This document shows positions 1 to 64,000 of a stretch of DNA of 64,000 nt, in pieces. This DNA is from Clostridia bacterium (lineage in GTDB: Bacteria; Bacillota; Clostridia; RGIG6154). Each line of letters begins with the position of its first letter. Positions within the stretch are counted from its first letter, which is position 1. Location of the stretch: contig JAZROD010000060.1 in assembly GCA_045648505.1 (NCBI GenBank), forward strand, positions 45,904 through 109,903, read 5' to 3'. The notes beneath the pieces are model-generated. The model did no database searches, had not been told where the DNA came from, and saw nothing but the letters and a program-made list of their open reading frames with translations. Position numbers and translations under genes: made by a program.

Positions 1-58
1 GAGAGGTTGTTGTAAATGCAAAAGAATCACTTGGTAAATAAAGAAAGGAAAAAATAAA

Positions 59-1693
59 ATGCCTATTACAGAAATCTTGAAAAAGAATGCGGATTTTTAT
101 CCAAACGATACTGCTCTTGTGGAAATAAACCCACAGTATGAGCAACAGAAAAGAATGACATGGAGAGAATATTCACTTATTGAAGCAAATCCAAACCATG
201 CATACAGAAACGAAATTACATGGGGACAGTTCAATAAAAAAGCAAACCGTCTTGCAAATTTCCTTTTTACAAGAGGCATTAAAAAAGGCGATAAGGTTGC
301 AATTCTTCTTATGAACTGCATTGAGTGGCTTCCTATTTATTTCGGCATTTTAAAGACAGGTGCTTTGGCAGTTCCTCTTAACTACAGATATACTGCGGAT
401 GAAATCAAATATTGTCTTAACCTTGCAGATGCAGATGTTATTTTGTTCGGACCTGAATTTGTTGGCCGTGTGGAAGAAATCTGTGACAGAATTCCTAAAG
501 TTAAAATGTGGCTTTATGTGGGCGATGATTGTCCTACATTTGCAGAAAGCTATGATAATTTAGTGGGCTATTGTTCATCAAAAGAACCAAAGGTTGAGCT
601 TACAGATGAAGACGAAGCTGCTATATACTTCTCATCAGGAACAACAGGCTTCCCAAAAGCTATTGTTCACGCCCATAAAGCTTTAATGCATTCTTGTATG
701 GCAGAGCAGGCACATCACGGACAGACAAAAGATGATGTTTTCCTTTGTATTCCGCCTCTTTACCACACAGGTGCTAAAATGCATTGGTTCGGAAGCTTTT
801 TAGTTGGTGCAAAATCAGTTATCTTAAAGGGTGTTAATCCACAGTGGATTATTAAAGCGGTTCACGAAGAAAAATGCACAATCGTATGGCTTTTAGTTCC
901 GTGGGCACAGGATATTTTAGACGCTATCGAAAGAAAAGAAATTGACCTTTCTCAATATGAAATTGACCAGTGGAGATTGATGCACATTGGTGCACAGCCT
1001 GTTCCACCAAGCCTTATAAAGAGATGGAAACAAATTTTCCCTAATCATCAGTATGACACAAACTACGGTCTTTCAGAATCAATCGGACCTGGTTGTGTTC
1101 ACCTTGGTGTTGAAAACATCGATAAAGTTGGTGCTATCGGTCAGGCAGGCTTCGGTTGGGAAGCAAGAATCATCAATCCGGACGGCACAGAAGTTGAAAA
1201 AGGCGAGGTTGGTGAACTTGCAGTTAAAGGTCCCGGCGTAATGCTTTGCTACTACAAAGACGAAAAAGCTACCAACGAAATTTTAAAAGATGGTTGGCTT
1301 TACACAGGTGATATGGCACAGGAGAAAGATGGCTTCATCTACCTTGTTGACAGAAAGAAAGATGTTATCATTTCAGGTGGTGAAAACATTTACCCTGTTC
1401 AGATTGAAGACTTCTTAAGAAAACACGACAAAGTTAAAGACGCCGCAGTTATCGGTCTTCCTGATAGCAGACTTGGAGAAATCACAGCTGCAATCATAGA
1501 AGCAAAAGATGGTATGACATTAACAGCAGAGGAAATTGACGAGTTCTGCCTTGACCTTCCAAGATACAAAAGACCTAAAAAGGTTATTATTGCAGATGTT
1601 CCAAGAAACCCAACCGGAAAAATCGAAAAACCAAAGCTTCGCAAGATGTACGCAGGAGAGAATCTTGTTGCCAAACAGAACGAACTCCAATAA
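59..1693 (+). CDS. AMP-dependent acyl-CoA synthetase/ligase (fatty-acid--CoA ligase family)
   Basis: 544-aa ORF with the AMP-binding signature YFSSGTTGFPKA and C-terminal adenylate-forming motifs (YTGD...GEI...K). RBS-like aaaggaaaa lies upstream. Confidence 0.85.
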   Translation: MPITEILKKNADFYPNDTALVEINPQYEQQKRMTWREYSLIEANPNHAYRNEITWGQFNKKANRLANFLFTRGIKKGDKVAILLMNCIEWLPIYFGILKTGALAVPLNYRYTADEIKYCLNLADADVILFGPEFVGRVEEICDRIPKVKMWLYVGDDCPTFAESYDNLVGYCSSKEPKVELTDEDEAAIYFSSGTTGFPKAIVHAHKALMHSCMAEQAHHGQTKDDVFLCIPPLYHTGAKMHWFGSFLVGAKSVILKGVNPQWIIKAVHEEKCTIVWLLVPWAQDILDAIERKEIDLSQYEIDQWRLMHIGAQPVPPSLIKRWKQIFPNHQYDTNYGLSESIGPGCVHLGVENIDKVGAIGQAGFGWEARIINPDGTEVEKGEVGELAVKGPGVMLCYYKDEKATNEILKDGWLYTGDMAQEKDGFIYLVDRKKDVIISGGENIYPVQIEDFLRKHDKVKDAAVIGLPDSRLGEITAAIIEAKDGMTLTAEEIDEFCLDLPRYKRPKKVIIADVPRNPTGKIEKPKLRKMYAGENLVAKQNELQ

Positions 1694-1875
1694 TTGCGGA
1701 AAAAATTCTGCATCTTGCACTATTTTCCTCCTTTATGTACACAAAGTACACGACAGTCGGAAAAATAGCACAATCTACAAAATTTTTTCTCGCAATTAAG
1801 TGTGTGAAGTACACGACGCTACGCATCAACACAAACTACAACAAAATTTCCTCACAAATTAGTATGGTGCTTATA

Positions 1876-2178
1876 CAAAAATAATCCACGAGTTATGCCG
1901 AGTGTCCTTAAGGACACTCGGCAACGATATTAATTTCTAGCGAAATTAGCGATATTACTGCGTAGCGATATTATGCTTTGCACAGCGATATTCCCTTCGG
2001 GAGTTAATTAATATCATATCGTTGCGAAGCAATATCGCTTTTGTGTAACAAAAATATCATTCGAACGAATGTGAGAATATCGCTAAAATATAGCAACCGT
2101 GTCGGTTGCTATATTTTACTTTTATAACAAAGAAAGTGTCCTTACGGACACTTCTCATAAGACTCGTGGATTATTTTG
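1876..2178. repeat. ~300-bp imperfect palindromic MITE-like element with ~45-bp terminal inverted repeats and internal GCGATATT/AATATCGC octamer copies
   Basis: Left arm caaaaataatccacgag..gagtgtccttaaggacactc (1876-1921) matches the reverse complement of the right arm aagtgtccttacggacact..ctcgtggattattttg (2135-2178). There are 4 forward GCGATATT copies (1925-1992) and mirrored AATATCGC copies (2031-2083) around the centre cccttcggga. Confidence 0.45.
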
Positions 2179-3710
2179 TATGCGCAGTTTATGCCGTCGA
2201 GAGCGGAAGACATTATTCCACCTGCATAGCCTGCTCCTTCGCCGATAGGGAACAGTCCTTTTATGTTTGACTGGAAGGTTTCATCTCTTAAAATTCTTAA
2301 AGGTGCAGAGCTTCTTGTTTCAACACCTGTTAAAACTGCATCGTTGAAGTTAAAGCCTTTCATTTTCTTATCGAAATCTACCAGTGCATATTTAAGCATT
2401 TCAATAACAAAATCAGGAAGAACATCTTTGATTGATGTGTATTTAACACCTGGCAGATAAGAGGGGTTAACTTCTCCTGCCTTTGTGCTTTCTCTGTCTG
2501 CAAGAAAATCGCCTACAAGCTGAACGGGAGCAAAATAGTTTTCTCCGCCTTTGATAAAAGCTTTTTCTTCAAGGTCTTCCTGAAATTTTATGGCATCCAA
2601 AACTCCGCCCTTTATATCTTCAGGAAGAACAGAAACCAAAAGTGCCGCATTTGAGTTTTCTTCATTACGGGCAAAGTAACTCATACCGTTTGTAACAACC
2701 TGTCTTTCTCCCGATGCACCGCAAACAACCACACCGCCCGGACACATACAAAAGGTGTATGCACCTCTGTCATCTTTATGACAGGAAAGCTTATAGTCTG
2801 CCGCAGGGAGAGTTTCTGCCCACTCTACTGATTTATACTGAATAAGGTTTATGTGTTTTCGTTTATGTTCAATTCTTACGCCTACGGAAAATGGTTTTTT
2901 CTCCATTTCAACTCCTTTATCAAAAAGCATACGATAAGTGTCACGACTACTGTGACCAGTTGCAAGAATTAATTTAGCACAGTTAATTGTACCTTTATCA
3001 GTAACAACTGCAGAGATAGAATTATTTTCAACAATTATATCTGTAAGGGTTGTATTAAAAAGAACTTCACCGCCAAGGGATATGATTTCTTCTCTTATAT
3101 TTTTGACGGTTGTATATAAATAATCTGTGCCGATGTGGGGCTTTGCAAGATATTTAATTTCTTCAGGTGCACCGTGTTTAACAAATTCATCAAGCACAAA
3201 AGGAATTTTGTTGTTATTTAATCCGCAGGTTAATTTACCGTCTGAGAAAGTACCTGCACCACCCTCGCCGAACTGAATGTTTGAATTAAGGTTAAGCTTG
3301 CCTGTTTTGAAAAATGTATCGACTGAAGCTTTTCTTTCTTCAACCTTTTCTCCTCTTTCAAGAATAACGGGCTTCATACCGCATCTTGCAAGCATAAGTC
3401 CGCAGAAAAGTCCTGCAGGACCTGAACCTGCAATAACGATTTTTTCTTCCTTCCCCGATGTATAAGGAAAGACATAGCTGTTATCTTCATATACAGAAAC
3501 ATTGCCTGAATTAAGAAAGCTTTTTTCGCTTTTCACCTCTGCCTTAAAGGTGCAGACATAGTGAATAAAATCCCTTTTTCTGCAGTCAAGGGATTTTCTC
3601 AAAATTTCTGTATTTAAAATATTTTCTTCCGTTGTTTTAAGCGTCTTTGCAACTGCTTTTTTGTAGTTGGTGTCAAGAGGGCTTAATTTAACATTGCTTA
3701 TTTTTATCAT
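2142..3710 (-). CDS. FAD-dependent dehydrogenase (COG2509-like NAD(FAD)-utilising protein)
   Basis: Dinucleotide-binding motif IAGSGPAGLFCGLMLAR lies mid-protein. Likely start is MIKISN at 3710, forming an ATGA overlap with the stop of the upstream gene; the 3749 start is an alternative. Confidence 0.7.
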   Translation of the reverse strand: MIKISNVKLSPLDTNYKKAVAKTLKTTEENILNTEILRKSLDCRKRDFIHYVCTFKAEVKSEKSFLNSGNVSVYEDNSYVFPYTSGKEEKIVIAGSGPAGLFCGLMLARCGMKPVILERGEKVEERKASVDTFFKTGKLNLNSNIQFGEGGAGTFSDGKLTCGLNNNKIPFVLDEFVKHGAPEEIKYLAKPHIGTDYLYTTVKNIREEIISLGGEVLFNTTLTDIIVENNSISAVVTDKGTINCAKLILATGHSSRDTYRMLFDKGVEMEKKPFSVGVRIEHKRKHINLIQYKSVEWAETLPAADYKLSCHKDDRGAYTFCMCPGGVVVCGASGERQVVTNGMSYFARNEENSNAALLVSVLPEDIKGGVLDAIKFQEDLEEKAFIKGGENYFAPVQLVGDFLADRESTKAGEVNPSYLPGVKYTSIKDVLPDFVIEMLKYALVDFDKKMKGFNFNDAVLTGVETRSSAPLRILRDETFQSNIKGLFPIGEGAGYAGGIMSSALDGINCAYKIIHESYEKCP

Positions 3711-4933
3711 AATGCCTTTCCAACCATATATCCGCTTGACCACGCCCATTGAAGGTTGTAGCCACCGCAGATTCCGTCAACATCAAGAACCTCACCGCAG
3801 GCAAACAGTCCTGAAACTTTTGTTGATTCAAGGGTTTTTATGTCAAAATCTTCGATTTTAATTCCGCCTGCAGTAACCTGAGAGTTTTTAAAGGGCATAA
3901 CAGATAAAAGTTTAACTCTGAAAGCTTTTATGTTATTTACAATCTCTTTTATTTCTGCCCCTGAAAGCTCTTTTGCTAAAGTGTTGAACTTTTTGTCTGT
4001 GGATTTTTTAATTATCATCTGACCGCATCTTTTTGAAAACACGCCTGTGAAAAAGTCTTCAAGTGGCTTATGTCCCTGTGTTTTCAATCTGTTTTGTATC
4101 AGCGTTTTCACCTCGTCGTAGGTGAATTCCTGCATAAAGTCTATAATGCAGTATATGTCTTTTTGGTTTTTCTCTGAAAAGTGTTTTGAAACCGACCTTG
4201 AAAGGTTAAAGCCAAGTGGACCTGAAAGTCCGTATTCGGTGAAATGCATTTCGTCAGTGCCTTTGTCAATGGTTTTGCCGTCAACATCAATTTTTGCAGA
4301 AACGGTGATTTTTGTGCCGTTTAATGCCTTTGTATATGTGTTGTCGCACTTAATCTGCACAAGGCTCTGAAAAACAGGGTTCATTTTATGACCGAAAGCT
4401 TTTAAAAATGTGTAGCCGTCACCGTCTGAACCTAAATTTTCACCGCTCATACCACCGCAGGCTATAACTATTTTTTCAAATTCGAGGGTTTCTTTTTCAC
4501 CAAACACTCTGAAAATATTACCTTTTTTCTCTATTTTTAAAACTTTGAAGCCTGTTTTTTCTTCAACACCAAGTCTTTGATTTTCCATACGAAGAACATC
4601 AAGTACAGAAGATGCCTGAAGGCTTCTTGGATATATTTTCCCTTTATCGCCTGTGGTAAAAAGAAGTCCCAATTTTTCAAAGGACTCCTGTGTATCTGTG
4701 TTAGAGAAAACAGATAAAGCTTCCTTCACATAATTTGTGTCAGAGGCGTAGAAAAATTCCACACCCATATCACGGTTGGTTAAATTACACCTTCCGTTGC
4801 CTGTTGCGAGAATTTTTTTACCGCACTTATCTGCTTTTTCTATTATATAAATTTTGTTTTTAGGGTTGTTTTTCTTTGCAACAAGACCGCAAAACAGTCC
4901 CGATGCACCACCGCCTATAATTCCTATTCTCAT
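3707..4933 (-). CDS. HI0933/BaiN-like flavoprotein (aminoacetone-oxidase family FAD/NAD(P)-binding protein)
   Basis: N-terminal MRIGIIGGGASGLFCG Rossmann motif. The 408-aa length is typical of the HI0933 family. It is translationally coupled to the mscL stop (4930-4933). Confidence 0.8.
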   Translation of the reverse strand: MRIGIIGGGASGLFCGLVAKKNNPKNKIYIIEKADKCGKKILATGNGRCNLTNRDMGVEFFYASDTNYVKEALSVFSNTDTQESFEKLGLLFTTGDKGKIYPRSLQASSVLDVLRMENQRLGVEEKTGFKVLKIEKKGNIFRVFGEKETLEFEKIVIACGGMSGENLGSDGDGYTFLKAFGHKMNPVFQSLVQIKCDNTYTKALNGTKITVSAKIDVDGKTIDKGTDEMHFTEYGLSGPLGFNLSRSVSKHFSEKNQKDIYCIIDFMQEFTYDEVKTLIQNRLKTQGHKPLEDFFTGVFSKRCGQMIIKKSTDKKFNTLAKELSGAEIKEIVNNIKAFRVKLLSVMPFKNSQVTAGGIKIEDFDIKTLESTKVSGLFACGEVLDVDGICGGYNLQWAWSSGYMVGKAL

Positions 4934-5346
4934 TTTGATGCTTTTAAAGTATCTCTGATTTCTGTAAGAAGCTCTTCAACTGTTGGCTTTGCAGGCTCTT
5001 CAATTTTTACTTCTTCTTCCTTCTTTTCAAATTTATCTCTTATTTTACCCATCAATGTTATAATTGCAAAAATAGAAATCGCAATAATAAAGAAATCTAT
5101 GATGTTCTGTATAAACATACCATATTTGATTGCAACCTCTGCGGTTTCTTCTGTTGCAGGTGTTAAAACATATTTTAAATCTGCAACTGAAACATTTGCT
5201 GTTATATAGCCAAAAAACGGAGTAATGATGTCTGAAACAAGAGATGTTACGATTTTTCCGAAAGCACCGCCCACAACAACGCCGACTGCCATATCGATTA
5301 CATTGCCCTTAAAAGCAAATTCTTTGAATTTTTTAAACATATTCAT
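4930..5346 (-). CDS. mscL: Large-conductance mechanosensitive channel MscL
   Basis: 138-aa protein with FKEFAFKGNVIDMAVGVVVGGAFGKIV, the canonical MscL TM1 signature. Confidence 0.9.
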   Translation of the reverse strand: MNMFKKFKEFAFKGNVIDMAVGVVVGGAFGKIVTSLVSDIITPFFGYITANVSVADLKYVLTPATEETAEVAIKYGMFIQNIIDFFIIAISIFAIITLMGKIRDKFEKKEEEVKIEEPAKPTVEELLTEIRDTLKASK

Positions 5347-5354
5347 TTCTCCTT

Positions 5355-7097
5355 TTACATTCTGTCAGGAATTTCTATTGCAAGAATATCCATCATTCTT
5401 ATTAACATATCAAGTGCAAGCTTTAATGTTGCAATTCTTGATTTTCTCTTTTGTTCGTCTTCTTCTGCAAGCACTTTGTATTCGTGATAATACTTATTAA
5501 GTGCCTGAGCAAGCTTATATGCATATTCTGCAACCGCGCTTGGTGCAAAATCTGCTGCAGCATTTTCAAGTGCAGTCTGGAACTCTGTTAAAAGAAGGAA
5601 GAGTTCTGTCTGAACATCGCCTTCTGATTTAAGGATTTCACCGTCTGCAGAATCTGTTGCTTTATTGATGATTGATGCGGCTCTTACTGCGCTGTACTGA
5701 ATGTATGGGCCTGTCTTTCCTTCAAATGAACAGAATTTATCAATATCAAAAACATAGTCCTTGCTTCTGTGGTTTGAAAGGTCTGCAAATTTAAGTGCAC
5801 CTATTCCAACTCGTCTTGCAATTTCTTTAAGCTCTGCTTCGTTAATGTCACCGCTGATTGCATCTTTAACTCTGTTGTACGCTTCAATTTCTAAAGTATT
5901 GATTAAGTCTTCAAGACGCATAACTCCGCCTTCACGGGTTTTGTATGGCTTACCGTCTTTACCGTTCATTGTGCCGAAGCCTGCAAAGAAGAGTTCTGTT
6001 TTTTCTTTTGCAATCTGTGTTTTTCTTGCAGCTCTGAAAAGCTGTTTGAAGTGAGTTCCCTGTCTGTTGTCAACAACATAAACAATAAGGTCAGGGTCAA
6101 AGTCTTCGTTTCTCATTATGATTGTAGCAAGGTCAGTTGTGTCGTAAAGTGCGGCACCGTCTGACTTAAGAAGCATAAGTGGTGGAAGCGGAGGGTTGTC
6201 TGTTTCTTCTGTAATATCAACAACAAGACATCCTTCGTCTTCTCTTGCAAGACCTTTATTCTTTAAATCTTCAATCATAGCAGGAATAATATCTCTTACA
6301 TCTGATTCGCCCTTCCAAAGGTCGAAATCAACTAAAAGTCTTGAATAGTTTTTCTTTAAATCTTCAATTGAAACTGCAAGGACTGTTTCCCAGATTTCAA
6401 AGTAAATACCTTCGCCCTTCTGAAGCTCAAATGTAAGCTTTTTACAATGCTCCATAACTTCAGGGTCTTCTTTAGCCTGTGCAGATTTTGCAGGATATGT
6501 TTTTTCAAGAACAGAGATTGTGATATATTTTTCCCTGTCTTCTTTAGTCATAAGATTTTCAAGACCGAACTGCTCGATAATTCCTGCAATAACCATACCC
6601 ATCTGAAGTCCCCAGTCCCCAAGATGAACATCACCATAAACATTGTGACCAAGGGTTTTGAAGAGTCTTTTTACAGATTCACCGATAATTGCGCTTCTTA
6701 AATGACCTACATGAAGAGATTTCGCAACATTTGCTCCACCGTAGTCAATAACAATTGTTTTTGCTTTTTCAGGCTTGTCAAGAAGGAAATCTTCGCTGTT
6801 TTTCATTTTGTTTATATAGTCACACAAAAATTCGTCCGATACATCCATATTAAGAAATCCCGGAGGACAAGCTTCAACCTTTTTGAAGGTTTTGCTTTCT
6901 TTTAAAATATCTGCAATTTCGTTTGCAATATCAAGAGGCTTTTTCTTATGTATTTTTGCAAGTGGCATACAGCCGTTGCACTGATACATACAAAGGTCAG
7001 GTCTGTTTGAAACAGAAACGCTGCCGTATTCTTTTTCGTAGCCTGCTTTTTCAAATGCATTTTTAACTTCGTTTGTAAGCAATCCTTTAAAACTCAT
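5355..7097 (-). CDS. argS: Arginine--tRNA ligase
   Basis: 580-aa class I aaRS with the HVGHLRSAIIGE (HIGH) motif and DALR anticodon-binding C-terminus. Confidence 0.9.
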   Translation of the reverse strand: MSFKGLLTNEVKNAFEKAGYEKEYGSVSVSNRPDLCMYQCNGCMPLAKIHKKKPLDIANEIADILKESKTFKKVEACPPGFLNMDVSDEFLCDYINKMKNSEDFLLDKPEKAKTIVIDYGGANVAKSLHVGHLRSAIIGESVKRLFKTLGHNVYGDVHLGDWGLQMGMVIAGIIEQFGLENLMTKEDREKYITISVLEKTYPAKSAQAKEDPEVMEHCKKLTFELQKGEGIYFEIWETVLAVSIEDLKKNYSRLLVDFDLWKGESDVRDIIPAMIEDLKNKGLAREDEGCLVVDITEETDNPPLPPLMLLKSDGAALYDTTDLATIIMRNEDFDPDLIVYVVDNRQGTHFKQLFRAARKTQIAKEKTELFFAGFGTMNGKDGKPYKTREGGVMRLEDLINTLEIEAYNRVKDAISGDINEAELKEIARRVGIGALKFADLSNHRSKDYVFDIDKFCSFEGKTGPYIQYSAVRAASIINKATDSADGEILKSEGDVQTELFLLLTEFQTALENAAADFAPSAVAEYAYKLAQALNKYYHEYKVLAEEDEQKRKSRIATLKLALDMLIRMMDILAIEIPDRM

Positions 7098-7581
7098 TTA
7101 ACTTTAGTCCTTTCACAATATCATCTGTTTTAGCATCCACAAGGGCAATAAGACCTTTGGTGGGAAGCTCCATCATATCACCGATTCTGCCTGCAGAAAC
7201 AATGATTGTTTCAAAGTCAAGACAGGATTTGTCTATGACAGTTTTATATTTTTTCTTCATTCCGACGGGAGTGCAACCGCCTCTTATGTAGCCCGTTACA
7301 GCATTTATGTCTTTAACGGCGATCATTTCCACATTTTTTTCGCCAACTGCCTTTGCCGCAAGCTTCATATCAAGCTCGCATTCCACGGGGATTACAAAAA
7401 CAAAATAATTCTTGCTTTTGCCAACGGTTACAAGGGTTTTGAAAACTTTTTCTTTCGGCATACCGATTTTTTCGGCAATCTCGATTCCGTCTTTGAATTC
7501 ATCGCACTCATAGTGGTGGATTTTATAAGAAATTTTGTTTTTTTCTGCGATTCTTACCGCATTTGTCTTAATTTTATCCAT
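7087..7581 (-). CDS. ybaK: YbaK/ProX-type Cys-tRNA(Pro) deacylase
   Basis: The conserved part starts at MDKIKTNAV (ATG at 7581) and carries a GYIRGGCTPVG-like motif. The upstream 85 codons of the listed ORF are low-complexity and overlap the promoter region. It overlaps the argS start by 11 nt. Confidence 0.75.
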   Translation of the reverse strand: MDKIKTNAVRIAEKNKISYKIHHYECDEFKDGIEIAEKIGMPKEKVFKTLVTVGKSKNYFVFVIPVECELDMKLAAKAVGEKNVEMIAVKDINAVTGYIRGGCTPVGMKKKYKTVIDKSCLDFETIIVSAGRIGDMMELPTKGLIALVDAKTDDIVKGLKLNEF

Positions 7582-7668
7582 AGCACTTATATTGTAGCAA
7601 AAAAAACAATGATTGTAAACATAATTTAGAAATTTTTGTGAAATGTATCTATAAATTATACAAATAGG

Positions 7669-7697
7669 TTGACTTTGTATCAAAAAAAATGTATAAT
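7669..7697 (+). promoter_or_regulatory. sigma-70-like promoter (TTGACT-17-TATAAT) for the prsA-like gene
   Basis: ttgact at 7669-7674 and tataat at 7692-7697 with a 17-nt spacer, ~40 nt upstream of the ATG at 7736. Confidence 0.45.
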
Positions 7698-7735
7698 AGC
7701 TAAATGGAAATATAGTATACAAAGGAGAGATTATT

Positions 7736-8839
7736 TTGAAGAAGATAATTAGTTTAGTTCTCTGCGTTGTTATGATGGCTACATTATTCACAGCGTGCGA
7801 CAGAACACTTTCAATGGAAAAAATTCTTGAAGACACAGAAATCGTTATGGGTAAAGCAGGAAGCCAGGATGTTTATGCTTACGAAATGCTTTATCTTATG
7901 AGCATGGGCTATGATGCAGATACTGCTTTCGAGGAACTCGTATCTATTAAGGTTATGATGCAGAAAGCTATCGATAGTAATATTTCTCTTACAGAAGAAG
8001 AAATCAAAGGTTTTGAAGAAGAACTTAATGCAATGGTTGAACAGTACGGCGGACAGGAAGCTTTTGATGAAATCCTTGCTTCATTCGGCTTAACATTTGA
8101 CCAGTACAAAGCTATTATGACAATGTCTGAAACAGTTACAAAATTCAATGGCGAAGCTGTTAAGCTCGGACTTTTCACAGAAGCTACAGAAGAAGAAGCT
8201 AAAGCATATTTTGATGGCAACTTCATTAAAGCAAAACACATTTTATTTACAACTGTAAATTCAGAAACAGGCGAAGCATTAGCTGAAGAAGAAATTGCAA
8301 ACAAACAGAAACTTGCTGAAGATACACTTGCAAAAATCAAAGCAGGCGCAGATTTTGACAGCTTTGCAAACTTGAACGAAGACCCAGGTTCAGCTACACA
8401 GCCTGAAGGATATGTTTTTGCAGTTACTGCAAACATTAAAGATGAAAATGTTTTAAACACACTTCAGCAGGCAGGTTACAGCATGGTTCCTGAATTTGAA
8501 CAGGGTGCATACGAACTTGAAATTGGTGCAATTTCAGAACTCGTTCCAACATCTTATGGTTACCACATCATCAAGAGAGTTGAAATGACAGACGCAGATT
8601 ACGAAGCAAACAAAACAACAATTTTAAATGTTCTTAACAATGCTAAATATCTTACAGCTATTGAAGGTTGGAAAGAAGCATACAAAATTAAGAAAAATGA
8701 AAAGATGATTGCATCTATCAACATGGAAGAATTCCAGGCAATTTTAGCTGCTAAAGCTGAAGAAAAAGCTCCAGTTGAAGAAGCTCCTGTTGAAGAAGGC
8801 GTTGCAGAGGAAACTCCTGCAGAAGAAACAGCTGAATAA
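7736..8839 (+). CDS. PrsA-like foldase lipoprotein (parvulin-type peptidyl-prolyl isomerase domain)
   Basis: Signal peptide with lipobox LFTAC. PpiC/parvulin motifs AKHILF and SYGYHIIKRVE. Acidic PVEEA-repeat C-terminal tail. Confidence 0.75.
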   Translation: MKKIISLVLCVVMMATLFTACDRTLSMEKILEDTEIVMGKAGSQDVYAYEMLYLMSMGYDADTAFEELVSIKVMMQKAIDSNISLTEEEIKGFEEELNAMVEQYGGQEAFDEILASFGLTFDQYKAIMTMSETVTKFNGEAVKLGLFTEATEEEAKAYFDGNFIKAKHILFTTVNSETGEALAEEEIANKQKLAEDTLAKIKAGADFDSFANLNEDPGSATQPEGYVFAVTANIKDENVLNTLQQAGYSMVPEFEQGAYELEIGAISELVPTSYGYHIIKRVEMTDADYEANKTTILNVLNNAKYLTAIEGWKEAYKIKKNEKMIASINMEEFQAILAAKAEEKAPVEEAPVEEGVAEETPAEETAE

Positions 8840-8845
8840 ATTATT

Positions 8846-8876
8846 AAAATGCAGAGAAAAAATCTCTGCATTTTTC
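8846..8876 (+). terminator. rho-independent terminator
   Basis: Hairpin aaatgcagaga/tctctgcattt followed by a T-run. Confidence 0.6.
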
Positions 8877-8888
8877 TATGCGTATTTA

Positions 8889-8917
8889 TTGACATTTTAT
8901 TGAAATTAAAGTATAAT
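8889..8917 (+). promoter_or_regulatory. sigma-70-like promoter (TTGACA-17-TATAAT) upstream of argF
   Basis: ttgaca at 8889-8894 and tataat at 8912-8917. Confidence 0.45.
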
Positions 8918-8966
8918 TATACAGATAATAAACAAAATTTAATCAGTTTGAAAGAAGGTAGACTTT

Positions 8967-9869
8967 ATGAAGCATTTACTCAAGCTTGGAGACCTTACCA
9001 GCGAAGAAATTTTTGAACTTTTAGAGCTTGCTGAAAAGTTGAAATATGAACAGAAAAACAATATCCCGCAGAACTACTTAAAGGGCAAAACACTCGGTAT
9101 GATTTTTGAAAAATCATCAACAAGAACAAGAGTATCTTTTGAAGTTGGTATGCATCAGCTTGGCGGTTATCCACTTTTCTTAAGTTCAAACGATTTGCAG
9201 ATAGGCAGAGGTGAGCCTGTTAATGATACAGCAAGAGTTCTTTCAAGAATGATTGACGGTATTATGATAAGAACTTATGAACAACAAGAGGTTGAAGATT
9301 TAGCTAAATACGGTTCAATCCCTGTTATTAACGGTCTTACAGACTATGCACATCCTTGTCAGGTTCTTGCAGACCTTTTAACAATCAAAGAACATAAAGG
9401 CAAACTTGAAGGGCTTAAAATCTGTTTCGTAGGCGACGGTAACAATATGGCAAACTCAATTATTGTTGGTTGCATAAAAGCAGGCATGAAGGTTGCAATA
9501 GCTTGTCCTTCAACAAATCAGCCTGATAGTGACATTATGGCTTGGGCAAATGAAACCGGAAACCTTTTGGTTACAGATGATATTTTACTTGCAGCTAAAG
9601 ATTCAGATGTTTTATATACAGATGTGTGGGCTTCAATGGGCCAGGAAGCGGAAGCTGAAGAAAGAAAGAAAATCTTCAAAGGCTATCAGATTAATGATGA
9701 ATTAATGTCAGTTGCAAAACCTGATGCAATGGTTCTTCATTGTCTCCCTGCACACAGAGAAGAAGAAATCACTGCAAAAGTTTTTGAGGAACATGCAGAT
9801 GAAATTTTCGATGAAGCAGAAAACAGACTTCACGCACAGAAAGCAGTTTTGGTTAAATTGCTTGGTTAA
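8967..9869 (+). CDS. argF: Ornithine carbamoyltransferase
   Basis: STRTRVSFE, HPCQVLAD, DVWASMG and HCLPA motifs. The SMG and HCLP motifs favour OTCase over ATCase. It sits immediately upstream of carAB. Confidence 0.75.
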   Translation: MKHLLKLGDLTSEEIFELLELAEKLKYEQKNNIPQNYLKGKTLGMIFEKSSTRTRVSFEVGMHQLGGYPLFLSSNDLQIGRGEPVNDTARVLSRMIDGIMIRTYEQQEVEDLAKYGSIPVINGLTDYAHPCQVLADLLTIKEHKGKLEGLKICFVGDGNNMANSIIVGCIKAGMKVAIACPSTNQPDSDIMAWANETGNLLVTDDILLAAKDSDVLYTDVWASMGQEAEAEERKKIFKGYQINDELMSVAKPDAMVLHCLPAHREEEITAKVFEEHADEIFDEAENRLHAQKAVLVKLLG

Positions 9870-9900
9870 TGGCATATAGGAATTATTTATACAGAAAGGA

Positions 9901-10950
9901 ATGACAAAAATGAACGCATATCTCATTCTTGAAAACGGTAAAGTTTTCAAAGGAAAATCCTTTGGATATGAAAAAGAAACTTCAGGTGAGCTTGTTTTTA
10001 CAACAGGTGCTGTAGGTTACATCGAAACCTTGACAGACCCTGCATTTAAAGGTCAGATTGTTGTGCAGGCTTTTCCTTTAATCGGTAACTACGGTATGAT
10101 TTCTGCAGATGCAGAAAGCGTTAAGGCACAGGTTGCAGGTTATGTTGTTCGTGACCTTTGCGATATGCCTTCAAACTTCCGTATGGAAACAACTCTTGAA
10201 GAATATCTTAAAGAGCAGGAAGTTATGGGTATTACCGACATAGATACAAGAGAGCTTACAAAAATCATCAGAGAAGAAGGTGTTATGAAAGCAAAAATCC
10301 TTCTTGAAGAACCAAAGAATGCTTCTTTCGATTTTGAAATTGAAGACAAGGTTTCTGATGTAAGCTGTGAAGAAGTTATTTCACTTGAAACAAATGATGC
10401 TGAAAAAACAGTTGCAGTGCTGGACCTTGGTATGCTTAAAAGTATGGCAACAACTCTTGCTAGCAAGGGTGTTAAAGTTGATATACTTCCATACAACACA
10501 AAAGCTGAAGACCTTTTGAAGTATGATGGTATCCTTCTTTCAAGCGGTCCTTCAGATCCTAAGTCAAACACAGAGGTTATTGAAACTGTTAAAGCGGTTA
10601 TGGGCAAAAAACCAATCTTTGGTATTGGTCTTGGACATCAGATTTTAGCCCTTGCCAACGGCGGAGATACAGAAAAGTTAAAATATGGTCACAGAGGTGC
10701 AAATCAGCCTGTTAGATATTTAGAAACAGGAAAATGCTTTATCACAAACCAGAATCACGGCTATGTTGTTAAAGAAAATACTGTTAAAGGCGGAAAAACA
10801 TCATTTGTGAATGTTAATGACAATACAGTAGAGGGCATTGAATACGAAAATAATGCATTTTCTGTTCAGTTCTATCCAAATGCTTGCGAAAGCCCTATGG
10901 ATACCTCCTACCTTTACGACAAATTTATTGAAATGATGGAGGGATTCTAA
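9901..10950 (+). CDS. carA: Carbamoyl-phosphate synthase small (glutaminase) subunit
   Basis: GATase-1 active-site region GIGLGHQIL. The stop overlaps the carB start (TAATG). Confidence 0.9.
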   Translation: MTKMNAYLILENGKVFKGKSFGYEKETSGELVFTTGAVGYIETLTDPAFKGQIVVQAFPLIGNYGMISADAESVKAQVAGYVVRDLCDMPSNFRMETTLEEYLKEQEVMGITDIDTRELTKIIREEGVMKAKILLEEPKNASFDFEIEDKVSDVSCEEVISLETNDAEKTVAVLDLGMLKSMATTLASKGVKVDILPYNTKAEDLLKYDGILLSSGPSDPKSNTEVIETVKAVMGKKPIFGIGLGHQILALANGGDTEKLKYGHRGANQPVRYLETGKCFITNQNHGYVVKENTVKGGKTSFVNVNDNTVEGIEYENNAFSVQFYPNACESPMDTSYLYDKFIEMMEGF

Positions 10951-13900
10951 TGCCACTTAATAAAGATATTAAAAAAGTTTTGGTTATCGGCTCAGGTCCT
11001 ATCGTTATCGGACAGGCTGCAGAATTTGACTATGCAGGTGCACAGGCTTGCCGTGTTTTAAGAGATGAAGGTCTTGACATTGTTCTTGTTAACTCAAACC
11101 CTGCCACAATTATGACAGATAAGAAAATGGCAGATGCTATTTATCTTGAGCCATTAACTGCAGAAACAGTTAAAAGAATTATAGAAAAAGAAAAGCCTGA
11201 CAGCATTTTGCCATCACTTGGCGGTCAGACAGGTCTTACAATTGCAATGCAGCTTTCAAAAGAAGGCTACCTTGATAAAATGGGTGTTAAGCTCCTTGGT
11301 ACTAACGAAGAAGCTATCATCAAAGCTGAAGACAGAGAGCTTTTCAAAGCAACAATGGATGCTATCAATCAGCCTTGTATTCCATCTGATATTGCAACAG
11401 ATGTTGAAAGATGTCTTGAAATTGCAGACGAAATCGGATACCCTGTTATCGTTCGTCCTGCTTTCACACTTGGTGGTGCAGGTGGCGGTGTTGCATATAA
11501 CAAAGAAGAATTAAGAACTATTGCTAGTAACGGTCTTCTTCTTTCACCTATCACTCAGGTATTGATTGAAAAATATATCTTTGGTTGGAAAGAAATCGAA
11601 TTTGAAGTTATCAGAGACAGCAAGGGTACTGCAATCACAGTTTGTAGTATGGAAAACGTTGACCCTGTAGGCGTTCACACAGGTGACTCTATCGTTGTTG
11701 CTCCTGCGGTTTCACTTTCAACAAGAGAATACAGTATGTTAAAGAGTGCGGCACTTAATATTATTTCTGCTCTTGAAATCGAAGGTGGATGTAACTGTCA
11801 GTTCGCACTTAACCCTGAAACCTTTGAATATGCAGTTATCGAGGTTAACCCACGAGTTTCCCGTTCATCTGCTTTAGCTTCAAAGGCAACAGGCTTCCCG
11901 ATTGCAAAGGTTTCTTCAAAAATTGCTCTTGGTTATACACTTGACGAAATCAGAAATGATGTTACCGGTATGACTTATGCTTGTTTTGAACCTGCAATTG
12001 ACTATATCGTTGTTAAAATGCCTAAATGGCCATTTGATAAATTTGCTTATGCAAAAAGAACTCTCGGCACACAGATGAAGGCAACCGGTGAAGTTATGTC
12101 TATCGGTCCTACATTTGAAATGGCTATTATGAAAGCTGTTCGTGGTGCAGAAATTAAGATTGACACATTAAATCTTCCTGCTTTCAAAGACCACGAAAAT
12201 ATTGAAGAACAGCTCCATCAGATGGATGACAGAAGACTCTTTGCTATTTTTGAAGCATTAAAGCAGGGCGTTTCAACTGAAAAAATTCACGAAATCACAA
12301 TGGTTGACGAATGGTTTGTTGAAAAGCTCAGAAATCTTGTGAACTTTGAAAAAGAAATAGTTAATAATCTTACAGATGAACTTTACCTTAAAGGTAAAAA
12401 GCTTGGATATACAGATGCGGCTTTAGAGAGAATTTCAGGCGAAAAGGTTAAAGAACATAAACCTTGCGTTTATAAAATGGTTGATACCTGCGCAGGTGAA
12501 TTCAAAGCCCAGACACCATATTTCTACAGCTCACACGACTATAACTGTGAAGCAAGAGAAAGCGCTTCTGAAAAGAAAAAGATTATTGTTCTTGGTTCAG
12601 GTCCTATCAGAATCGGTCAGGGTATTGAGTTTGACTATTCATCAGTACACTGCGTATGGACACTTAAAGAACTTGGATATGAAGTTATTATTATCAACAA
12701 CAACCCTGAAACAGTATCAACAGACTTTGATACTGCAGACAGACTTTATTTTGAGCCTTTAACACCTGAAGATGTTATGAATGTTATCGAAATTGAAAAG
12801 CCTGTTGGAGTTGTAGTTGCATTCGGCGGTCAGACTGCTATTAACTTAACAAAATTCTTATCACAGAATAACATTCCTATTCTTGGTACATCTGCAGAAG
12901 GTATCGACCTTGCTGAAGACAGAGAACAGTTTGATGCTCTTCTTGAAAAGTTTGATATCAAAAGACCAAAGGGTCTTACAGCTATGTCACTTGAAGATGC
13001 GCTTAAATGTGCAAACGAGCTTGGCTACCCTGTACTTTTAAGACCATCTTATGTTATCGGTGGTCAGAATATGACAATCGCTCACAACGATGAAGATGTT
13101 ACAAAGTACATGAATATCATCCTTGGTGGTAAAATTGAAAACGCAGTTTTAATCGACAGATATATGAAGGGTACAGAGCTTGAAGTTGACGTTATTTCAG
13201 ACGGTACAGACGTTTTAATTCCTGGTGTTATGCAGCACGTTGAAAGAGCAGGTATTCATAGTGGTGACTCTATCGCAGTTTACCCACCATACAGCCTTTC
13301 AGACAAGATGCTCAAGACTATTGTTGACAGTTCAACGACTCTTGCACTTTCACTTGGAACAAAAGGTCTTGTAAATATTCAGTACCTTATCTATGATGGT
13401 GAACTTTATGTTATCGAAGTTAACCCAAGAGCTTCAAGAACAATTCCTTACATCAGTAAGGTAACAGGAATTCCAATGGTTGATGTTGCATCAAAGGTTA
13501 TGCTTGGACAGAGCATTAAAGACCTTGGTTATGAACCTGGTCTTTACAAAACACCACCTTGTTTTGCAATTAAAGTTCCGGTATTCTCATTTGAAAAGCT
13601 TTCTGATATCAACTCAAAGCTTGGACCTGAAATGAAATCAACAGGTGAAGTTTTAGGTATCGGTAAAACATTCAATGAAGCTATGTTCAAAGGCTTAACA
13701 TCTGCAGGCTTAACTGTGCAGACTAAAGAACCAAAAGGTGTGTTCATCAGCGTTGACGAGCACGATTATAACGATGTTATCGGTCTTGCTAAAAAGTTTG
13801 ATGATTTACAGATTAAGATTTACTCAACAAAGGGTACTGCAGAAGAAATCGAAAGACTTGGCATTGATGTTACAACATTTGAAGATATTTCAGACCCTGC

Positions 13901-14972
13901 AATCCTTGATTTGATTGACAAGGAAGAAATTGAATATATCATCTATACAGGCGAAGCTAAAGACGATTCACTTGACCATTATATTGCCCTTCACAGAAAG
14001 GCGCTTCTTGCAGGCATTGTTTGTATGACATCTATTGACACAGCAAACGCTCTTGCAGATATTATTGCAAGCCGTTTCAACCAGTCAAACACAGAGCTTG
14101 TTGATATAAACAAGATGAGAACAAAGAGACAGACTTTAGAGTTTGCAAAAATGGCTTGTTCAGGTAACGACTTTATCTTCATTGATAACAGAAACGGTGA
14201 AATCACAAGCCCTGAATCACTTTGTATTCAGCTTTGTGACAGACACTACGGTGTTGGTGGTTATGGTATCATCCTTATTGAAAATTCAAGCGTTGCAGAT
14301 GCAAAAATGAGAATTTTCAACAGAGACGGTTCTGAAGGAAGAATGGCAGGTAACGCCATTATGTGCGTAGGTAAGTATCTCTACGATAACGGTATCGTTA
14401 ATAAGATTGATATTACTATCGAAACCGGTGCAGGTATTAAAGAACTTCACCTCCACCTTCGTGATGAAAAGGTTTCATCAGTAAGAGTTAATATGGGCAA
14501 GGTTTCTCTTGATGCGAAAGACCTTCCTGTAGAGCTTGGGAAGGATCAGGTTATAAACGAAAAAGCAAAAATCGGCAACGAAGAATACGAAATTACTTGC
14601 GTATCTGTAGGTAACCCACATTGCGTAGTATTTGATGATTATATCGGCAGACTTGACCTTAAGAAAATCGGACCTGTTTTTGAACACGCTCCTATTTTCC
14701 CTGACAGAGTTAACACAGAATTCGTAAGATTTGTTAATAAGAGAACTCTTAAAGTTCGTGTATGGGAAAGAGGTATCGGCGAAACAATGGCTTGTGGTAC
14801 AGGTGCTTGTGCATCAGTTGTTGCTGCAGTTCTTAAAGGCTATTGCAAACAAGACCGTGATATCCGTGTTAAATTAAAAGGCGGAGACCTTATTGTAAAT
14901 TATGCTGCAGATGGCACAGTTTACTTAACAGGTAATGCTGACCTTATATATGAAGGTAAACTTTCATATTGA
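10950..14972 (+). CDS. carB: Carbamoyl-phosphate synthase large subunit fused in-frame to a C-terminal diaminopimelate epimerase (DapF) domain
   Basis: Residues 1-~1055 are CarB, with two ATP-grasp halves and an MGS-like end. Residues from MRTKRQTLEFAKMACSGNDFIFID (ATG at 14115) to the end carry DapF signatures (GNDF, GNPHCVVF, ERGIGETMACGTGACA). No stop codon separates the two parts. Confidence 0.8.
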   Translation: MPLNKDIKKVLVIGSGPIVIGQAAEFDYAGAQACRVLRDEGLDIVLVNSNPATIMTDKKMADAIYLEPLTAETVKRIIEKEKPDSILPSLGGQTGLTIAMQLSKEGYLDKMGVKLLGTNEEAIIKAEDRELFKATMDAINQPCIPSDIATDVERCLEIADEIGYPVIVRPAFTLGGAGGGVAYNKEELRTIASNGLLLSPITQVLIEKYIFGWKEIEFEVIRDSKGTAITVCSMENVDPVGVHTGDSIVVAPAVSLSTREYSMLKSAALNIISALEIEGGCNCQFALNPETFEYAVIEVNPRVSRSSALASKATGFPIAKVSSKIALGYTLDEIRNDVTGMTYACFEPAIDYIVVKMPKWPFDKFAYAKRTLGTQMKATGEVMSIGPTFEMAIMKAVRGAEIKIDTLNLPAFKDHENIEEQLHQMDDRRLFAIFEALKQGVSTEKIHEITMVDEWFVEKLRNLVNFEKEIVNNLTDELYLKGKKLGYTDAALERISGEKVKEHKPCVYKMVDTCAGEFKAQTPYFYSSHDYNCEARESASEKKKIIVLGSGPIRIGQGIEFDYSSVHCVWTLKELGYEVIIINNNPETVSTDFDTADRLYFEPLTPEDVMNVIEIEKPVGVVVAFGGQTAINLTKFLSQNNIPILGTSAEGIDLAEDREQFDALLEKFDIKRPKGLTAMSLEDALKCANELGYPVLLRPSYVIGGQNMTIAHNDEDVTKYMNIILGGKIENAVLIDRYMKGTELEVDVISDGTDVLIPGVMQHVERAGIHSGDSIAVYPPYSLSDKMLKTIVDSSTTLALSLGTKGLVNIQYLIYDGELYVIEVNPRASRTIPYISKVTGIPMVDVASKVMLGQSIKDLGYEPGLYKTPPCFAIKVPVFSFEKLSDINSKLGPEMKSTGEVLGIGKTFNEAMFKGLTSAGLTVQTKEPKGVFISVDEHDYNDVIGLAKKFDDLQIKIYSTKGTAEEIERLGIDVTTFEDISDPAILDLIDKEEIEYIIYTGEAKDDSLDHYIALHRKALLAGIVCMTSIDTANALADIIASRFNQSNTELVDINKMRTKRQTLEFAKMACSGNDFIFIDNRNGEITSPESLCIQLCDRHYGVGGYGIILIENSSVADAKMRIFNRDGSEGRMAGNAIMCVGKYLYDNGIVNKIDITIETGAGIKELHLHLRDEKVSSVRVNMGKVSLDAKDLPVELGKDQVINEKAKIGNEEYEITCVSVGNPHCVVFDDYIGRLDLKKIGPVFEHAPIFPDRVNTEFVRFVNKRTLKVRVWERGIGETMACGTGACASVVAAVLKGYCKQDRDIRVKLKGGDLIVNYAADGTVYLTGNADLIYEGKLSY

Positions 14973-14976
14973 TAAT

Positions 14977-15008
14977 AAAAAACTTGTGATTATTTCACAA
15001 GTTTTTTT
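14977..15008 (+). terminator. rho-independent terminator
   Basis: aacttgtga-ttatt-tcacaagtt followed by a T-run. Confidence 0.7.
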
Positions 15009-15111
15009 GTTATAACACAATAAAGATATCTCTAGAAAAAGCTTGTTTTTATTGATATTCGGCAGAATTTATGCTATAATATTACTATAGAAAAAGTAAC
15101 GGAGGCTTATT

Positions 15112-15723
15112 ATGGCTTTAGAAAATAAACTTAATATAACAGATTCTGCACAACTTGCTTATGAGGAAGAAAGAATCAGTAAGAAAAAAGCTGTTGAGTT
15201 GTACGACAATGGGTTGTTTGACGGACTTGAAGCAGGACAATTTTCAGTGCTTAGATTTATACACAAATATTTGTTTGAAGAGCTCTATGATTTCGCAGGA
15301 GTGGTAAGAGATGTAAATATTGCAAAAGGAAATTTCCGTTTTGCGCCTGTGATGTATCTGGATAGTGCATTAGAACATATCAGCAATATGCCACAGACAA
15401 ACTTTGAAGAGATTATTGAAAAATATGTTGAAATGAACATTGCTCACCCATTCAGAGAAGGAAATGGAAGAGCTACAAGAATATGGCTTGACCTTATATT
15501 CAAGGAAGAGCTTGGAAGGGTTGTGGACTGGAGCAAAGTAGATAAAGAGGATTATCTGCTTGCTATGGAACGCAGTCCTATAAAAGATATTGAAATCAAG
15601 CATATACTAAAAAATGCTTTAACTGATAAAATTTATGACAGAGAGCTTTATATGAAAGGTATTGACAATAGTTATCACTATGAAGGTTATAAGGCGTTCA
15701 AAACAGAAAACCTTGTGAAATAA
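15112..15723 (+). CDS. fic: Fic/DOC family protein (putative AMPylase)
   Basis: Fic motif HPFREGNGRATR. A TTGATA-17-TATAAT promoter lies at ~15053-15081. Confidence 0.85.
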   Translation: MALENKLNITDSAQLAYEEERISKKKAVELYDNGLFDGLEAGQFSVLRFIHKYLFEELYDFAGVVRDVNIAKGNFRFAPVMYLDSALEHISNMPQTNFEEIIEKYVEMNIAHPFREGNGRATRIWLDLIFKEELGRVVDWSKVDKEDYLLAMERSPIKDIEIKHILKNALTDKIYDRELYMKGIDNSYHYEGYKAFKTENLVK

Positions 15724-15737
15724 TTCACAAGGTTTTT
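15711..15737. terminator. bidirectional rho-independent terminator (overlaps the fic stop)
   Basis: ccttgtgaa-ataa-ttcacaagg followed by a T-run. The stem is nearly identical to the terminator at 14977. Confidence 0.6.
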
Positions 15738-15738
15738 A

Positions 15739-16530
15739 TTATACATTAGTATTACTTAAAAATTCTTTTAATCTTTCGCTTTTTGGATTTGAGAACAGTT
15801 CTTCAGGTGCGCCTTCTTCGGCAATAACACCGCTGTCCATAAAGACAACTCTGTCTGAAACATTTTTTGCAAAGTTCATTTCGTGAGTAACGATTATCAT
15901 TGTCATATTTGTATCTGCAAGAGATTTGATAATGTTTAAAACTTCGTTTGTAAGTTCAGGGTCAAGAGCTGATGTTGGTTCATCAAAGAGCATAATTTCA
16001 GGATTAAGAGCCAATGCTCTTACGATTGCAACTCTCTGTTGCTGACCGCCTGAAAGCTCGCAGGGATAATTGTTTATTTTATCAGAAAGCCCTGCTTTTT
16101 CAAGAAGCTTTAATGCATTTTCTTCAATTTCTTTTAAAATTGCCTTTTTATTTGTTTTATAATCAGGTCTTTCTTTAGCAAGAAGCGTTGGTGCTAATGT
16201 TACATTTTCAAGAACATTATACTGGGGAAAAAGGTTGAACTGCTGAAAAACAAAACCAAAATTCAGCTGGTTTTTACGAAGCTCTGCAGGGGACATTGTG
16301 TGTTGATTTTCACCGTTGAAAATTTCGTTCCCGTTTAAAAGAATTTGTCCCTTGTCTGCTTTTTCAAGAAAGTTTATACATCTTAAAAAGGTTGTTTTTC
16401 CGCTTCCGGATGAGCCGATAATGGAAACAACTTCACCCTTTTCCATAGAAAAGCTTATGTCTTTTAAAACTTCGGTTTTGCCGAAGCTTTTTTTAAGATT
16501 GTTTATTTCAAGTATCGCCATTTTACTCAC
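15739..16530 (-). CDS. Polar amino-acid ABC transporter ATP-binding protein
   Basis: Walker [13 protein letters not shown] signature [15 protein letters not shown], Walker [13 protein letters not shown]. Confidence 0.9.
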
Positions 16531-17174
16531 CCCTTATAATAATTAAGCTTTTTCTCTATCTTACCTGCAAGAATTGTAAGAAGTCCGCAGAAGATGAGAT
16601 AGAAAATTCCTGAATAGAATAATGGCCATATAAGTGCTTTTGATGTTATGTAGTTCTGTGCAACTCTTGTGATTTCAACAACAGAGATAATTCTTGCAAG
16701 GGAAGTATCTTTAACAAGAGTAATAATTTCATTGAACATAGGTGGAACAATTCTTTTTATTACCTGGAAAAGAACAACCTTGAAGAAAACCTGTGAGCTT
16801 GTCATACCAAGAACCTGACCTGCTTCGTACTGACCTTTTGGGATGCTTTCAATACCACCTCTGAAGATTTCAGAAAAATATGCGGCATAGTTTATAACGA
16901 AAGCAATAAGAGCGGCATTGAGTCTTGAAAGACTTTCACCGTTCCACAAAAGTCCCGGTCCGAAGAAAACAAGCATAATCTGGAGCATAAGGGGAGTTCC
17001 TCTTATAATCCAGATAAATGTCTTAACGAGCCATTTGATAGGAGCTATCTTACTCATTGAGCCAAATGAAAGAATAAGTCCCAACGGAAGTGCGGCAATA
17101 AGTGTTACCGCAAAAATTATAAGGTTGAACCTGAAGCCCTCAAAAAGGCCCATTGTTACTGTAATTAAATCCAT
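16527..17174 (-). CDS. Polar amino-acid ABC transporter permease (His/Glu/Gln/Arg/opine family)
   Basis: Multi-TM protein with the EAA-like loop of the HisM/GlnP family. Probable start is MDLITV, with RBS gaaaggtg 4 nt upstream. The stop overlaps the start of the ATPase gene. Confidence 0.8.
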
Positions 17175-17244
17175 AAAACACCTTTCGTAAACACACAAAA
17201 ACTAAGGCCTTTGAGCCTTAGTTTTATGTATGATTTGATTTAAA

Positions 17245-18048
17245 TTATTTGCAAACGTTAACCTGGTATTTAGCACCGAGTGCTTCGATTGTACCATCTG
17301 CAATAAGTTCGTCAAAGATTTTGTCAACTTCAGCAGCTGTGTCGCCGTCTTTTCTGAAGCCTACGCCGTAGAATTCAACAGAAAGGTCAAGACCTTCAAC
17401 GAGCTGGAGGTCTGCATAACCAGTGCCTTCGCCAATCATAGCGTTTGCAAGTGTTACGTCAAGAACTGCAGCATCTGCTGTGCCTGCTTTAACTTCCATA
17501 AGAGCATCTGTCTGTTTTGCAACTGCTGTGTATGTAGCTTTTGCAAGGTTTTCGTCATCAGCGATTGCAGATTCACCTGCTGAAGAAATTTCAGCAACTA
17601 ATTTTGCGTCTGCAAGTGATGCAGCATCTGTGTATTTTTCTGCGTCAGCTTTTTTGATAACTACAACCTGTTTGTTTTCAATGTAAGGTTTTGTGAAAGA
17701 AATGTTTTCTTTTCTTTCTTCTGTAATTGTGAAGCCGTTCCAGATACAGTCAATGTTTTTAGAATTAAGTTCGATTTCTTTTGCATCCCAGTCGATTTCA
17801 ACGAATTCAGGTGTTACACCTAATTTTTCACAAACTGCAATAGCGAGTTCTGTGTCAAAACCTGTGAAATTGCCGGCATCGTCTGTGTAGTTCATTGGAG
17901 CATAAACTGTGTAACCGATAACCATTTTGCCATTTTCTTTAATGTAAGCAAGATCTGATTCTGCTTTTTCTCCGCCGCAAGCTGCTAATGTGAATACCAT
18001 CATTACAGCAAGCATTAAACATAATAATTTTTTCATAATTTTTACCAT
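17245..18048 (-). CDS. Amino-acid ABC transporter substrate-binding lipoprotein
   Basis: Signal peptide plus lipobox LAACGG. SBP_bac_3-type periplasmic binding fold. Confidence 0.85.
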   Translation of the reverse strand: MVKIMKKLLCLMLAVMMVFTLAACGGEKAESDLAYIKENGKMVIGYTVYAPMNYTDDAGNFTGFDTELAIAVCEKLGVTPEFVEIDWDAKEIELNSKNIDCIWNGFTITEERKENISFTKPYIENKQVVVIKKADAEKYTDAASLADAKLVAEISSAGESAIADDENLAKATYTAVAKQTDALMEVKAGTADAAVLDVTLANAMIGEGTGYADLQLVEGLDLSVEFYGVGFRKDGDTAAEVDKIFDELIADGTIEALGAKYQVNVCK

Positions 18049-18216
18049 TCCTTTTCCTTTATTTTTTTAAGAACGGTATGATTATATCACAATAATTTAC
18101 TAATGTAAAGTACTAAAATGCAAAAATTGTACTTTTTTCAAAGAAAAAGTATCTTTTTGTTAATTCAATTTAAAAATAGTATATGTTATTATTTTTATGA
18201 AAGGTATGGTGTTACT

Positions 18217-19536
18217 ATGAAAAAATTAACAGCAATTGTAATCGGTGCCGGTGGAAGAGGCAGAATTTACACAAGAATTATGAAAGAGCTTGAAGGCAAA
18301 TTTGAGCTTGTTGGTGTTGCTGAACCAATTCAGCAGAGTGTAAACTATGAACTTGAACAGTTCCCAGATGTACCGAAGGAAAATATATATGATACATGGG
18401 AAAAGATTTTAGACAGACCAAAATTTGCAGACTTTGCAATTATTGCAACTCAGGACCATATGCATACTGAACCTGCATTAAAGGCAATCGAGCTTGGTTA
18501 TGACATTTTAATTGAAAAACCTATTGCTCCAACTGCGGAAGAATGTAAAAAGATTGCAGTGGCAGCAAAAGAAAAGGGCGTTAAGGTTCTTGTTTGCCAT
18601 GTTTTAAGATATGCTCCTAAATTTATGATACTTAAAGAAATAATTGAATCAGGCAAAATCGGTGAGGTTATGTCTATTCAGGCTTTAGAATCTGTTGGTA
18701 ACAGACATATGGCACACAGTTTTGTAAGAGGCGCTTGGGGAAACAGTGACACAAGCTGTCCTATGATTCTTGCAAAATGCTGCCACGATACAGATATTAT
18801 TCAGTGGCTTATGGGTAAGAAATGCACAAGAGTACATTCATTTGGCAAACTTTCTTTCTTTAATAAAGAGCATCAGCCTGAAGGTGCACCTTCAAGATGT
18901 ACTGAAGACTGCCCACACAGAGAAGAATGTATTTACGATGTTAAAAAGATGTATATAGAAAATCAGTATATGGGAAGCGCCTGGTTTAAAGATGCTGCTG
19001 CAGGTTTCCCTAATGCAACTGATGAACAGGTTTGGGAAGCAATTCAGAATAATAATTATGGAACCTGTATTTTTGAAGCAAACAACAATGTTGTTGACCA
19101 TCAGGTTGTTAATATGGAATTTGAAGGCGGAAGCACTGCAACTTTAACAATGACAGCCTTTACAGGTGATGCATCAGGCAGATGTATGAAAATCTTTGGT
19201 ACAAAGGGTACTCTTGAAATAAGAGGCGATGCTAAATTTATATACTACACAAAATTCGGTCAGAGAATCGAAGGTCAGTGGGGCGACAGAGTTTCTGAAG
19301 AAATTGATATCGCAAGAGCAGAAGATGCAAACGGCATCGGTCTTCAGTCAGGACACGGCGGCGGAGATGCAGGTCTTATGCAGTCCCTTTACGAATATTT
19401 CACAGACACATACACAGGCAATGCTGCATCAACTGCAGAGGTTTCATACCTTAACCACCTTATAAGCTTCGGTGCAGAAGAGGCAAGAGTTACAGGTACA
19501 GTTGTTGATATTGCAAAATATTCAGACAGTTTATAA
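18217..19536 (+). CDS. Gfo/Idh/MocA-family NAD(P)-dependent oxidoreductase with a Cys-rich C-terminal domain (paralog 1)
   Basis: N-terminal Rossmann motif IVIGAGGRG and the EKP motif. Cys cluster CPMILAKCCHDTD ... SRCTEDCPHREEC. The start is taken at MKKLTAIV (18217); the longer listed ORF has a non-conserved N-terminal extension. Confidence 0.75.
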   Translation: MKKLTAIVIGAGGRGRIYTRIMKELEGKFELVGVAEPIQQSVNYELEQFPDVPKENIYDTWEKILDRPKFADFAIIATQDHMHTEPALKAIELGYDILIEKPIAPTAEECKKIAVAAKEKGVKVLVCHVLRYAPKFMILKEIIESGKIGEVMSIQALESVGNRHMAHSFVRGAWGNSDTSCPMILAKCCHDTDIIQWLMGKKCTRVHSFGKLSFFNKEHQPEGAPSRCTEDCPHREECIYDVKKMYIENQYMGSAWFKDAAAGFPNATDEQVWEAIQNNNYGTCIFEANNNVVDHQVVNMEFEGGSTATLTMTAFTGDASGRCMKIFGTKGTLEIRGDAKFIYYTKFGQRIEGQWGDRVSEEIDIARAEDANGIGLQSGHGGGDAGLMQSLYEYFTDTYTGNAASTAEVSYLNHLISFGAEEARVTGTVVDIAKYSDSL

Positions 19537-19831
19537 AACATAGAGTGAAGCTTTCTTAAAGCAGATGCAAAGGTTATCATTGCTGAATATGATGATGAAG
19601 AAGAAACAATCTTCAACAAAGTAACAATTCTTCCTGTAACATTCAGAGCAGCTGACAACTGTTATGAAGCAGACTTTGAAGCAACAGGAAACAAAGTAAA
19701 AGTATTCGTATGGAAAGATATGATTAACTTCTTCCCGTATCACTAATTACAACTTGAGGCGAGCAGATTTGCTTGCCTCATTTGATTTTTAAACAGAAAT
19801 GATGTATAATAAGGAAAAAAAGGAGGAAGCT

Positions 19832-20680
19832 ATGGACAAATTTAATGTTTTATCAGTTAATGCAGTAGTTGACAGATTCTTCGACGAAAAATCAACTCAT
19901 CATATTTATTCAGGTATAAAAAAAGAAAAAGATGCTTTCTTCTATCCCGGTGAAATTCACAACAGATGGGAATTTGTCTATGTGGAAAAAGGAAAGGTTA
20001 CCGTTGCGGAAAATGAGAAGATCTATGAGCTTTCAGAAGGTCAGGCAATTTTTCACGCACCAATGGAATTTCACAGATACTGGGTTAAAACCGAAAATTT
20101 GCCCACAAGGTTAAGGATTGCATCGTTTGAGATTGATACAACCATTGAACATACTCTTTCAAAAGGTGTGTTTACCTTCGCCATTAACGAAAAAGAAGAA
20201 TTTGCAGAAATAATTCAGGCACTTACTGAAAAATCTTCACTTGGCTACTGGTCAGAAAACATAACTGCCACTCCTGCTGAAAATCTGTTTGCAATCAAAG
20301 CTTTTGAAAAATTTCTTTTAGGGCTTATTGCAGAAAATTCTCCTGACAAAACCCAGGATTATTCAACAGGTGCAAGAAGGTATAAGGAAATAATCAAAAC
20401 CCTTAAAGAGCATCTTGATGAAAATCTTTCACTAGAAGATGTATCAAAACTTTGTCATTTAAGCATAAGCTACATAAAAAAACTGTTTTCATTTTATGCC
20501 GGTTGCGGTGTTATGCAGTATTTTATTAAGCTTAAAGTTTTAAAAGCCATTAAATATCTCGAAGAAGGATACAACGTTGGTGAAATATCCGATATGCTTG
20601 GTTTTTCAAGCCCAAGCTATTTCTCGGTTGTGTTTAAAAAAGAAACAGGACATGCGCCCGGCTTTTATAAATCGAAATAA
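19832..20680 (+). CDS. AraC-family transcriptional regulator (cupin sensor plus HTH)
   Basis: C-terminal AraC HTH (LSLEDVSKLCHLSISYIKKLF ... YFSVVFKKETG). AGGAGG RBS 7 nt before the ATG at 19832. Confidence 0.8.
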   Translation: MDKFNVLSVNAVVDRFFDEKSTHHIYSGIKKEKDAFFYPGEIHNRWEFVYVEKGKVTVAENEKIYELSEGQAIFHAPMEFHRYWVKTENLPTRLRIASFEIDTTIEHTLSKGVFTFAINEKEEFAEIIQALTEKSSLGYWSENITATPAENLFAIKAFEKFLLGLIAENSPDKTQDYSTGARRYKEIIKTLKEHLDENLSLEDVSKLCHLSISYIKKLFSFYAGCGVMQYFIKLKVLKAIKYLEEGYNVGEISDMLGFSSPSYFSVVFKKETGHAPGFYKSK

Positions 20681-20768
20681 CTGATTTTGTATTAAAAATA
20701 TCGAATTATATATTGTAAATATAAAAATTATGTGATATATTACACAAAAAGACATGGAGGTCAACAAA

Positions 20769-22076
20769 ATGAAAAAATTAACGGCAATTGTTATTGGTGC
20801 AGGCGGAAGAGGTATGGGTTATACCAAAATTATGCACGATATGGAAGATAAATTTGAACTTGTGGGTATTGCAGAGCCGGTTCCTGAAAGAGTGGAATTT
20901 GAGCTTTCACATTTCCCAAATGTTCCAAAAGAAAATATATATGACACTTGGGAAAAGATTTTAGACAGACCTAAATTTGCAGATTTTGCACTTATTGCAA
21001 CACAGGACCAGATGCACATAGGTCCTGCACTTAAGGCAATCGAGCTTGGTTATGATATTCTTCTTGAAAAACCAATCGCTCCAACACCTGAAGAATGTAA
21101 AAAAATTGCAGAAGCAGCAAAAGCAAAAGGCGTTAAAGTTCTTGTTTGCCATGTTTTAAGATACACACCATTATACTCAACTCTTAAAAAGCTTTTAGAT
21201 GAAGGAAAAATCGGAAGACTTATGTCTGTTCAGGCACTAGAACCTGTTGGTAACAGACATATGGCTCATAGCTTTGTAAGAGGTAAATGGGGAAACAGTG
21301 AAACAAGCTGTCCTATGATTCTTGCAAAATGCTGCCACGATACAGATATTATTCAGTGGCTTGTAGGTTCACCTTGTAAAAAAGTTTCTTCATTCGGTAA
21401 TCTTTCATACTTCACAAAAGAAAACAAGCCTGAAGGAGCTCCTTCAAGATGTACAGAAGATTGTCCTCACAGAGAAGAATGTGTATTTGATGTTAAAAAG
21501 CTTTATATGGACAATAAATATATGGGTGGAACCTGGTTCAGAGAAACTGCAACAGATTCTGTAAATGTAACAGATGAAGAAATGTGGGCATCACTTCACG
21601 AAACCAACTACGGAACATGTATTTTTGAGGCAAACAACAATGTTGTTGACCATCAGGTTGTTAATATGGAATTTGAAAACGGTGCAACCGCTTCTCTTAC
21701 AATGACAGCCTTTTCTCCTGACGGTGCAGGAAGAGCAATAAGACTTTTTGGTACAGAAGGTATGCTTGAAGTTACAGGAAACGGCAGTAACATTTTCTAC
21801 ACAAAATTTGGTCAGAGAGTTGAAGACCAGTGGGGAGACAAGGTTTCAGAAGAAATTGACTTCCGTTCAAGCGGTAACGATGTTACATCAGGTCACGGCG
21901 GCGGCGATGCAGGTCTTCTTTATGCACTTTATGAATACTTCACAGGTACATATACAGGTAATGCGGCATCAACTGCAGAAATCTCTTACCTTAACCACCT
22001 TATAAGCTTCGGCGCAGAAGAATCAAGAGTAACAGACAAGGTAATAACAATTGAAGAATATTCAAAGAATTTATAA
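20769..22076 (+). CDS. Gfo/Idh/MocA-family oxidoreductase with Cys-rich C-terminal domain (paralog 2)
   Basis: ~80% identical to the 18217 gene by eye. Same CCHDTDIIQWL and SRCTEDCPHREEC motifs. Confidence 0.75.
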   Translation: MKKLTAIVIGAGGRGMGYTKIMHDMEDKFELVGIAEPVPERVEFELSHFPNVPKENIYDTWEKILDRPKFADFALIATQDQMHIGPALKAIELGYDILLEKPIAPTPEECKKIAEAAKAKGVKVLVCHVLRYTPLYSTLKKLLDEGKIGRLMSVQALEPVGNRHMAHSFVRGKWGNSETSCPMILAKCCHDTDIIQWLVGSPCKKVSSFGNLSYFTKENKPEGAPSRCTEDCPHREECVFDVKKLYMDNKYMGGTWFRETATDSVNVTDEEMWASLHETNYGTCIFEANNNVVDHQVVNMEFENGATASLTMTAFSPDGAGRAIRLFGTEGMLEVTGNGSNIFYTKFGQRVEDQWGDKVSEEIDFRSSGNDVTSGHGGGDAGLLYALYEYFTGTYTGNAASTAEISYLNHLISFGAEESRVTDKVITIEEYSKNL

Positions 22077-22178
22077 TTTAAAAGCACCCGAAAGCATCTT
22101 GCGTCAGGGTGCTTTCTTCTTGACTATGTGAGATAAATATGGTAATATAAGTTATAATTTTTAGAGAGGAACTTTATT

Positions 22179-23549
22179 ATGGAAAGAGAAAAACTTAAAA
22201 GCCGACTTGGGTTTATTTTAATAAGCGCAGGTTGTGCAATTGGTATAGGAAACGTGTGGAAGTTTCCTTGGATGGCAGGTCAGTACGGCGGAGGTATTTT
22301 TGTACTTATCTATCTTATCTGTCTGCTTGTTATGGGTGTTCCTGCACTTACAACAGAATTCGCTCTTGGCAGAAAAAGCCAGAAGAGTCCTGTTAAACTT
22401 TATCAGGCACTTGAAAGACCGGGTCAGAAATGGCACATTCACGGTTATATTGCATATTTAGGAAACATTATTCTTCTTATGTTCTATACAATGGTAGCAG
22501 GCTGGATGGTTCAGTATTTCGTTCTTACTGCAACAGGTACTTTTGTTGGTATGGACAATGCTGCAATCGGCGGTGTATTTGATGGTGTGCTTCAGAATCC
22601 GTCATCATTACTCCTTTACACAGGTATTGTTGTTGCAATAAGCACAGTTGTTTGCGCAATGGGACTTCAGAATGGTCTTGAAAATGTTTCAAAGGTTATG
22701 ATGATTTCGCTTCTTGTGATTATGGTTGTGCTTGCAGTTAACAGCATATTCCTTCCGGGTGCTGCAGAAGGTCTTAAATTCTACCTTCTTCCTGATTTTG
22801 CACAGTTTGCAGAAAAAGGATTCATAAATGTTCTTGTTGCGGCTATGAATCAGGCATTCTTCACATTGAGTGTTGGTATGGGAAGTATGGCTATTTTCGG
22901 CAGTTACATCGGAAAAGACAGAGCATTGATGGGTGAAGCGGTAAGAGTATCTCTTCTTGATACATTTGTTGCAATCACAGCAGGTCTTATTATTTTCCCT
23001 GCTTGCTTTGCTTATAATGTTGATGTTGGCGCAGGCCCAAGCCTTATTTTCGTAACACTTCCAAATATCTTCAATAATATGCCGTTTGGTAGAGTATGGG
23101 GAAGCTTCTTCTTTGTATTTATGACATTTGCGGCGGCTTCAACTGTATTTGCAGTTCTTGAAAATATTATTTCATGCACAATGGAACTTACAGGCTGGAA
23201 AAGACTTAAAGCAAGTATACTTTCAGGTATTTTAGTATTCGTTCTTTCAATTCCTTGTATTTTAGGCTTTAATGTATGGTCAAATGTTACAATTTTAAAC
23301 GGTGCTAAAAACATTATGGATATTGAAGATTTGCTTGTTTCAAATATCATTCTTCCTCTTGGTGCCCTCGTATATGTTGTGTTCTGCACAACAAGATGGG
23401 GTATTGGCTGGAAGCAGTTTACTGAAGAAGCAAACACAGGTAAAGGTATGAAGGTTGCAAACTGGATGAGAGGTTATATGACTTTTGTTCTTCCTGTTAT
23501 TATTCTTGTTATCTTTGTTCTTGGTATGATCAGTTATTTTAATGTATGA
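22179..23549 (+). CDS. Neurotransmitter:sodium symporter (NSS/SNF) family transporter
   Basis: N-terminal NSS signature GCAIGIGNVWKFPWMAGQYGGG. About 12 TM helices. Confidence 0.85.
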   Translation: MEREKLKSRLGFILISAGCAIGIGNVWKFPWMAGQYGGGIFVLIYLICLLVMGVPALTTEFALGRKSQKSPVKLYQALERPGQKWHIHGYIAYLGNIILLMFYTMVAGWMVQYFVLTATGTFVGMDNAAIGGVFDGVLQNPSSLLLYTGIVVAISTVVCAMGLQNGLENVSKVMMISLLVIMVVLAVNSIFLPGAAEGLKFYLLPDFAQFAEKGFINVLVAAMNQAFFTLSVGMGSMAIFGSYIGKDRALMGEAVRVSLLDTFVAITAGLIIFPACFAYNVDVGAGPSLIFVTLPNIFNNMPFGRVWGSFFFVFMTFAAASTVFAVLENIISCTMELTGWKRLKASILSGILVFVLSIPCILGFNVWSNVTILNGAKNIMDIEDLLVSNIILPLGALVYVVFCTTRWGIGWKQFTEEANTGKGMKVANWMRGYMTFVLPVIILVIFVLGMISYFNV

Positions 23550-23758
23550 TGAAAAAAGGAATTTACAAGCATTATAAAGGCAATATGTATGAACTTTTAC
23601 ATATTGCAAACCACAGTGAAACACTTGAGAAAATGGTGGTCTATAAAGCCCTGTATGGTGATGGGGAAATATGGGTCCGCCCTGCTTCAATGTGGGACGA
23701 AGAAATAGAAATAGACGGAAAAATCTGTAAAAGGTTTGAGCTTGTTGAAGAATTGTGA
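23546..23758 (+). CDS. DUF1653-like small protein
   Basis: 70 aa, YKHYKGNMYELL ... WVRP motif. Overlaps the transporter stop by 4 nt. Confidence 0.55.
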   Translation: MMKKGIYKHYKGNMYELLHIANHSETLEKMVVYKALYGDGEIWVRPASMWDEEIEIDGKICKRFELVEEL

Positions 23759-23774
23759 AGCATTAGCTTCATTG

Positions 23775-23808
23775 AAAAAAAGGCTATTCGGAAGAATAGC
23801 CTTTTTTC
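23775..23808 (+). terminator. rho-independent terminator
   Basis: aggctattc-ggaa-gaatagcct followed by a T-run. Confidence 0.7.
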
Positions 23809-23845
23809 TAAAAACTCTCAGGGTTCGATTCCCTCTGTAATAAAA

Positions 23846-23875
23846 AACAGCTATCAGAAGATAGCTGTTTTTTTG
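23846..23875 (+). terminator. second rho-independent terminator
   Basis: aacagctatc-agaa-gatagctgtt followed by a T-run. Confidence 0.6.
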
Positions 23876-24058
23876 GATAATAACGAATATTTTGATAGAA
23901 TTTATATTAGGGGGTTCACGGGCGCCAAAGGGGTGCCATTTTGCGGTTAGGGGTGCCAAATTCGATGATTACTCTATTATAAGCTTTTGTTGATACTTAT
24001 TGTATGTAGACTAATTGTATTCAAAGAGCTATAATATATACAATTGGAGGATTATAAA

Positions 24059-24268
24059 ATGGATATTGTAAAAGTTTTTGGAAATAATCTTAAAAAATAT
24101 CGTACTGCTATGGGAATTTCGCAAGAATCTTTTGCCGATAAATGCGGTATGCATCGAACCTATATAAGTGCAATTGAATGCTACCGAAGAAGCATATCTC
24201 TTGAAAACATACAGAGAATAGCAGATGCTCTTGAAATTGAAACTTACAAGTTATTCAAGGAGGAATAA
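24059..24268 (+). CDS. Controller (C) protein of R-M system, XRE-family HTH
   Basis: ~70-aa HTH_XRE (LKKYRTAMGISQESFADKCGMHRTYISAIE). It sits 2 nt upstream of the putative REase gene, the classic C-R arrangement. GGAGG RBS precedes the ATG at 24059. Confidence 0.65.
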   Translation: MDIVKVFGNNLKKYRTAMGISQESFADKCGMHRTYISAIECYRRSISLENIQRIADALEIETYKLFKEE

Positions 24269-24270
24269 AT

Positions 24271-24873
24271 ATGAAGATGACAAAGACAGATTTATTTTTA
24301 AAATTAGCAAATCCAAATAAAGAGGGTATTAGTAGATGGGTCAGTGTGACAGAATTTGTAGGTGAATACGCTGAACTTAAATTTGGAAACGGAGCTTCTT
24401 GGGCAAGAAAGGAATCAACTCTTGCCAAAAAATACATAATAGAATTTGATAAAACCATTACTTCTGGTAATGGAATAGACCGCTTAAGACTAAACGGATT
24501 CAATGACGGGGATTATTCCCAACATATCCGAGCTGATATCAAGAAGACTGTCGGTGCTCAACGTTGTGTTGTGTTAGGTACTTCAAAGCCAGAGGTTGAC
24601 CACAAAAATGGAATGAAAAACGAAGATAGAGTTATGCGTAATGAAGACCAAAAATTATCTGATTTTCAACCATTAAGCAAAGCTGCTAATGATGCGAAAC
24701 GTCAGTATTGTAAAGAGTGCCGAAGAACAGGAATCAGATATGATGCTAAAAAATTAGGATACCCTATGTCTTATTATGCTGGAGGAACTAAACATAATAT
24801 GGAAGAGGATGCCTGTGTGGGTTGTTATTGGTACGACCCATTGGAGTTCAAAAAACATTTAAAGCAAAAATAA
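24271..24873 (+). CDS. Putative type II restriction endonuclease (HNH/beta-beta-alpha-Me-like with Cys4 zinc motif)
   Basis: The 200-aa protein carries EVDHKNG ... N ... CKEC ... CVGC. It is downstream of the C-protein gene and convergent with two DNA methyltransferases. Confidence 0.45.
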   Translation: MKMTKTDLFLKLANPNKEGISRWVSVTEFVGEYAELKFGNGASWARKESTLAKKYIIEFDKTITSGNGIDRLRLNGFNDGDYSQHIRADIKKTVGAQRCVVLGTSKPEVDHKNGMKNEDRVMRNEDQKLSDFQPLSKAANDAKRQYCKECRRTGIRYDAKKLGYPMSYYAGGTKHNMEEDACVGCYWYDPLEFKKHLKQK

Positions 24874-24895
24874 TGCAAAAGGTGAAGTAGTCGTT

Positions 24896-25681
24896 CTACT
24901 TCACCTTTTTAAATATAAATATGTATTCGTGGTCAAATAAATAGAAATCACTTGCTAATGCCCTATACCGCCATATTGCTTCTTGATTTAATTTTCCTTT
25001 TGTTCTATCAAAATTTTTAACAAGAATCGCTTTCATCATAAAGCCTCTTTCAAGAAAAAGATTCATACAATGAAAGCCCAATGGAACGATTTGACTGTTG
25101 GCATATTTGTCTCCCATAACAACAGCACAATATCTGTTTTTTTCCAAATATTGAGTTGTATTATCAATAACCTGTCCGAACGAATTTAAAAATCCTTCCA
25201 ATGATTCTTCATTAGAGAGGTCTTCTGTATTTTCTGAAAATTTAATTATATCCCAATAAGGAGGATGCATAATAGCAAACTGATATTTTTTAATCCCGTA
25301 TTTTCCTAACAATTCAGACATATTAATACTTTTGCTATTACCGACAACAACATTAGTTGAACATTCAGAGTTTTTCTCAAGCATCATCCTCTCGTACGCT
25401 TCCTTCGCCACATTTGGTTGTAATTCAATACCAATAGAATTACGTCCCATTCGTTGTGCTTCAATAAGGGAAGTGCCACTCCCCATAAAAGGGTCAAGAA
25501 TCCAATCACCCTTTTTTGTATATCTTTTATAAAGTTGACGCGGAACTTGAGGAATGAAGTTTCCGTGATAGTTTGCATTGTGAACCCCTGAATTTTCTCG
25601 TTTGAACAACCACAAAGATGTAGTTAAAATGTCGGTGTATTCACGCCACTTTTTAGGGTCTAAATCATTATACCAAGCCAT
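24896..25681 (-). CDS. DNA methyltransferase (N6-adenine or N4-cytosine, amino-MTase)
   Basis: Motif I DPFMGSGTS and motif IV HPPYW. Start taken at MAWYND with an AAGGAG RBS; the ATG lies 1 nt after the stop of the C5-MTase gene. Confidence 0.8.
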   Translation of the reverse strand: MAWYNDLDPKKWREYTDILTTSLWLFKRENSGVHNANYHGNFIPQVPRQLYKRYTKKGDWILDPFMGSGTSLIEAQRMGRNSIGIELQPNVAKEAYERMMLEKNSECSTNVVVGNSKSINMSELLGKYGIKKYQFAIMHPPYWDIIKFSENTEDLSNEESLEGFLNSFGQVIDNTTQYLEKNRYCAVVMGDKYANSQIVPLGFHCMNLFLERGFMMKAILVKNFDRTKGKLNQEAIWRYRALASDFYLFDHEYIFIFKKVK

Positions 25682-25682
25682 T

Positions 25683-26957
25683 TCATTCTCCTTGTTGATC
25701 GTCATCAAGATTCTTGAGACTCTTCATAACAGCCACACCTATTGCTTTTCCTAAAAGACAAGGAACCGCATTACCTATTTGAACTAATTGCCATTTTTTT
25801 GTTCCCTGAAAAATAAAATCATCGGGGAATGATTGCAGGGCAGCAAGTTCTCTCGGAGTAAGTACTCTTGGAAGTTTAGGATGAATATTTACACCGCCAT
25901 GATTTTCCTTTACCGTACAAGATGGCTTATCCCAAGGAGATTTTTTCCAAGCATCAGAATAATTTCCATATAGACTTTGACCTTCGGGTAAAGCTTTAAT
26001 TTGTTCAATCATTTTATCTGAGTGTCTTGTGAATATATGGTTGATTTGCTTGTTTTCGGGGATGGACATAAAACGCTTAATCCCTTCGCCTAAGGTAACA
26101 TAATTATCAGATGAAAATAATGCTTTAGGATGATAGTTTGTCAAGCCATGTTTATTTCCTATGAAAATAACTCTTTTTCTAATCTGCGGAACACCATAAT
26201 CTGCACTATTAAGAACAGTTACATTAATATCGTAGCCAGCTTCTTTATAATCGCTTATAATTTTTGCCTCAACCTTACCATCAAGCATTGAACGCAATCC
26301 TTCGACATTTTCCATTACAACAAAATCCGGTTGAACTTTTTTCACTATCTCAAGCATTTCCAAATACAAACTGTTTCTTGGGTCTGTAACAACTCTATGT
26401 CCAGCCATACTGAAACCTTGACAAGGGAATCCTCCGACTATTAAATGGATGTGCTTGTCCTTTATAGAAGCGTAAAGTTTTTCCTTAACGCTTTCTTCTC
26501 TTATGTCTCTTGTTTCTACATTTTCATCAAAACCTTTTTTTTCAACGAAATTGTGCTTATATGTAGATACAGCTTCAGGCATAATTTCCACACTACCAAC
26601 AGGAGTAAACCCAGCCATTGTAAGACCACAGCTAAGACCACCTGCACCAGCAAATAAGTCTATGAAATTATAACCATTTCTATATTCTTTATTTGACCAT
26701 CCATCAAAAACCCATTTATCCGAGATGTCTATCCACTTCACTTCATCACATTGTTCATCTACAATGGTTTCATTGAATATATTATCCTTTTCTGGGTCGA
26801 GATCTGATATTAGCCATTTGTCGTAGGCTTCTTTAGTAATACGATACCTATTACCAACTTTATCTGCTTTTAATTTCCCGGCAGCAATATGTCTACGGAT
26901 GGTTTTTTGACTTTGGTTAGACATTTCAGACACTTCCGCTATTGAATAAAACTGCAT
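25683..26957 (-). CDS. DNA (cytosine-5)-methyltransferase with N-terminal HTH domain
   Basis: Motif I FIDLFAGAGGLSCG, motif IV GGFPCQGFS, ENV motif. The N-terminal ~60 aa are MerR/excisionase-like HTH. Confidence 0.9.
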   Translation of the reverse strand: MQFYSIAEVSEMSNQSQKTIRRHIAAGKLKADKVGNRYRITKEAYDKWLISDLDPEKDNIFNETIVDEQCDEVKWIDISDKWVFDGWSNKEYRNGYNFIDLFAGAGGLSCGLTMAGFTPVGSVEIMPEAVSTYKHNFVEKKGFDENVETRDIREESVKEKLYASIKDKHIHLIVGGFPCQGFSMAGHRVVTDPRNSLYLEMLEIVKKVQPDFVVMENVEGLRSMLDGKVEAKIISDYKEAGYDINVTVLNSADYGVPQIRKRVIFIGNKHGLTNYHPKALFSSDNYVTLGEGIKRFMSIPENKQINHIFTRHSDKMIEQIKALPEGQSLYGNYSDAWKKSPWDKPSCTVKENHGGVNIHPKLPRVLTPRELAALQSFPDDFIFQGTKKWQLVQIGNAVPCLLGKAIGVAVMKSLKNLDDDQQGE

Positions 26958-27235
26958 ATAAATCCTCCTAATTGGTCATTGTGTCCATTATACATGTTTT
27001 TTGTCCAATTGTCAAGTACTTGGCTATGCAGAATATATAAATTAAACGAATACCATAAAATAAACTTTTACCCCATAAATTAAACGATTTCAATTTATAA
27101 AGGCATAATTTTTAAACAATTAACATTTTGATAAGCATTTTAAAAGTCTACAAAACATAAGATTCCTCGAAAACCGCATCGTTACTGCGTTTTTAAGAAA
27201 TAAAAAAAACAAACTATTCTATCAAAATAGTCTGT

Positions 27236-27263
27236 CTTTTTTGGTGCAGGTGGTGGGAAACGA
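27236..27263. repeat. attL: partial direct copy of the tRNA-Leu 3' end
   Basis: cttttttggtgcaggtggtgggaaacga matches 33694-33720 (cctttttggtgcaggtggtgggaatcga) with 1-2 mismatches. Confidence 0.8.
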
Positions 27264-27356
27264 TAGGCTTTAAACCCTTTATTTAAAGGTTTTTTGAAAT
27301 TTTACTGTTGCCAATATGTTGCCTATGAAATAATTTTAAACGATTTCAAGTTGATT

Positions 27357-28529
27357 TTATACTGCTATTTCTGGGTATGGGTGACCGATTGTAAGACCTT
27401 CATTTTGAAGTATAGCATCAATCTTTGATATGTTGTCCTCGATATAGTCCTTTGTAGCATAGAAATATGTGTTCATTGTGATACTTATATCTGTGTGTCC
27501 CATTATCTCTTGAAGGACTTTAGGCGGCATACCTGCCTCTGCACATCTTGTACCGAATGTGTGACGGAGAGAGTGCAGGTCGATTTTTCCGTCTGTGATT
27601 GTTTCATCAAGTATGTTATATTTCTTTAGTGTTCTTCTGAACTGTGCATTTACTTGTGATGTAGTAACCATTTTGTCATTATGAGTAAAAATAAGACCTT
27701 GCTTTTTATCTCTTATGCAGTCCTGGAGCAGTTCTCTAACTGCATCTGTCATTGTTAGTGTTCTTATACCTGCTTTTGTTTTTGTGGTATCACTTAGGAG
27801 AGCCTCTCCCTTTTGTCCTCTTGATATGGTTCTTTTAATTGTTATGCGGTTAAAATTAAAGTTTACATCTTCAACAAACAATGCGTTTATCTCTCCCATG
27901 CGGAAACCAAGAGCAAGAGAAAGGAGCATCTGTCTTGAATAGTTTATATCTTCGTTTTTTAAAACCTCTATGAGTTTTTTCTGTTCGTCTTTGGTTAATG
28001 CTCTTACTTTTGCCGTTTCTTTCTTTGAGTGAGGTTTTTTAATATACTGCATAGGATTGTCTGTTATTATTTTTCTGTGTGTTGCCTCTTTAAAGGTTTT
28101 ATTTAAAAGCTCAAAGAATTTATTGATAACTGATTGTGAATAATGCAGATTGTTGTTTAAAAAGTTTTTCAGCTGTGTTTCGTGTGCCTCTTGCAGAGGT
28201 GTGTTATAAATCGGTGCTAATATTTTGAGTGTTTCCAAGTGCCGATAATATGACGGCTCTTTTATCTCGTTCTGATTAAGCTTATCATCAAGCATCTGTT
28301 TCGCAAGGCTGTATATGGTTATACCGCTTTTGTCAATAAATGTACCGGTGTAGATTTGAAATTCAACAGCTTTTAACTTTGCCTTTACATCAGCTTTTGT
28401 GCTACCGTACACAGTTTTTCTTTTTCTTCTGCCTTTTTCATCAAAGCCGACAGTTATTTGACCTACATATAAGCTTCTCTTTTCGTCAAAATAAATAGCT
28501 CCGTCTCCTTTTGACCGTCTTTTAGCCAT
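27357..28529 (-). CDS. int: Tyrosine-type site-specific integrase
   Basis: C-terminal catalytic region HSLRHTFGTRCAEAG ... GHTDISITMNTYFY (R..H-x-x-R..H..Y). It lies just inside attL. Confidence 0.9.
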   Translation of the reverse strand: MAKRRSKGDGAIYFDEKRSLYVGQITVGFDEKGRRKRKTVYGSTKADVKAKLKAVEFQIYTGTFIDKSGITIYSLAKQMLDDKLNQNEIKEPSYYRHLETLKILAPIYNTPLQEAHETQLKNFLNNNLHYSQSVINKFFELLNKTFKEATHRKIITDNPMQYIKKPHSKKETAKVRALTKDEQKKLIEVLKNEDINYSRQMLLSLALGFRMGEINALFVEDVNFNFNRITIKRTISRGQKGEALLSDTTKTKAGIRTLTMTDAVRELLQDCIRDKKQGLIFTHNDKMVTTSQVNAQFRRTLKKYNILDETITDGKIDLHSLRHTFGTRCAEAGMPPKVLQEIMGHTDISITMNTYFYATKDYIEDNISKIDAILQNEGLTIGHPYPEIAV

Positions 28530-28712
28530 AAAAAATACACTCCTTTGTAATTTTATAAATTGACATTAAGAGTGCAATATGATATACTTTTCTTGCTGTA
28601 GAAGAGTATATTTTATATATGCACTCTATGCTGAACTGTCCTTATTGCCGTAAGGGCAGTTCTTTTTTTATTCTCTTCTCCGCTTCCTAAAGAAACATAA
28701 GAAGCGGTAATG

Positions 28713-29042
28713 TTATAAAATAGCTTTTATATTATCCCTTAATTGCGGAAAGTCTGATGTTACTGTAAGATAGACATCTTGCATGTGCAGTGTTTGGTAC
28801 TTATGCGCCGCAATATCTCTAAACCCTGCTATGTTTCGCCAAGGAATGTTTTTATGTTCTGTTCGCAGTTCATCAGAAAGAGCCTTTACAAGCTCACCTA
28901 TGTTTATTACTGTCATACAGATTGCTCGTTTTAATATTTCGTCTTTGTTAAACTCTTCAAAGGTTTTTGTGTTTATCATATCAAGCGCAATTTCTGTTTC
29001 GCTTATAATCTTTTTCAGTATTGTCATATCTCTATGCTGCAT
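28713..29042 (-). CDS. hepT: HepT-like nucleotidyltransferase-substrate-binding toxin (DUF86)
   Basis: R-x4-H-x-Y motif (RDIAAHKY). Overlaps the mntA stop by 11 nt. Confidence 0.75.
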   Translation of the reverse strand: MQHRDMTILKKIISETEIALDMINTKTFEEFNKDEILKRAICMTVINIGELVKALSDELRTEHKNIPWRNIAGFRDIAAHKYQTLHMQDVYLTVTSDFPQLRDNIKAIL

Positions 29043-29319
29043 AAATTTCCACCACCTTTTCAGGTTTTATCAATGAATTTTCAGGAAGCGGAGAATGTAT
29101 AACATCAACATCAACTCCTAGCAATTCTTCAATTCTGTTTTTAATCTCGGCAAGTATAAAGAGAGATACTGCCGTTGTGCTAAATTCAATCAATAAGTCA
29201 ACATCACTTTCAGGTGTGTTTCTTTCTTCTGCATAAGATCCGAAAAGCATTATGCGTGTTATCGGATATTCACAAGCAACTTTTTGTGTGGCTGTTATAA
29301 TCTGTTGTAGTGTAAGCAT
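29032..29319 (-). CDS. mntA: MntA-like minimal nucleotidyltransferase antitoxin
   Basis: GS-x9-13-DxD motif (LFGSYAEERNTPESDVDLLIEF). Confidence 0.75.
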   Translation of the reverse strand: MLTLQQIITATQKVACEYPITRIMLFGSYAEERNTPESDVDLLIEFSTTAVSLFILAEIKNRIEELLGVDVDVIHSPLPENSLIKPEKVVEIYAA

Positions 29320-29399
29320 TATATCAACTCCTATATTTTTATTTTATCCGCTCCGTTTTGGTTTATGTCGGTGATGCAGTTCTGCATCAGCAGGAGCGG

Positions 29400-29759
29400 T
29401 TAATTATTTTGTTCTTTTCTCCTTAATAGTTCGTCTATATGTCCTATCGCATTAAACCAACCTGAAGAAAGAACAAAAATAACATTTGTGAAATCGATTA
29501 TAATACCAAAAACTGAACGATATTGAGGAAAATATTTTATTGACCATACGATATTAAAGCCATAAAGAAAGAAACCTATAAGTGTAAGTAAAGCAATAAA
29601 GAATATTCTTGCTCTTGGTGCGTAGTGCTTATTTATAAATAGCATACCAGGTATATAATAACAAAAGCTTACAACAACAGGAAGATGAACATTGTTATAA
29701 CAAAACAACAATGCTATAAGACCTAAAACAAAAGCAAAAAAAGATTTGATTGTACCCAT
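29400..29759 (-). CDS. Small integral membrane protein (3-4 TM), function unknown
   Basis: 119-aa hydrophobic ORF between the cI-like repressor gene and the TA pair. No recognisable motif. Confidence 0.4.
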   Translation of the reverse strand: MGTIKSFFAFVLGLIALLFCYNNVHLPVVVSFCYYIPGMLFINKHYAPRARIFFIALLTLIGFFLYGFNIVWSIKYFPQYRSVFGIIIDFTNVIFVLSSGWFNAIGHIDELLRRKEQNN

Positions 29760-29799
29760 AATAACACTCTCCTTTATGTGTTTTTATATTTTTAAAGTC

Positions 29800-30246
29800 T
29801 TATGTTGTCAATTCTTCTATTGGCGGTTGAGAGCTTTCAGATAATTCTCCACCGTATGCAGCAACTTGATAATAATCTTCTCTTGGCATTTCAAATGTTT
29901 TCTTTGTATATTTATCATTTATAAGCAAATCATCAATATATGTGTTTGCTCTCTTTTTCCCGAGTTCGTTAAGCTTATGATATTTGTCTAATAAAAGATT
30001 GTCGTTTGTGTCACCTTTTACACTTTTATTATTTTCAGGATTGTCAGTAAGACCTATAAGAAAATCTCCTGTTGTGTCTAATATGGTGCAAAGTTGTTTA
30101 ATTATTTTAAGATTGGGATAATTTTTGCCTGTTTCATACATAGCTATTGTAGATTTTGATAAATTCATAATTTGTGCTAATTCGCCTTGAGTTAGCTTTT
30201 TTTCTTTTCTTAAATGACTTATTCTTTCGCCAACTGTTAAAAACAT
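29800..30246 (-). CDS. cI-like XRE-family repressor
   Basis: N-terminal HTH_XRE (LTQGELAQIMNLSKSTIAMYETGKNYP). Divergent from a cro-like gene. Confidence 0.75.
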   Translation of the reverse strand: MFLTVGERISHLRKEKKLTQGELAQIMNLSKSTIAMYETGKNYPNLKIIKQLCTILDTTGDFLIGLTDNPENNKSVKGDTNDNLLLDKYHKLNELGKKRANTYIDDLLINDKYTKKTFEMPREDYYQVAAYGGELSESSQPPIEELTT

Positions 30247-30278
30247 ATCAAAGCCCCCTTTATGTTATTTCTGTAATC

Positions 30279-30372
30279 AAAATATCACAATTTATGTAGT
30301 TTGTCAATATAAAAATCACAAAATATGATTTTATTTTCCGAAAAGTATTGACAAAATCACAAATAATGATTA
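30279..30372. promoter_or_regulatory. Divergent promoter/operator region with three ATCACA-n5-TGATT palindromic operators
   Basis: aaaatcacaaaatatgatttt (30312-30332), aaaatcacaaataatgatt (30353-30371) and a degenerate aatatcacaatttatg (30279-30296). TTGACA-17-TATTAT overlaps O2 and points toward the cro-like gene. Confidence 0.55.
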
Positions 30373-30420
30373 TTATGTATCTGTAAAGTTCACGAATGAT
30401 GAACAGGAAGGGGAATTTTT

Positions 30421-30609
30421 ATGTTAAAGAATTTAGAGGCAGAACAGGCACGTAAGAAAAAAACAGATGCAGATATTGCTGAAGTTTTAGGAATTGCAAG
30501 GGAAACATACAACAAAAAGAAGAAAAACTTACATTTTACCTTCTTAGAGATAAAAAGCTTATGTCTATACTTTGATGCAACATTTGAGTATCTCTTTGCA
30601 ACCGAATGA
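30421..30609 (+). CDS. Cro-like XRE-family HTH protein
   Basis: 62 aa, HTH_XRE (KTDADIAEVLGIARETYNKKK). Confidence 0.6.
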   Translation: MLKNLEAEQARKKKTDADIAEVLGIARETYNKKKKNLHFTFLEIKSLCLYFDATFEYLFATE

Positions 30610-30664
30610 ATTAAACCACAGGAGCGGACATCTGCTCCGCAATAAGAAAGGAGAACAAACTGCA

Positions 30665-30808
30665 ATGGAAAACAAAGAGATTTTAAGAATTACTAAAAAG
30701 GTCAAAAAGGACCTTAAGGGCAAAATTGCTTTATTATGTGCCTTAGCATCTGCAGGAGCAGTTATCGGCACAATGCTTTTTAGTAAGGTGGTGAAAGCAG
30801 ATGCATAA
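30665..30808 (+). CDS. 47-aa single-TM peptide (possible)
   Basis: MENKEILRITKK..IALLCALASAGAVIGTMLF. Weak RBS, and the listed ORF has longer in-frame upstream starts. Confidence 0.25.
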   Translation: MENKEILRITKKVKKDLKGKIALLCALASAGAVIGTMLFSKVVKADA

Positions 30809-31394
30809 AGAAATATTGAAAAATTCTATAACAAAGTTACCTAAAGGGACTGATAGCGAACAAGTGAAAAGGCTTGACAATATTTTGTGTACTATATATG
30901 GGACTTTGGAAGAAAGAATAACAGACGAAAAAACACTTGAATATCTTGACAATTTAAGAGATTGTATAGATTACATAAAAGTTGAAAGCTTTGACAATGG
31001 TGTTTGTTATGGATTGGAACTTGCAAACGCATATAAAACAATAATATACGAGCCAAGACGAGCTTTTGAAGATATGAGAGCCTCTTTAGAACCATTCGAC
31101 AAAAAGTATGATGATATAGATAAAACATATACAGAGATTTTAGCAAATAAGCACAATAATATTTATTCTGATGATGCTATAGACACATTACATCATGAGT
31201 ATATGTTCAGAGAGGACTACACAGAGGCAGTCGTCAGCATAGATAAAACAAAAGAAGCGGAAGATGCAAAAGAGCGATTTTATAAAGATAAGCTGAAAGA
31301 TGAAGAAATACTAACAGCAATTAACACTTGTTATCTTGATGAAGGCTTCAGACAAGGTTTCAAGTGTGCAATGAATATAAAGAACAAACGATAA
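30801..31394 (+). CDS. Hypothetical protein (197 aa, acidic, no recognisable domain)
   Basis: Clean ORF that overlaps the upstream peptide ORF stop. Function not inferable from sequence. Confidence 0.5.
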   Translation: MHKEILKNSITKLPKGTDSEQVKRLDNILCTIYGTLEERITDEKTLEYLDNLRDCIDYIKVESFDNGVCYGLELANAYKTIIYEPRRAFEDMRASLEPFDKKYDDIDKTYTEILANKHNNIYSDDAIDTLHHEYMFREDYTEAVVSIDKTKEAEDAKERFYKDKLKDEEILTAINTCYLDEGFRQGFKCAMNIKNKR

Positions 31395-31419
31395 AAACAA
31401 CCGAAAGGAGCGAAATCTG

Positions 31420-31524
31420 ATGTATTATGTTATTTGTCAGGACTGCGGAGCAAGGCTTGACACAGGGGAAAAATGCGACTGCAAACAACAAGCCAAGAGT
31501 AAGAAAGGCGGTAAAGCAAAATGA
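31420..31524 (+). CDS. 34-aa Cys-rich zinc-ribbon-like mini-protein (possible)
   Basis: MYYVICQDCGARLDTGEKCDCKQQAKSKKGGKAK, with an AAAGGAG RBS 8 nt upstream. It is too short for the ORF track. A 49-aa TM peptide ORF (31521-31670) follows with an ATGA overlap. Confidence 0.3.
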   Translation: MYYVICQDCGARLDTGEKCDCKQQAKSKKGGKAK

Positions 31525-31659
31525 ATAATATTATAATTACCGTTTTGATTTGGTGTTCTGTGTGCTTATTCTTTGGCATTTTGGGAGTGGTAGAGAAAAT
31601 TCCGTACATAGACAAGCTTTTAAGCGAAGCAGTAAAAAGAATTGAAAGGAGCGGAAAAT

Positions 31660-31878
31660 ATGAGTGGTGAAAAGATTGTAGCCTTTGGAAATGAAGAAAC
31701 AGTTAATACCGATTTAATATTTTATGATACAAAAGATGTAGCAAGAATATTGAGGTGTTCTATACAGTCTGCAAGAGACATTATGCACAGGAAAGACTTT
31801 CCGCTTATCCAGGTCGCAAAAAATATGAGAGTTTCAAAAAGTGCTTTTGAAAAATGGGCCATGGAAAGAAGAAGTTAA
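31660..31878 (+). CDS. Excisionase/AlpA-like HTH DNA-binding protein
   Basis: 72 aa, DTKDVARILRCSIQSARDIMHRKDFPLIQVAKNMRVSKSAFEKW resembles the HTH_17/Xis family. RBS aaaggagcgg. Confidence 0.5.
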   Translation: MSGEKIVAFGNEETVNTDLIFYDTKDVARILRCSIQSARDIMHRKDFPLIQVAKNMRVSKSAFEKWAMERRS

Positions 31879-32015
31879 AAAGAAGCGGAGAGGATCTGCT
31901 CTTATGAAGAATAAAGAAAAATATCAAACCTAAAATTATAACTGCCTACGGGCAGTTTTTAGGCTTGTATGATAATCATAAATAATCAACCGTATCACAG
32001 AGAAGGGGTGAGCGG

Positions 32016-32282
32016 TTGTTCAAGAAAAGACGAGGTATAAAGATACCATACAACAAACAAGGACTAATTTATTTTATTTGTCTTGATTATAAAAACCAAC
32101 CTCAGAAGATACAGGACAAAATAAAAGGTCTCTGTCACACCGTAGGCGGAGAGGAATACGAAAAGGCTTTGTTTGAGTTTGTAACAACAGAGGCAGGAGC
32201 AATTAAAATCAGCTTAAAGCATTATACAAGTGAAACAAGCTTGTATCAGATGCGTAAAAAGTTTTATGAGCTGTGGAAGTGA
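32016..32282 (+). CDS. Hypothetical protein (88 aa)
   Basis: ORF located between the xis-like and rep genes. No recognisable motifs. Confidence 0.35.
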   Translation: MFKKRRGIKIPYNKQGLIYFICLDYKNQPQKIQDKIKGLCHTVGGEEYEKALFEFVTTEAGAIKISLKHYTSETSLYQMRKKFYELWK

Positions 32283-32299
32283 AAGGAATATAAGAACAA

Positions 32300-33052
32300 A
32301 TGCGAAAAATCAGCCGAGAAATTATATACAAGGCAGGTCAATATATGGACTTACAAAATTACCCTGTTTATAAAAAACAAGGGCAAAGAGCAAAAAGAGG
32401 TAAACCAACATCAGAAGTGCAGCAGAAAATAAACGAAAGAAATTCAAAAATGAAATTATCAAGACTTCTACACGCAAATTTCACAAGTGATGATATAGAG
32501 ATACATTTGACATATTCAGAAGATTGCTTACCTGCAGATGCAAGAGAGGCTTTGAAAGATGTTCAAAACTACATAAGACGACTAAGGAAACATTACAAGG
32601 GAAAAGAGCTTAAATATATTACTGTAACAGAAACAGGAACGGAAAACGGAAGATTTCACCATCACATCACTATAAGTGGCGGTGTTTCAAGAGATATTCT
32701 CGAGGAAGAATGGACAAAAGGCTATGCAAACAGTAAAAGACTACAATTTACCGATAAAGGTTTACAGGGCCTTGCAAACTATATGACAAAACAGAAACTT
32801 GCTTTTAGACGTTGGAACTGCTCAAAGAATTTAGTTAAGCCAACAGAAAAGGTGCGCCATAACACAATATCAAATAAAAAACTCAAAGAAATGTATATAT
32901 ACCAGGAGCAGAACGGAGAAAAGCTCTTGATTGAAAAATACGCAGACTTTTTAGCAAAACTTTATCCCGGCTACAAAATAACAGAATTAAAGATTGTTGA
33001 AAATGATGTCAACAAAGGTTATTATATGCACATATTCGGTAAAAGAATATAA
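32300..33052 (+). CDS. rep: Putative HUH-motif replication initiator (rolling-circle Rep-like)
   Basis: FHHHITISGG (H-U-H motif) and a downstream GLANYMTKQ candidate catalytic Tyr. It is followed by a structured putative origin region. Confidence 0.5.
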   Translation: MRKISREIIYKAGQYMDLQNYPVYKKQGQRAKRGKPTSEVQQKINERNSKMKLSRLLHANFTSDDIEIHLTYSEDCLPADAREALKDVQNYIRRLRKHYKGKELKYITVTETGTENGRFHHHITISGGVSRDILEEEWTKGYANSKRLQFTDKGLQGLANYMTKQKLAFRRWNCSKNLVKPTEKVRHNTISNKKLKEMYIYQEQNGEKLLIEKYADFLAKLYPGYKITELKIVENDVNKGYYMHIFGKRI

Positions 33053-33070
33053 GTTTGCAAAAGTTCGCAA

Positions 33071-33107
33071 CACGCAATAAATGCGCACGTGTGCGTGTGC
33101 ATGTGCG
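33071..33107. repeat. 37-nt perfectly alternating purine-pyrimidine GC-rich tract (atgcgcacgtgtgcgtgtgcatgtgcgtgtgcgcgtg)
   Basis: Direct reading of the sequence. It lies immediately 3' of rep in a ~35% GC background and is flanked by inverted gcaa-rich repeats (33040-33065 and 33245-33270). Confidence 0.7.
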
Positions 33108-33693
33108 TGTGCGCGTGAGAAAAAAGCGAATAAATAAAGAGTTTACAATATTTCTTTTGTATGGTTTACAAAACCAAACAAAAAACAAGCAAATGCGAAG
33201 TTGATTAAAAAGAGGCTTGAAACATAAATGTTTTAAGTGCTTTTTGCGTTGTTGAAATTCGCAAACGATTGGGAATTTGTGTATAAATACTTGCAATTAT
33301 TTTAATATAGTGTTATAATGTAAGTGCAGGATAGCACTTACGGTTGGGTGCTATCTCCCCCTTTGGTGTTTTCCTGAAATATACAAAGGGGGTTTGTTCT
33401 TTAAATTTAGTTTTTTCATAAAAGCATACCTCTGTTACCAAGTCTGAATGGCTTGGTTTTTTCTTTATAAGCTCTGCATCAGGAAGAGCAGACAAAAGAA
33501 GCGGTAATATTTCCGCTTCCTATGAATTTTATGTTGCCAATATGTTGCCTATTGTTGCCTATTTGTTGCCTATGAAACGATTTTAAACAAACTCAAACTG
33601 ATTTTAAAAGAAAACATAAAAGTCTTGAAAGTGCCTATTTATAAGGGCTTGCAGACTTTTAAGTAAAAAAATAAAGACGGTTGTAAAAGCCGC

Positions 33694-33720
33694 CTTTTTG
33701 GTGCAGGTGGTGGGAATCGA
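33694..33720. repeat. attR core (overlaps the tRNA-Leu 3' end)
   Basis: Direct repeat partner of 27236-27263. Confidence 0.8.
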
Positions 33721-33785
33721 ACCCACACGGTATCACTACCACAGGATTTTGAGTCCAGCGCGTCTGCCAGTTCCACCACACCTGC
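33699..33785 (-). tRNA. tRNA-Leu (anticodon CAA), type II with long variable arm and encoded CCA
   Basis: The reverse complement GCAGGTGTGGTGGAACTGGCAGACGCGCTGGACTCAAAATCCTGTGGTAGTGATACCGTGTGGGTTCGATTCCCACCACCTGCACCA folds with a 7-bp acceptor stem, a GGTTCGATTCC T-arm and a CUCAAAA anticodon loop. There is one T-T mismatch in the anticodon stem. Confidence 0.8.
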
Positions 33786-33831
33786 AAGTACCTTGTTATG
33801 ATAGCACAAAAGGTTTTATTTGTCAACAATT

Positions 33832-34974
33832 TTAAAGTGCTTTTATCACATCTTTTATTTCTTCATAGCTTTTGCCAAAGCTTCCCTGCACCATAAGGTC
33901 ATTTCCTCCGCCTTTACCACAAAGTTGAGTATTTATATCTTTTATAAGTGTTCTTAAAGGCATATTTTCTGCACCTATTATATATCTGTATGCATCTTCT
34001 TCACCGTTTAAAACACAAATACATTTTTCTGTTTTTGCTTTAAGAAGATTCACAAGTTCTCTCATACCATCTGTTTTAAGAAAACTGTCCTTAACAACAA
34101 TACTTTCAGTTGTTTTTTTAAAGCTTTGAGCAATAAGTCTTGCTCTTTCTATGTCAGATTGTTCCAGTTCATATTTAAGCTTGTTTGTTTCTTCCATATA
34201 TTTTTCAACAAACTCAACAAGGCTTTCCTGTTTTGCAGACATAAGACCTGAAATTGCTTTTACTGTATCATAGGTTTTTTTGTAATGGATAAAAGCTTCT
34301 TCACCGCAATGAATAAAAAGTCTTGTTCCGCCTTTCCAGTTAAGGCTTTCAACAATTTTAATAACCCCAACTTCGCCTGTGCTTTTAACATGAGGTGCAC
34401 AGCAGGCACAAAAATCGCAATCCCTGATTTCAACAATTCTTACATTTTCTTTAAGGTCAAGCTTTGCACGGTAGTTAAGGACTTCAAGCTCTTCCTCATT
34501 TGGAAAATAACAAAGAATTTCTTTGTTTTCATAAATAATTTTATTTGCCTGAAACTCTATCTGCTCAAGCTGTTCTTTCGTAAACTGAAGGTCGTAATCC
34601 ATTGTGACCACATCATCACCAAGATGAAAACCAACATTTTCCGCACCAAACAGATTGTGTGCAACGCCAGACATAATATGCTCGCCTGTGTGGTTTTGCA
34701 TTTTTATATATCTTCTTTCAAAGTCAAGCTTGCAGAAAACTGCACCAGTTACTTCTTTATCTGCATAATGATATATGATGCCGTTTTCTTCCTGAACATC
34801 AATTACTTTTGCATCGGCTATAAAGCCTGTGTCTGCAGTCTGTCCTCCGCCTTCAGGGAAAAATGCGGTTTTGTCTAAAATGATTTTAAAAATATTTTTT
34901 TCTTTTTCGCAAGACAAAACATTTGCCTGAAATTCTTTTATATATGAATCTTTATAAAAAAGTTTTTCTGTCAT
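33832..34974 (-). CDS. alaX: AlaX-type alanyl-tRNA editing protein (Ser/Gly-tRNA(Ala) deacylase)
   Basis: Zinc-binding HTGEHIMSGV and CCAPHV motifs of the AlaRS editing/second-additional-domain family. Confidence 0.7.
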   Translation of the reverse strand: MTEKLFYKDSYIKEFQANVLSCEKEKNIFKIILDKTAFFPEGGGQTADTGFIADAKVIDVQEENGIIYHYADKEVTGAVFCKLDFERRYIKMQNHTGEHIMSGVAHNLFGAENVGFHLGDDVVTMDYDLQFTKEQLEQIEFQANKIIYENKEILCYFPNEEELEVLNYRAKLDLKENVRIVEIRDCDFCACCAPHVKSTGEVGVIKIVESLNWKGGTRLFIHCGEEAFIHYKKTYDTVKAISGLMSAKQESLVEFVEKYMEETNKLKYELEQSDIERARLIAQSFKKTTESIVVKDSFLKTDGMRELVNLLKAKTEKCICVLNGEEDAYRYIIGAENMPLRTLIKDINTQLCGKGGGNDLMVQGSFGKSYEEIKDVIKAL

Positions 34975-34993
34975 GGTATAAACTCCTTAATTT

Positions 34994-35455
34994 GTGGAAT
35001 ATTATTTTCGAGGTGATTTTGTGATTGGTTTTCTGGCAAGTGTTATTGCAGGAGCCGTTATGAGTCTGCAGGGTGTTTTTAACACCAGACTCAGCGAAAA
35101 TATAGGACTTTACGAGTCCAATGTTTTTGTTCAGGGCAGTGCTTTTGCCTTCTCTCTTTTAGCAATGCTCTTACTTGGCAAAGGCAGTTTTTCTGCCATA
35201 AAAGGAGTTAATTTGCTTTATCTTTCAGGCGGTCTTTTAGGTGTTGTAATCACCATAACCGTTATGCTTGGTATAAGCAAATTAAATCCCACAACTGCAA
35301 TATCTGTTATTCTTATATCACAGCTTATCTGTGCAGCTCTTATAGATGCCTTTGGACTTTTTGGTGCTGAAAAAATAGCTTTTAATTTTAAGAATTATGT
35401 GGGCATCGCACTTATGATAAGCGGAATAGTGGTTTTTAAACTTGCCAATCGATAG
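34994..35455 (+). CDS. Small DMT-superfamily membrane protein (YdcZ/DUF606-like)
   Basis: ~150 aa with 4-5 TM helices. A possible alternative GTG start at 35021 is preceded by gaggtg. Confidence 0.4.
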
Positions 35456-36101
35456 GCTTTATATTGTTTTCTTCAAGGAACTGATTTGTTTTTGAAAAAT
35501 GCCTGCAACCGAAGAACCCTCCGTAAGCAGATAACGGACTCGGATGAACGCTCTCTAAAATCAGATGATTTTTGTTTGTTATCAGCGACTTTTTCGAACG
35601 GGCATTTCCTCCCCATAGCAAGAAAACAATCGGCTTTTCTCTGTCGTTTAAAATTGAAATAACTTTATCGGTGAAAATTTCCCAGCCCTTTCCTTTGTGG
35701 CTGTTTGGCGAAGCTTCTCTTACAGTTAATGTGGTGTTAAGTAAAAGTATCCCCTCTTTTGTCCATTTTGTAAGCTCGCCGTGGTCCGGAATTTTAAAAC
35801 CTGTATCACTATTTAATTCTTTATAGATGTTGATAAGCGACGGAGGCGGATTTACCCCCTTTAAAACTGAAAAACACAAGCCGTGTGCCTGACCTTTTCC
35901 GTGATATGGGTCCTGTCCCAGTATGACAACCTTCACATCGCTGTAAGATGTGTATTTAAAGGCGTTGAATATGTCAAACATGGGCGGATAAACGGTAGCA
36001 GATGAATATTCTGCTTTAAGGAATTCTCTTAATTTAAGATAATATTCTTTTTTGAATTCATCTTGTAAAAGCTCGTCCCATTCATTATCAAACTTTATCA
36101 T
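35436..36101 (-). CDS. ung: Uracil-DNA glycosylase (family 1)
   Basis: GQDPYHG water-activating motif and the HPSPLS leucine-loop motif. Confidence 0.9.
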
Positions 36102-36185
36102 AACTTCACCTCTTTATGCTATTATATTATCACATCTTTGACTTTTTTTCAATTATGTGGTAATATTTATTTTGGAGGCATTTGT

Positions 36186-36857
36186 ATGGCAAAAAACATT
36201 AAAACAATATCTTTTATATGCTTTCTTTTGGCAACCGTTGTTCTCTCTTTTATCTGTATTCCTCTGGTGAAAGGTTTTACAGATGCACAGGCAATAGATG
36301 CGTTCAAGGAGAGCTTCGGTGGTTTTGGTGTGTTTGCCTTGCTTATTATACAAATTCTGCAGATAATAGTTGCTCTTATTCCCGGTGAAGTTATTGAATT
36401 TGCAGCAGGTGCATTGTTTGGTGGCTTGAGGGGAACGATTTTGTGTGTGGCAGGTATCGGAGCAGGACAGTATATGGTCTTTATGCTTGTGAAAAAGTGG
36501 GGAAATGATGTTATTTCTCCCGATAAGAAATTCATAAACAAAGTCACTTTTCTTAAAGATGAAAGAAAGGTTAAAATTTTAACATTTATCCTTTTCTTTC
36601 TGCCCGGAACACCAAAAGATTTGCTTACATATTTTATGCCCGCAACAAGTATTGACCTGAAGAGCTTTCTTTTTATAACTCTTCTGGCAAGAATACCATC
36701 GGTTTTGTCCTCCACAATCGCAGGTAGTATGTATGCAAAAGGGAATATAAAGCTTACAGTGTTTATATATATCATTGTGGCAATCACAAGCGGTATTGGT
36801 TACCTGATATACAAATTTTTCTTTGACAGGAGGCATAAAAATGGCACAGACAGATAA
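36186..36857 (+). CDS. DedA/TVP38-TMEM64 family membrane protein
   Basis: [18 protein letters not shown] DedA signature. GGAGG RBS before the ATG at 36186. Confidence 0.75.
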
Positions 36858-37305
36858 TATAAAATTAATATCAAACAACAAAAAAGCATATCATGACTTC
36901 TTCATTGAAGAAAAATTTGAAGCAGGTATGGAGCTTTTTGGTACCGAAATAAAATCTGTAAGAATGGGAAATGTAAACCTGAAGGACAGTTGGATTTCTA
37001 TAAAAAATTTAGAGGCTTTTGTTATGGGGATGCACATCAGTCCTTATGAAAAGGGTAATATTTTTAACAAAGACCCTTTAAGAATAAGAAAGCTTCTTCT
37101 TCATAAAAAAGAAATATTAAAGCTTTTTAGTAAGGTTTCACAGGACGGATATTCAATTGTTCCGTTAAGTGTTTATCTTAAAGGCTCAAAAGCGAAAATG
37201 GAAATAGCCCTTGCAAAAGGTAAAAAACTCTACGACAAGAGAGATGATGCGGCTAAAAAGAGTGCAAAAAGAGAAATTGAAAGAGCAGTCAAAGAACGCT
37301 TTTAA
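36841..37305 (+). CDS. smpB: SsrA-binding protein SmpB
   Basis: [39 protein letters not shown], canonical SmpB. AGGAGG RBS. ssrA lies 400 nt downstream. Confidence 0.9.
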
Positions 37306-37704
37306 ATTTCTACAATTTTCATTTGACAATAATGTTATTTTATATTAAAATGCATATTACGAAGTTTGCTTTTTCATTGTGCGAAGCACATCCTTTTGAT
37401 AAATGAAGAACTCACTATCGTTCGTATGAAGTATTGCATAATGAAGTTTGTGCTTACGCACAAAATGATGTGATGTTTGTCCTTGTACCGTAGGTACACT
37501 TCATTTTGCGAAGCAAACTGTTATTGATATGAAGCATCGGCGTTGCCGACATGATGTACTCGCTATGCTCGTATGAAGTAATTCGCTACGCTCATTATGA
37601 AGCGAAGTTTGCTTTTCCATTGTGCAAAGCACACATCATAAGCGAAGCGTCTTCATGTTGCGGAGCAATACTTCATTTGCGAAGCAAACTTCATTATAAT
37701 ACAC

Positions 37705-38052
37705 GGGGGTGTAAAGGTTTCGACGGGGATAAAGAAGTAAGTTAAGCAAGTGGTTGTGCGGAGCAACCTTAAAATCCGTATTATAAATTTAAACGCTAAC
37801 AATAATTTAGCTTACGCTGCCTAATTAAGGCGGCCGTCTGACTTGTATTACCGTGGTATAAGATTCAGGCGTCGACTACACGGTGAACGTGCGTCTGCAA
37901 AGCTTTGAGCAGACCATGAATAATGAAGCTACCAAACAAAGTGCTTTGTTTGCGGAACACTTTATGAGGGAAATCTTAACCACAAACTAAACTTGTAGAA
38001 AGACTTATGGACATATTTTCGGACAGGAGTTCGATTCTCCTCATCTCCACCA
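37705..38052 (+). ncRNA. ssrA: tmRNA (ssrA), ~348 nt, tag peptide reading ...ANNNLAYAA*
   Basis: 5' GGGGGUGUAAAGGUUUCGACGGGGAU, 3' tRNA-like end GGACAGGAGUUCGAUUCUCCUCAUCUCCACCA. Tag ORF gct aac aat aat tta gct tac gct gcc taa. A TATAAT box lies at 37694-37699. Confidence 0.85.
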
Positions 38053-38053
38053 T

Positions 38054-38086
38054 AAAAAATGCCATACGAAAGTATGGTGTTTTTTT
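38054..38086 (+). terminator. rho-independent terminator of ssrA
   Basis: gccatac-gaaa-gtatggt followed by a T7 run. Confidence 0.7.
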
Positions 38087-38233
38087 ATGGTCAATTTCAT
38101 CAAGGAGAATCGAACTCCGCAGGCACGAACGGTTAAATAAAACAGACCGGTGGACTGTTTTATCAGTGAGTGGTGTGAGACGGGTACCACGAGCAGTGCG
38201 GAGTGGTCGTCGAGCAGGCTGCAATCTTTGATT

Positions 38234-38258
38234 GCAGGAGTTCTCCTCATCTCCACCA
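38234..38258 (+). repeat. Partial direct duplication of the ssrA 3' end (gcaggagttc[-5]tcctcatctccacca)
   Basis: Matches 38023-38052 except for a 5-nt gap. It is followed by a terminator-like hairpin aaaaagacatcc-aa-tggatgtcttttt (38260-38288). Confidence 0.7.
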
Positions 38259-38728
38259 ACAAAAAGACATCCAATGGATGTCTTTTTGTGTTTGTGTCCG
38301 CAAGGACACAACATCATTACGAGCATAGCGAGTACATCATTTCAGCGAAGCTGAACATCATTTAGACAGACACAAAATGATGTTATCTTTGATAAATGAT
38401 GTTGCCTGTCGGCAAACAGTGTTGTGCTTTGCACAAATGATGTTGCACTTCGTACAAATTTTTATGGCTTTTAAAGAGAATCGAACTCCGCACGGCGTGG
38501 TGTTGGAGATGAGTTTGCCTTGTATAATTTTACAAAAATAAATTTAATTTTCTATTGTGCAAAAGAAATTGAAGATTTTGCAAAGAAAAAAAGCGGAATT
38601 TGTAGTATAATTACATTGATATTTGTGCATTTGCAAATGTAAATTGATTTTTCTGCACAAATAACAAGGTGTAAATAAAAGAAGAGTATGGATATTTAAA
38701 AATTAATTATTTCAGAAGGGGGAAATTC

Positions 38729-41700
38729 ATGAAAAAGATTTTAGCGTTAATTGGAGTGTTAGTGTTAATATTAAATATGGTTGTTGTGCCTGTAGCAGCT
38801 GCAGAGCAGACAGCCCTTGAGAAAGTTAATGAGCTTGTTGTTTCTTTGCCTGACAGCTATGTTGTGGGTGAAGGTGATATCATAAATGAAATCGAAGAAA
38901 TTATGGGCGAAAACGGTATAAAGGCAAAAGATTTGAATCAGCCACTTAAATATGCAACTCACGTGAACGCACATAACTCATGGAAAAAAAGAGTTAATTC
39001 ACAGGACAGAATAAGAATTGACTGGCAGGAGAAAAACCCTTTAACCTGCGTTGATATGTTTGAATACAACTCAGTTACTGATGTTGAAGAAATTGCCAAC
39101 AAGCCGGGTATTGCTATGTCTCCGAAGAACGATACTTATCTTCCTTCAAATGTTCCATACGGAAGTTTTATCGGCTTTTATGAAACAGGTTCAGTAAATA
39201 AAAAGTTCCCTGACACCTTCCCTGATACATACGGAGAATATTACATAACACCTGAAAATGATTTTCAGTATTCATATAGCGGTATTTCCAAGAACCCCGG
39301 TGATATCACATACAATGCAGGTATTGTATCACCTTCAAACTCATACGAAATTACTTTTGACAGAAGCACAAAATATAATCAGGTCAGCTTTCTTATGTCA
39401 GGTATCACTTTCCTTTCAGGAGAATGGGCAAGATCATCTCAACTTGCAAAAACAATAATATATTTTGCAGACGGAACTTCAAAAGAAGAATTCCATATTG
39501 TTGGACCCTTCTGCTATGGTTACAGAATGTCTCTTTATTCTACCCTTGCAGATAAAACAACAATGTATAGTGAGTATTTAGGCACAATTGGACTTGCAAA
39601 AGACTTTGACAAATTATGGGTACCAAATGAAGCAAATGTTGACAGTTATTTTAAAATTGGTAACGGAAGAGTTATATCTCCTCAAAAGGAAGATGATGGT
39701 ACAACAATCAGAAACATCAAAACCGTTACTGACGTAGGTAATGCAACAGCAATTACTATAAATACAGATGGCAAGGCTATTGACAGAGTTTCAGTTTCTT
39801 ATGCAACCGAAGATGAAATTAAGGCTTTCGGCGGAATTAAATATGAAACATATACAACAAGACAAGAAACTCCATCAGTAAGAGACAGTAAAAACTGTTA
39901 TTATATTCCTATAGACAGTAATCAATTAAAAGATGCCAAACACTACGAAGCTGAAAGAGATTACTATATCGGCGTAATACATAATACTGTCTACCCTATA
40001 TATCTTCACGCAGTAACAGGAAAAAGATATACTCCAACATCTTACAGTACAGACATTGCAGAAGTCGAAGATAAAATCGAAGCACTTCCTGAAGAATTCA
40101 TTCCAAGTGCTTACGAAGAAATTAAAGCTATTAAAAGACGAGTTGATTTTCTTTTAGCACAGGGCATTGCAAAAGGTGATTTTAATAAAGAGCTTTTTGA
40201 AAAGCTTATCAGACTTTCGGAATATAACATATCCTCAAGTGGAAGCTATGAGGTTCACGTTGCACCAAACGGAAACGACAAGGGTAGCGGAAGCATAAGC
40301 GATCCTTTAGCAACTCTTGATGGGGCAAGACTTTTTGTAAGAAACCTTGAAAAAGACAGACCGATAAACGTTATCTTCCACGAAGGTATTTACAACTTTG
40401 ACAAAACTGTTACTTTTACACTTGACGATTCAGGTAAAAAGGATTTCCCTATTACATATAAAGCCGATGGCGAGGTTGTTTTCACAACTGCAGAGGATGT
40501 TGATTTTAATGATTTCACACTTGTGGAAAAAGGTGAATACAACAGAATTGCCACAAACTTAATTGGTAAAATATACAAAATTAATTTAAACAAAAAAGGC
40601 ATACATCCAGGCACAATTCCTACATACTATGCTACCAATATAGACGGTGACGGCTTTGAAGATGTTAACTTCTTTGTAAATGACAAGGAACAGCTTATTT
40701 CTCAATGGCCTGACGGAGAATCAAACTATGCTACCTGGGTTTCTGTTGAAAATACTGCAAAAGAAAATACAATAATCAAGGTTGATGCATACCGTTCTAA
40801 AAACTGGCAGGGCGAAAAGTTTGCATACTTTGAGGGATATTCAGGGGTTGACTATTCAAACGAAAAAAACAACATCTCTATTGACGGAGATTTAATTAAA
40901 TTCAAAAATACTGCAAGATTTGATACCGATCCGGGCTTCAGCAGAAGATACAAGGTTAAGCACATACTTGCCGAGCTTGACAAACCGGGAGAATGGTATT
41001 TAGACAGAGATACAAATGTTTTTTACTATTATCCAACAGAGGATTTTGATGAAAATGCAAAAATTCAGTTCGCATCTACAAAGCTTAACATTATCAATAT
41101 TCTGAATACTGATTTTGTAAGCTTTGACGGATTTATCTTTGACAAAATCAGAGGCGACGCATTTACTGCGGATTCAGGTGTTGAAGAGCTTAATTTATAC
41201 AACTGCGAATTCAAGCACATTTCAAACAGAGCAGTTGAATATCAGGCATCATCAAATCCCAACAAAATAACCCTTTCAGGTACTGCAAACTACGCAAATG
41301 CGGCTAAAAACTGCGAAATCAGAAATAACAGATTTATAAACATTGGTGAAAACGCAATATATTTTTGCGGTGGAGAAAGAGAAACTCTTTCAAATGGTAA
41401 TAATGTTATTGCGAACAACTATATCTACAATGCCTCAAACAAATTAAGATGCAAAGCAAATATTGTGGTAAATGGTGTTTACAACTATGCAATAAACAAC
41501 GAGGTTCATATGGGCACGTTCCACGCCCTTAACCATTCAGGAAACGAAAATGTTATTGCATATAACGAGTTTTACAATATGCTCCGTGACAGTGGTGACT
41601 GCGGTGTTATCTACAACGGCAGACAGCTTGCAACAAGAGGCACAGAAATTGCATATAATTACCTTCACGACTATAAGCATTTAGACCCAAGAACAAAGGT

Positions 41701-43759
41701 TGGCGCTACAGGAGTATATCTTGATGACAGACTTAGTGGTATAAGCATTCACCATAACATTATATTCGGAAACGGTGTTGACGGAAGCACAGGTGGTATA
41801 CAAAACGGTGGTGGGCATCACAACAAGGTAAACTATAACACTATCGTTGATACAACTTCGAGTATAACCAGAACAAACAGATTTGTTGAAGATTATCTTA
41901 ACAACGAGCATTGTACTGCATTTAACGAAATAATACGAATTTCAGGTATGGATGATACAAACAAGGTTCGCCTTGATGACGGAATTTATAAAACCTTCTC
42001 CATGATTGGCAGAAACGAGTTTTTCTTTGAAAGATATCCTGAAATGAACGATTCAATAGAAACACTTTTAAATCCAAATGAAACTGTTCCAAAGTTTGTT
42101 GAAAAATATCCGTTTATTTTAACACTTCCTGAATTTTCAGAGGGTGGAAAATACGGAAACCTTGCAAAAGACATCAACGAGGGCAACGACTTAACCAAAT
42201 ACAGAATTTTATCTTTAAAATCAACCATTGGTAACGAATATATCGGAAATATTTCAAACAGACCTTGGAGAGCAATGACAGACAAGGATATAAACGGCGA
42301 AGTCTATGATGTTTACGAAAAATTCGGCAGTGTGTTTGAAGACAACATAGAAGACGCATCTGAAGATATGTTTGTTGACTATGAAAACAAGGACTTCAGA
42401 ATCAAAGGCTCAACAAACGGTGGAGCACTTGACGAAAGCTTTGATTTAGACACAATCGGACTTCAGGAAGACGGCTCGGTTTCTTATGATTTAGGTTTTG
42501 AGCTTAAAGACATTGAGCTTAAAAATGCAAAAGACTTCCCTGCAGAATACAAAAACTTCAACTTAACATACCCTGAAAACAACGGCGAGGTTGAGGATAA
42601 GAAAAACATCACATTTATGTGGGAAAGACCTGTTTCTTCTGACTATTTCACATTGGAAATTGCAACAGATAAAGAAATGAAAAACATCGTTTACAAAAAC
42701 GAAAATTCTTACTTTAACTATGAAACAGTAACTTCCCTTCCTGAAAATGTTAAAACATTCTACTGGAGAGTTACTGCAAAAAATATCAGCAGAAAAGGCT
42801 CAGAGTGGAAAAACAGTGACGGTGTTAATGTGTTCCACACTTATGATACCGCAATTATTGACACACCTGCATCAGTTCCGTTTGATATCAAAGATGACTT
42901 TAATGTTGACCTTTTCAACAATGAAGGAGAAACTCATAACTCAAGCAGTCTTCTTGGTGGTAAAAACGCAACACTTGGACTGTATAATCTTACAAACTTT
43001 AAAAGATTGGTTCCTTCAAACGGTTACTACAAGCACGGAGATACTCTTTATTATTTCCCACAGGTAGGATATGACACAAGCAAAAACAATGCAATAAACA
43101 CAGGGAAGCTTGGTTCTGCAAGATACACCTACACCCTTAAGGACAACGAAAAAGGAAGCTACGATAAAATCAAGGTTGCCATAAGCGGTTTTAAACATTA
43201 TAATAACTATGAAATTACTGTTATTTATACCGATGGCACTACATCAACTGATAAGGTTTATCTTTATCAGTATTACACAACCTATAATGCTCCAAGAGGA
43301 TATGATATAATTCTTACGGTAGATGGTATTAACTATTTAGGTCAGCCTGTTTCACGAAGCAACCTTAATAAAATTTATGAGGTTGAAGTTGATGCTGATA
43401 CAAATAAAACTGTAGAAAGCATAAGATTCCAGGGTTCATTATTATCTACCAACGCATATATCTTTGCTATAACAGGTATGAAGAATGAAAGAACTCTTTC
43501 AAATGGTGACATTGAAAAAACAATAGTTTTAAACAACTATTCAGGAGAAGAAAAGAATGTTTCTTTTGTTATCACCGGTTATGATAACGGTAAATTCAGT
43601 ACAGTAATGCTTTCGGGCAAAATCCCAAACAATTCTGTTTATCCATCACTTACAGTTACAATTCCAGGTGAGGTTTATAGTTGGACAGACAGACAAGTTC
43701 TCATTTGGGAAAGTGATAGTATTAAACCTATCGGTGCAAAATCAGTATTTTTCAGATGA
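38729..43759 (+). CDS. Giant secreted right-handed beta-helix (PbH1 repeat) surface protein with FN3/Ig-like domains
   Basis: Signal peptide. Tandem NxxIxxN/HHN parallel beta-helix repeats (~residues 840-1010). Paralogous to the 51096 gene. Confidence 0.7.
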   Translation: MKKILALIGVLVLILNMVVVPVAAAEQTALEKVNELVVSLPDSYVVGEGDIINEIEEIMGENGIKAKDLNQPLKYATHVNAHNSWKKRVNSQDRIRIDWQEKNPLTCVDMFEYNSVTDVEEIANKPGIAMSPKNDTYLPSNVPYGSFIGFYETGSVNKKFPDTFPDTYGEYYITPENDFQYSYSGISKNPGDITYNAGIVSPSNSYEITFDRSTKYNQVSFLMSGITFLSGEWARSSQLAKTIIYFADGTSKEEFHIVGPFCYGYRMSLYSTLADKTTMYSEYLGTIGLAKDFDKLWVPNEANVDSYFKIGNGRVISPQKEDDGTTIRNIKTVTDVGNATAITINTDGKAIDRVSVSYATEDEIKAFGGIKYETYTTRQETPSVRDSKNCYYIPIDSNQLKDAKHYEAERDYYIGVIHNTVYPIYLHAVTGKRYTPTSYSTDIAEVEDKIEALPEEFIPSAYEEIKAIKRRVDFLLAQGIAKGDFNKELFEKLIRLSEYNISSSGSYEVHVAPNGNDKGSGSISDPLATLDGARLFVRNLEKDRPINVIFHEGIYNFDKTVTFTLDDSGKKDFPITYKADGEVVFTTAEDVDFNDFTLVEKGEYNRIATNLIGKIYKINLNKKGIHPGTIPTYYATNIDGDGFEDVNFFVNDKEQLISQWPDGESNYATWVSVENTAKENTIIKVDAYRSKNWQGEKFAYFEGYSGVDYSNEKNNISIDGDLIKFKNTARFDTDPGFSRRYKVKHILAELDKPGEWYLDRDTNVFYYYPTEDFDENAKIQFASTKLNIINILNTDFVSFDGFIFDKIRGDAFTADSGVEELNLYNCEFKHISNRAVEYQASSNPNKITLSGTANYANAAKNCEIRNNRFINIGENAIYFCGGERETLSNGNNVIANNYIYNASNKLRCKANIVVNGVYNYAINNEVHMGTFHALNHSGNENVIAYNEFYNMLRDSGDCGVIYNGRQLATRGTEIAYNYLHDYKHLDPRTKVGATGVYLDDRLSGISIHHNIIFGNGVDGSTGGIQNGGGHHNKVNYNTIVDTTSSITRTNRFVEDYLNNEHCTAFNEIIRISGMDDTNKVRLDDGIYKTFSMIGRNEFFFERYPEMNDSIETLLNPNETVPKFVEKYPFILTLPEFSEGGKYGNLAKDINEGNDLTKYRILSLKSTIGNEYIGNISNRPWRAMTDKDINGEVYDVYEKFGSVFEDNIEDASEDMFVDYENKDFRIKGSTNGGALDESFDLDTIGLQEDGSVSYDLGFELKDIELKNAKDFPAEYKNFNLTYPENNGEVEDKKNITFMWERPVSSDYFTLEIATDKEMKNIVYKNENSYFNYETVTSLPENVKTFYWRVTAKNISRKGSEWKNSDGVNVFHTYDTAIIDTPASVPFDIKDDFNVDLFNNEGETHNSSSLLGGKNATLGLYNLTNFKRLVPSNGYYKHGDTLYYFPQVGYDTSKNNAINTGKLGSARYTYTLKDNEKGSYDKIKVAISGFKHYNNYEITVIYTDGTTSTDKVYLYQYYTTYNAPRGYDIILTVDGINYLGQPVSRSNLNKIYEVEVDADTNKTVESIRFQGSLLSTNAYIFAITGMKNERTLSNGDIEKTIVLNNYSGEEKNVSFVITGYDNGKFSTVMLSGKIPNNSVYPSLTVTIPGEVYSWTDRQVLIWESDSIKPIGAKSVFFR

Positions 43760-43796
43760 TTTACAAAAACCCATCCTTTACAAGGATGGGTTTTTA

Positions 43797-44675
43797 TTAC
43801 ATATTCAGCTTGGAACGAATAGAATGATTGTATTCAGTAGGTGACTGACCGGTTGCTTTTTTGAACTGTCTGCAGAAATAGTGAACAGAATTGTATGAAA
43901 GCTGTTCAGAAATCTGCGTAACAGACAGCTGACCTTTTCTTAAAAGGGATTTTGCTTCCTTGATTTTTAAGGAATTTACATAATTTAATATTGTTTCACC
44001 ATATTCCTGACGGAAAAGTTTACAGAGTGTGGTTTTGTTTGTGCCGAAAATAAAGCAAAGATTGTCAAGAGTTATATTTGTGCTGTAGTTTTCGGTCAGG
44101 TACTGATGTATTGCCTGAATATTTCCGTTGGATGTGTTTTTGTGTGTTTCTGCCAGTTTTTTCTCCTGCAGGTAATCACGGACAATTGTGATTAAAAATG
44201 CTTCAAACTCATTTCTGATCATCTGGTCTGCCCCAAAAGGAAAAACTTCTCTTTTTTCCATAAACTGTGTGTTTGGAATATCATAAGGTGGTTTGTAAAG
44301 GCTGAATCCTTCAGTAAGCACTGAAGATAAACGCTTAATGTGTTCTTCGCACAAGGTGATAGGAGTTGTGGCGAATGGGAAAAGCACATCGCTGGAGCAT
44401 TCAAAACCAATTATAACAACACTGGGAGCTACTGCATCTTCGGTGGAAAGGGAATGAACTTCATTGGGACGGTGAATTATAAGCTGATGCTGACATAGTG
44501 TTCCCTTGAAGTTGTCAGATTCAATGTTAAGAGAACCCTTGTCTATGAAGATAAGCTCGTAAAAATCGTGGGAGTCAAGGGTTGTATGATATTCATTTGT
44601 GAATTCAAAATAATGAATGTTTGCAAGTCTTGTAACATTCAGCTCTAATTTAAACTTCTGTAAACGAAAATTCAT
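43797..44675 (-). CDS. AraC-family transcriptional regulator
   Basis: C-terminal AraC HTH (QISEQLSYNSVHYFCRQFKKATGQSPTEY). Start taken at MNFRLQ (44675); the upstream extension in the listed ORF is hydrophobic junk. Confidence 0.7.
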   Translation of the reverse strand: MNFRLQKFKLELNVTRLANIHYFEFTNEYHTTLDSHDFYELIFIDKGSLNIESDNFKGTLCQHQLIIHRPNEVHSLSTEDAVAPSVVIIGFECSSDVLFPFATTPITLCEEHIKRLSSVLTEGFSLYKPPYDIPNTQFMEKREVFPFGADQMIRNEFEAFLITIVRDYLQEKKLAETHKNTSNGNIQAIHQYLTENYSTNITLDNLCFIFGTNKTTLCKLFRQEYGETILNYVNSLKIKEAKSLLRKGQLSVTQISEQLSYNSVHYFCRQFKKATGQSPTEYNHSIRSKLNM

Positions 44676-44860
44676 AATATCACCTACAAAAATAGTACCA
44701 TTTTTTTTGAAAAAAGTCAAACAAAAAGTCAACAAATTGACAAAAGTGCAAAAAAGTATTAATATTGTGTAAATACAAAAGGCATTCTTTTGTGTATAAT
44801 TAAGTTGTAAACGGATGCTCGTTTGCAAATAATCTGTAAATAACAGAAAGGAAGATAAAA

Positions 44861-46033
44861 ATGAGTAGAATATGTATTCCAGATTATGAGTACAAAGAAA
44901 GAATTGAAAGAGCTGCAAAGCTTATCAGAGAAAGAAATCTTGATGTAATGCTTGTTACAAGTACAGAATCAGATTATGCAAACGCAAGATATTTTTCAGG
45001 CTTCTGGCCATTATTTGAAAGAGCAGGCGTAGCAATTTCTGCAAACGGAGATGCTGCACTTATCTGCGGACCTGAATCTGCAATATTTGCAAAAGATTTT
45101 GGTAAGCTTGACAAAGTATTCGTTCTTAAAGAATTCAGAGAATCAGCAGACCCTGCTTATCCTGAACTTAAAGCAGATACATTTAACGATGTATTCAAAG
45201 CAATTGGCGTAAGCGGAAATAAAATCAGAATAGGACTCGGAAGCTATGTAGAATGCACACTTCCTATTTTTGAAGGTCTTAAAGAAGCATATCCTGAAGC
45301 AGAAATCGTTAAATGCAACGATATTATGGTTGAACTCAGAAAAATCAAGAGCGTAAACGAACTTGCTTGTATTCAGGAAGGTTTCAGAATTGTTGATATT
45401 GCAACAGATGAAGTTATCAGAAACTTAAAACCAGGTGTAACAGAACTTCAGATGGTTGGTATTGCACAGAAAGTTATTTATGAAGAAGGCGCAGAATACG
45501 AAGGTCTTCCAATGTATGTTTTCAGCCAGGAATCAACAAGACACGCAATCAGCCGTTCTACATACAAAACAATTAAGCAGGGCGATATTGTTCAGCTTAA
45601 CCTTTCAGCTAAAATTGATGGTTACTCACCTGCAGTAGGTATTCCTGTTGTTATGGGTAAGCTCGATGACGAAAGAAGAAGATATATTGATTTCTGTAAA
45701 CAGGCACACGACTGGACAGAAAAAGAAATCAGAGCAGGTGTTATGGCGTCTGATATTGCTAAAGGCTTCTACAAACTCTATGAAGACAACGGATTCAAAG
45801 AAAACTTCGTATATGGTCCATGCCACGGTACAGGTATGATTGAAGTTGAAGCTCCATGGATGGAAACAATCAGCGATTACAGATTAGAAGAAAATATGAC
45901 ATTCCAGGTAGATACATTTATTTCAGGCCCAACATTTGGTTGCAGATGGGAAAAAGGTATTGCTGTAACTAAAGACGGTTGCAAATCAATGACAGATTAC
46001 CTCAAGAAAGGAATTATTGAAATCGATGGCTAA
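44861..46033 (+). CDS. M24-family metallopeptidase (Xaa-Pro aminopeptidase/creatinase-like)
   Basis: Creatinase N-domain followed by the M24 pita-bread fold (HGTGMIEVEAP, metal-ligand region). Confidence 0.75.
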   Translation: MSRICIPDYEYKERIERAAKLIRERNLDVMLVTSTESDYANARYFSGFWPLFERAGVAISANGDAALICGPESAIFAKDFGKLDKVFVLKEFRESADPAYPELKADTFNDVFKAIGVSGNKIRIGLGSYVECTLPIFEGLKEAYPEAEIVKCNDIMVELRKIKSVNELACIQEGFRIVDIATDEVIRNLKPGVTELQMVGIAQKVIYEEGAEYEGLPMYVFSQESTRHAISRSTYKTIKQGDIVQLNLSAKIDGYSPAVGIPVVMGKLDDERRRYIDFCKQAHDWTEKEIRAGVMASDIAKGFYKLYEDNGFKENFVYGPCHGTGMIEVEAPWMETISDYRLEENMTFQVDTFISGPTFGCRWEKGIAVTKDGCKSMTDYLKKGIIEIDG

Positions 46034-46397
46034 CGGAATTGGAAAAAAATTATGGCTCATCCCTGACTGTGAATTACCACAGCCTGGCGAAGGTGTAGCT
46101 AAAGGTCACGAATCTGTTATCGTTGTAAACGACAGTGACAACGATGCAGTAATCGATGTTAAACTTTTCTTTACAGACAAAGATTTCGAACACGAAATCA
46201 AATGGACTGTTGGTAAAAACAGAGTTAGATGCTTCCGTATGAACAGACTTGAAGATATGTGTGGTTTTGAAGTTCCATTTGAAACACAGTATGCTATGAA
46301 GCTTACATCATCTGAAAACATTGTTGTTCAGTACGGCAGACTTGATAATACTCAGGCTAACCTTGCGTTCTATACAACACTTGGTTACAACGAATAA
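46026..46397 (+). CDS. Small conserved protein of unknown function (possibly ASRT-family beta-sandwich)
   Basis: 124 aa. Overlaps the peptidase stop. The product assignment is tentative. Confidence 0.35.
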   Translation: MANGIGKKLWLIPDCELPQPGEGVAKGHESVIVVNDSDNDAVIDVKLFFTDKDFEHEIKWTVGKNRVRCFRMNRLEDMCGFEVPFETQYAMKLTSSENIVVQYGRLDNTQANLAFYTTLGYNE

Positions 46398-46413
46398 TTA
46401 GGGAGGATTTAAT

Positions 46414-47148
46414 ATGCATTTTGATATGTGTTTCCCAAGAGAAATTAACAATGCGAAAGAGAACAGAACTCCTGTTGTAATTGTAGGTGGTACTGTTGAA
46501 TATCACGGTCCTCACTGCTCTTACGGATGCGACACACTTGTTGCACAGGGTCTTGTTGAAAAACTTGCTCAGAAGAAAGATATTATAATTGCTCCAACAA
46601 TCAGCTATTCACCATCAAGCTGGGCAGTAGGCGATGAAACAAGCGGAACTGTTCATGTTGATGAAGTAGTTTTTGAAGAATATGTATTTAATATTTTCAT
46701 GAGTATGCTTTCAGCAGGCTTAAGAAATATTTATGTAGTAATTCATCATCAGTTTGAACAGGAAAATCTTATGCCTATGACACTTTCATATATGAAAGCT
46801 GCAAAAAGAGCAACAATGAGATATCTTGAAAAAACAAAAGGTCAGGGCTGGTGGGGAAGCGAAAGCTACAACAGCTACTATGAAAACCTTGGTGGTGGAG
46901 ATGATCCATTCAGCTGGATTAAGGTTATTCCAACAATGAGCACTGAGGTTCAGAATGCTACAGGTTATGACCACGCAGGCAAATATGAATGTTCAATTTT
47001 AATGTCACTTTACGAAGATGCTGTAAAGCTTGAAAGAATCGACGATATCAAACACTGGTTTACAGACAGTGCAAGAGAAGCAAGCAAAGAAATCGGCGAT
47101 GAAATGGTTGAACTTTCACTTAAATGGCTTGAAGAAAGAATTAAATAA
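46414..47148 (+). CDS. Creatininase-family amidohydrolase
   Basis: VVIVGGTVEYHGPHCSYGCDTL metal-binding region typical of the creatinine amidohydrolase fold. Confidence 0.7.
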   Translation: MHFDMCFPREINNAKENRTPVVIVGGTVEYHGPHCSYGCDTLVAQGLVEKLAQKKDIIIAPTISYSPSSWAVGDETSGTVHVDEVVFEEYVFNIFMSMLSAGLRNIYVVIHHQFEQENLMPMTLSYMKAAKRATMRYLEKTKGQGWWGSESYNSYYENLGGGDDPFSWIKVIPTMSTEVQNATGYDHAGKYECSILMSLYEDAVKLERIDDIKHWFTDSAREASKEIGDEMVELSLKWLEERIK

Positions 47149-47155
47149 TAACCAA

Positions 47156-47185
47156 AAAACGGCGGTTTCGCCGTTTTTTGTTGGG
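47156..47185 (+). terminator. rho-independent terminator
   Basis: aacggcg-gtttc-gccgtt followed by a T-run. A second convergent hairpin (tactgactaag/cttagtcagta) at 47196-47232 serves the minus-strand gene. Confidence 0.65.
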
Positions 47186-47243
47186 TAAAAATGAAATAAA
47201 AAAATACTGACTAAGATTTCTTAGTCAGTATTTTGTGTTTAAA

Positions 47244-48794
47244 TTATTTTGTTGCAACGAATGCATCAACCTGAGCCTGAATTTCGGCAACAACTTCGTC
47301 ATTACCTGCGAGTTTGTATTTTTCAGTCATTTCAGCAAGTAATTTTTCTGTATCAACAGCACCTGAACCGATTGGGTTACCGTATTCTGATGAAATTGAT
47401 TTAATCTGTGCTAATTTAATGTCGATTGATGATGAATCAAGAGCAAATCCCATAAGTGGTGAAGTAACAGTTCTTTCACCTTCGTTAAGATTTGTGTAGA
47501 TGATTTCTTTGTAATCTTCGCCCTGACCTACTGTAAGGTAAGCATTTTTAGCATTACCAACAATCCATTTCCAGAGACCATATCTTGATGAAGAGTTACC
47601 TTCGTCGCCATATTCTGGTTCGATGAGCTTATCGCCATTTTCATATTCTTTATGTAATTTGTAGTGGTCGCCTTCAATACCATATACCATAATGTTGAAA
47701 AGTTCAACACCCTTTGAAGAGTTCATAAGGTTGATGAATTTTGCAGCAACGTCAGGATACTGTGAATTTACAGGGATTGCTGTACCACCTGCTGCCGGTT
47801 TGTATGGAATGAAGTGGTTACCAAGAGCAGGAATCTGGATTACAGGAACATCAAATGTATTCTTTTCTTCATAAGTTTCAAATACGCCAGGAATGTTCTG
47901 TGCACCGAACATAATGTTTCCGTCAATTACGCCGTTTGCATCTGCAGCTTTAGCTGAAAGAGCATCCTTTCTTACAAAGCCAAGGTCATACATTTCTTTC
48001 TTAAATCTCCAGTCAGACTGTTTCTGAGCACCTAAATGGTTATTGAAAACTTTGAATTCAGGGTCTTCATAATAGTACTGGTATAAGTCAATAATAGGTT
48101 CTACACCTCTTTGTGGGAATGGACCAACATAACCTTTACCGATTTTGCCTGCTGCTGCAACCTTTGTAGCATAGTCAATAATAAGCTTCTTTGATTCATC
48201 TGAAATAACATAGCCATTTTCTTTGTCAGTAACCATGAATGCTTTTTCCATAGCTTCAATATCTGCATACTGAGCAAGATCAGAAGGAATGTTTACATAG
48301 TTATATGACTGAACCATTTTCTGATAGTTAGGGAGGATAGCCTGACCGCCGTCAACCTTACCCATATCGATAACCCACTGTGGAACTTCTTCAAGAGTTT
48401 CCTTTGCGTACTTTTCAAGATATGGTGTCATATCAATGATTGAGCCGTTTCTGTATTCATCAGCATATTTAAGCTGATATGTCTGGATAATATCCATCTG
48501 TTCGCCAGAAGTCTGCATAAGAGTCATTTTCTGAGCATAGTCTGCTACAGGAATAACTTCGATGTCAACTGACACGTTTTCGAAGCCTTCAAATTTGTGA
48601 AGTTCTTCGTTGAAGTACGCCCAAACTTTTTCTGAATCTGACTGAACACCAGGGCCCGGCATAATCCATTTAAGAGTTATAGGGTTTGATAAGTCTGTTT
48701 CGATGAGGTTAGCATCGTTTGAACCGTTTCCACCGCAAGCAACTAATGAAAGCATCATAGCAACTGCGAGGAGTAATGAAATAATCTTTTTCAT
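47244..48794 (-). CDS. ABC transporter extracellular solute-binding lipoprotein (family 1, oligosaccharide-type)
   Basis: Lipobox LVACGG. 516-aa SBP_bac_1-like. Confidence 0.8.
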   Translation of the reverse strand: MKKIISLLLAVAMMLSLVACGGNGSNDANLIETDLSNPITLKWIMPGPGVQSDSEKVWAYFNEELHKFEGFENVSVDIEVIPVADYAQKMTLMQTSGEQMDIIQTYQLKYADEYRNGSIIDMTPYLEKYAKETLEEVPQWVIDMGKVDGGQAILPNYQKMVQSYNYVNIPSDLAQYADIEAMEKAFMVTDKENGYVISDESKKLIIDYATKVAAAGKIGKGYVGPFPQRGVEPIIDLYQYYYEDPEFKVFNNHLGAQKQSDWRFKKEMYDLGFVRKDALSAKAADANGVIDGNIMFGAQNIPGVFETYEEKNTFDVPVIQIPALGNHFIPYKPAAGGTAIPVNSQYPDVAAKFINLMNSSKGVELFNIMVYGIEGDHYKLHKEYENGDKLIEPEYGDEGNSSSRYGLWKWIVGNAKNAYLTVGQGEDYKEIIYTNLNEGERTVTSPLMGFALDSSSIDIKLAQIKSISSEYGNPIGSGAVDTEKLLAEMTEKYKLAGNDEVVAEIQAQVDAFVATK

Positions 48795-48908
48795 ATTTTT
48801 TCATTTCCTTTCTATATTATATATAAATAATTTTAACATATCGAAAAAAGAATTCAAGGGATTTTTTTAAATTAAAATATAAAATCGCCAATTTGCTATA
48901 AATAAAGT

Positions 48909-50453
48909 TTATTTGTTAAGAATACTTTTGCCTGTAAGCTCCATATCGCCCATGATACCGTCCACAAGCATTTTAACAGTATGCTTTGAAGGGGTGGTGT
49001 TCATTTCGATAAATGTTGGGTCTTCAGGGAAATATTCTGTTGCAAAGTATGGTGAACCATAGTTAACAATAAGCTTTTTCTTTTTATCAAAGAGATGTGA
49101 TGCCCAGATAAGCATATGAGGAACACTCCACTGTGCAACAAAGAATGCATTTACATTGAAAATCACAAGGTCATACTGTGACTGAAGTGCATCAATGTCA
49201 TTCTGCCAGCAAACTCTTGAAGGAACATCATAAATATCTCTTTCAACATCAACTTCAAAGCCGCGTGCTTCAAGTTCTTCTTTTAAGAGGTTTGAAGATA
49301 TTGTATCTTCGTCTGTTGCATCAACAACAAGTATCTTCTTAACCTTTTCTTTAGAAACAGGAAGAAGTCCTATGTTGTTTCTTAACATACACATACCGTG
49401 CTTGATACAGTCAAGCTTAACCTGATCAACATATGCAGGGTCCGGAGTATCATAAGTTTTGTTTTCAAGTGCATTTAATCTGAAACTTTCCATTCTTTCA
49501 ATTCTTGCCAAAGCATCGTCAAGTCTTGACATTGGAATTTCGCCGCTTAAAATCTGTTTTTCAATTTCTTCAGCTGCTTCAACAGGAGGCCAGAGAAGAA
49601 TATCTGCACCTGCTTTGAATGCCTGAACAGTTTCTGCCACTAAATTACCTGTTGCATTTCCGCCCATAATGAGAGCATCTGTAATAACTGCACCTTTAAA
49701 GCCAAGTTCACCTTTTAAAAGGTCTGTTGTTAATTTCTTGGAATATGTAGCAATAGGATAATATCCGTCTGATGTTTCATTGTCATAAGATTTTAAAGAA
49801 ACATGAGTTGTCATAACAGACATAACATCTTCTTTAAACATTTCCTTATATGTATAGCCATAAGTTTCCATCCATTTGTCAAAAGGAAGGTTGTTTGAAC
49901 CGGGACCGATGTGCATATTTACAAAATAAGTTCCAAGACCGGGGAAGTGCTTTGCAGTTGCGCAAACGCCCTGCTCCTGAATGCCTTTGATTACCTTTCT
50001 GTAAATTTCTGCAACAAGATTCGGGTCATCACTTATAGCCATAAGATACATAAGTGGGTCAAAGCACATATCGATGCTTGGTCCGAGTATCATATCAATA
50101 CCTTTGTCATTCATCTGCATACCAAGAGTTTTACCCCATTTGTATGCATCATCAAGGTTTCTTGATGCACCAAGTGAACGCTGATTGTCAGATAAAACAG
50201 TTTGTCCTCTTACTGCTGCAAAGTCTGCGCATACCCAGAGTCTGTTTTTTGAGTACTTTTTACATTCGTTTAACTTGTCGAAATCAAACTGTGTTCCGAT
50301 TTCAATACCGTTTTCATCACGAAGTACATCAGCTTCACCGTAGTAAATTCCGCCTACAGGATATTTTTCAAAAAATTTCTCAGGGCCACCGTGGGTATTT
50401 ATTTCACGGATGGTAACAGAAAATGTTTTGAAAATTTTCTCTCTTAATGTCAT
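48909..50453 (-). CDS. Glycoside hydrolase family 3 (NagZ-like beta-N-acetylhexosaminidase / beta-glucosidase N-domain)
   Basis: KHFPGLG motif and GH3 N-terminal domain. Start taken at MTLREK (50453). Confidence 0.75.
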   Translation of the reverse strand: MTLREKIFKTFSVTIREINTHGGPEKFFEKYPVGGIYYGEADVLRDENGIEIGTQFDFDKLNECKKYSKNRLWVCADFAAVRGQTVLSDNQRSLGASRNLDDAYKWGKTLGMQMNDKGIDMILGPSIDMCFDPLMYLMAISDDPNLVAEIYRKVIKGIQEQGVCATAKHFPGLGTYFVNMHIGPGSNNLPFDKWMETYGYTYKEMFKEDVMSVMTTHVSLKSYDNETSDGYYPIATYSKKLTTDLLKGELGFKGAVITDALIMGGNATGNLVAETVQAFKAGADILLWPPVEAAEEIEKQILSGEIPMSRLDDALARIERMESFRLNALENKTYDTPDPAYVDQVKLDCIKHGMCMLRNNIGLLPVSKEKVKKILVVDATDEDTISSNLLKEELEARGFEVDVERDIYDVPSRVCWQNDIDALQSQYDLVIFNVNAFFVAQWSVPHMLIWASHLFDKKKKLIVNYGSPYFATEYFPEDPTFIEMNTTPSKHTVKMLVDGIMGDMELTGKSILNK

Positions 50454-50778
50454 AAAAATCCTCTCCCATTTAAAAAAATAAATTTTTTTTAATTGTAGCA
50501 TACTGAATTTTAAAATTCAAGAGAAATTCAAAATTAACTTCAATTTATATGTGTAATACTTAATATATTTTACCCGGGTCAGATACAGGTAAATTTTTCA
50601 AAACGAAATAAAATTTTATATTGTGCAAAAAAAAAGCAAGATTATGCAAAGAAAAAAAAGCATATCCGTAGTATAATGTTTGATGGTATATGGTGGAGTG
50701 GAGTATACCCACAAAAAATTCGGCGATATACTTTAAAAAAGTAAAAAATTATGATAATATAATAAGAAGGAGAAAGGT

Positions 50779-51054
50779 ATGAAAAAATCAGAATTGATTG
50801 CTAAGGTAGCATTGTCTTTAAACAAAGACGAAGAAGATGTTAAGCTGGTTTTTGAAAAAGTTGTTGATGAAATTGTCAATCAGCTCAGAGACGGCGAAAC
50901 AGTAAGAATCCACGGGTTCGGAAACTTTGTTCCCAGACCTTACGCTGAAAGAAAGTGCTACAATCCCAGAACAGGGGAAAGCATTGTTCTTCCTGCAAGC
51001 GTTCAGCCTGCTTTTGTTCCGGGTAAAAAAATGAGAGTGATGATACAAAAATAA
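50779..51054 (+). CDS. hup: DNA-binding protein HU
   Basis: 91 aa, RIHGFGNF ... RNPRTGE arm motif (HU/IHF family). Confidence 0.9.
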   Translation: MKKSELIAKVALSLNKDEEDVKLVFEKVVDEIVNQLRDGETVRIHGFGNFVPRPYAERKCYNPRTGESIVLPASVQPAFVPGKKMRVMIQK

Positions 51055-51095
51055 TATTAAAAAATATTAAATAAATATATATATTAAGAAAGGAA

Positions 51096-54000
51096 ATGGA
51101 TATGAAAAGAAAACTTATTGCACTGGCATTAATGGTTTTTATGCTTTTGGGTTCAGTTACAACTCTTGCAGCTGTTCCGAATGAAGGCCAAGTTATTTAT
51201 GTCAGTCCAGAAGGAAGCGATTTTAATGAAGGTACATTTGAAAAACCTCTTAAATCGCTTAAGGCAGCAAAGGAAAAAGCGGCAACCCTGAATAACAACC
51301 AGCCTATAACTGTTGTATTCAGAGGCGGTTACTATTACCAGACTGAAGAAGTTGTATTTACACCAAAAGATTCTGGTACAGAGGAATTCCCAATCCGCTA
51401 CATTGCGTATGAAGGGGAAAGACCAATTTTTACCTCTGCAGTTAAGCTTGATGAAAAGAATTTCGAGGTTGTAACAGACGAGGAAACCCTTGCAAGACTT
51501 CCTGAAAATTCAAGAGGATATGTTCTTAAGATGGATTTGAAGAAGCTTGGCATTTATGCATCTGACGTTATATATGATGAAAAAGGTGAATATACTCCAT
51601 ACTGGATTAATTTATACCTTGACAGTAAAACTCAGCAGACTGCTGAATGGCCTAACGGTATTCAGAACTATGACCACTACTCTAAGCCATTATCTGCAGG
51701 TTCAACTTCAAAGACAAGCACAGATGGTGGTTCCTTTGAAGTTACAACACCAAGAATTTTCAACTGGGTAAATACAGATTTTGATCAGGCAATGACATTC
51801 GGTTACTTTGGTAACGACTATACTTATGCAGCTAACATTATTGAATCAGTTGATACTGAAGCTATGTCAGTTACTCATGCTTATGGTACATCTTACGGTG
51901 TTGCATCTACAAACTCAAGAAGATACAAGGTTGTTAACCTCCTTGAAGAACTTGATATTCCAACTGAATTCTTTTTGGACAGAAAAACAGAAACACTTTA
52001 CTACTATCCACCTTATGAGTTAGAGGGAAAAGACCTTCGTCTTTCTATTAACAATAGCTTTCCTCTTATTTCAGCAGATGGTTTAAGCTATGTAAACTTT
52101 GAAAACCTTGAATTTTATGGTATGCATAATGGCATGAGTTTTTCTAACAGCCACCACATAAATATTCTTGGATGTACATTCTTCGGTTCAAGAAGCCGTA
52201 TGATTGATTTTGTACAGGATTCAAATCGTACAGTTGGCGGTCAGAGATTAATTGGTCTCGGAGCTTATGCATTTAATTCAGGATGCAGCGATTTCATTAT
52301 TGATTCCTGTAACTTCTATGACAGTAATGTGGGCATGATGACCACAAGACTGGGTGATAATGCATATCTTGAAGATTCAAATTCTTATATAAGAAACTGT
52401 TTCTTTGAACGAAGCAGTCTTGTTAACGGTAACTCACCAACAGTAACCATGGATGAATGCTGCGGTGTTAACTTTGTTAACAACACAATGCATAACTTGT
52501 TCTTCCACGCAGTTAACTTTGGCGGAAGCTATAATAACATTCATTATAATGAAATTTATAATGCAACAAGAGACCCTCACGATGCCGGTGTTATTTACAG
52601 CTGGCGTGATTTTGCCGAAAGAGGAAACGATATAGCATATAATGTTATTCATGATACAGACAATACAGGTGAAAGAGTTTCAACCTCCGGTACAGTTGCT
52701 ATTTACAGTGACGGTGAAATGTCAGGTAATGCTATTCACCATAACATATTATGGAACAACGGTAACCCAATTCACCATAACGCAGGTGTAACAAACGATG
52801 TTTCATACAACGTTATGATGAGAGCAAGAAGAAAAGGTATGGCATTTACATATCTTAACTATGTATACAGTGCCGACTTGAGAGCAGAAGCTATTCCTCT
52901 TCTTATTGACATTGCACCATGGTGGCTTGAACAGTTCCCTGAGCTTGAATATGAAATTTATCATGCACAAAATATAAAGCAGGGTTCACATAATACAACC
53001 ATCAACAATAATATTTCAGACTCTAAAGACGGTTCATCAGCTGCAGGTCTGGCAACACTTAAAGAGTATAACAACAATGTTATCATTGACCCTACACAGG
53101 ATACATCAATGTTTGTAGATTATGATAATCACGACTACAGATTAAAAGCAGACCACGAATTTACAAAGGGTTTCCCTGATGCATTGACAGATAAAAACTT
53201 TGATTATGCTATGACAGGTGTTCAGGTAAATGAATACAGAAAAACTCTTCCATATTTTAACGAAGAAACTTCACCATTCTACACTGTTTACCCAAGAGAT
53301 GGTCAGACAGGTATTCACTCTAACGAAGTTTCACTCTATTGGGAAGTTGCAAGAGGTGCTGATAAATATACAGTTACCATTGCAAAGGATAAAGAAATGA
53401 AGGATGTAGTTGAAACTATTCTTTGCGAAAATACATTCGTTGAAAAATACACACTTGAAGACAACACAACATATTACTGGACTGTTGAAGCACAAAACAT
53501 TTCTGTAAACTCTCCTTCAAAATGGAAAACAGTAAGCGGTGTTAAGAGCTTCACAACAGGAACACCACTTGCAAATACAGTTCTTGCAGAAAATGCTATA
53601 AATGTAATGCTTGATGATGTGGATAAGATTGTAGAAGGCACAACAGAAGGTACATATCCTGCAGGTACAAAGCAGAGAATGCTTGATACAGTTGAAGAAG
53701 CTAAAAAAGCTCTTGCAAAACCTGACTTAACACAGGATGAAGTTGACGAAATTCAGGAAACAGTTGAAAAGGTTCATGCAGATGTAGGTACATCTATGTA
53801 TATTAAGACTGTAGGCATTGAAGACATGGTTAAGATGCCTTGGTATGGTCTTGGCGTTATTTCATGGGGTTCTGATAATCCTATGCCTATTGAATATGAT
53901 GAAAAGACAGGCATATTAAAAATAAGCTCTACAATTGATAACCACACAGCTGTTACATCACAGGATTTAAGTGATAAGGTTCTCAGAAAATACAGAATGA

Positions 54001-55961
54001 GAATCAACTGGAATGGTGCAGACACCTGGATGATTTTCGGTGAAAAAGTACCATATAACTTCGCAAATGACACCTACTTTAAGATTGACCAGAGAAATGC
54101 TGAAGGCGCAGGTTACGGATGGTCATCTTACTCAATAGTAGTAACAGGTGGACTTGGTCACCTTGAATTCCATGCAAGACACAGAAAGAGTGCTCAGGTT
54201 ATGGATACCATCACAAACACATACATCAAAGACGGTGAATGGTTTGATATTGAAATGGGTGCCATCACAACTCTTACAGGCGACCGTTATATCGTAAGAA
54301 TCAACGGTAAAGAAGTTTATAACAAAGCTATGGATACTCATGTTCTCGGACGACCTGGTAAATTCTATGTTTGCTTCCCTAAAAAGGGTATGAGTATGGA
54401 AATCCAGAATCCAGAAGGCTTCACAGAAAGTGAAGTTTACAGAATGGTTCCTGAAAGCGGTACAGTTGAAGCAGGTAAAGAACTTAAAGTGTTTGATATT
54501 ACAGATAAGCAGGATGCAAGCATGTGGAAAGCAGGTTCATCAGAAGTTGAAGTTGGTGAAGGCTTCGTTCGTGCAAAAGCAATTGACCAGAAAGCAAAGA
54601 GCTCACTTATCTACAATGCAGAACAGGTTTATAACTCAATTGTAAACTTTGATACAAACTTCACAGGTCTTACTCATGAAAACACTTACGTTATTTCTAT
54701 GAGAACATCAGATCCTAACGGTGACTTTATTTCAAAGGGTAATCCGAACTATTACTGCATGATTTTACCATCATATTTAATGGTATTTGCTATGGGTAAT
54801 AATGCTTCAACAATGATTGCCAAGGTTAAAAATAACGGAGTATATAAGGCAAACGAACGTGCGAACATTCAGATGGCAACTGTTGACTGCGATGGCGGAA
54901 CACGAATTGTTGTTGAAATTAACGGAACACGAATGGTTGACCAGATAGATCCTAACACTATGAAGGAACCGGGTTACCTTGTATTCTGGAATGAATTAGG
55001 TAACGAGGTTGAAGTTCTTGCACCTTCAAGACCTGCAATTAATCTTAACGATAAGTTATTTGACGAACCTTATGTTGAAAAAGGAGATCTTGTTGTTACA
55101 GCTGAGGAAGCAACTAAATCTTCAGGTGAATGGACAACTTATGGTGTTGGAGCAAACACATCACCAATTCAGGGTCATAAGCAGAAGGAAGGCCCTGCAG
55201 CTCTTGTATACGAATTAAGAGCAAATGTAGATACCTACGATGTATATTATTGGGGTGGTATTACCTATACAGGTGATGAAAACATTAAGGTTACAATTAT
55301 CTCTCCTTATGATGGTGAAGATAAGGTTTACTACCTAAACAGCAGATACGGAACTTCTGAATGGATTTACCTTGGTGCTGTTACAAGTACAGACGCAGTA
55401 ATCAGAGCAAGAGTTGAAGGCTCAGGCACAGGCGAATTATTGTCAGGTGGATTTAAGCTTGTTAAGGCTAACAATGATGATCAGCAGCTCAGCCGTCTCT
55501 TATACGCAAACAAAGGCGCAGTTGCACTTAAGGTTGGCAGCGATTTAGCATTCGTTAATGAACAGCCAAAATACATGAGTTCAGCACCGGTTGTTGTTAA
55601 CGGCAGAACACTTGTACCAATCAGATTCATTTCTGAAGCATTCGGCGCATCTGTTAAATGGGATGATGCTACTGCATCTGCAACTGTAAGAGCAGACGGA
55701 CATACATTAGTATTCACAAAGGATGCTACAACTTATAAAGTTGACGGTGTAGAAAAACAGCTTGAACAGGCTGCAACAACAATCAACGGAAGAATGATGC
55801 TTCCTATCAGAGTTATATCAGAGGATTTAGGCAAGAATGTTTACTGGGAAGAAAGTGACAGCGGATTTATCTTAATCAACGATAAAGACATTGTCCTTAA
55901 AGGTCTCGAAGAAAACATTAAGTCAGCGATAAATTATTATCTGAATTTAAAGGAGGATTAA
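51096..55961 (+). CDS. Giant secreted beta-helix surface protein (paralog of the 38729 gene) with C-terminal copper-amine-oxidase-N-like cell-wall-binding repeats
   Basis: Signal peptide and PbH1 repeats (HHNILWNNG...). FN3-like segment homologous to the 38729 protein. Two C-terminal repeats of the VNGRTLVPIRFISEAFG type. Confidence 0.7.
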   Translation: MDMKRKLIALALMVFMLLGSVTTLAAVPNEGQVIYVSPEGSDFNEGTFEKPLKSLKAAKEKAATLNNNQPITVVFRGGYYYQTEEVVFTPKDSGTEEFPIRYIAYEGERPIFTSAVKLDEKNFEVVTDEETLARLPENSRGYVLKMDLKKLGIYASDVIYDEKGEYTPYWINLYLDSKTQQTAEWPNGIQNYDHYSKPLSAGSTSKTSTDGGSFEVTTPRIFNWVNTDFDQAMTFGYFGNDYTYAANIIESVDTEAMSVTHAYGTSYGVASTNSRRYKVVNLLEELDIPTEFFLDRKTETLYYYPPYELEGKDLRLSINNSFPLISADGLSYVNFENLEFYGMHNGMSFSNSHHINILGCTFFGSRSRMIDFVQDSNRTVGGQRLIGLGAYAFNSGCSDFIIDSCNFYDSNVGMMTTRLGDNAYLEDSNSYIRNCFFERSSLVNGNSPTVTMDECCGVNFVNNTMHNLFFHAVNFGGSYNNIHYNEIYNATRDPHDAGVIYSWRDFAERGNDIAYNVIHDTDNTGERVSTSGTVAIYSDGEMSGNAIHHNILWNNGNPIHHNAGVTNDVSYNVMMRARRKGMAFTYLNYVYSADLRAEAIPLLIDIAPWWLEQFPELEYEIYHAQNIKQGSHNTTINNNISDSKDGSSAAGLATLKEYNNNVIIDPTQDTSMFVDYDNHDYRLKADHEFTKGFPDALTDKNFDYAMTGVQVNEYRKTLPYFNEETSPFYTVYPRDGQTGIHSNEVSLYWEVARGADKYTVTIAKDKEMKDVVETILCENTFVEKYTLEDNTTYYWTVEAQNISVNSPSKWKTVSGVKSFTTGTPLANTVLAENAINVMLDDVDKIVEGTTEGTYPAGTKQRMLDTVEEAKKALAKPDLTQDEVDEIQETVEKVHADVGTSMYIKTVGIEDMVKMPWYGLGVISWGSDNPMPIEYDEKTGILKISSTIDNHTAVTSQDLSDKVLRKYRMRINWNGADTWMIFGEKVPYNFANDTYFKIDQRNAEGAGYGWSSYSIVVTGGLGHLEFHARHRKSAQVMDTITNTYIKDGEWFDIEMGAITTLTGDRYIVRINGKEVYNKAMDTHVLGRPGKFYVCFPKKGMSMEIQNPEGFTESEVYRMVPESGTVEAGKELKVFDITDKQDASMWKAGSSEVEVGEGFVRAKAIDQKAKSSLIYNAEQVYNSIVNFDTNFTGLTHENTYVISMRTSDPNGDFISKGNPNYYCMILPSYLMVFAMGNNASTMIAKVKNNGVYKANERANIQMATVDCDGGTRIVVEINGTRMVDQIDPNTMKEPGYLVFWNELGNEVEVLAPSRPAINLNDKLFDEPYVEKGDLVVTAEEATKSSGEWTTYGVGANTSPIQGHKQKEGPAALVYELRANVDTYDVYYWGGITYTGDENIKVTIISPYDGEDKVYYLNSRYGTSEWIYLGAVTSTDAVIRARVEGSGTGELLSGGFKLVKANNDDQQLSRLLYANKGAVALKVGSDLAFVNEQPKYMSSAPVVVNGRTLVPIRFISEAFGASVKWDDATASATVRADGHTLVFTKDATTYKVDGVEKQLEQAATTINGRMMLPIRVISEDLGKNVYWEESDSGFILINDKDIVLKGLEENIKSAINYYLNLKED

Positions 55962-55962
55962 G

Positions 55963-58902
55963 ATGAGACTATATACAAAACTCATTACTATAGTTCTTGT
56001 ACTTACAATGGTGCTTAGCCAAGGGGTTTTAACACCCCTTGCTGCTGAGCAGTCAGCATACAGCGAAGAAATCGAAATCGTAAATGCATTAGGAATTATG
56101 GTTGGAGACGAAAACGGTGATTTCGCTCCGGAAAAAAATCTTACAAGAGCAGAATTTGCTCAGGTTTTAACAGTATTGCTTCAGATTAACGATTCAGAAA
56201 GCGCCAAAGCAAATGCTTGGTACTTCAAATCAGGCGAAGCAGTAGAAAATCAGGTTCTTAACTCAGGAAAAGTTCAGGCTTTTGCAGACGTTCCTGCAGA
56301 CCACTGGGCTTATGGTGTTATCGGACAGGTATCAAGCCTTGGTTATATGATTGGTACAGGCGAAAATGAATTTTCACCTGAAGAAAATGTAACAATCAAT
56401 CAGGTAAACAAAGTATTTGTAAAAATGCTTGGTTATGAAGTGTTCGCTGAAAGAAACGGTGGATACCCAGCAGGTTACAACTACACAGCATCATCAATCA
56501 AACTCTTAAAAGGCGTTAAGCACTACGGTGATACACCTATCTTAAGAGGCGAACTTGCTAAAATGCTCGTAAATATGTTTGATGTTGAAATGGTTGACAT
56601 CGGATTTGTAACAGATGAAGGTACTGCATCATACGAACAGTCAGAAAAAACATTCCTTGAAAGTGAACTTGGCGTTTACACAACAAAGGGTGAACTCACA
56701 AGCACATCTGTAACAGGTCTTTATGGCGAAAGCAATATCTCTGAAGGCGAAGTTGTTATCGGTGGCGTTGTTTATAAAGTAGCTGCAGGTGCTGAATACA
56801 TCAATGGTTTCCTCGGTAAATTTATTGATATTTACTATGTAAAAGATTCAAACGACCAGAATATCGTTCTTTATGCAGCACTTTCAGACGATGTTGATGA
56901 ATTTGTTATCGACATTAAAGATTTTGTAAGTCTTTCAAGCGGTGTTCTTAAATATAACGACGATAATGATAAAATAGAAAAATTAGATTTAGTTGCAATA
57001 CCTGCTATTATCTTCAACGGAACATCTGTTGATACAATCAGCACAGAGCAGATTAAATCATACTACAACGGTACAATTACTGCAATTAACTCAGATAACA
57101 AGGGCGACTACGAAATGCTTGTTATCGAAGCATACAGAACAATGGTTGTTAAGAACAATGCACGTAATGTTATTGTTAACGGTCTCTTAACACAGGGTGT
57201 TGATAAAGATGCAGTATTAAATCTTACAGAAGAAGCTACAAAAGATAAAATTGTTTCTATCTACAAAGATGGTCTCCCATCAGGAGCTAATACAATTTTC
57301 GAAAACGCTGTACTCGACGTTGCAGCAAGTGAAGGCGAAATCAAAGTAATCGTAACAAAAGAACCAAAAGATATGGTAGTTGCAGGAATTGCTGAAGACA
57401 TTGATGGTTACTTCCTTTACGATGCTGAAGGCAATGGTTATAAAGTTGCTGACGACTATGTGAAATCAACAGTAGCAAGTCTTCCAACTATTGGTGCAAA
57501 CTGTGTTGTTTACTTCAACAGCTTTGGCGAAATCGCTTTTGCTGAAGTGAACTCATCAGAATATGCAAACAAAGGTCTTATTATCGATGCTGCTGAAGAC
57601 GGCAGAGGCGGTCTTAAGAGTGGCGTTAAAGTTAGAGTTTTCAGTGATACAGGTAGATTTGTAGAATATATGCTTGCTGAAAAAATAACTTATGTAAACA
57701 GTCTTAATGAAGAATCAAGATTAAAAGATACAGAACTTCTTCCTATCCTTTTAGGTCTTAAAAATAAACTTGTAACATTTAAGGTTGACGAAGAAAAGAA
57801 TATCACAGGTATTAAAGAACCTATCAGAGTTGAAGACAGAATGAGCAGAGATCAGGGCAGACTTGGTGTTATCTACCAGTCAAATGATGCTCCAAGATAT
57901 GTATCCGGTGCAATTGACCTTACAGCTTATGCTGAAGCTGATACAGTATTCTTCAGCATTTCAGGCATAGTTGGACTTCCTGAAGAAGAAAAGTATCAGG
58001 TATATACAAAGAAAGATATGGACGCAGTTGCATCTACTGCAGAGCTCTCATCAGTAACTGCATATAACACAGAAAAAGATTCACCTAAAGCTGATGTTAT
58101 CGTTACTGAAAATACAACTACAACAAGACACATATTCAGAGATAACCAGAATGCAGTGTTCCTCGTTGATAAAGTTAAGTACGGAACTAATGCTGATGGC
58201 GACGAAGTTGTTACAGTTGAAGGTACACACATCGGCAACGGCAGAATGCCTGAAGGCAAAGCTAAAACATACACAAGTAAATCAGGTGCATTCTCAAAAA
58301 TGCATACAATGTTTGGCGATTTAACAAAAGAATGGACTGTTCAGAAGGGTGATATCATCCACTGTATGGAACTTGCCGGAGATGTTAAGAGTGCTCTCCT
58401 TATCTACAGAAGAGATTACAATTACGAAACTAATCCAAGATATGCAGGTGGCGGTATCGCAGGATTAGTAAGTGGTATTTATGATGGCAAACAGAGTTCA
58501 AACCCTTGTGCTATTGCAGTACTTGGTGTAGCAAACGACATTGTGGTTAACGGATATTCTGTAGCTACATATGGTTTTCCATCAACTGTAAATTCATCAT
58601 CAAGAAAAATATATGACTTATTCGCTCTCAGTGCAGACGAAAAATATATGACATTCACAACTCAGGATTTATCAGCTCCTGGTAGCGTTCCTGATTATAA
58701 CAACCCAGCTTATACTATTATCACAGTTCCTGTTCAGAGATATATGACTCAGCAGGTTAAGAAAGGCGAAACATACTCAAGTGGTAACATAGTATTTACT
58801 GACATTAAAACTTACGATGCACATCTTAATGACTGTTCAAGAGTATTTATGATTACATACGGCGGCAGCCCATATAAGATTGTCGTTCTTGGTGAAGAGT
58901 GA
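55963..58902 (+). CDS. SLH-domain surface protein (three N-terminal S-layer homology repeats plus Ig-like domains)
   Basis: SLH motifs FAPEKNLTRAEFAQVL and others. Signal peptide. Confidence 0.75.
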   Translation: MRLYTKLITIVLVLTMVLSQGVLTPLAAEQSAYSEEIEIVNALGIMVGDENGDFAPEKNLTRAEFAQVLTVLLQINDSESAKANAWYFKSGEAVENQVLNSGKVQAFADVPADHWAYGVIGQVSSLGYMIGTGENEFSPEENVTINQVNKVFVKMLGYEVFAERNGGYPAGYNYTASSIKLLKGVKHYGDTPILRGELAKMLVNMFDVEMVDIGFVTDEGTASYEQSEKTFLESELGVYTTKGELTSTSVTGLYGESNISEGEVVIGGVVYKVAAGAEYINGFLGKFIDIYYVKDSNDQNIVLYAALSDDVDEFVIDIKDFVSLSSGVLKYNDDNDKIEKLDLVAIPAIIFNGTSVDTISTEQIKSYYNGTITAINSDNKGDYEMLVIEAYRTMVVKNNARNVIVNGLLTQGVDKDAVLNLTEEATKDKIVSIYKDGLPSGANTIFENAVLDVAASEGEIKVIVTKEPKDMVVAGIAEDIDGYFLYDAEGNGYKVADDYVKSTVASLPTIGANCVVYFNSFGEIAFAEVNSSEYANKGLIIDAAEDGRGGLKSGVKVRVFSDTGRFVEYMLAEKITYVNSLNEESRLKDTELLPILLGLKNKLVTFKVDEEKNITGIKEPIRVEDRMSRDQGRLGVIYQSNDAPRYVSGAIDLTAYAEADTVFFSISGIVGLPEEEKYQVYTKKDMDAVASTAELSSVTAYNTEKDSPKADVIVTENTTTTRHIFRDNQNAVFLVDKVKYGTNADGDEVVTVEGTHIGNGRMPEGKAKTYTSKSGAFSKMHTMFGDLTKEWTVQKGDIIHCMELAGDVKSALLIYRRDYNYETNPRYAGGGIAGLVSGIYDGKQSSNPCAIAVLGVANDIVVNGYSVATYGFPSTVNSSSRKIYDLFALSADEKYMTFTTQDLSAPGSVPDYNNPAYTIITVPVQRYMTQQVKKGETYSSGNIVFTDIKTYDAHLNDCSRVFMITYGGSPYKIVVLGEE

Positions 58903-58916
58903 TAGGAGGAAATAGA

Positions 58917-60674
58917 ATGAAAAAGATAATTTCAATTATAATAGCAGTAACAATGCTTCTATCAACTGTAAGCGTATTTGCGTCAACATCTGTTGGCGTA
59001 AATATGCTGGATGTTAACCTTTTAGACAGTGTTATTAAAGTTAAATTAGACAATGCCGAAAACGGCGAAAACATCCTTTTGGTTGTAACAAACCCTGGAT
59101 ATGACGATACTGCTGCTGATATTAAATATGCAGTTCAGAACTACCAAAGTCTTACAGCTGATGAAGAAGGAAAAGCTGAATATTCATTCAAGCTTTATGC
59201 ACCACAGGATGGTGAATACAAAATTTATGCAAACGGTAGCTACCTTGCAGCATTCAAATATGATGTAGCTGCTATGAAATCTGCAGTTGATACAATTGTA
59301 GGATATGCTGCAAGCAACAACAAAACAGAACTTGAAACATACATTAAAAATGCAGATGTTTTAAGAAATCTTGCTCTTGACACATTCGAACCAATCGTAA
59401 ACACACAGATTGGTATTGATATGGGTAAAGTAGCTGAAAAGCTTATCGTTGAAGTTAACAAAAATACTTTCACAGGTTCAGATAAAGAAAACAGTGCAAA
59501 ATTACAGAACATCATCAAAACTGTTGTTGCACTCGAACTCTTCAACCAGAACAAAGCTGATCAGTACATCTATAACAATGACGGATCATTAGTTCATGAT
59601 TCAGCATTAAAGCTTTCAACACTTGACGAAAACAAAAATGTAACATTATATGCTTACTATGTAAACGGTTACAGTGAAGGTGCTAACGAATATGCTCTTA
59701 CAAATGCTGGTAAAGCTGCAATTAAGAGTGCATTAAAAGGCAAAAACTTCGCTTCAACTGAAGATCTTTACAAAGTATTTATGGAAGCAGTTATCGTAAA
59801 CGGTGTAAACAAAACTACACTTAAAGGTAGCTCAGCTTCAATCACATACGGACACGTTAAAGGCTTACTTTCAGCTGCAAACAAATCAGCTACAGGTGTT
59901 ACAGGTAATGTAACAAACTTTGTTGCTAACAAGCTTGCAGGTACAGCTGCTATTGCAGATATTGCTGCATTAAACGAACTTATTAAAAATTACGCAGCTC
60001 TTGAATCACAGCAGGGTGGCGGTTCAACCGGCGGCGGTGGCGGCGGCGGTTCTTCAGCTCCTGGTCTTTCAGCAGGTGGAACAATGGTTGTTACTCCTGT
60101 AGTAAATGTTGATGCTACAAAACAGAACGACAAAAACGCAAACGAAAACCTTAAATATGCTTTCTCAGATATCGCAGACGTTGCATGGGCAACAGAAGCT
60201 ATTGAAGCTTTATCAGCTAAAGGCATTATCAATGGTGTGGGTGATGGTAAATTCGATCCACAGGCTACTGTTACAAGAGAACAGTTCGTAAAAATGCTTT
60301 GCGTTGCACTTAATCTTACAGAAGAAGCTGAAATCAGCTTCACAGATATCGCAAGTGATGACTGGTCACTTCCATACATCAAAAAAGCAGTTAAAGCAGG
60401 ACTTATTTCAGGTATGGACGATAACACATTCGGTTACGGAGTTGGTATTTCAAGACAGGATATCGCAGTTATACTCCACAGAACAGTAAAAGAAACAACA
60501 GGTGATGCTCAGTTTGCAGACAAAGCTGAAATTGCAGATTATGCAGTTGAAGCAGTTGGAGCTCTTTCAGGTCTTAAAATCTTAAACGGTTTTGAAGACG
60601 GTAGTTTCAAACCAAACGCAAGCTGTACAAGAGCACAGGCGGCAGTAATTATTTATAATTACCTTAACAGATAA
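58917..60674 (+). CDS. Surface protein with C-terminal SLH repeats and Gly-rich linker
   Basis: Signal peptide, GGSTGGGGGGGSS linker, three C-terminal SLH motifs (TREQFVKML, ISRQDIAVIL, TRAQAAVII). AGGAGG RBS before the ATG at 58917. Confidence 0.75.
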   Translation: MKKIISIIIAVTMLLSTVSVFASTSVGVNMLDVNLLDSVIKVKLDNAENGENILLVVTNPGYDDTAADIKYAVQNYQSLTADEEGKAEYSFKLYAPQDGEYKIYANGSYLAAFKYDVAAMKSAVDTIVGYAASNNKTELETYIKNADVLRNLALDTFEPIVNTQIGIDMGKVAEKLIVEVNKNTFTGSDKENSAKLQNIIKTVVALELFNQNKADQYIYNNDGSLVHDSALKLSTLDENKNVTLYAYYVNGYSEGANEYALTNAGKAAIKSALKGKNFASTEDLYKVFMEAVIVNGVNKTTLKGSSASITYGHVKGLLSAANKSATGVTGNVTNFVANKLAGTAAIADIAALNELIKNYAALESQQGGGSTGGGGGGGSSAPGLSAGGTMVVTPVVNVDATKQNDKNANENLKYAFSDIADVAWATEAIEALSAKGIINGVGDGKFDPQATVTREQFVKMLCVALNLTEEAEISFTDIASDDWSLPYIKKAVKAGLISGMDDNTFGYGVGISRQDIAVILHRTVKETTGDAQFADKAEIADYAVEAVGALSGLKILNGFEDGSFKPNASCTRAQAAVIIYNYLNR

Positions 60675-60694
60675 TCAGAAAGGAGAGAAAATAT

Positions 60695-63600
60695 ATGATG
60701 AAGAAACTTATTTCTATTGTTTTAACAATATGTATGCTTTTCAGCCTGATAACTGTTACAACAGCCGCTGAAATTTCAGAAGACGAAAGACTCGCGCTTT
60801 TAAAAGAAAAAGATTATACATTTATTAACATTAATCCTAACATCGATGCTTTCGCATCAATCGAAGTAATCAGAGATTATGCACCTTTCTATTCAGCAGA
60901 ATCAGCTGATGCATCTTCTGCATATAATGCAGTACATGATGCAGGTGGCTATACTTATATGACAAGAATCCCAAGCTTTACACATGGTGGTCTTGCTATT
61001 ACAGGTAACGAAAGCTACTACAAAAAAGGTATGGGTTACTTCAATATTGATGAAGAAAGAATTTATTCATCACAGAATCACAGCCCATTTATGTTCGCTA
61101 CTGAATCATTTAAGCTTTCTGCAGATGAATTAAAAAATTATAAATTTAATATTTACAAAAATGTTGCAAAAGCAACAACAGCTAAAGCATTTGCTGCAAA
61201 TCCTGCCGGATTCCCGGCATCAACAACAGCATTCCCAAATGGTGATAATGGTTATGACTATATGCCAAATGTTGTTGATACAGAATATGTAGGCTCAAAC
61301 TATAATGTTATTCTTAAAGATAACGACACAGATGTTAAAATCAAAATTGGTCCTATCAACGATAAAGACTTCGTTGCAAACGCGGTAGATCATGTTGGTG
61401 GTGGCAGAACTGTTAACCACAGCGTTGCAGTTCCTGAAGGCGTAAAAGGCAATAGCATTGCAATCGCTGCAACAGTAGGTTCTGTTAACAACGGTGGTTC
61501 AGTATCAGGTTTATCAATTTCACCTGGAGCAGCGCTTTTACCAATCGAGATTACATATGCTGACGGCGATGTTGAAAGAAAACAGATGGTTATCACAAGC
61601 ATGGCAAACAAGAACGATATGGTATCTTCTGCAATTGTTTTCGGTGATAAATACGATGGTGGCAGAGAAATCGACTATAAAACTGAAACAGGCTACTATT
61701 CATCACTTCAGTTCATGCCTGCAAATTCAGGTCTTACATTTGCAGATGTAAAATTCCCTGAAAATGTTAGCGCTGGTGACATTAACTTTGGTTTTGCAGC
61801 AAGAGGAAATCAGCATGAATATTATGCAGATTTCTCAAATATGGTTAACTTAGGTACATTCCCACTTAAGGATAAAGAAATTTCTACAATTAAGTATGTA
61901 AACGATTCATCTCCTGGTGATAACAACATCGAAGGAACTATTTCATTTACCAGTACAACCGGTTCTGCAAATGTAAGAGCACTTGTTCCTGTTGAAATTA
62001 AAAACGGTGATGCTGATAAAGTTTACTTCTTATACTTAGGTAGAATCACACAGCAGCCTGCAATATTTGCTACAACAGTTATCAATGCATCACTTCAGGA
62101 AAAAATTGATGCAATCAATGCAAAACTTGAACTCGTTGATGAGAACACAACAGAAGCAGATTGCGAAGCAATCGATAAAGCTATCACAGCTTTAAAAGCA
62201 GAAAGCGATCTTGTTAAAGACAGTGATTTCATCACAGACAAATACGAACTTATTAAAGAAAAACTTCTTGCACTCGCTCAGAGAAAAATCGCTGCAGTTG
62301 AAGCTGCTATTGAAGGTCTTGCAGATACATATACATACGAAATGAAAGCTGCTTTCACAGAAGTATATGCAGATTATGTATTCTTATTTGAAAACGGTAT
62401 TGAAGAAAGCGCTATCAATCCTGCTCTCAACAGTAAGATTAAAGCTCTCTATGCTCAGTTTGAAAAAGCTGACAAACTTGAAAAAATGGTTGCAGAATGG
62501 GACGAATATTCATACACAATGTATGAAGATGTAGTAGCTGCAAATGAAGCAATTGCTGAAATGGAAGCTATGGTATCAGAAAAAACAGCTACAGATGTTA
62601 AAGAATATTATGAAACAGCTACAACTGCAAAAACTATTGATAACAAAATCAAAGCACTTGCAGATACATACAGCTCAGAAATGCTTGAAGATGTTCTCGC
62701 TATCGAAAAAGAAGCAAACGAATTCGTTGAAAAGGGCGGAAACGAAGGAGCATTTGAATTCCTTGCTAAACTTGAAAATCTCGTTAAATCAGCAGCAGAA
62801 GATATTCTCGTAGCTGATGTTGAAGAAGTTTCAAAGAAATTAGCAGAACTTCCAAAACCATACTCAACAGAAATGAAAGCTGAAATTGAAGCTATCGTTG
62901 CTGCAGTTGCATCAATCGAAGAAAGAGGCGGAGAACTTCCTGCAGATGCACAGGCTATTCTCGATGAATTCCTTGCACAGAAAAACGAAGCTGCATTCTA
63001 TGTAACAACAAAATTAAACTACACAAGAGATATTTTTGAAGATGTTAAAAAATATGCTGCTCAGGGTTATGCAGATAAAGATAAGAAAGTTTATGTATAT
63101 CCTTCAGATGCATGGCATCCAACAGTTACTGCACAGGCAAACGGCAAATTTGCATTTGACGAAGCAGGCTTTATGACACAGTTTAAGCTTGATGACAAAA
63201 ATGTTGCTACAGTAAATGGTATTCCTTACCAGTTTGGTCCTGTTTTATCAAAAGTAAACGGTGTGGCTAACGAACCTAACTCAATCAATAATGCAGATTG
63301 CTCAAATGGTATTGAAATTCCGGTTGAAGAACTTCCATACGAAGAACTTTATCTTGTAGCTTGGTCAAAGACTGCTGATTCAACAGTAGCTATCACATAC
63401 AACTACACAGATGGTACATCTTCAGCAGAAGCAACAACTAACAAAATCAAAGGTGGTATATCAGGTAAACCAACAAATGATGCTTTAGGAACAGTTCTTA
63501 ACGCATCAGGTATTACATTCTTCAGAGCATACTCTGCAACAGCTATAAACGACCAGACATATGGTTGGGGTGGTTACTCAATTTATGTATCATCACACTT

Positions 63601-64000
63601 CTTAAGACCAAACGATAAGAAAGTATTAAAATCTATCTCAATCATAGCTTCTGATAAAGACGTTAACATTCTTGCTTTAACAGGTAAGGTTGCAAACAGC
63701 GGTATCGTTTCAAAGAAACTTGATGCTTCTGTTGCAGGTCTTGCAGGTGATAATGAAGATGACGAAATCAGAAAGCTCGTTGGTGATTCTAAGAAATATA
63801 TGGAAATCCTTGATGCTAAGGGTGTTGCTTATAACGAAACATATGCTGCAACAGTTCAGCAGTATGCTGAAGAATATATTACAGTTGATTCAGTTGAATG
63901 CTACACAGATACAGACAACAGAAACATCACTGTTACATTCTCAGGTGCAATTGCTGATGAATGCATCACAAAGAACAACTTTGTATTAAAGAAAGATGGC
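60695..64000 (+). CDS. Large secreted protein, 5' partial in window (continues past the window end)
   Basis: Signal peptide MMKKLISIVLTICMLFSLITVTTAAE. Frame 2 stays open from 60695 to 64000 (read manually). The listed small ORFs at 61494, 62544 and 63690 are in another frame. Confidence 0.6.
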   Translation, partial: MMKKLISIVLTICMLFSLITVTTAAEISEDERLALLKEKDYTFININPNIDAFASIEVIRDYAPFYSAESADASSAYNAVHDAGGYTYMTRIPSFTHGGLAITGNESYYKKGMGYFNIDEERIYSSQNHSPFMFATESFKLSADELKNYKFNIYKNVAKATTAKAFAANPAGFPASTTAFPNGDNGYDYMPNVVDTEYVGSNYNVILKDNDTDVKIKIGPINDKDFVANAVDHVGGGRTVNHSVAVPEGVKGNSIAIAATVGSVNNGGSVSGLSISPGAALLPIEITYADGDVERKQMVITSMANKNDMVSSAIVFGDKYDGGREIDYKTETGYYSSLQFMPANSGLTFADVKFPENVSAGDINFGFAARGNQHEYYADFSNMVNLGTFPLKDKEISTIKYVNDSSPGDNNIEGTISFTSTTGSANVRALVPVEIKNGDADKVYFLYLGRITQQPAIFATTVINASLQEKIDAINAKLELVDENTTEADCEAIDKAITALKAESDLVKDSDFITDKYELIKEKLLALAQRKIAAVEAAIEGLADTYTYEMKAAFTEVYADYVFLFENGIEESAINPALNSKIKALYAQFEKADKLEKMVAEWDEYSYTMYEDVVAANEAIAEMEAMVSEKTATDVKEYYETATTAKTIDNKIKALADTYSSEMLEDVLAIEKEANEFVEKGGNEGAFEFLAKLENLVKSAAEDILVADVEEVSKKLAELPKPYSTEMKAEIEAIVAAVASIEERGGELPADAQAILDEFLAQKNEAAFYVTTKLNYTRDIFEDVKKYAAQGYADKDKKVYVYPSDAWHPTVTAQANGKFAFDEAGFMTQFKLDDKNVATVNGIPYQFGPVLSKVNGVANEPNSINNADCSNGIEIPVEELPYEELYLVAWSKTADSTVAITYNYTDGTSSAEATTNKIKGGISGKPTNDALGTVLNASGITFFRAYSATAINDQTYGWGGYSIYVSSHFLRPNDKKVLKSISIIASDKDVNILALTGKVANSGIVSKKLDASVAGLAGDNEDDEIRKLVGDSKKYMEILDAKGVAYNETYAATVQQYAEEYITVDSVECYTDTDNRNITVTFSGAIADECITKNNFVLKKDG

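Follow-up and report, generated by a model that had tools for sequence, protein, structure and literature searches.

The DNA analysed here, a 64-kb stretch from an uncultured Clostridia bacterium (the window), carries a 6,457-bp element, measured as the distance from core copy to tRNA, in the 3' end of an intact tRNA-Leu(CAA) gene that serves as its integration target (33699..33785, minus strand). Two core copies enclose genes for a tyrosine integrase, for a HepT/MntA pair and for a membrane protein, then a divergent cI/Cro-like switch, micro-ORFs and the genes of an excisionase-type HTH protein and an HUH Rep, and finally about 640 nt of non-coding DNA, so that every gene listed in a preliminary description of the locus was found. 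Matching the ORF list against Pfam, PHROG, NCBIfam and PADLOC accounted for all ORFs of the element, among which no capsid, packaging, lysis, relaxase-accessory, coupling or pore gene was recognisable; the gene content is limited to integration, a phage-type switch, rolling-circle self-replication and a toxin-antitoxin pair.

The core repeat, TTTTTGGTGCAGGTGGTGGGAA[A/T]CGA, is located at 27238-27263 (attL core) and 33695-33720 (attR core) and shows 96 % identity over 26 nt, the single mismatch being an A in place of T at 27260; the exact part is 22 nt and the near-exact part 26 nt. Its 19-nt centre occurs exactly twice in the 64 kb compared with 0.01 occurrences expected. The repeat is real, but it had been drawn 1–2 nt too wide before (27236-27263 and 33694-33720) because the leading C is out of register: the left copy has six T, the right copy five. 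The right copy consists of the tRNA 3' end with its encoded CCA plus four bases downstream, and its earlier reading as the 3' end of an intact minus-strand tRNA-Leu agrees with ARAGORN and with the Rfam tRNA model (51.3 bits). No second tRNA was found at the left copy, where the sequences diverge immediately beyond the 26 nt, and we rejected on this ground that the repeat belongs to a larger duplicated tRNA. The native tRNA-Leu terminator, a hairpin of ACAGACTATT/AATAGTTTGT with a T-run (27201..27237, minus strand), sits on the chromosome's side of attL and thus not within the element, and empty tRNA-Leu loci of relatives (L002; L016/L017) have a hairpin and T-run at the equivalent position after the CCA. 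An element-supplied hairpin and T-run (33660..33698) now follows the tRNA; both terminators were read from the sequence. The tRNA is restored by sequence from the element, and the original terminator has been displaced to the far side.

The integrase (27357..28529, minus strand; 390 aa; PF00589 93 bits, phrog_1 4e-62) has an HSLRH motif that is invariant, together with the surrounding R/H/Y positions, in an 18-member alignment. Relatives with 98 % identity were found in sibling elements, and those with 42–51 % in 35–66-kb viral contigs with an excisionase homologue adjoining. The HTH_17 protein of the element (31642..31878, plus strand; PF12728 31.2 bits) is probably the recombination directionality factor; in 31 of 35 phage contigs a homologue (~50 %) is encoded immediately upstream of a homologous integrase. 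Presumed arm-type binding sites are found on both sides of the core: the Int-side arm (27303..27359, 82 % identical to 33550-33606) contains two TGTTGCCWAT repeats (27306, 27317) and a 35-nt module, and the Rep-side arm (33529..33606) contains four such repeats (33532-33573) and the same module. All six occurrences of TGTTGCCWAT in the window are located at the two ends of the element, compared with 0.45 expected. In the block upstream of int (28530..28712, plus strand), a promoter (TTGACA-17-TATACT, 28560-28588) is accompanied by a long hairpin and by a terminator (28633-28662) with its T-run; the block is conserved to 95 % in the siblings L007 and L008 and to 87 % in L004, where it stands beside a different integrase.

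Next to this block lies the cargo, consisting of a HepT-like toxin (28713..29042, minus strand; PF01934 72.6 bits, Rx4HxY motif RDIAAHKY), whose NCBIfam equivalog score falls under the cut-off, and an MntA-like nucleotidyltransferase antitoxin (29032..29319, minus strand; PF01909 (NTP_transf_2) 50 bits, GSx(n)DxD motif), which matches the PADLOC candidate system PDC-S09 (1e-17). The two genes overlap by 11 nt. The slot is occupied by ParE/antitoxin in L007 and by DUF4160/DUF2442 in L008 and the more distant L015. The pair had been described as defence cargo; its toxin-antitoxin nature stands, and it could equally serve element stabilisation (addiction) or anti-phage defence. The adjacent membrane protein (29400..29759, minus strand; 119 aa, three hydrophobic segments by hydropathy) belongs to the conserved backbone with 99 % identity in L007 and 82 % in L008, and has no family match in Pfam, PHROG or NCBIfam.

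The cI/Cro region is the second of two fixed slots in which the siblings differ. Its cI-like repressor (29800..30246, minus strand; HTH_3 without peptidase domain; PF01381 47.8 bits, phrog_8), which also gives an RstR-family match under the cut-off, is 50 % identical to that of L008, and L007 carries a different repressor. The intergenic switch region (30247..30420) contains divergent promoters together with two or three near-palindromic operators: two of 19 nt, AAATCACAAA(A/T)(T/A)ATGATT(T/A), at 30312-30330 and 30354-30372, overlap the divergent promoters (30300-30376), and a weaker one lies at 30282-30296. The palindromic operators proposed earlier were hence recovered. The following 62-aa small HTH protein (30421..30609, plus strand) is assigned as Cro-like by position and orientation, with weak matches (phrog_4583 5e-4, PF13022 0.0045); L007 and L008 have different small HTH proteins in its place.

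Several small plus-strand genes complete the backbone, among them micro-ORFs of 47, 34 and 49 aa that are kept in relatives. The 47-aa protein (30665..30808), with one hydrophobic segment, is also called in L007/L008 and is 86–89 % conserved there. A 197-aa protein (30801..31394) shows 73–74 % identity in L007/L008 and has only 6 relatives among 1.84 billion representatives; its structure model was unusable (pLDDT 38.6). The 34-aa CxxC...CxC mini-protein (31420..31524) has counterparts at the same position in L007/L008 as well as a related ORF and a DNA match in L004, while the 49-aa protein (31521..31670), which has an N-terminal hydrophobic segment, is 90–92 % identical in L007/L008 and 61 % in L004. 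For the 88-aa protein (32016..32282; 88–95 % in L007/L008) we found neither a family nor a fold match, and a 39 % homologue is encoded after rep in the phage contig L005.

The Rep (32300..33052, plus strand; 250 aa; PF23343 46.6 bits, phrog_3584 3e-64 over the full length) is an HUH rolling-circle replication initiator with the motif HHHIT at residue 120; HMM searches thereby confirmed both Int and Rep as first described. Its relatives of 31–55 % identity are found in tailed phages, including PhiS63, phiSM101 and metagenomic phage contigs, with terminase, portal and capsid genes as neighbours. About 640 nt after rep are non-coding with 91 % mean identity among three siblings and a DNA fold z of -3.6. 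The conserved structured part (33053..33330), with a (GTGCRY)n run at 33083-33119, is presumed to be the replication origin. It is followed by a small-RNA-like unit (33291..33465, plus strand) that contains hairpins, with TTGCAA-17-TGnTATAAT as its promoter and an intrinsic terminator at 33437-33457 with a T-run. The terminator and the two hexamers of the promoter are kept while spacer and loops vary, and 4 of 31 predicted pairs show double changes among only three sequences.

Mobility can be followed in the relatives. The sibling L007 (Int 98 %, Rep 97 % identical) is a 6,477-nt contig whose two ends share an exact repeat of 30 nt, giving a closed circle of 6,447 bp; we read this overlap as a circle because Logan assemblies use k = 31. 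Its junction runs from the Rep-arm through a core with the attL-type base to the Int-arm, which is the attP predicted from the window. A circular contig may alternatively derive from a tandem array. The sibling L008 occupies the tRNA-Leu(CAA) of a different species, and L016, a contig of that same species, holds the precise empty site: L008 1-4909 corresponds to L016 9746-4838 and L008 11267-13610 to L016 4863-2520, the matches overlapping by the 26-nt core and the flanks being 98 % identical. Across species, the element is 86–95 % identical compared with 79 % for the chromosome. An empty site was accordingly found in the sister species, and neither an empty allele nor an attP of the window's exact copy was found in the searched collection or by pattern scans of metagenomes; the collection holds one genome of the window's species, as judged from the AlaX-like flank protein, which has one 100 % match and the next at 87 %. 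The cousin L015, which has kept the same integrase and arm repeats, is a closed circle of 6,393 bp whose contig is broken at an arbitrary point, with the order Int, arm repeats, another tRNA 3' end, arm repeats and Rep. A further cousin, L014, shares the integrase and arm repeats and has a primase-helicase replicon (primase and DUF927 helicase with iterons). In L007, L014 and L015 the attP core is flanked by the same GGCAACA repeats as occur in the arms of the window's element. Since L014 and L015 were picked for their contigs of ~6.4 kb, the apparent constancy in size is biased, and our own count of the length list of Int-bearing contigs gives no peak at ~6.4 kb.

Close relatives occur in closed circular form, and a precise empty site was found as well; the element is therefore a real and probably active member of an uncatalogued family, whose mobility these sequence comparisons demonstrate on the siblings rather than on the window's exact copy. 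The integrative element of the preliminary description was in this way borne out. It had also been called poorly catalogued, and indeed phage and plasmid collections contain neither a DNA-level match to the element nor a close Int relative; IMG/VR holds no close relative of the family, which therefore offers no evidence of encapsidation. We consider it likely that the element is the integrated, excision-competent copy of a small phage-derived "hitcher" with a swappable two-gene toxin-antitoxin cargo. The modules are of phage descent, with Rep relatives residing in complete tailed phages.

In the proposed life cycle, the cI-like repressor would shut the rightward operon in the integrated state, and the membrane protein and MntA/HepT, encoded downstream on the same strand and probably co-expressed with the repressor, would stabilise the element or act against phage. 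Derepression would yield the Cro-like protein, the HTH_17 excisionase and Rep, whereupon Int and excisionase may recombine attL with attR within TTTTTGGTGCAGGTG(GTGGGAA) to release the circle, and Rep may nick an origin in the conserved 640-nt block to start rolling-circle replication. In this cycle the origin, the nick site, the operon structure and both inducer and helper are inferred. Cell-to-cell transfer would depend on a helper; no recognisable packaging, capsid, relaxosome-accessory, coupling-protein or pore gene is present. Capture by a tailed phage, with the element packaged as concatemers in the manner of a minimalist satellite, is tentatively favoured as the likeliest route, with conjugative mobilisation using Rep as relaxase being next.

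The latter route defines an unlikely rival reading as an integrative mobilizable element (IME), in which, once the element is excised, the HUH Rep is a non-canonical relaxase that nicks an oriT in the non-coding block for export of the single strand via the pore of a co-resident conjugative element, a scheme proposed for streptococcal IMEs whose initiators are of the PHA00330 type. Rep is distantly related to microvirus initiators, the group from which we take PHA00330 to derive. Streptococcal IMEs join an integrase with an RCR initiator of phage type; the 21 elements with Rel_PHA00330 include IME_SpnA45_tRNAleu, which resides in a tRNA-Leu (PMC5357655, PMC5704250), and RCR initiators can also serve as relaxases (PMC5704250). 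However, 19 of these 21 IMEs encode a TcpA coupling protein, which is absent from the window's element, L007, L008 and L015, and no conjugative genes were found within the 64-kb window. The nearest Rep relatives adjoin packaging genes in tailed phages, regulation is by a phage-type cI/Cro switch, and L014, although equipped with the same Int and arms, has a replicon that cannot serve as a relaxase. That we are dealing with an addiction island or integrative plasmid lacking dedicated horizontal transfer, relying on vertical inheritance, addiction and occasional generalised transduction or transformation, seems rather improbable. Integration, replication and TA modules are its only recognisable functions and the circles in metagenomes fit plasmid-like maintenance, but near-identical backbones in two species with chromosomes ~21 % apart argue for efficient transfer between lineages, and the tight repressor/Cro switch suggests an inducible rather than constitutive episomal life. 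A decayed prophage, left immobile by an internal deletion between rep and attR, would explain why the order int, cI, cro, ..., rep matches the left part of PhiS63-type temperate phages and why L004–L006 have more phage genes after rep, but it is very hard to reconcile with the same minimal architecture in five elements (the window's, L007, L008, L015, L014) with intact ORFs, differing cargo and immunity regions and two closed circles, with the conserved 640 nt free of gene fragments, and with a precise empty site that indicates clean excision or insertion of the small form.

Compared with known systems, the phages PhiS63 and phiSM101 share the order int, repressor, cro-like and rep and a Rep with 35–37 % identity over the full length, whereas they are complete temperate siphophages of Clostridium, 33–38 kb long, that have genes for structural proteins and lysis and another integrase. 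The pSAM2-type AICEs of actinomycetes join tRNA-integrating Int/Xis to a rolling-circle Rep by which the excised circle is amplified. They differ in phylum, in Rep family and in an FtsK-like Tra for double-stranded DNA transfer, which is absent here. RS1 is a satellite of the CTX phage. Like pDolos, an RCR plasmid satellite of an inovirus (bioRxiv 10.1101/2023.11.28.569023), it represents an HUH or RCR replicon without own virion genes that is carried in helper particles, and the sub-threshold RstR match of the cI-like protein is a further point in common. pDolos, however, lacks an integrase, the nearest relatives of our Rep are in tailed phages, and neither an inovirus helper nor a morphogenesis ATPase is in evidence for the window's element. 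PICIs such as SaPIs share int at one end with an accessory slot beside it, as well as a divergent repressor/Cro-like switch, a replication module and an excisionase-type HTH (PMC10085698), and the replicon of L014 resembles theirs. Still, the likeness to phage-inducible chromosomal islands suggested earlier holds for an integrative element and not for the definition: with an HUH Rep and no primase-replicase, terS or capsid-morphogenesis gene, nor any lysis, packaging, relaxase-accessory or coupling gene, it is not a PICI, and in SatelliteFinder terms at most "type C". It is 6.5 kb long, while in PICIs the span between int and the last of the core genes has a median of 9.5 kb (PMC10085698).

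The streptococcal Rel_PHA00330 IMEs are likewise Firmicute elements of a few kb with an integrase and a phage-type HUH initiator, which was proposed to also maintain the excised form, and some reside in tRNA-Leu (PMC5357655, PMC5704250); they differ in mostly having TcpA, and IME transfer itself is only proposed. PICMI of Vibrionaceae carry defence cargo and rely on three core proteins to excise and replicate (PMC10803314), and plasmid-like rolling-circle replication is reported for PICMI and marine VEIMEs (PMC10803314, PMC9618062). Both are, as the window's element, very small integrative elements without capsid-remodelling or packaging genes. PICMI, however, integrate beside fis with AlpA as key regulator instead of using a tRNA and a cI/Cro switch, and concatemer packaging into virions is shown for PICMI/VEIME and at most presumed for our element. 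In its logic the element is closest to these minimalist satellites (PICMI, VEIME) and to the streptococcal IMEs with phage-type RCR initiators.

The element of 6,457 bp is bounded by a direct repeat of 26 nt with one mismatch, TTTTTGGTGCAGGTGGTGGGAA[A/T]CGA, which a repeat finder located in the window at 27238-27263 (attL) and 33695-33720 (attR), and whose central 19-mer is present in two exact copies per 64 kb against 0.01 expected. The attR copy comprises the final 22 nt of a minus-strand tRNA-Leu(CAA) gene (33699-33785), including the encoded CCA, plus four bases downstream. This gene is the sole tRNA found in the window by ARAGORN and scores 51.3 bits in an Rfam search that otherwise returned PyrR and nqrA-II matches far under their gathering scores. 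The attL copy does not lie within any tRNA, and the sequences part right outside the 26 nt. As expected of a tRNA-targeting element, the tRNA-Leu itself is left intact with a direct repeat of its 3′ end at the far boundary; the preliminary description, which had delimited the element by such repeats, is thereby upheld, and a duplicated tRNA is not what was found. Both the mismatch and two further substitutions in attL of a sibling element from a sister species (L008) fall toward the tRNA-body end of the repeat, so that strand exchange is likely to take place within the TTTTTGGTGCAGGTG part. Read in tRNA sense, the attL copy leads into a hairpin and T-run (27201-27237), a feature also seen behind the CCA where the tRNA-Leu locus of relatives is empty; the insertion therefore cut the tRNA off from its native terminator, and a substitute behind the tRNA (33660-33698) is supplied by the element. 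The predicted junctions of the window copy read ...GACGGTTGTAAAAGCCGCC-TTTTTGGTGCAGGTGGTGGGAA-ACGATAGGCTTTAAACCC... for attP and ...AATAGTCTGTC-TTTTTTGGTGCAGGTGGTGGGAA-TCGAACCCACACGG... for attB.

A circular junction, which the preliminary description had led us to look for, was seen in a sibling exactly as predicted. The 6,477-nt contig L007 (Logan SRR17418337) has the same backbone as the window element (Int 98 %, Rep 97 %, membrane protein 99 % and orf197, a backbone ORF of 197 aa, 74 %), carrying ParE and an antitoxin instead of HepT/MntA and a differing repressor/Cro pair. Its ends consist of an exact 30-nt repeat, CCTATCGTTTCCCACCACCTGCACCAAAAA; read across it, the arm of the Rep side is joined to the core bearing the attL-type base and this to the arm of the Int side, exactly the attP predicted from attL and attR of the window. 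An end overlap of 30 nt is what a circular path yields in an assembly with k = 31, as used for Logan; contig ends of a tandem array would be identical. Two distant cousins, picked because their contigs measure about 6.4 kb and thus biased in size, also cross their own attP. In L015 (Int 73 %, Rep 47 %), a closed circle of 6,393 bp with an arbitrary break point, the order is Int, GGCAACA repeats, another tRNA 3′ end (TCGATTCCCACCATCTCGACCA), GGCAACA repeats and Rep; additional genes encode an ImmA-like peptidase, a regulator of the DUF1492/sigma-r4 type and DUF4160/DUF2442 cargo. L014 (Int 76 %) has the same arm repeats as the window family, an S24-type repressor, and a DnaG-type zinc-ribbon primase and DUF927 helicase next to TAGTGCAGTA iterons at its positions 1-260; judging from these genes, it is a SaPI-like replicon on a shared integration chassis. 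The constancy in size of five elements (6,383-6,457 bp) was rejected as evidence for a packaging constraint, as two of the five were picked by size and Int-bearing contigs show no peak there.

Integrated siblings are found in L008-L013, which stem from five independent assemblies including the NCBI MAG GCA_017622395.1, share the backbone with DUF4160/DUF2442 as cargo, and have the tRNA-Leu(CAA) 3′ end joined to the Rep-side arm. Their flanks are 79 % identical to the window chromosome, compared to 86-95 % for the element, and they are therefore assigned to a different species. In this sister species, the contigs carrying the AlaX-like protein P0248 feature AlaX, tRNA-Leu, a 144-aa gene and the ATP synthase operon without the element. 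Alignment of the empty locus L016 with L008, at 98 % in both flanks, pairs L008 1-4909 with L016 9746-4838 and L008 11267-13610 with L016 4863-2520, the two matches overlapping by exactly the 26-nt core. In the sister species, the site of a sibling whose integrase is 98 % identical is thus cleanly polymorphic, occupied in some contigs and empty in others, so the expected empty attB was obtained for this sibling. For the window's own species it was not: the AlaX-like protein flanking the element gave one 100 % match, the next being 87 %, and a single genome of that species is therefore present in the searched collection; two metagenome pattern scans, one with Rep-side arm plus core and one with the predicted attB, returned no matches, and a genome-contig scan with the AlaX-like protein found two short contigs of other species only. 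The related MAG contig L002 (AlaX 86 %) was unusable as an empty site, as an odd duplication of 200 nt comes after its tRNA-Leu and terminator. At L002 4341-4660 this 200-nt unit, which starts from within the tRNA-Leu 3′ end at the att core, is tandemly repeated to the contig end and could represent an assembly loop or an att-duplication remnant.

The sister species also harbors a tRNA-Leu(CAA) cassette of about 200 nt, consisting of promoter, tRNA and terminator, in either orientation between the AlaX-like and 144-aa genes (L016 4803-4975 compared to L017 4612-4812; also L018-L024 and the occupied L008-L013). It is co-directional with AlaX in eight empty contigs and convergent in one empty and all occupied contigs. 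Between orientation types the cassettes are 91-95 % alike, compared to 98 % for the flanks, which suggests that the element either carried the cassette along or inverted it.

An NlaIII/IceA-type restriction-modification cluster (24271-26957) borders attL on the left. It encodes an endonuclease of the ICEA family (PF05315, 236 bits) and two methyltransferases, one of the N6/N4 type and one of the C5 type, the latter bearing an excisionase-type HTH (TIGR01764) at its N-terminus; ATAAATTAAACGA motifs are repeated in the promoter region of the cluster (27037-27094). Further left, a single ORF of 1,340 aa (10950-14972) combines carbamoyl-phosphate synthase large-chain domains with a C-terminal diaminopimelate epimerase domain. 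A tmRNA with SmpB is located 4 kb right of the element (37705-38052); a gene for a Mor-family (Mu-like) regulator beside the tmRNA in the sister species (L009/L012 8453-10257) hints at a second integration hot spot.

From left to right, the element encodes the integrase, the HepT-like and MntA-like proteins, a 119-aa protein and an HTH_3 repressor, followed by a switch region, a Cro-like protein, ORFs of 47, 197, 34 and 49 aa, an HTH_17 protein, an 88-aa ORF and the HUH initiator. HMM searches confirmed the two enzymes that had been recognised from the sequence: Int matches PF00589 with 93 bits, and Rep matches PF23343 as well as, over its full length, phrog_3584 at 3e-64. Int contains the catalytic R..HxxR..H/W..Y set of tyrosine integrases, with HSLRH, the upstream R (RMGE) and the C-terminal H...Y invariant among 18 relatives. 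At E ≤ 1e-30, 825 relatives were retrieved, five of them 98 % identical. A tblastn search of phage and plasmid collections with Int gave nothing at 1e-30. At 42-51 % identity, the Int family occurs within 35-66-kb viral contigs, and since an HTH_17 homologue sits directly upstream of int in 31 of 35 such contigs, a role of the window HTH_17 protein as putative cognate excisionase is supported. Six copies of TGTTGCCWAT, with none elsewhere in the window and 0.45 expected, are arranged as four on the Rep side and two across the core, right after the int stop codon, each group being followed by one shared 35-nt module. On the excised circle these repeats would flank the core in the manner of arm-type sites. 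A different 20-nt repeat, ACAWAAGAAGCGGTAATRTT, has two copies (90 % alike), one (28695-28714) at the edge of the cargo slot and one (33492-33511) within a conserved hairpin next to the Rep-side arm repeats.

Rep comprises 250 aa with an HHHIT motif at residue 120 and a candidate catalytic tyrosine, picked by eye, in GLANYMTKQ; metal-binding motif and downstream tyrosine together point to an HUH rolling-circle initiator, and no primase or helicase domain was found in any element ORF using Pfam, PHROGs and NCBIfam. Behind rep follow about 640 nt without a conserved ORF, a block of which folds better than shuffled sequences (z = -3.6). This stretch contains a (GTGCRY)n run just after rep (33083-33119), GC-rich within the otherwise 35 % GC element and 12 nt shorter in L008, and a small-RNA-like unit on the plus strand (33291-33465) with promoter, two internal hairpins and a conserved terminator, after which the four arm repeats are located. 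The -35 hexamer and extended -10 of this unit are kept while the spacer varies, and covariation is weak among three sequences only.

Rep is 31-39 % identical to proteins annotated as 'replication initiation protein' in isolated temperate Firmicutes phages, namely Clostridium PhiS63 and phiSM101 and phages of Terrisporobacter, Latilactobacillus and Butyrivibrio. It furthermore matches phiSM101-like 38-kb episomes of C. perfringens and is more weakly related to microvirus initiators. PhiS63 is ordered integrase, repressors, cro-like, ..., rep. Relatives number more than 300 at E ≤ 1e-10, and those at 48-55 % from a large protein collection are encoded in the phage contigs L005 and L006, followed by terminase, portal and capsid genes. 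A contig with an 85 % relative (L004) is a mosaic. The int-upstream block, part of cI, the 49-aa gene and rep are common to it and the window; it has another integrase, more genes after rep and no toxin-antitoxin cargo. Given these phage-borne Rep relatives and the L004 mosaic, the replication and regulation modules are of tailed-phage origin and exchanged with such phages. The 7-kb 'Bacteriophage sp.' MT837378 (L001, Rep 31 %) was dropped as a high-GC, unrelated entity.

The HepT-like and MntA-like proteins carry the Rx4HxY and GSx(n)DxD motifs, score above the Pfam gathering cut-offs and are encoded by adjacent genes overlapping by 11 nt, as in type VII toxin-antitoxin pairs; as their NCBIfam equivalog scores of 30 and 43 bits fall under the 60-bit cut-offs, they are divergent members. 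By alignment boundaries, the cargo slot (about 28717-29327) corresponds exactly to these two genes, and each of three siblings fills it with a different two-gene module. Swapping between siblings, as in heteroimmune lambdoid phages, also affects the cI/Cro region, while int, the int-upstream block, the membrane protein, the 47-, 197-, 34-, 49- and 88-aa ORFs, the excisionase, rep and the non-coding block (91 %) are conserved. The stretch between int and the cargo slot (28560-28670) combines a strong terminator and a long hairpin with a near-consensus promoter on the plus strand, opposite to all neighbouring genes. This block is 87 % conserved in L004, beside an integrase of another family, and may be a small regulatory RNA.

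The HTH_3 repressor consists of 148 aa without a peptidase domain, and the adjoining 174-nt switch region features divergent sigma-70-like promoters and two 19-nt near-palindromes. On the repressor side, the membrane protein, a 119-aa protein with three hydrophobic segments, and the toxin-antitoxin pair share the repressor's strand at gaps of 40 and 80 nt with no terminator-like site in between. The Cro-like protein (62 aa) resembles the HTH of terS families only faintly (E about 5e-4 to 2e-3 over 27 residues), and the 34-aa ORF is of the CxxC...CxC type. For orf197, six remote relatives only were found, and the single-sequence AlphaFold model has a pLDDT of 38.6. Because a DUF1492/Sigma70_r4 protein occupies the same place in L015, the 88-aa ORF was suspected to be a sigma-r4/late-activator-like protein; this was dropped, as its product matches no family or fold and does not resemble the L015 protein.

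In the cycle that we propose, the repressor would keep the rightward operon off, with the membrane protein and the toxin-antitoxin pair being expressed together with the repressor. Upon derepression, Cro-like protein, excisionase and Rep would be made, Int and excisionase would release the circle, and Rep would replicate it from the conserved non-coding block. Packaging, capsid, lysis, coupling or pore genes are not recognisable in the element or the rest of the window, so intercellular spread would need a helper. A phage-satellite life style, in which a phage would be that helper, is tentatively placed first. Somewhat more doubtful is its detailed form, a gut-Clostridia counterpart of the marine minimalist satellites: tRNA-integrating elements of about 6.4 kb with Int, excisionase, heteroimmune cI/Cro, an interchangeable HUH Rep or primase-helicase replicon and a swappable toxin-antitoxin/defence slot, whose rolling-circle concatemers might be packaged in heads of PhiS63/phiSM101-type temperate siphophages that swap Rep and regulatory modules with them. 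Conjugative mobilisation, for which a rolling-circle-type initiator is at hand, seems unlikely; TcpA/FtsK-like proteins had no match in the element ORFs, among which no unassigned ORF exceeds 197 aa. Less probable still is an element with no dedicated transfer. A dead prophage remnant is highly improbable, with siblings found as circle and as occupied/empty polymorphism. Nor is the element a complete temperate phage, as terminase, portal, capsid, tail and lysis genes are lacking both between the att sites and in the rest of the window.

Att structure, sibling circle, sibling empty site and the HMM matches of Int and Rep all support the integrative element put forward in the preliminary description. 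The most fitting description is that of a mini-island of phage origin that targets a tRNA, replicates by rolling circle and has a slot for toxin-antitoxin cargo; it belongs to a sizeable uncatalogued family in uncultured Clostridia. Hitching elements, in which no gene for transfer can be recognised, are considered a large and under-counted part of bacterial mobilomes and have so far been shown mainly in marine Proteobacteria and cultured pathogens. The window provides a fully delimited reference copy from uncultured Clostridia, with att sites, arms, switch, replicon and cargo slot. The Int and Rep relatives suggest the scale of a family that is not visible in phage, plasmid and viral-contig catalogues: BLASTN gave no DNA match for the element in phage or plasmid collections, no close relative turned up when IMG/VR was scanned with Int, Rep and two conserved DNA blocks, and exact-protein look-ups of the window AlaX-like protein and Rep had none on record. 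The fixed slot, holding HepT/MntA, ParE or DUF4160/DUF2442 pairs, is a place to seek new defence or addiction modules, while the attP and attB sequences are ready-made for PCR or read-mining assays of activity.

Among known systems, AICEs of the pSAM2 type combine Int/Xis with a rolling-circle Rep as the element does, but have an FtsK-like Tra in addition. A complete inovirus or microvirus prophage was rejected, as neither a morphogenesis ATPase nor a major capsid protein is present; the inovirus satellite plasmid pDolos (bioRxiv 10.1101/2023.11.28.569023) is a further analogue. Streptococcal IMEs with PHA00330-type initiators, one of them in tRNA-Leu, are alike, yet 19 of 21 encode the coupling protein TcpA (PMC5357655, PMC5704250), which the element lacks, and its Rep matches PF23343 and, weakly, microvirus initiators. 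The resemblance to phage-inducible chromosomal islands suggested earlier holds in part. SatelliteFinder defines PICIs by integrase, regulator, primase-replicase, and terS and/or capsid-morphogenesis genes (PMC10085698); integrase and regulation module (Int, cI-like HTH_3, HTH_17) are present, whereas the 250-aa HUH initiator stands in place of a primase-replicase and no ORF matches terS or capsid-morphogenesis families in Pfam, PHROGs or NCBIfam. With two of the four components, the element is not a PICI. Closer in logic are PICMIs and VEIMEs, small integrative elements without packaging genes that reportedly use rolling-circle replication and concatemer packaging (PMC10803314, PMC9618062), although target, host and regulators differ and our comparison is one of genes. 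PICMIs integrate beside fis in Vibrionaceae (PMC10803314), whereas the element occupies tRNA-Leu(CAA) in uncultured Clostridia; it has the same minimal excision and replication set without packaging-redirection genes, an analogy in content and not homology. The element is best described as a new variation within a known class, the helper-dependent integrative elements.

Follow-up and report, generated by a model that had tools for sequence, protein, structure and literature searches.

The region at 38053-38520, directly behind the tmRNA gene ssrA in the 64-kb stretch of DNA analysed here (hereafter the window), is probably a single copy, now decaying, of a small module without genes of its own that inserts at the 3' ends of tRNA and tmRNA genes, as judged from its sequence. 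All of the repeat fragments in the region fit one architecture, in which ssrA is followed by U1-[hairpin+B]-U2 (Table 1). U is a unit of ~90 nt in which the last 18 nt of ssrA are followed by a terminator, then by TGG and a spacer, and then by an inverted T-arm with ~15 nt more, and the two copies of U flank a non-coding segment of 116 nt. The parts stand in the order gene tail, terminator, T-arm complement, hairpin domain, tail copy and terminator, and all of them are co-oriented. The preliminary description had taken the fragments for nested attL/attR remnants, which does not agree with their arrangement as two copies of one unit around a single segment.

The tmRNA gene was identified by ARAGORN (tag ANNNLAYAA) and by the Rfam model RF00023 (168.6 bits). 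When 37300-38750 was scanned with Rfam, tmRNA was the sole match and all others were far under the threshold. The partner gene smpB lies upstream, and its product was used as the anchor for retrieving related strains; exact-protein look-ups using the TTG-start SmpB and UDG gave no match. A larger mini-hairpin array at 37330-37700, upstream of ssrA, resembles the downstream array at 38293-38460, and such arrays therefore stand on both flanks of the region downstream of ssrA.

The 25-nt direct copy of the ssrA tail, gcaggagttctcctcatctccacca, was found exactly where it had been placed before, and is designated DR2. The tail and DR2 are identical over 18 nt (38035-38052 and 38241-38258), the similarity reaches back to 38235, and the distance between them is 181 nt. 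The 15-mer TCCTCATCTCCACCA is exact at 38038-38052 and 38244-38258; it has 6 matches at up to 3 mismatches, while the mean in shuffled sequences was 0.92 and 0 of 100 shuffles reached 6. DR2 is composed of the T-stem 5' strand, 3 nt from the start of the T-loop, a gap of 5 nt, the T-stem 3' strand, the acceptor strand and ACCA, so that its identity with ssrA starts in the T-loop/T-stem, and the alignment with the gene shows that 5 nt of the T-loop are missing. Because these 5 nt belong to the crossover loop, the attR is probably not functional.

Two exact copies of the inverted T-arm-like 17-mer, GAGAATCGAACTCCGCA, are present as described earlier, and their true positions are 38105-38121 and 38476-38492; those given before (38103-38119 and 38474-38490) were both 2 nt too far left. 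The chance expectation for the 17-mer was 0.08, and no shuffle gave three. The first copy is complementary at 16 of 16 positions to the real T-arm (38026-38041). Both copies are parts of a longer direct repeat, 38082-38124 versus 38459-38496 by gapped alignment, which starts with the T-tract and TGG that close terminator 1. The word TGGAGATGAG reported behind the second inverted copy was likewise recovered, within 38498-38513 (inverted-repeat pairs of 88% and 92%). The T-arm of the gene, terminator 1 and the first inverted T-arm together form a quasi-palindrome of 93 nt (38026-38118), whose centre is the terminator loop, whose base is a perfect 16 bp and whose middle is unpaired. Its DNA fold has an energy of -28.6 kcal/mol (z = -8.75). 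The longer direct repeat, the quasi-palindrome, the 23-nt hairpin described below and the flanking mini-hairpin arrays had been overlooked in the preliminary description.

Table 1. Features of the ssrA locus and of the module behind it (window coordinates)
Feature	Position	Strand	Basis or remark
smpB	36841-37305	+	Pfam PF01668 on identical and near-identical products; partner gene of ssrA, upstream
ssrA (tmRNA gene)	37705-38052	+	ARAGORN; Rfam RF00023
ssrA T-arm GGAG-TTCGATT-CTCC	38026-38040	+	
ssrA acceptor 3' strand and ACCA	38041-38052	+	
U1	38035-38124	+	16/16 complementarity, exact 17-mer, fold z = -8.75; takes in the start of segment A
Terminator 1 (in U1)	A-tract 38054-38059; stem-loop 38062-38077; T-tract 38080-38086	+	
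TGG of U1	38088-38090	+	followed by spacer
Inverted T-arm of U1	38103-38118	+	17-mer of the preliminary description at 38105-38121
Segment A, gcaGGCACGAACGGTTAAAT	38119-38138	+	contexts compared by eye; kept in related strains
Family hairpin, AAAACAGaCCGGTGGACTGTTTT	38139-38161	+	22/23 match to shared motif
Segment B	38162-38233	+	includes small hairpin gcaatc-ttt-gattgc at 38221-38235
DR2, att-core-like direct copy of ssrA 3' end	38234-38258	+	alignment
Terminator 2	38259-38289	+	perfect 15-nt inverted repeat, directly after DR2
Mini-hairpin array	38293-38460	none	splits terminator 2 from rest of U2
U2 remainder	38459-38496	+	TTTTTATGG, spacer, second inverted T-arm (38476-38492), few nt of A
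TGGTGTTGGAGATGAG	38498-38513	+	imperfect reverse complement of acceptor strand and CCA region (3 mismatches)

The module in the window is related to others by a shared 23-nt hairpin, AAAACAGnCCGGTGGnCTGTTTT. The hairpin of the window has one mismatch to this motif, which breaks one stem pair (chance expectation 0), and the motif is exact in strain L081 (compared loci carry L numbers). By eye, segment A corresponds to the hairpin lead-in GGCGAsCG-TWAAG of other modules, and segment B shares CGGGTACC...GGTCGyCGAGC with the segment B of the module at L236. The lead-in in the window is TTAAAT, and the closing helix was lost in its lineage. U2 is split by the mini-hairpin array, which puts ~170 nt between terminator 2 and the U2 remainder, and is also truncated. 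The window copy looks inactive and decaying: DR2 lacks the 5 nt of the crossover loop, a hairpin pair is broken, and U2 is split and truncated.

Exact copies of AAAACAGnCCGGTGGnCTGTTTT were found in 16 IMG/VR contigs and in at least 120 metagenome contigs, making at least 130 distinct contexts. Among the matches listed, a complete tRNA or tmRNA gene lies on the same strand within 350 nt upstream in 28 of 130 contexts, as compared with 1-2 in any other arrangement. Also among the matches listed, 44 of 130 contexts have both a direct repeat of the tail (12 nt or longer) and an inverted match (8 nt or longer) to the upstream 3' region, a count in which some of the automated matches are to a terminator or a tandem unit and not to the T-loop, while the inspected examples are T-loop/T-stem complements. 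The genes that host modules are those for tRNA-Leu, Ser, Tyr, Arg, Pro, Ala, Trp and Thr and two types of tmRNA. Across the family, the hairpin domain and the direct tail copy are 20-110 nt apart. They belong to many gut and rumen bacteria, and the layout recurs at no fewer than nine other gene types in unrelated bacteria. Tandem arrays of 2-3 modules with a period of ~200 nt are common and occur at L129, L133, L167, L174, L183, L200 and L237. The array at L237 contains differing B variants, which speaks for insertions that occurred separately and against a simple duplication in place.

For tmRNA genes, the representatives of related species (L001-L084) were scanned together with the window, and 52 tmRNA genes were detected. 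An inverted T-loop within 250 nt downstream was found at 2 of 44 other tmRNA loci, the distant L035 and L002, and both have the full module. L035, whose SmpB shows 66% identity, has a hairpin almost identical to that of the window, and its inverted copy AATTGAA follows its own T-loop variant TTCAATT. The hairpin of L002 is diverged and structurally equivalent.

The hairpin sequences bear signs of a conserved fold. The n:n pair covaries (T:A 97, C:G 15, G:C 1); one large class has a stem extension of 4-5 bp with 9 fully paired variants; and in the class behind tRNA genes the closing helix covaries across the internal loop G-TWAAG/TA. Tandem G-A motifs were recognized by eye. The hairpin domain also occurs in the RNA-strand orientation within a group II intron (L191) and in tRNA-Leu-like sequences (L160), and the 23-nt hairpin in mosaic hairpin clusters (L164). 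Neither the module nor the hairpin was matched by any Rfam family at permissive thresholds in the window and 37 other loci. A search of GenBank phages gave no match to the module and, for the hairpin-cluster region, only unannotated gut phage fragments, and a literature search on the hairpin sequence and on small tRNA-linked elements yielded no description. Apparently, the modules are a recurrent family of tiny gene-less elements behind tRNA and tmRNA genes that has been undescribed so far.

The history of the window copy was followed in its close strains, for which 20 more loci were retrieved through SmpB variants 96-100% identical to that of the window. The DNA that directly follows the ssrA CCA in these strains is of no fewer than five kinds. 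The window type (a) is shared with L081. Type (b), in L263, L265, L266, L269 and L272, has the same frame with another hairpin, AAAACAATTGATAATTGTTTT, and another terminator 2, and type (c), in L083, has the frame with a 163-nt insert replacing the hairpin. Type (d) is a solo unit with neither B nor DR2 (L273 and L274), in which ssrA is followed by terminator 1, the inverted T-arm, segment A, a terminator hairpin and mntP/nadE. Type (e) is unrelated DNA, which in L264 is the gene of an SLH protein and in L277-L282 an island that carries Mor and a serine recombinase. U1 is conserved in L081, L083, L263, L265, L266, L269, L272 and L273. In type (b), the second inverted arm is followed by the complete segment A; in L263, L269 and L272 this copy runs through GTAAGGCACGAGCCGTTAATAAA and ends exactly at the point of the missing hairpin start, past which each strain has different genes, and TGGTGTTGGAGATGAG is absent from the equivalent position in all three. 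Segment B differs at ~10% of positions between the window and L272, L083 has compensatory substitutions in the small hairpin that precedes DR2 (gcgatt-ccc-aatcgc), the mini-hairpin array varies in copy number and sequence, and the inverted T-arm is accumulating changes in L263 and L274. From the conserved frame and DR2 together with the varied hairpins, it follows that the module is older than the strain group, polymorphic, and decaying in several lineages including that of the window.

Conservation of the copies in relatives without mobile DNA had been named beforehand as a finding that would speak against an integration scar. Conservation was indeed observed, in that five strains (the window, L083, L263, L269 and L272) share an identical DR2 with the same 5-nt gap, but mobile DNA is clearly associated with the site. 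As DR2 is invariant while its surroundings differ by ~10%, it may still be under selection.

The site is also linked to integrases. The exact 27-nt ssrA tail was found in 42 IMG/VR contigs, in 40 of which a complete tmRNA gene is absent. In most of these phage contigs, an ORF of ~370 aa on the same strand ends 55-64 nt upstream of the tail; one such ORF is a tyrosine integrase by Pfam, and 32 others match the Pfam-confirmed integrase ORF of the window (27357-28529) with E <= 1.2e-5. The order of ORF and tail is the standard int-attP order, and the ssrA tail is therefore a phage attachment core. Integrase genes also adjoin modules at tRNA genes. An integrase and a core are followed by two modules at L129 and by three at L133, an integrase lies upstream of the module at L226, and at L235 a module, a tail copy and a terminator are followed by an integrase reading toward the module. 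The ORF beside the module at L141 was rejected as an integrase, having no integrase motifs by eye. The viral contigs with modules look like prophage-host junctions rather than phages carrying modules. We also considered that the module might be the two arms of ssrA-targeting phages, and rejected this: none of the 42 contigs has the inverted T-arm, and blastn similarity is confined to the core. Since the phage attP regions with the 27-nt core lack the inverted T-arm, the module is not simply their arms. No match was obtained when viral contigs were searched for the window-type inverted arm and its flank.

Insertion into tRNA and tmRNA genes classically displaces a 3' fragment of the gene from the T-loop to CCA (PMC4383910), and the ssrA islands of Dehalococcoides have a 20-bp repeat with insertion in the mid T-loop (PMC3146451). 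DR2 runs from the T-loop to CCA, a form typical of such insertions (PMC4383910, PMC3146451), and the earlier description is supported in this respect. The same applies to the ssrA 3' end as an integration site, in view of the 40 phage contigs with the core and the variety of downstream DNA in the close strains. Of the integration-scar reading as a whole, insertion at an attachment core stands, while the remains of several large nested islands do not.

A mechanism that would account for the module is as follows. A circle of ~200 nt, or a larger ancestor, with a copy of U would have entered the ssrA 3' end by recombination at the boundary of T-loop and T-stem. A phage or island using the same core would have provided the recombinase, a tyrosine integrase, in trans, and the module would behave like a CIME (cis-mobilizable element) in the sense of keeping att sites and having no genes of its own. 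The U carried by the element would restore the gene tail and give it a terminator, while the old tail would become DR2. Arrays and solo units could then result from further events of this kind or from unequal crossing-over among the copies of U. Our best guess is that the quasi-palindromic U is the recombination site itself.

Several points weigh against a mobile module of this kind. Unequal crossing-over alone could explain the differences in copy number. A canonical tyrosine-integrase attP should have an intact left core half (T-stem 5' strand and loop), which most right-hand module junctions do not have. A single 23-nt hairpin at nine or more gene types fits poorly with arm sites that are specific to one integrase. 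The hairpin on the RNA strand in the L191 intron and the L160 tRNA-Leu-like sequences hints at a role at the RNA level.

This last point leads to the reading that the region is a functional structured RNA, transcribed with or just after the tmRNA or tRNA, which we regard as unlikely. In such an RNA, the inverted T-arm would form base pairs with the T-arm, either in read-through precursors or in the mature molecule. The hairpin would bind a protein or act as a terminator, and the acceptor end would have a mimic in the 3' end. Such an RNA would fit with the strict co-orientation with the upstream gene, the covariation in the hairpin and closing helix with the tandem G-A motifs seen by eye, the occurrence of the domain on the RNA strand of the intron and of tRNA-like sequences, the compensatory changes in the small hairpin before DR2 and the invariance of DR2. 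The inverted T-arm, segment A and terminator hairpin of L273 and L274 resemble a small RNA gene as well. However, no promoter-like box stands consistently before the inverted T-arm across modules by eye, and an anti-T small RNA with its own promoter was rejected on this ground; in L156 the inverted T-arm is only 4 nt from the T-tract. Furthermore, the terminator stands before the inverted T-arm, the RNA fold of the window module is unexceptional (z = -1.9), the hairpin is swapped wholesale in close strains or gives way to the insert of L083, and the inverted T-arm decays in L263 and L274. The restriction to 2 of 44 other tmRNA loci and the lack of any Rfam family match also disfavor it. Reading either strand by hand as a tRNA-like RNA or as a permuted tmRNA-like one was also rejected: both strands have their acceptor-like and T-arm-like pieces in a crossing order, and therefore no cloverleaf or minihelix can fold.

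The original alternative, that several full-size islands or prophages left nested attL/attR scars in ssrA and were later deleted or excised, so that the fragments have no structure of their own, now appears quite improbable. It agrees with ssrA being demonstrably an insertion hotspot, with DR2 having the shape of a displaced core, and with a weak integrase C-terminal remnant downstream of ssrA in L005 (E = 0.05). Against it, the order of parts, the hairpin domain and homologues of A and B recur at unrelated tRNA and tmRNA genes and in ~200-nt arrays, a layout that random deletion is not expected to yield repeatedly. Coding remnants were also sought: the two plus-strand ORFs tested had no Pfam match, and 35 phage ORFs used as tblastn queries revealed no integrase remnant in 38053-38530 or in L081 and L083, the sole match in the window being the intact integrase 10 kb away (27357-28529). 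In addition, site-specific integration alone gives only direct repeats and leaves the inverted copies unexplained.

Integron attC and the attP(+) of CTX phage are folded palindromic sites that present a recombinase core, and U may be compared with them. If U folded, the T-arm strand and the inverted T-arm would rebuild a double-stranded integrase core, and single-stranded DNA would be inserted by one strand exchange with no excision, leading to tandem pile-up. We give this reading, too, a low probability. The form of U speaks for it, an imperfect palindrome of 93 nt in which the 16 bp at the base match perfectly and the middle is unpaired, as do the complementarity of the inverted arm to the local T-loop, seen by eye at every gene type inspected, and the order of the arrays, palindrome, short cassette and palindrome. 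In our own reading, the DR2 side paired with the inverted arm leaves a 5-nt bulge that recalls the extrahelical bases of attC. Conversely, the modules are linked to no single-stranded intermediate, replication protein or dedicated recombinase, the junction positions misfit a simple exchange at the T-stem/loop boundary, and the palindrome could just as well have arisen incidentally when strands were switched at the terminator hairpin. Chance likeness of T-arm-like words in AT-rich intergenic DNA, for which it may be said that T-arm sequences are short and partly palindromic, is practically excluded and was refuted by the shuffle controls (expectation 0.08 for the 17-mer and 0.00 for the hairpin) and by the conservation of the fragments in related strains.

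The gene-less module was compared with known systems. Like tDNA islands and prophages, it has an intact gene followed by a direct 3'-end copy from the T-loop, it accumulates in tandem, and phage integrases with the identical core exist. In contrast to them, the segment is ~200 nt and gene-less with no integrase or cargo between the repeats, and the module has an inverted T-arm and a conserved hairpin domain, neither of which belongs to canonical attP regions. CIMEs, as defined for the Streptococcus ICESt1/ICESt3 family (PMC5704250), share with the modules att-like flanking repeats, the absence of integrase and transfer genes, and the tandem arrangement with integrase-bearing elements at one site, the last seen at L133 and L235 only and not in the window. 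CIMEs are, however, kb-sized decay products of a particular ICE or IME, formed by deletion and mobilized in cis after accretion, whereas the modules are ~200 nt and share homologous non-coding content across targets and taxa with no trace of a coding ancestor.

With attC and CTX attP(+), the modules have in common an imperfect palindrome of ~90 nt whose paired ends would rebuild a core, short cassettes between palindromes in arrays, and apparent irreversibility. They differ in having no cassette ORFs and in a palindrome built from a host-gene 3' end and a terminator; dependence on IntI or Xer belongs to the known systems. MITEs and REP/BIME repeats (reviewed in PMC3184786) are likewise small, non-coding, hairpin-rich and multi-copy, in the case of the modules in metagenomes. 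Unlike MITEs, a module is always positioned behind a tRNA or tmRNA gene and co-oriented with it, and the 64-kb window has a single such locus; the ends of a module are copied from the local gene and vary with the gene type inspected, where MITEs have fixed terminal inverted repeats and a short target duplication.

Tentatively, the modules may form a class of miniature mobile elements, undescribed so far, that target tRNA and tmRNA genes, with U as the site, possibly as a folded single strand, and the hairpin domain as cargo, although we rate this extension as rather unlikely. If it is true, the partner of the hairpin, a recombinase or an RNA-binding protein, remains to be found, and the 23-nt hairpin, with its many contexts and no Rfam family, is a handle for finding the protein or process that spreads it. 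Duplicated tRNA and tmRNA tails routinely mark the ends of genomic islands. At a distance of only 200 nt, a tail copy can be part of a recurrent module without genes and not of a worn-down island, and programs that detect islands by pairing gene tails would call such modules wrongly or pass over them. By adding extra attachment cores and inverted cores beside essential RNA genes, the modules could redirect or trap incoming phages.

Comparison of the window with close strains (alignment A3: the window vs L263/L269/L272/L083/L273) revealed two fixed positions downstream of ssrA, 38139-38161 and 38259-38289, at which the hairpin sequences are wholly different. An A-tract and a T-tract border each of these positions, and the flanks of both are about 90% identical. 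From this alignment, it looks as if hairpins were exchanged as whole units.

The 23-nt hairpin at the first position is also contained in a domain of about 65 nt, GGGCCGAGCGTTAAG-hairpin-AGCGAGGAGCC, at other loci (L160, minus strand 2130-1400; L191, minus strand 1399-560). Two tandem tRNA-Leu-like copies in L160 each carry this domain twice, at the positions of the D-loop and the variable arm. On contig L191, it lies between the Rfam matches to group II intron D1-D4 and D5, a location that would be domain IV of the intron. Another frequent context of the hairpin, GGGGTGAATnnn-hairpin-nnnAGAGGGGACGCCCTGCAAG..., was found in intergenic multi-hairpin clusters (L164 7890-8150). None of these three settings, tRNA-Leu-like, group II intron or intergenic cluster, is covered by an Rfam family.

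One module, the gene-less insert of about 200 nt found 3' of tRNA and tmRNA genes, differs in its tail from its own gene. At L156 (403-680), the module located 3' of tRNA-Ser has the end TCCCTTGCTCTCCGCCA, whereas the gene has TCCCTAACTCTCCGCCA, and GGAGGGAGCA in the left part of the module is the complement of the module's own version of the tail. The tail of this module matches the tRNA-Ser allele of the loci L162/L233, so that one of two things must have happened: a move of the module or a replacement of the gene's tail.

Arrays of mini-hairpins, in which a short constant word separates successive hairpins with stems of 4-7 bp and loops such as GAA, AAA, GGA and GTT, were also observed around ssrA, and we know of no name for them. 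The constant words are TTCAT, ATGAAG, ATGATG and CATCAT in the window, and differ in the other strains (TGAAATA; GTTATATT/ATATCAC; AGCTAAAT). The number of units 5' of ssrA was 1 in L083, about 4 in L081 and about 9 in the window, despite the identical SmpB of these strains.

Features in the window and at compared loci
Feature	Position	Strand	Remark
Tyrosine integrase	27357-28529
C5 and N4/N6 DNA methylases	24896-26957
Two small ORFs, putative HEPN/nucleotidyltransferase toxin-antitoxin pair	28713-29319		reading by eye only
HTH regulator	29800-30246
G2P-type rolling-circle Rep	32300-33052
tRNA-Leu(CAA)	33699-33785	minus
Mini-hairpin arrays, window	37330-37700; 38293-38460		first upstream of ssrA
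Mini-hairpin arrays, other loci	L083 3260-3400; L003 2020-2200
Mini-hairpin arrays, other loci	L272/L263		after terminator 2
1676-aa ORF	38729-43759		directly downstream of ssrA insert

In the phage attP regions with the 27-nt ssrA core (L085-L126, IMG/VR contigs), a short palindrome precedes the core by about 9 nt and a terminator follows it. The palindrome arms covary among the phages (gttcacTGgtgaac, ggcacCAgtgcc, gtcttTGGTaagac), and the palindrome may be a site for the integrase or an accessory protein. Within the window, the region 24271-33785, with a reduced GC content of 0.31-0.34, is likely an integrated element adjoining tRNA-Leu(CAA), with the tyrosine integrase, DNA methylases, putative toxin-antitoxin pair, HTH regulator and Rep of the table as its contents; a second copy of the 25-nt tail of this tRNA gene was not found with up to three mismatches allowed.

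The N-terminus of the 1676-aa ORF resembles a signal peptide by eye, and Pfam gave no match to the ORF at E <= 0.001. Each sister strain examined has a different gene here. In L005, a relative sharing the tmRNA tag peptide of the window, a minus-strand segment 3' of ssrA (4895-5041) weakly matches the C-terminal part of the phage integrases (tblastn E ~0.05), and may be an integrase remnant. In some sister strains (L263 5158-7465, L266, L269), the DNA immediately 3' of the second inverted arm encodes a Fic protein, a TetR regulator and an XerC/XerD-like tyrosine recombinase of 278 aa. Such a small recombinase beside a repeat unit that is palindromic could have a bearing on the way in which this unit recombines.
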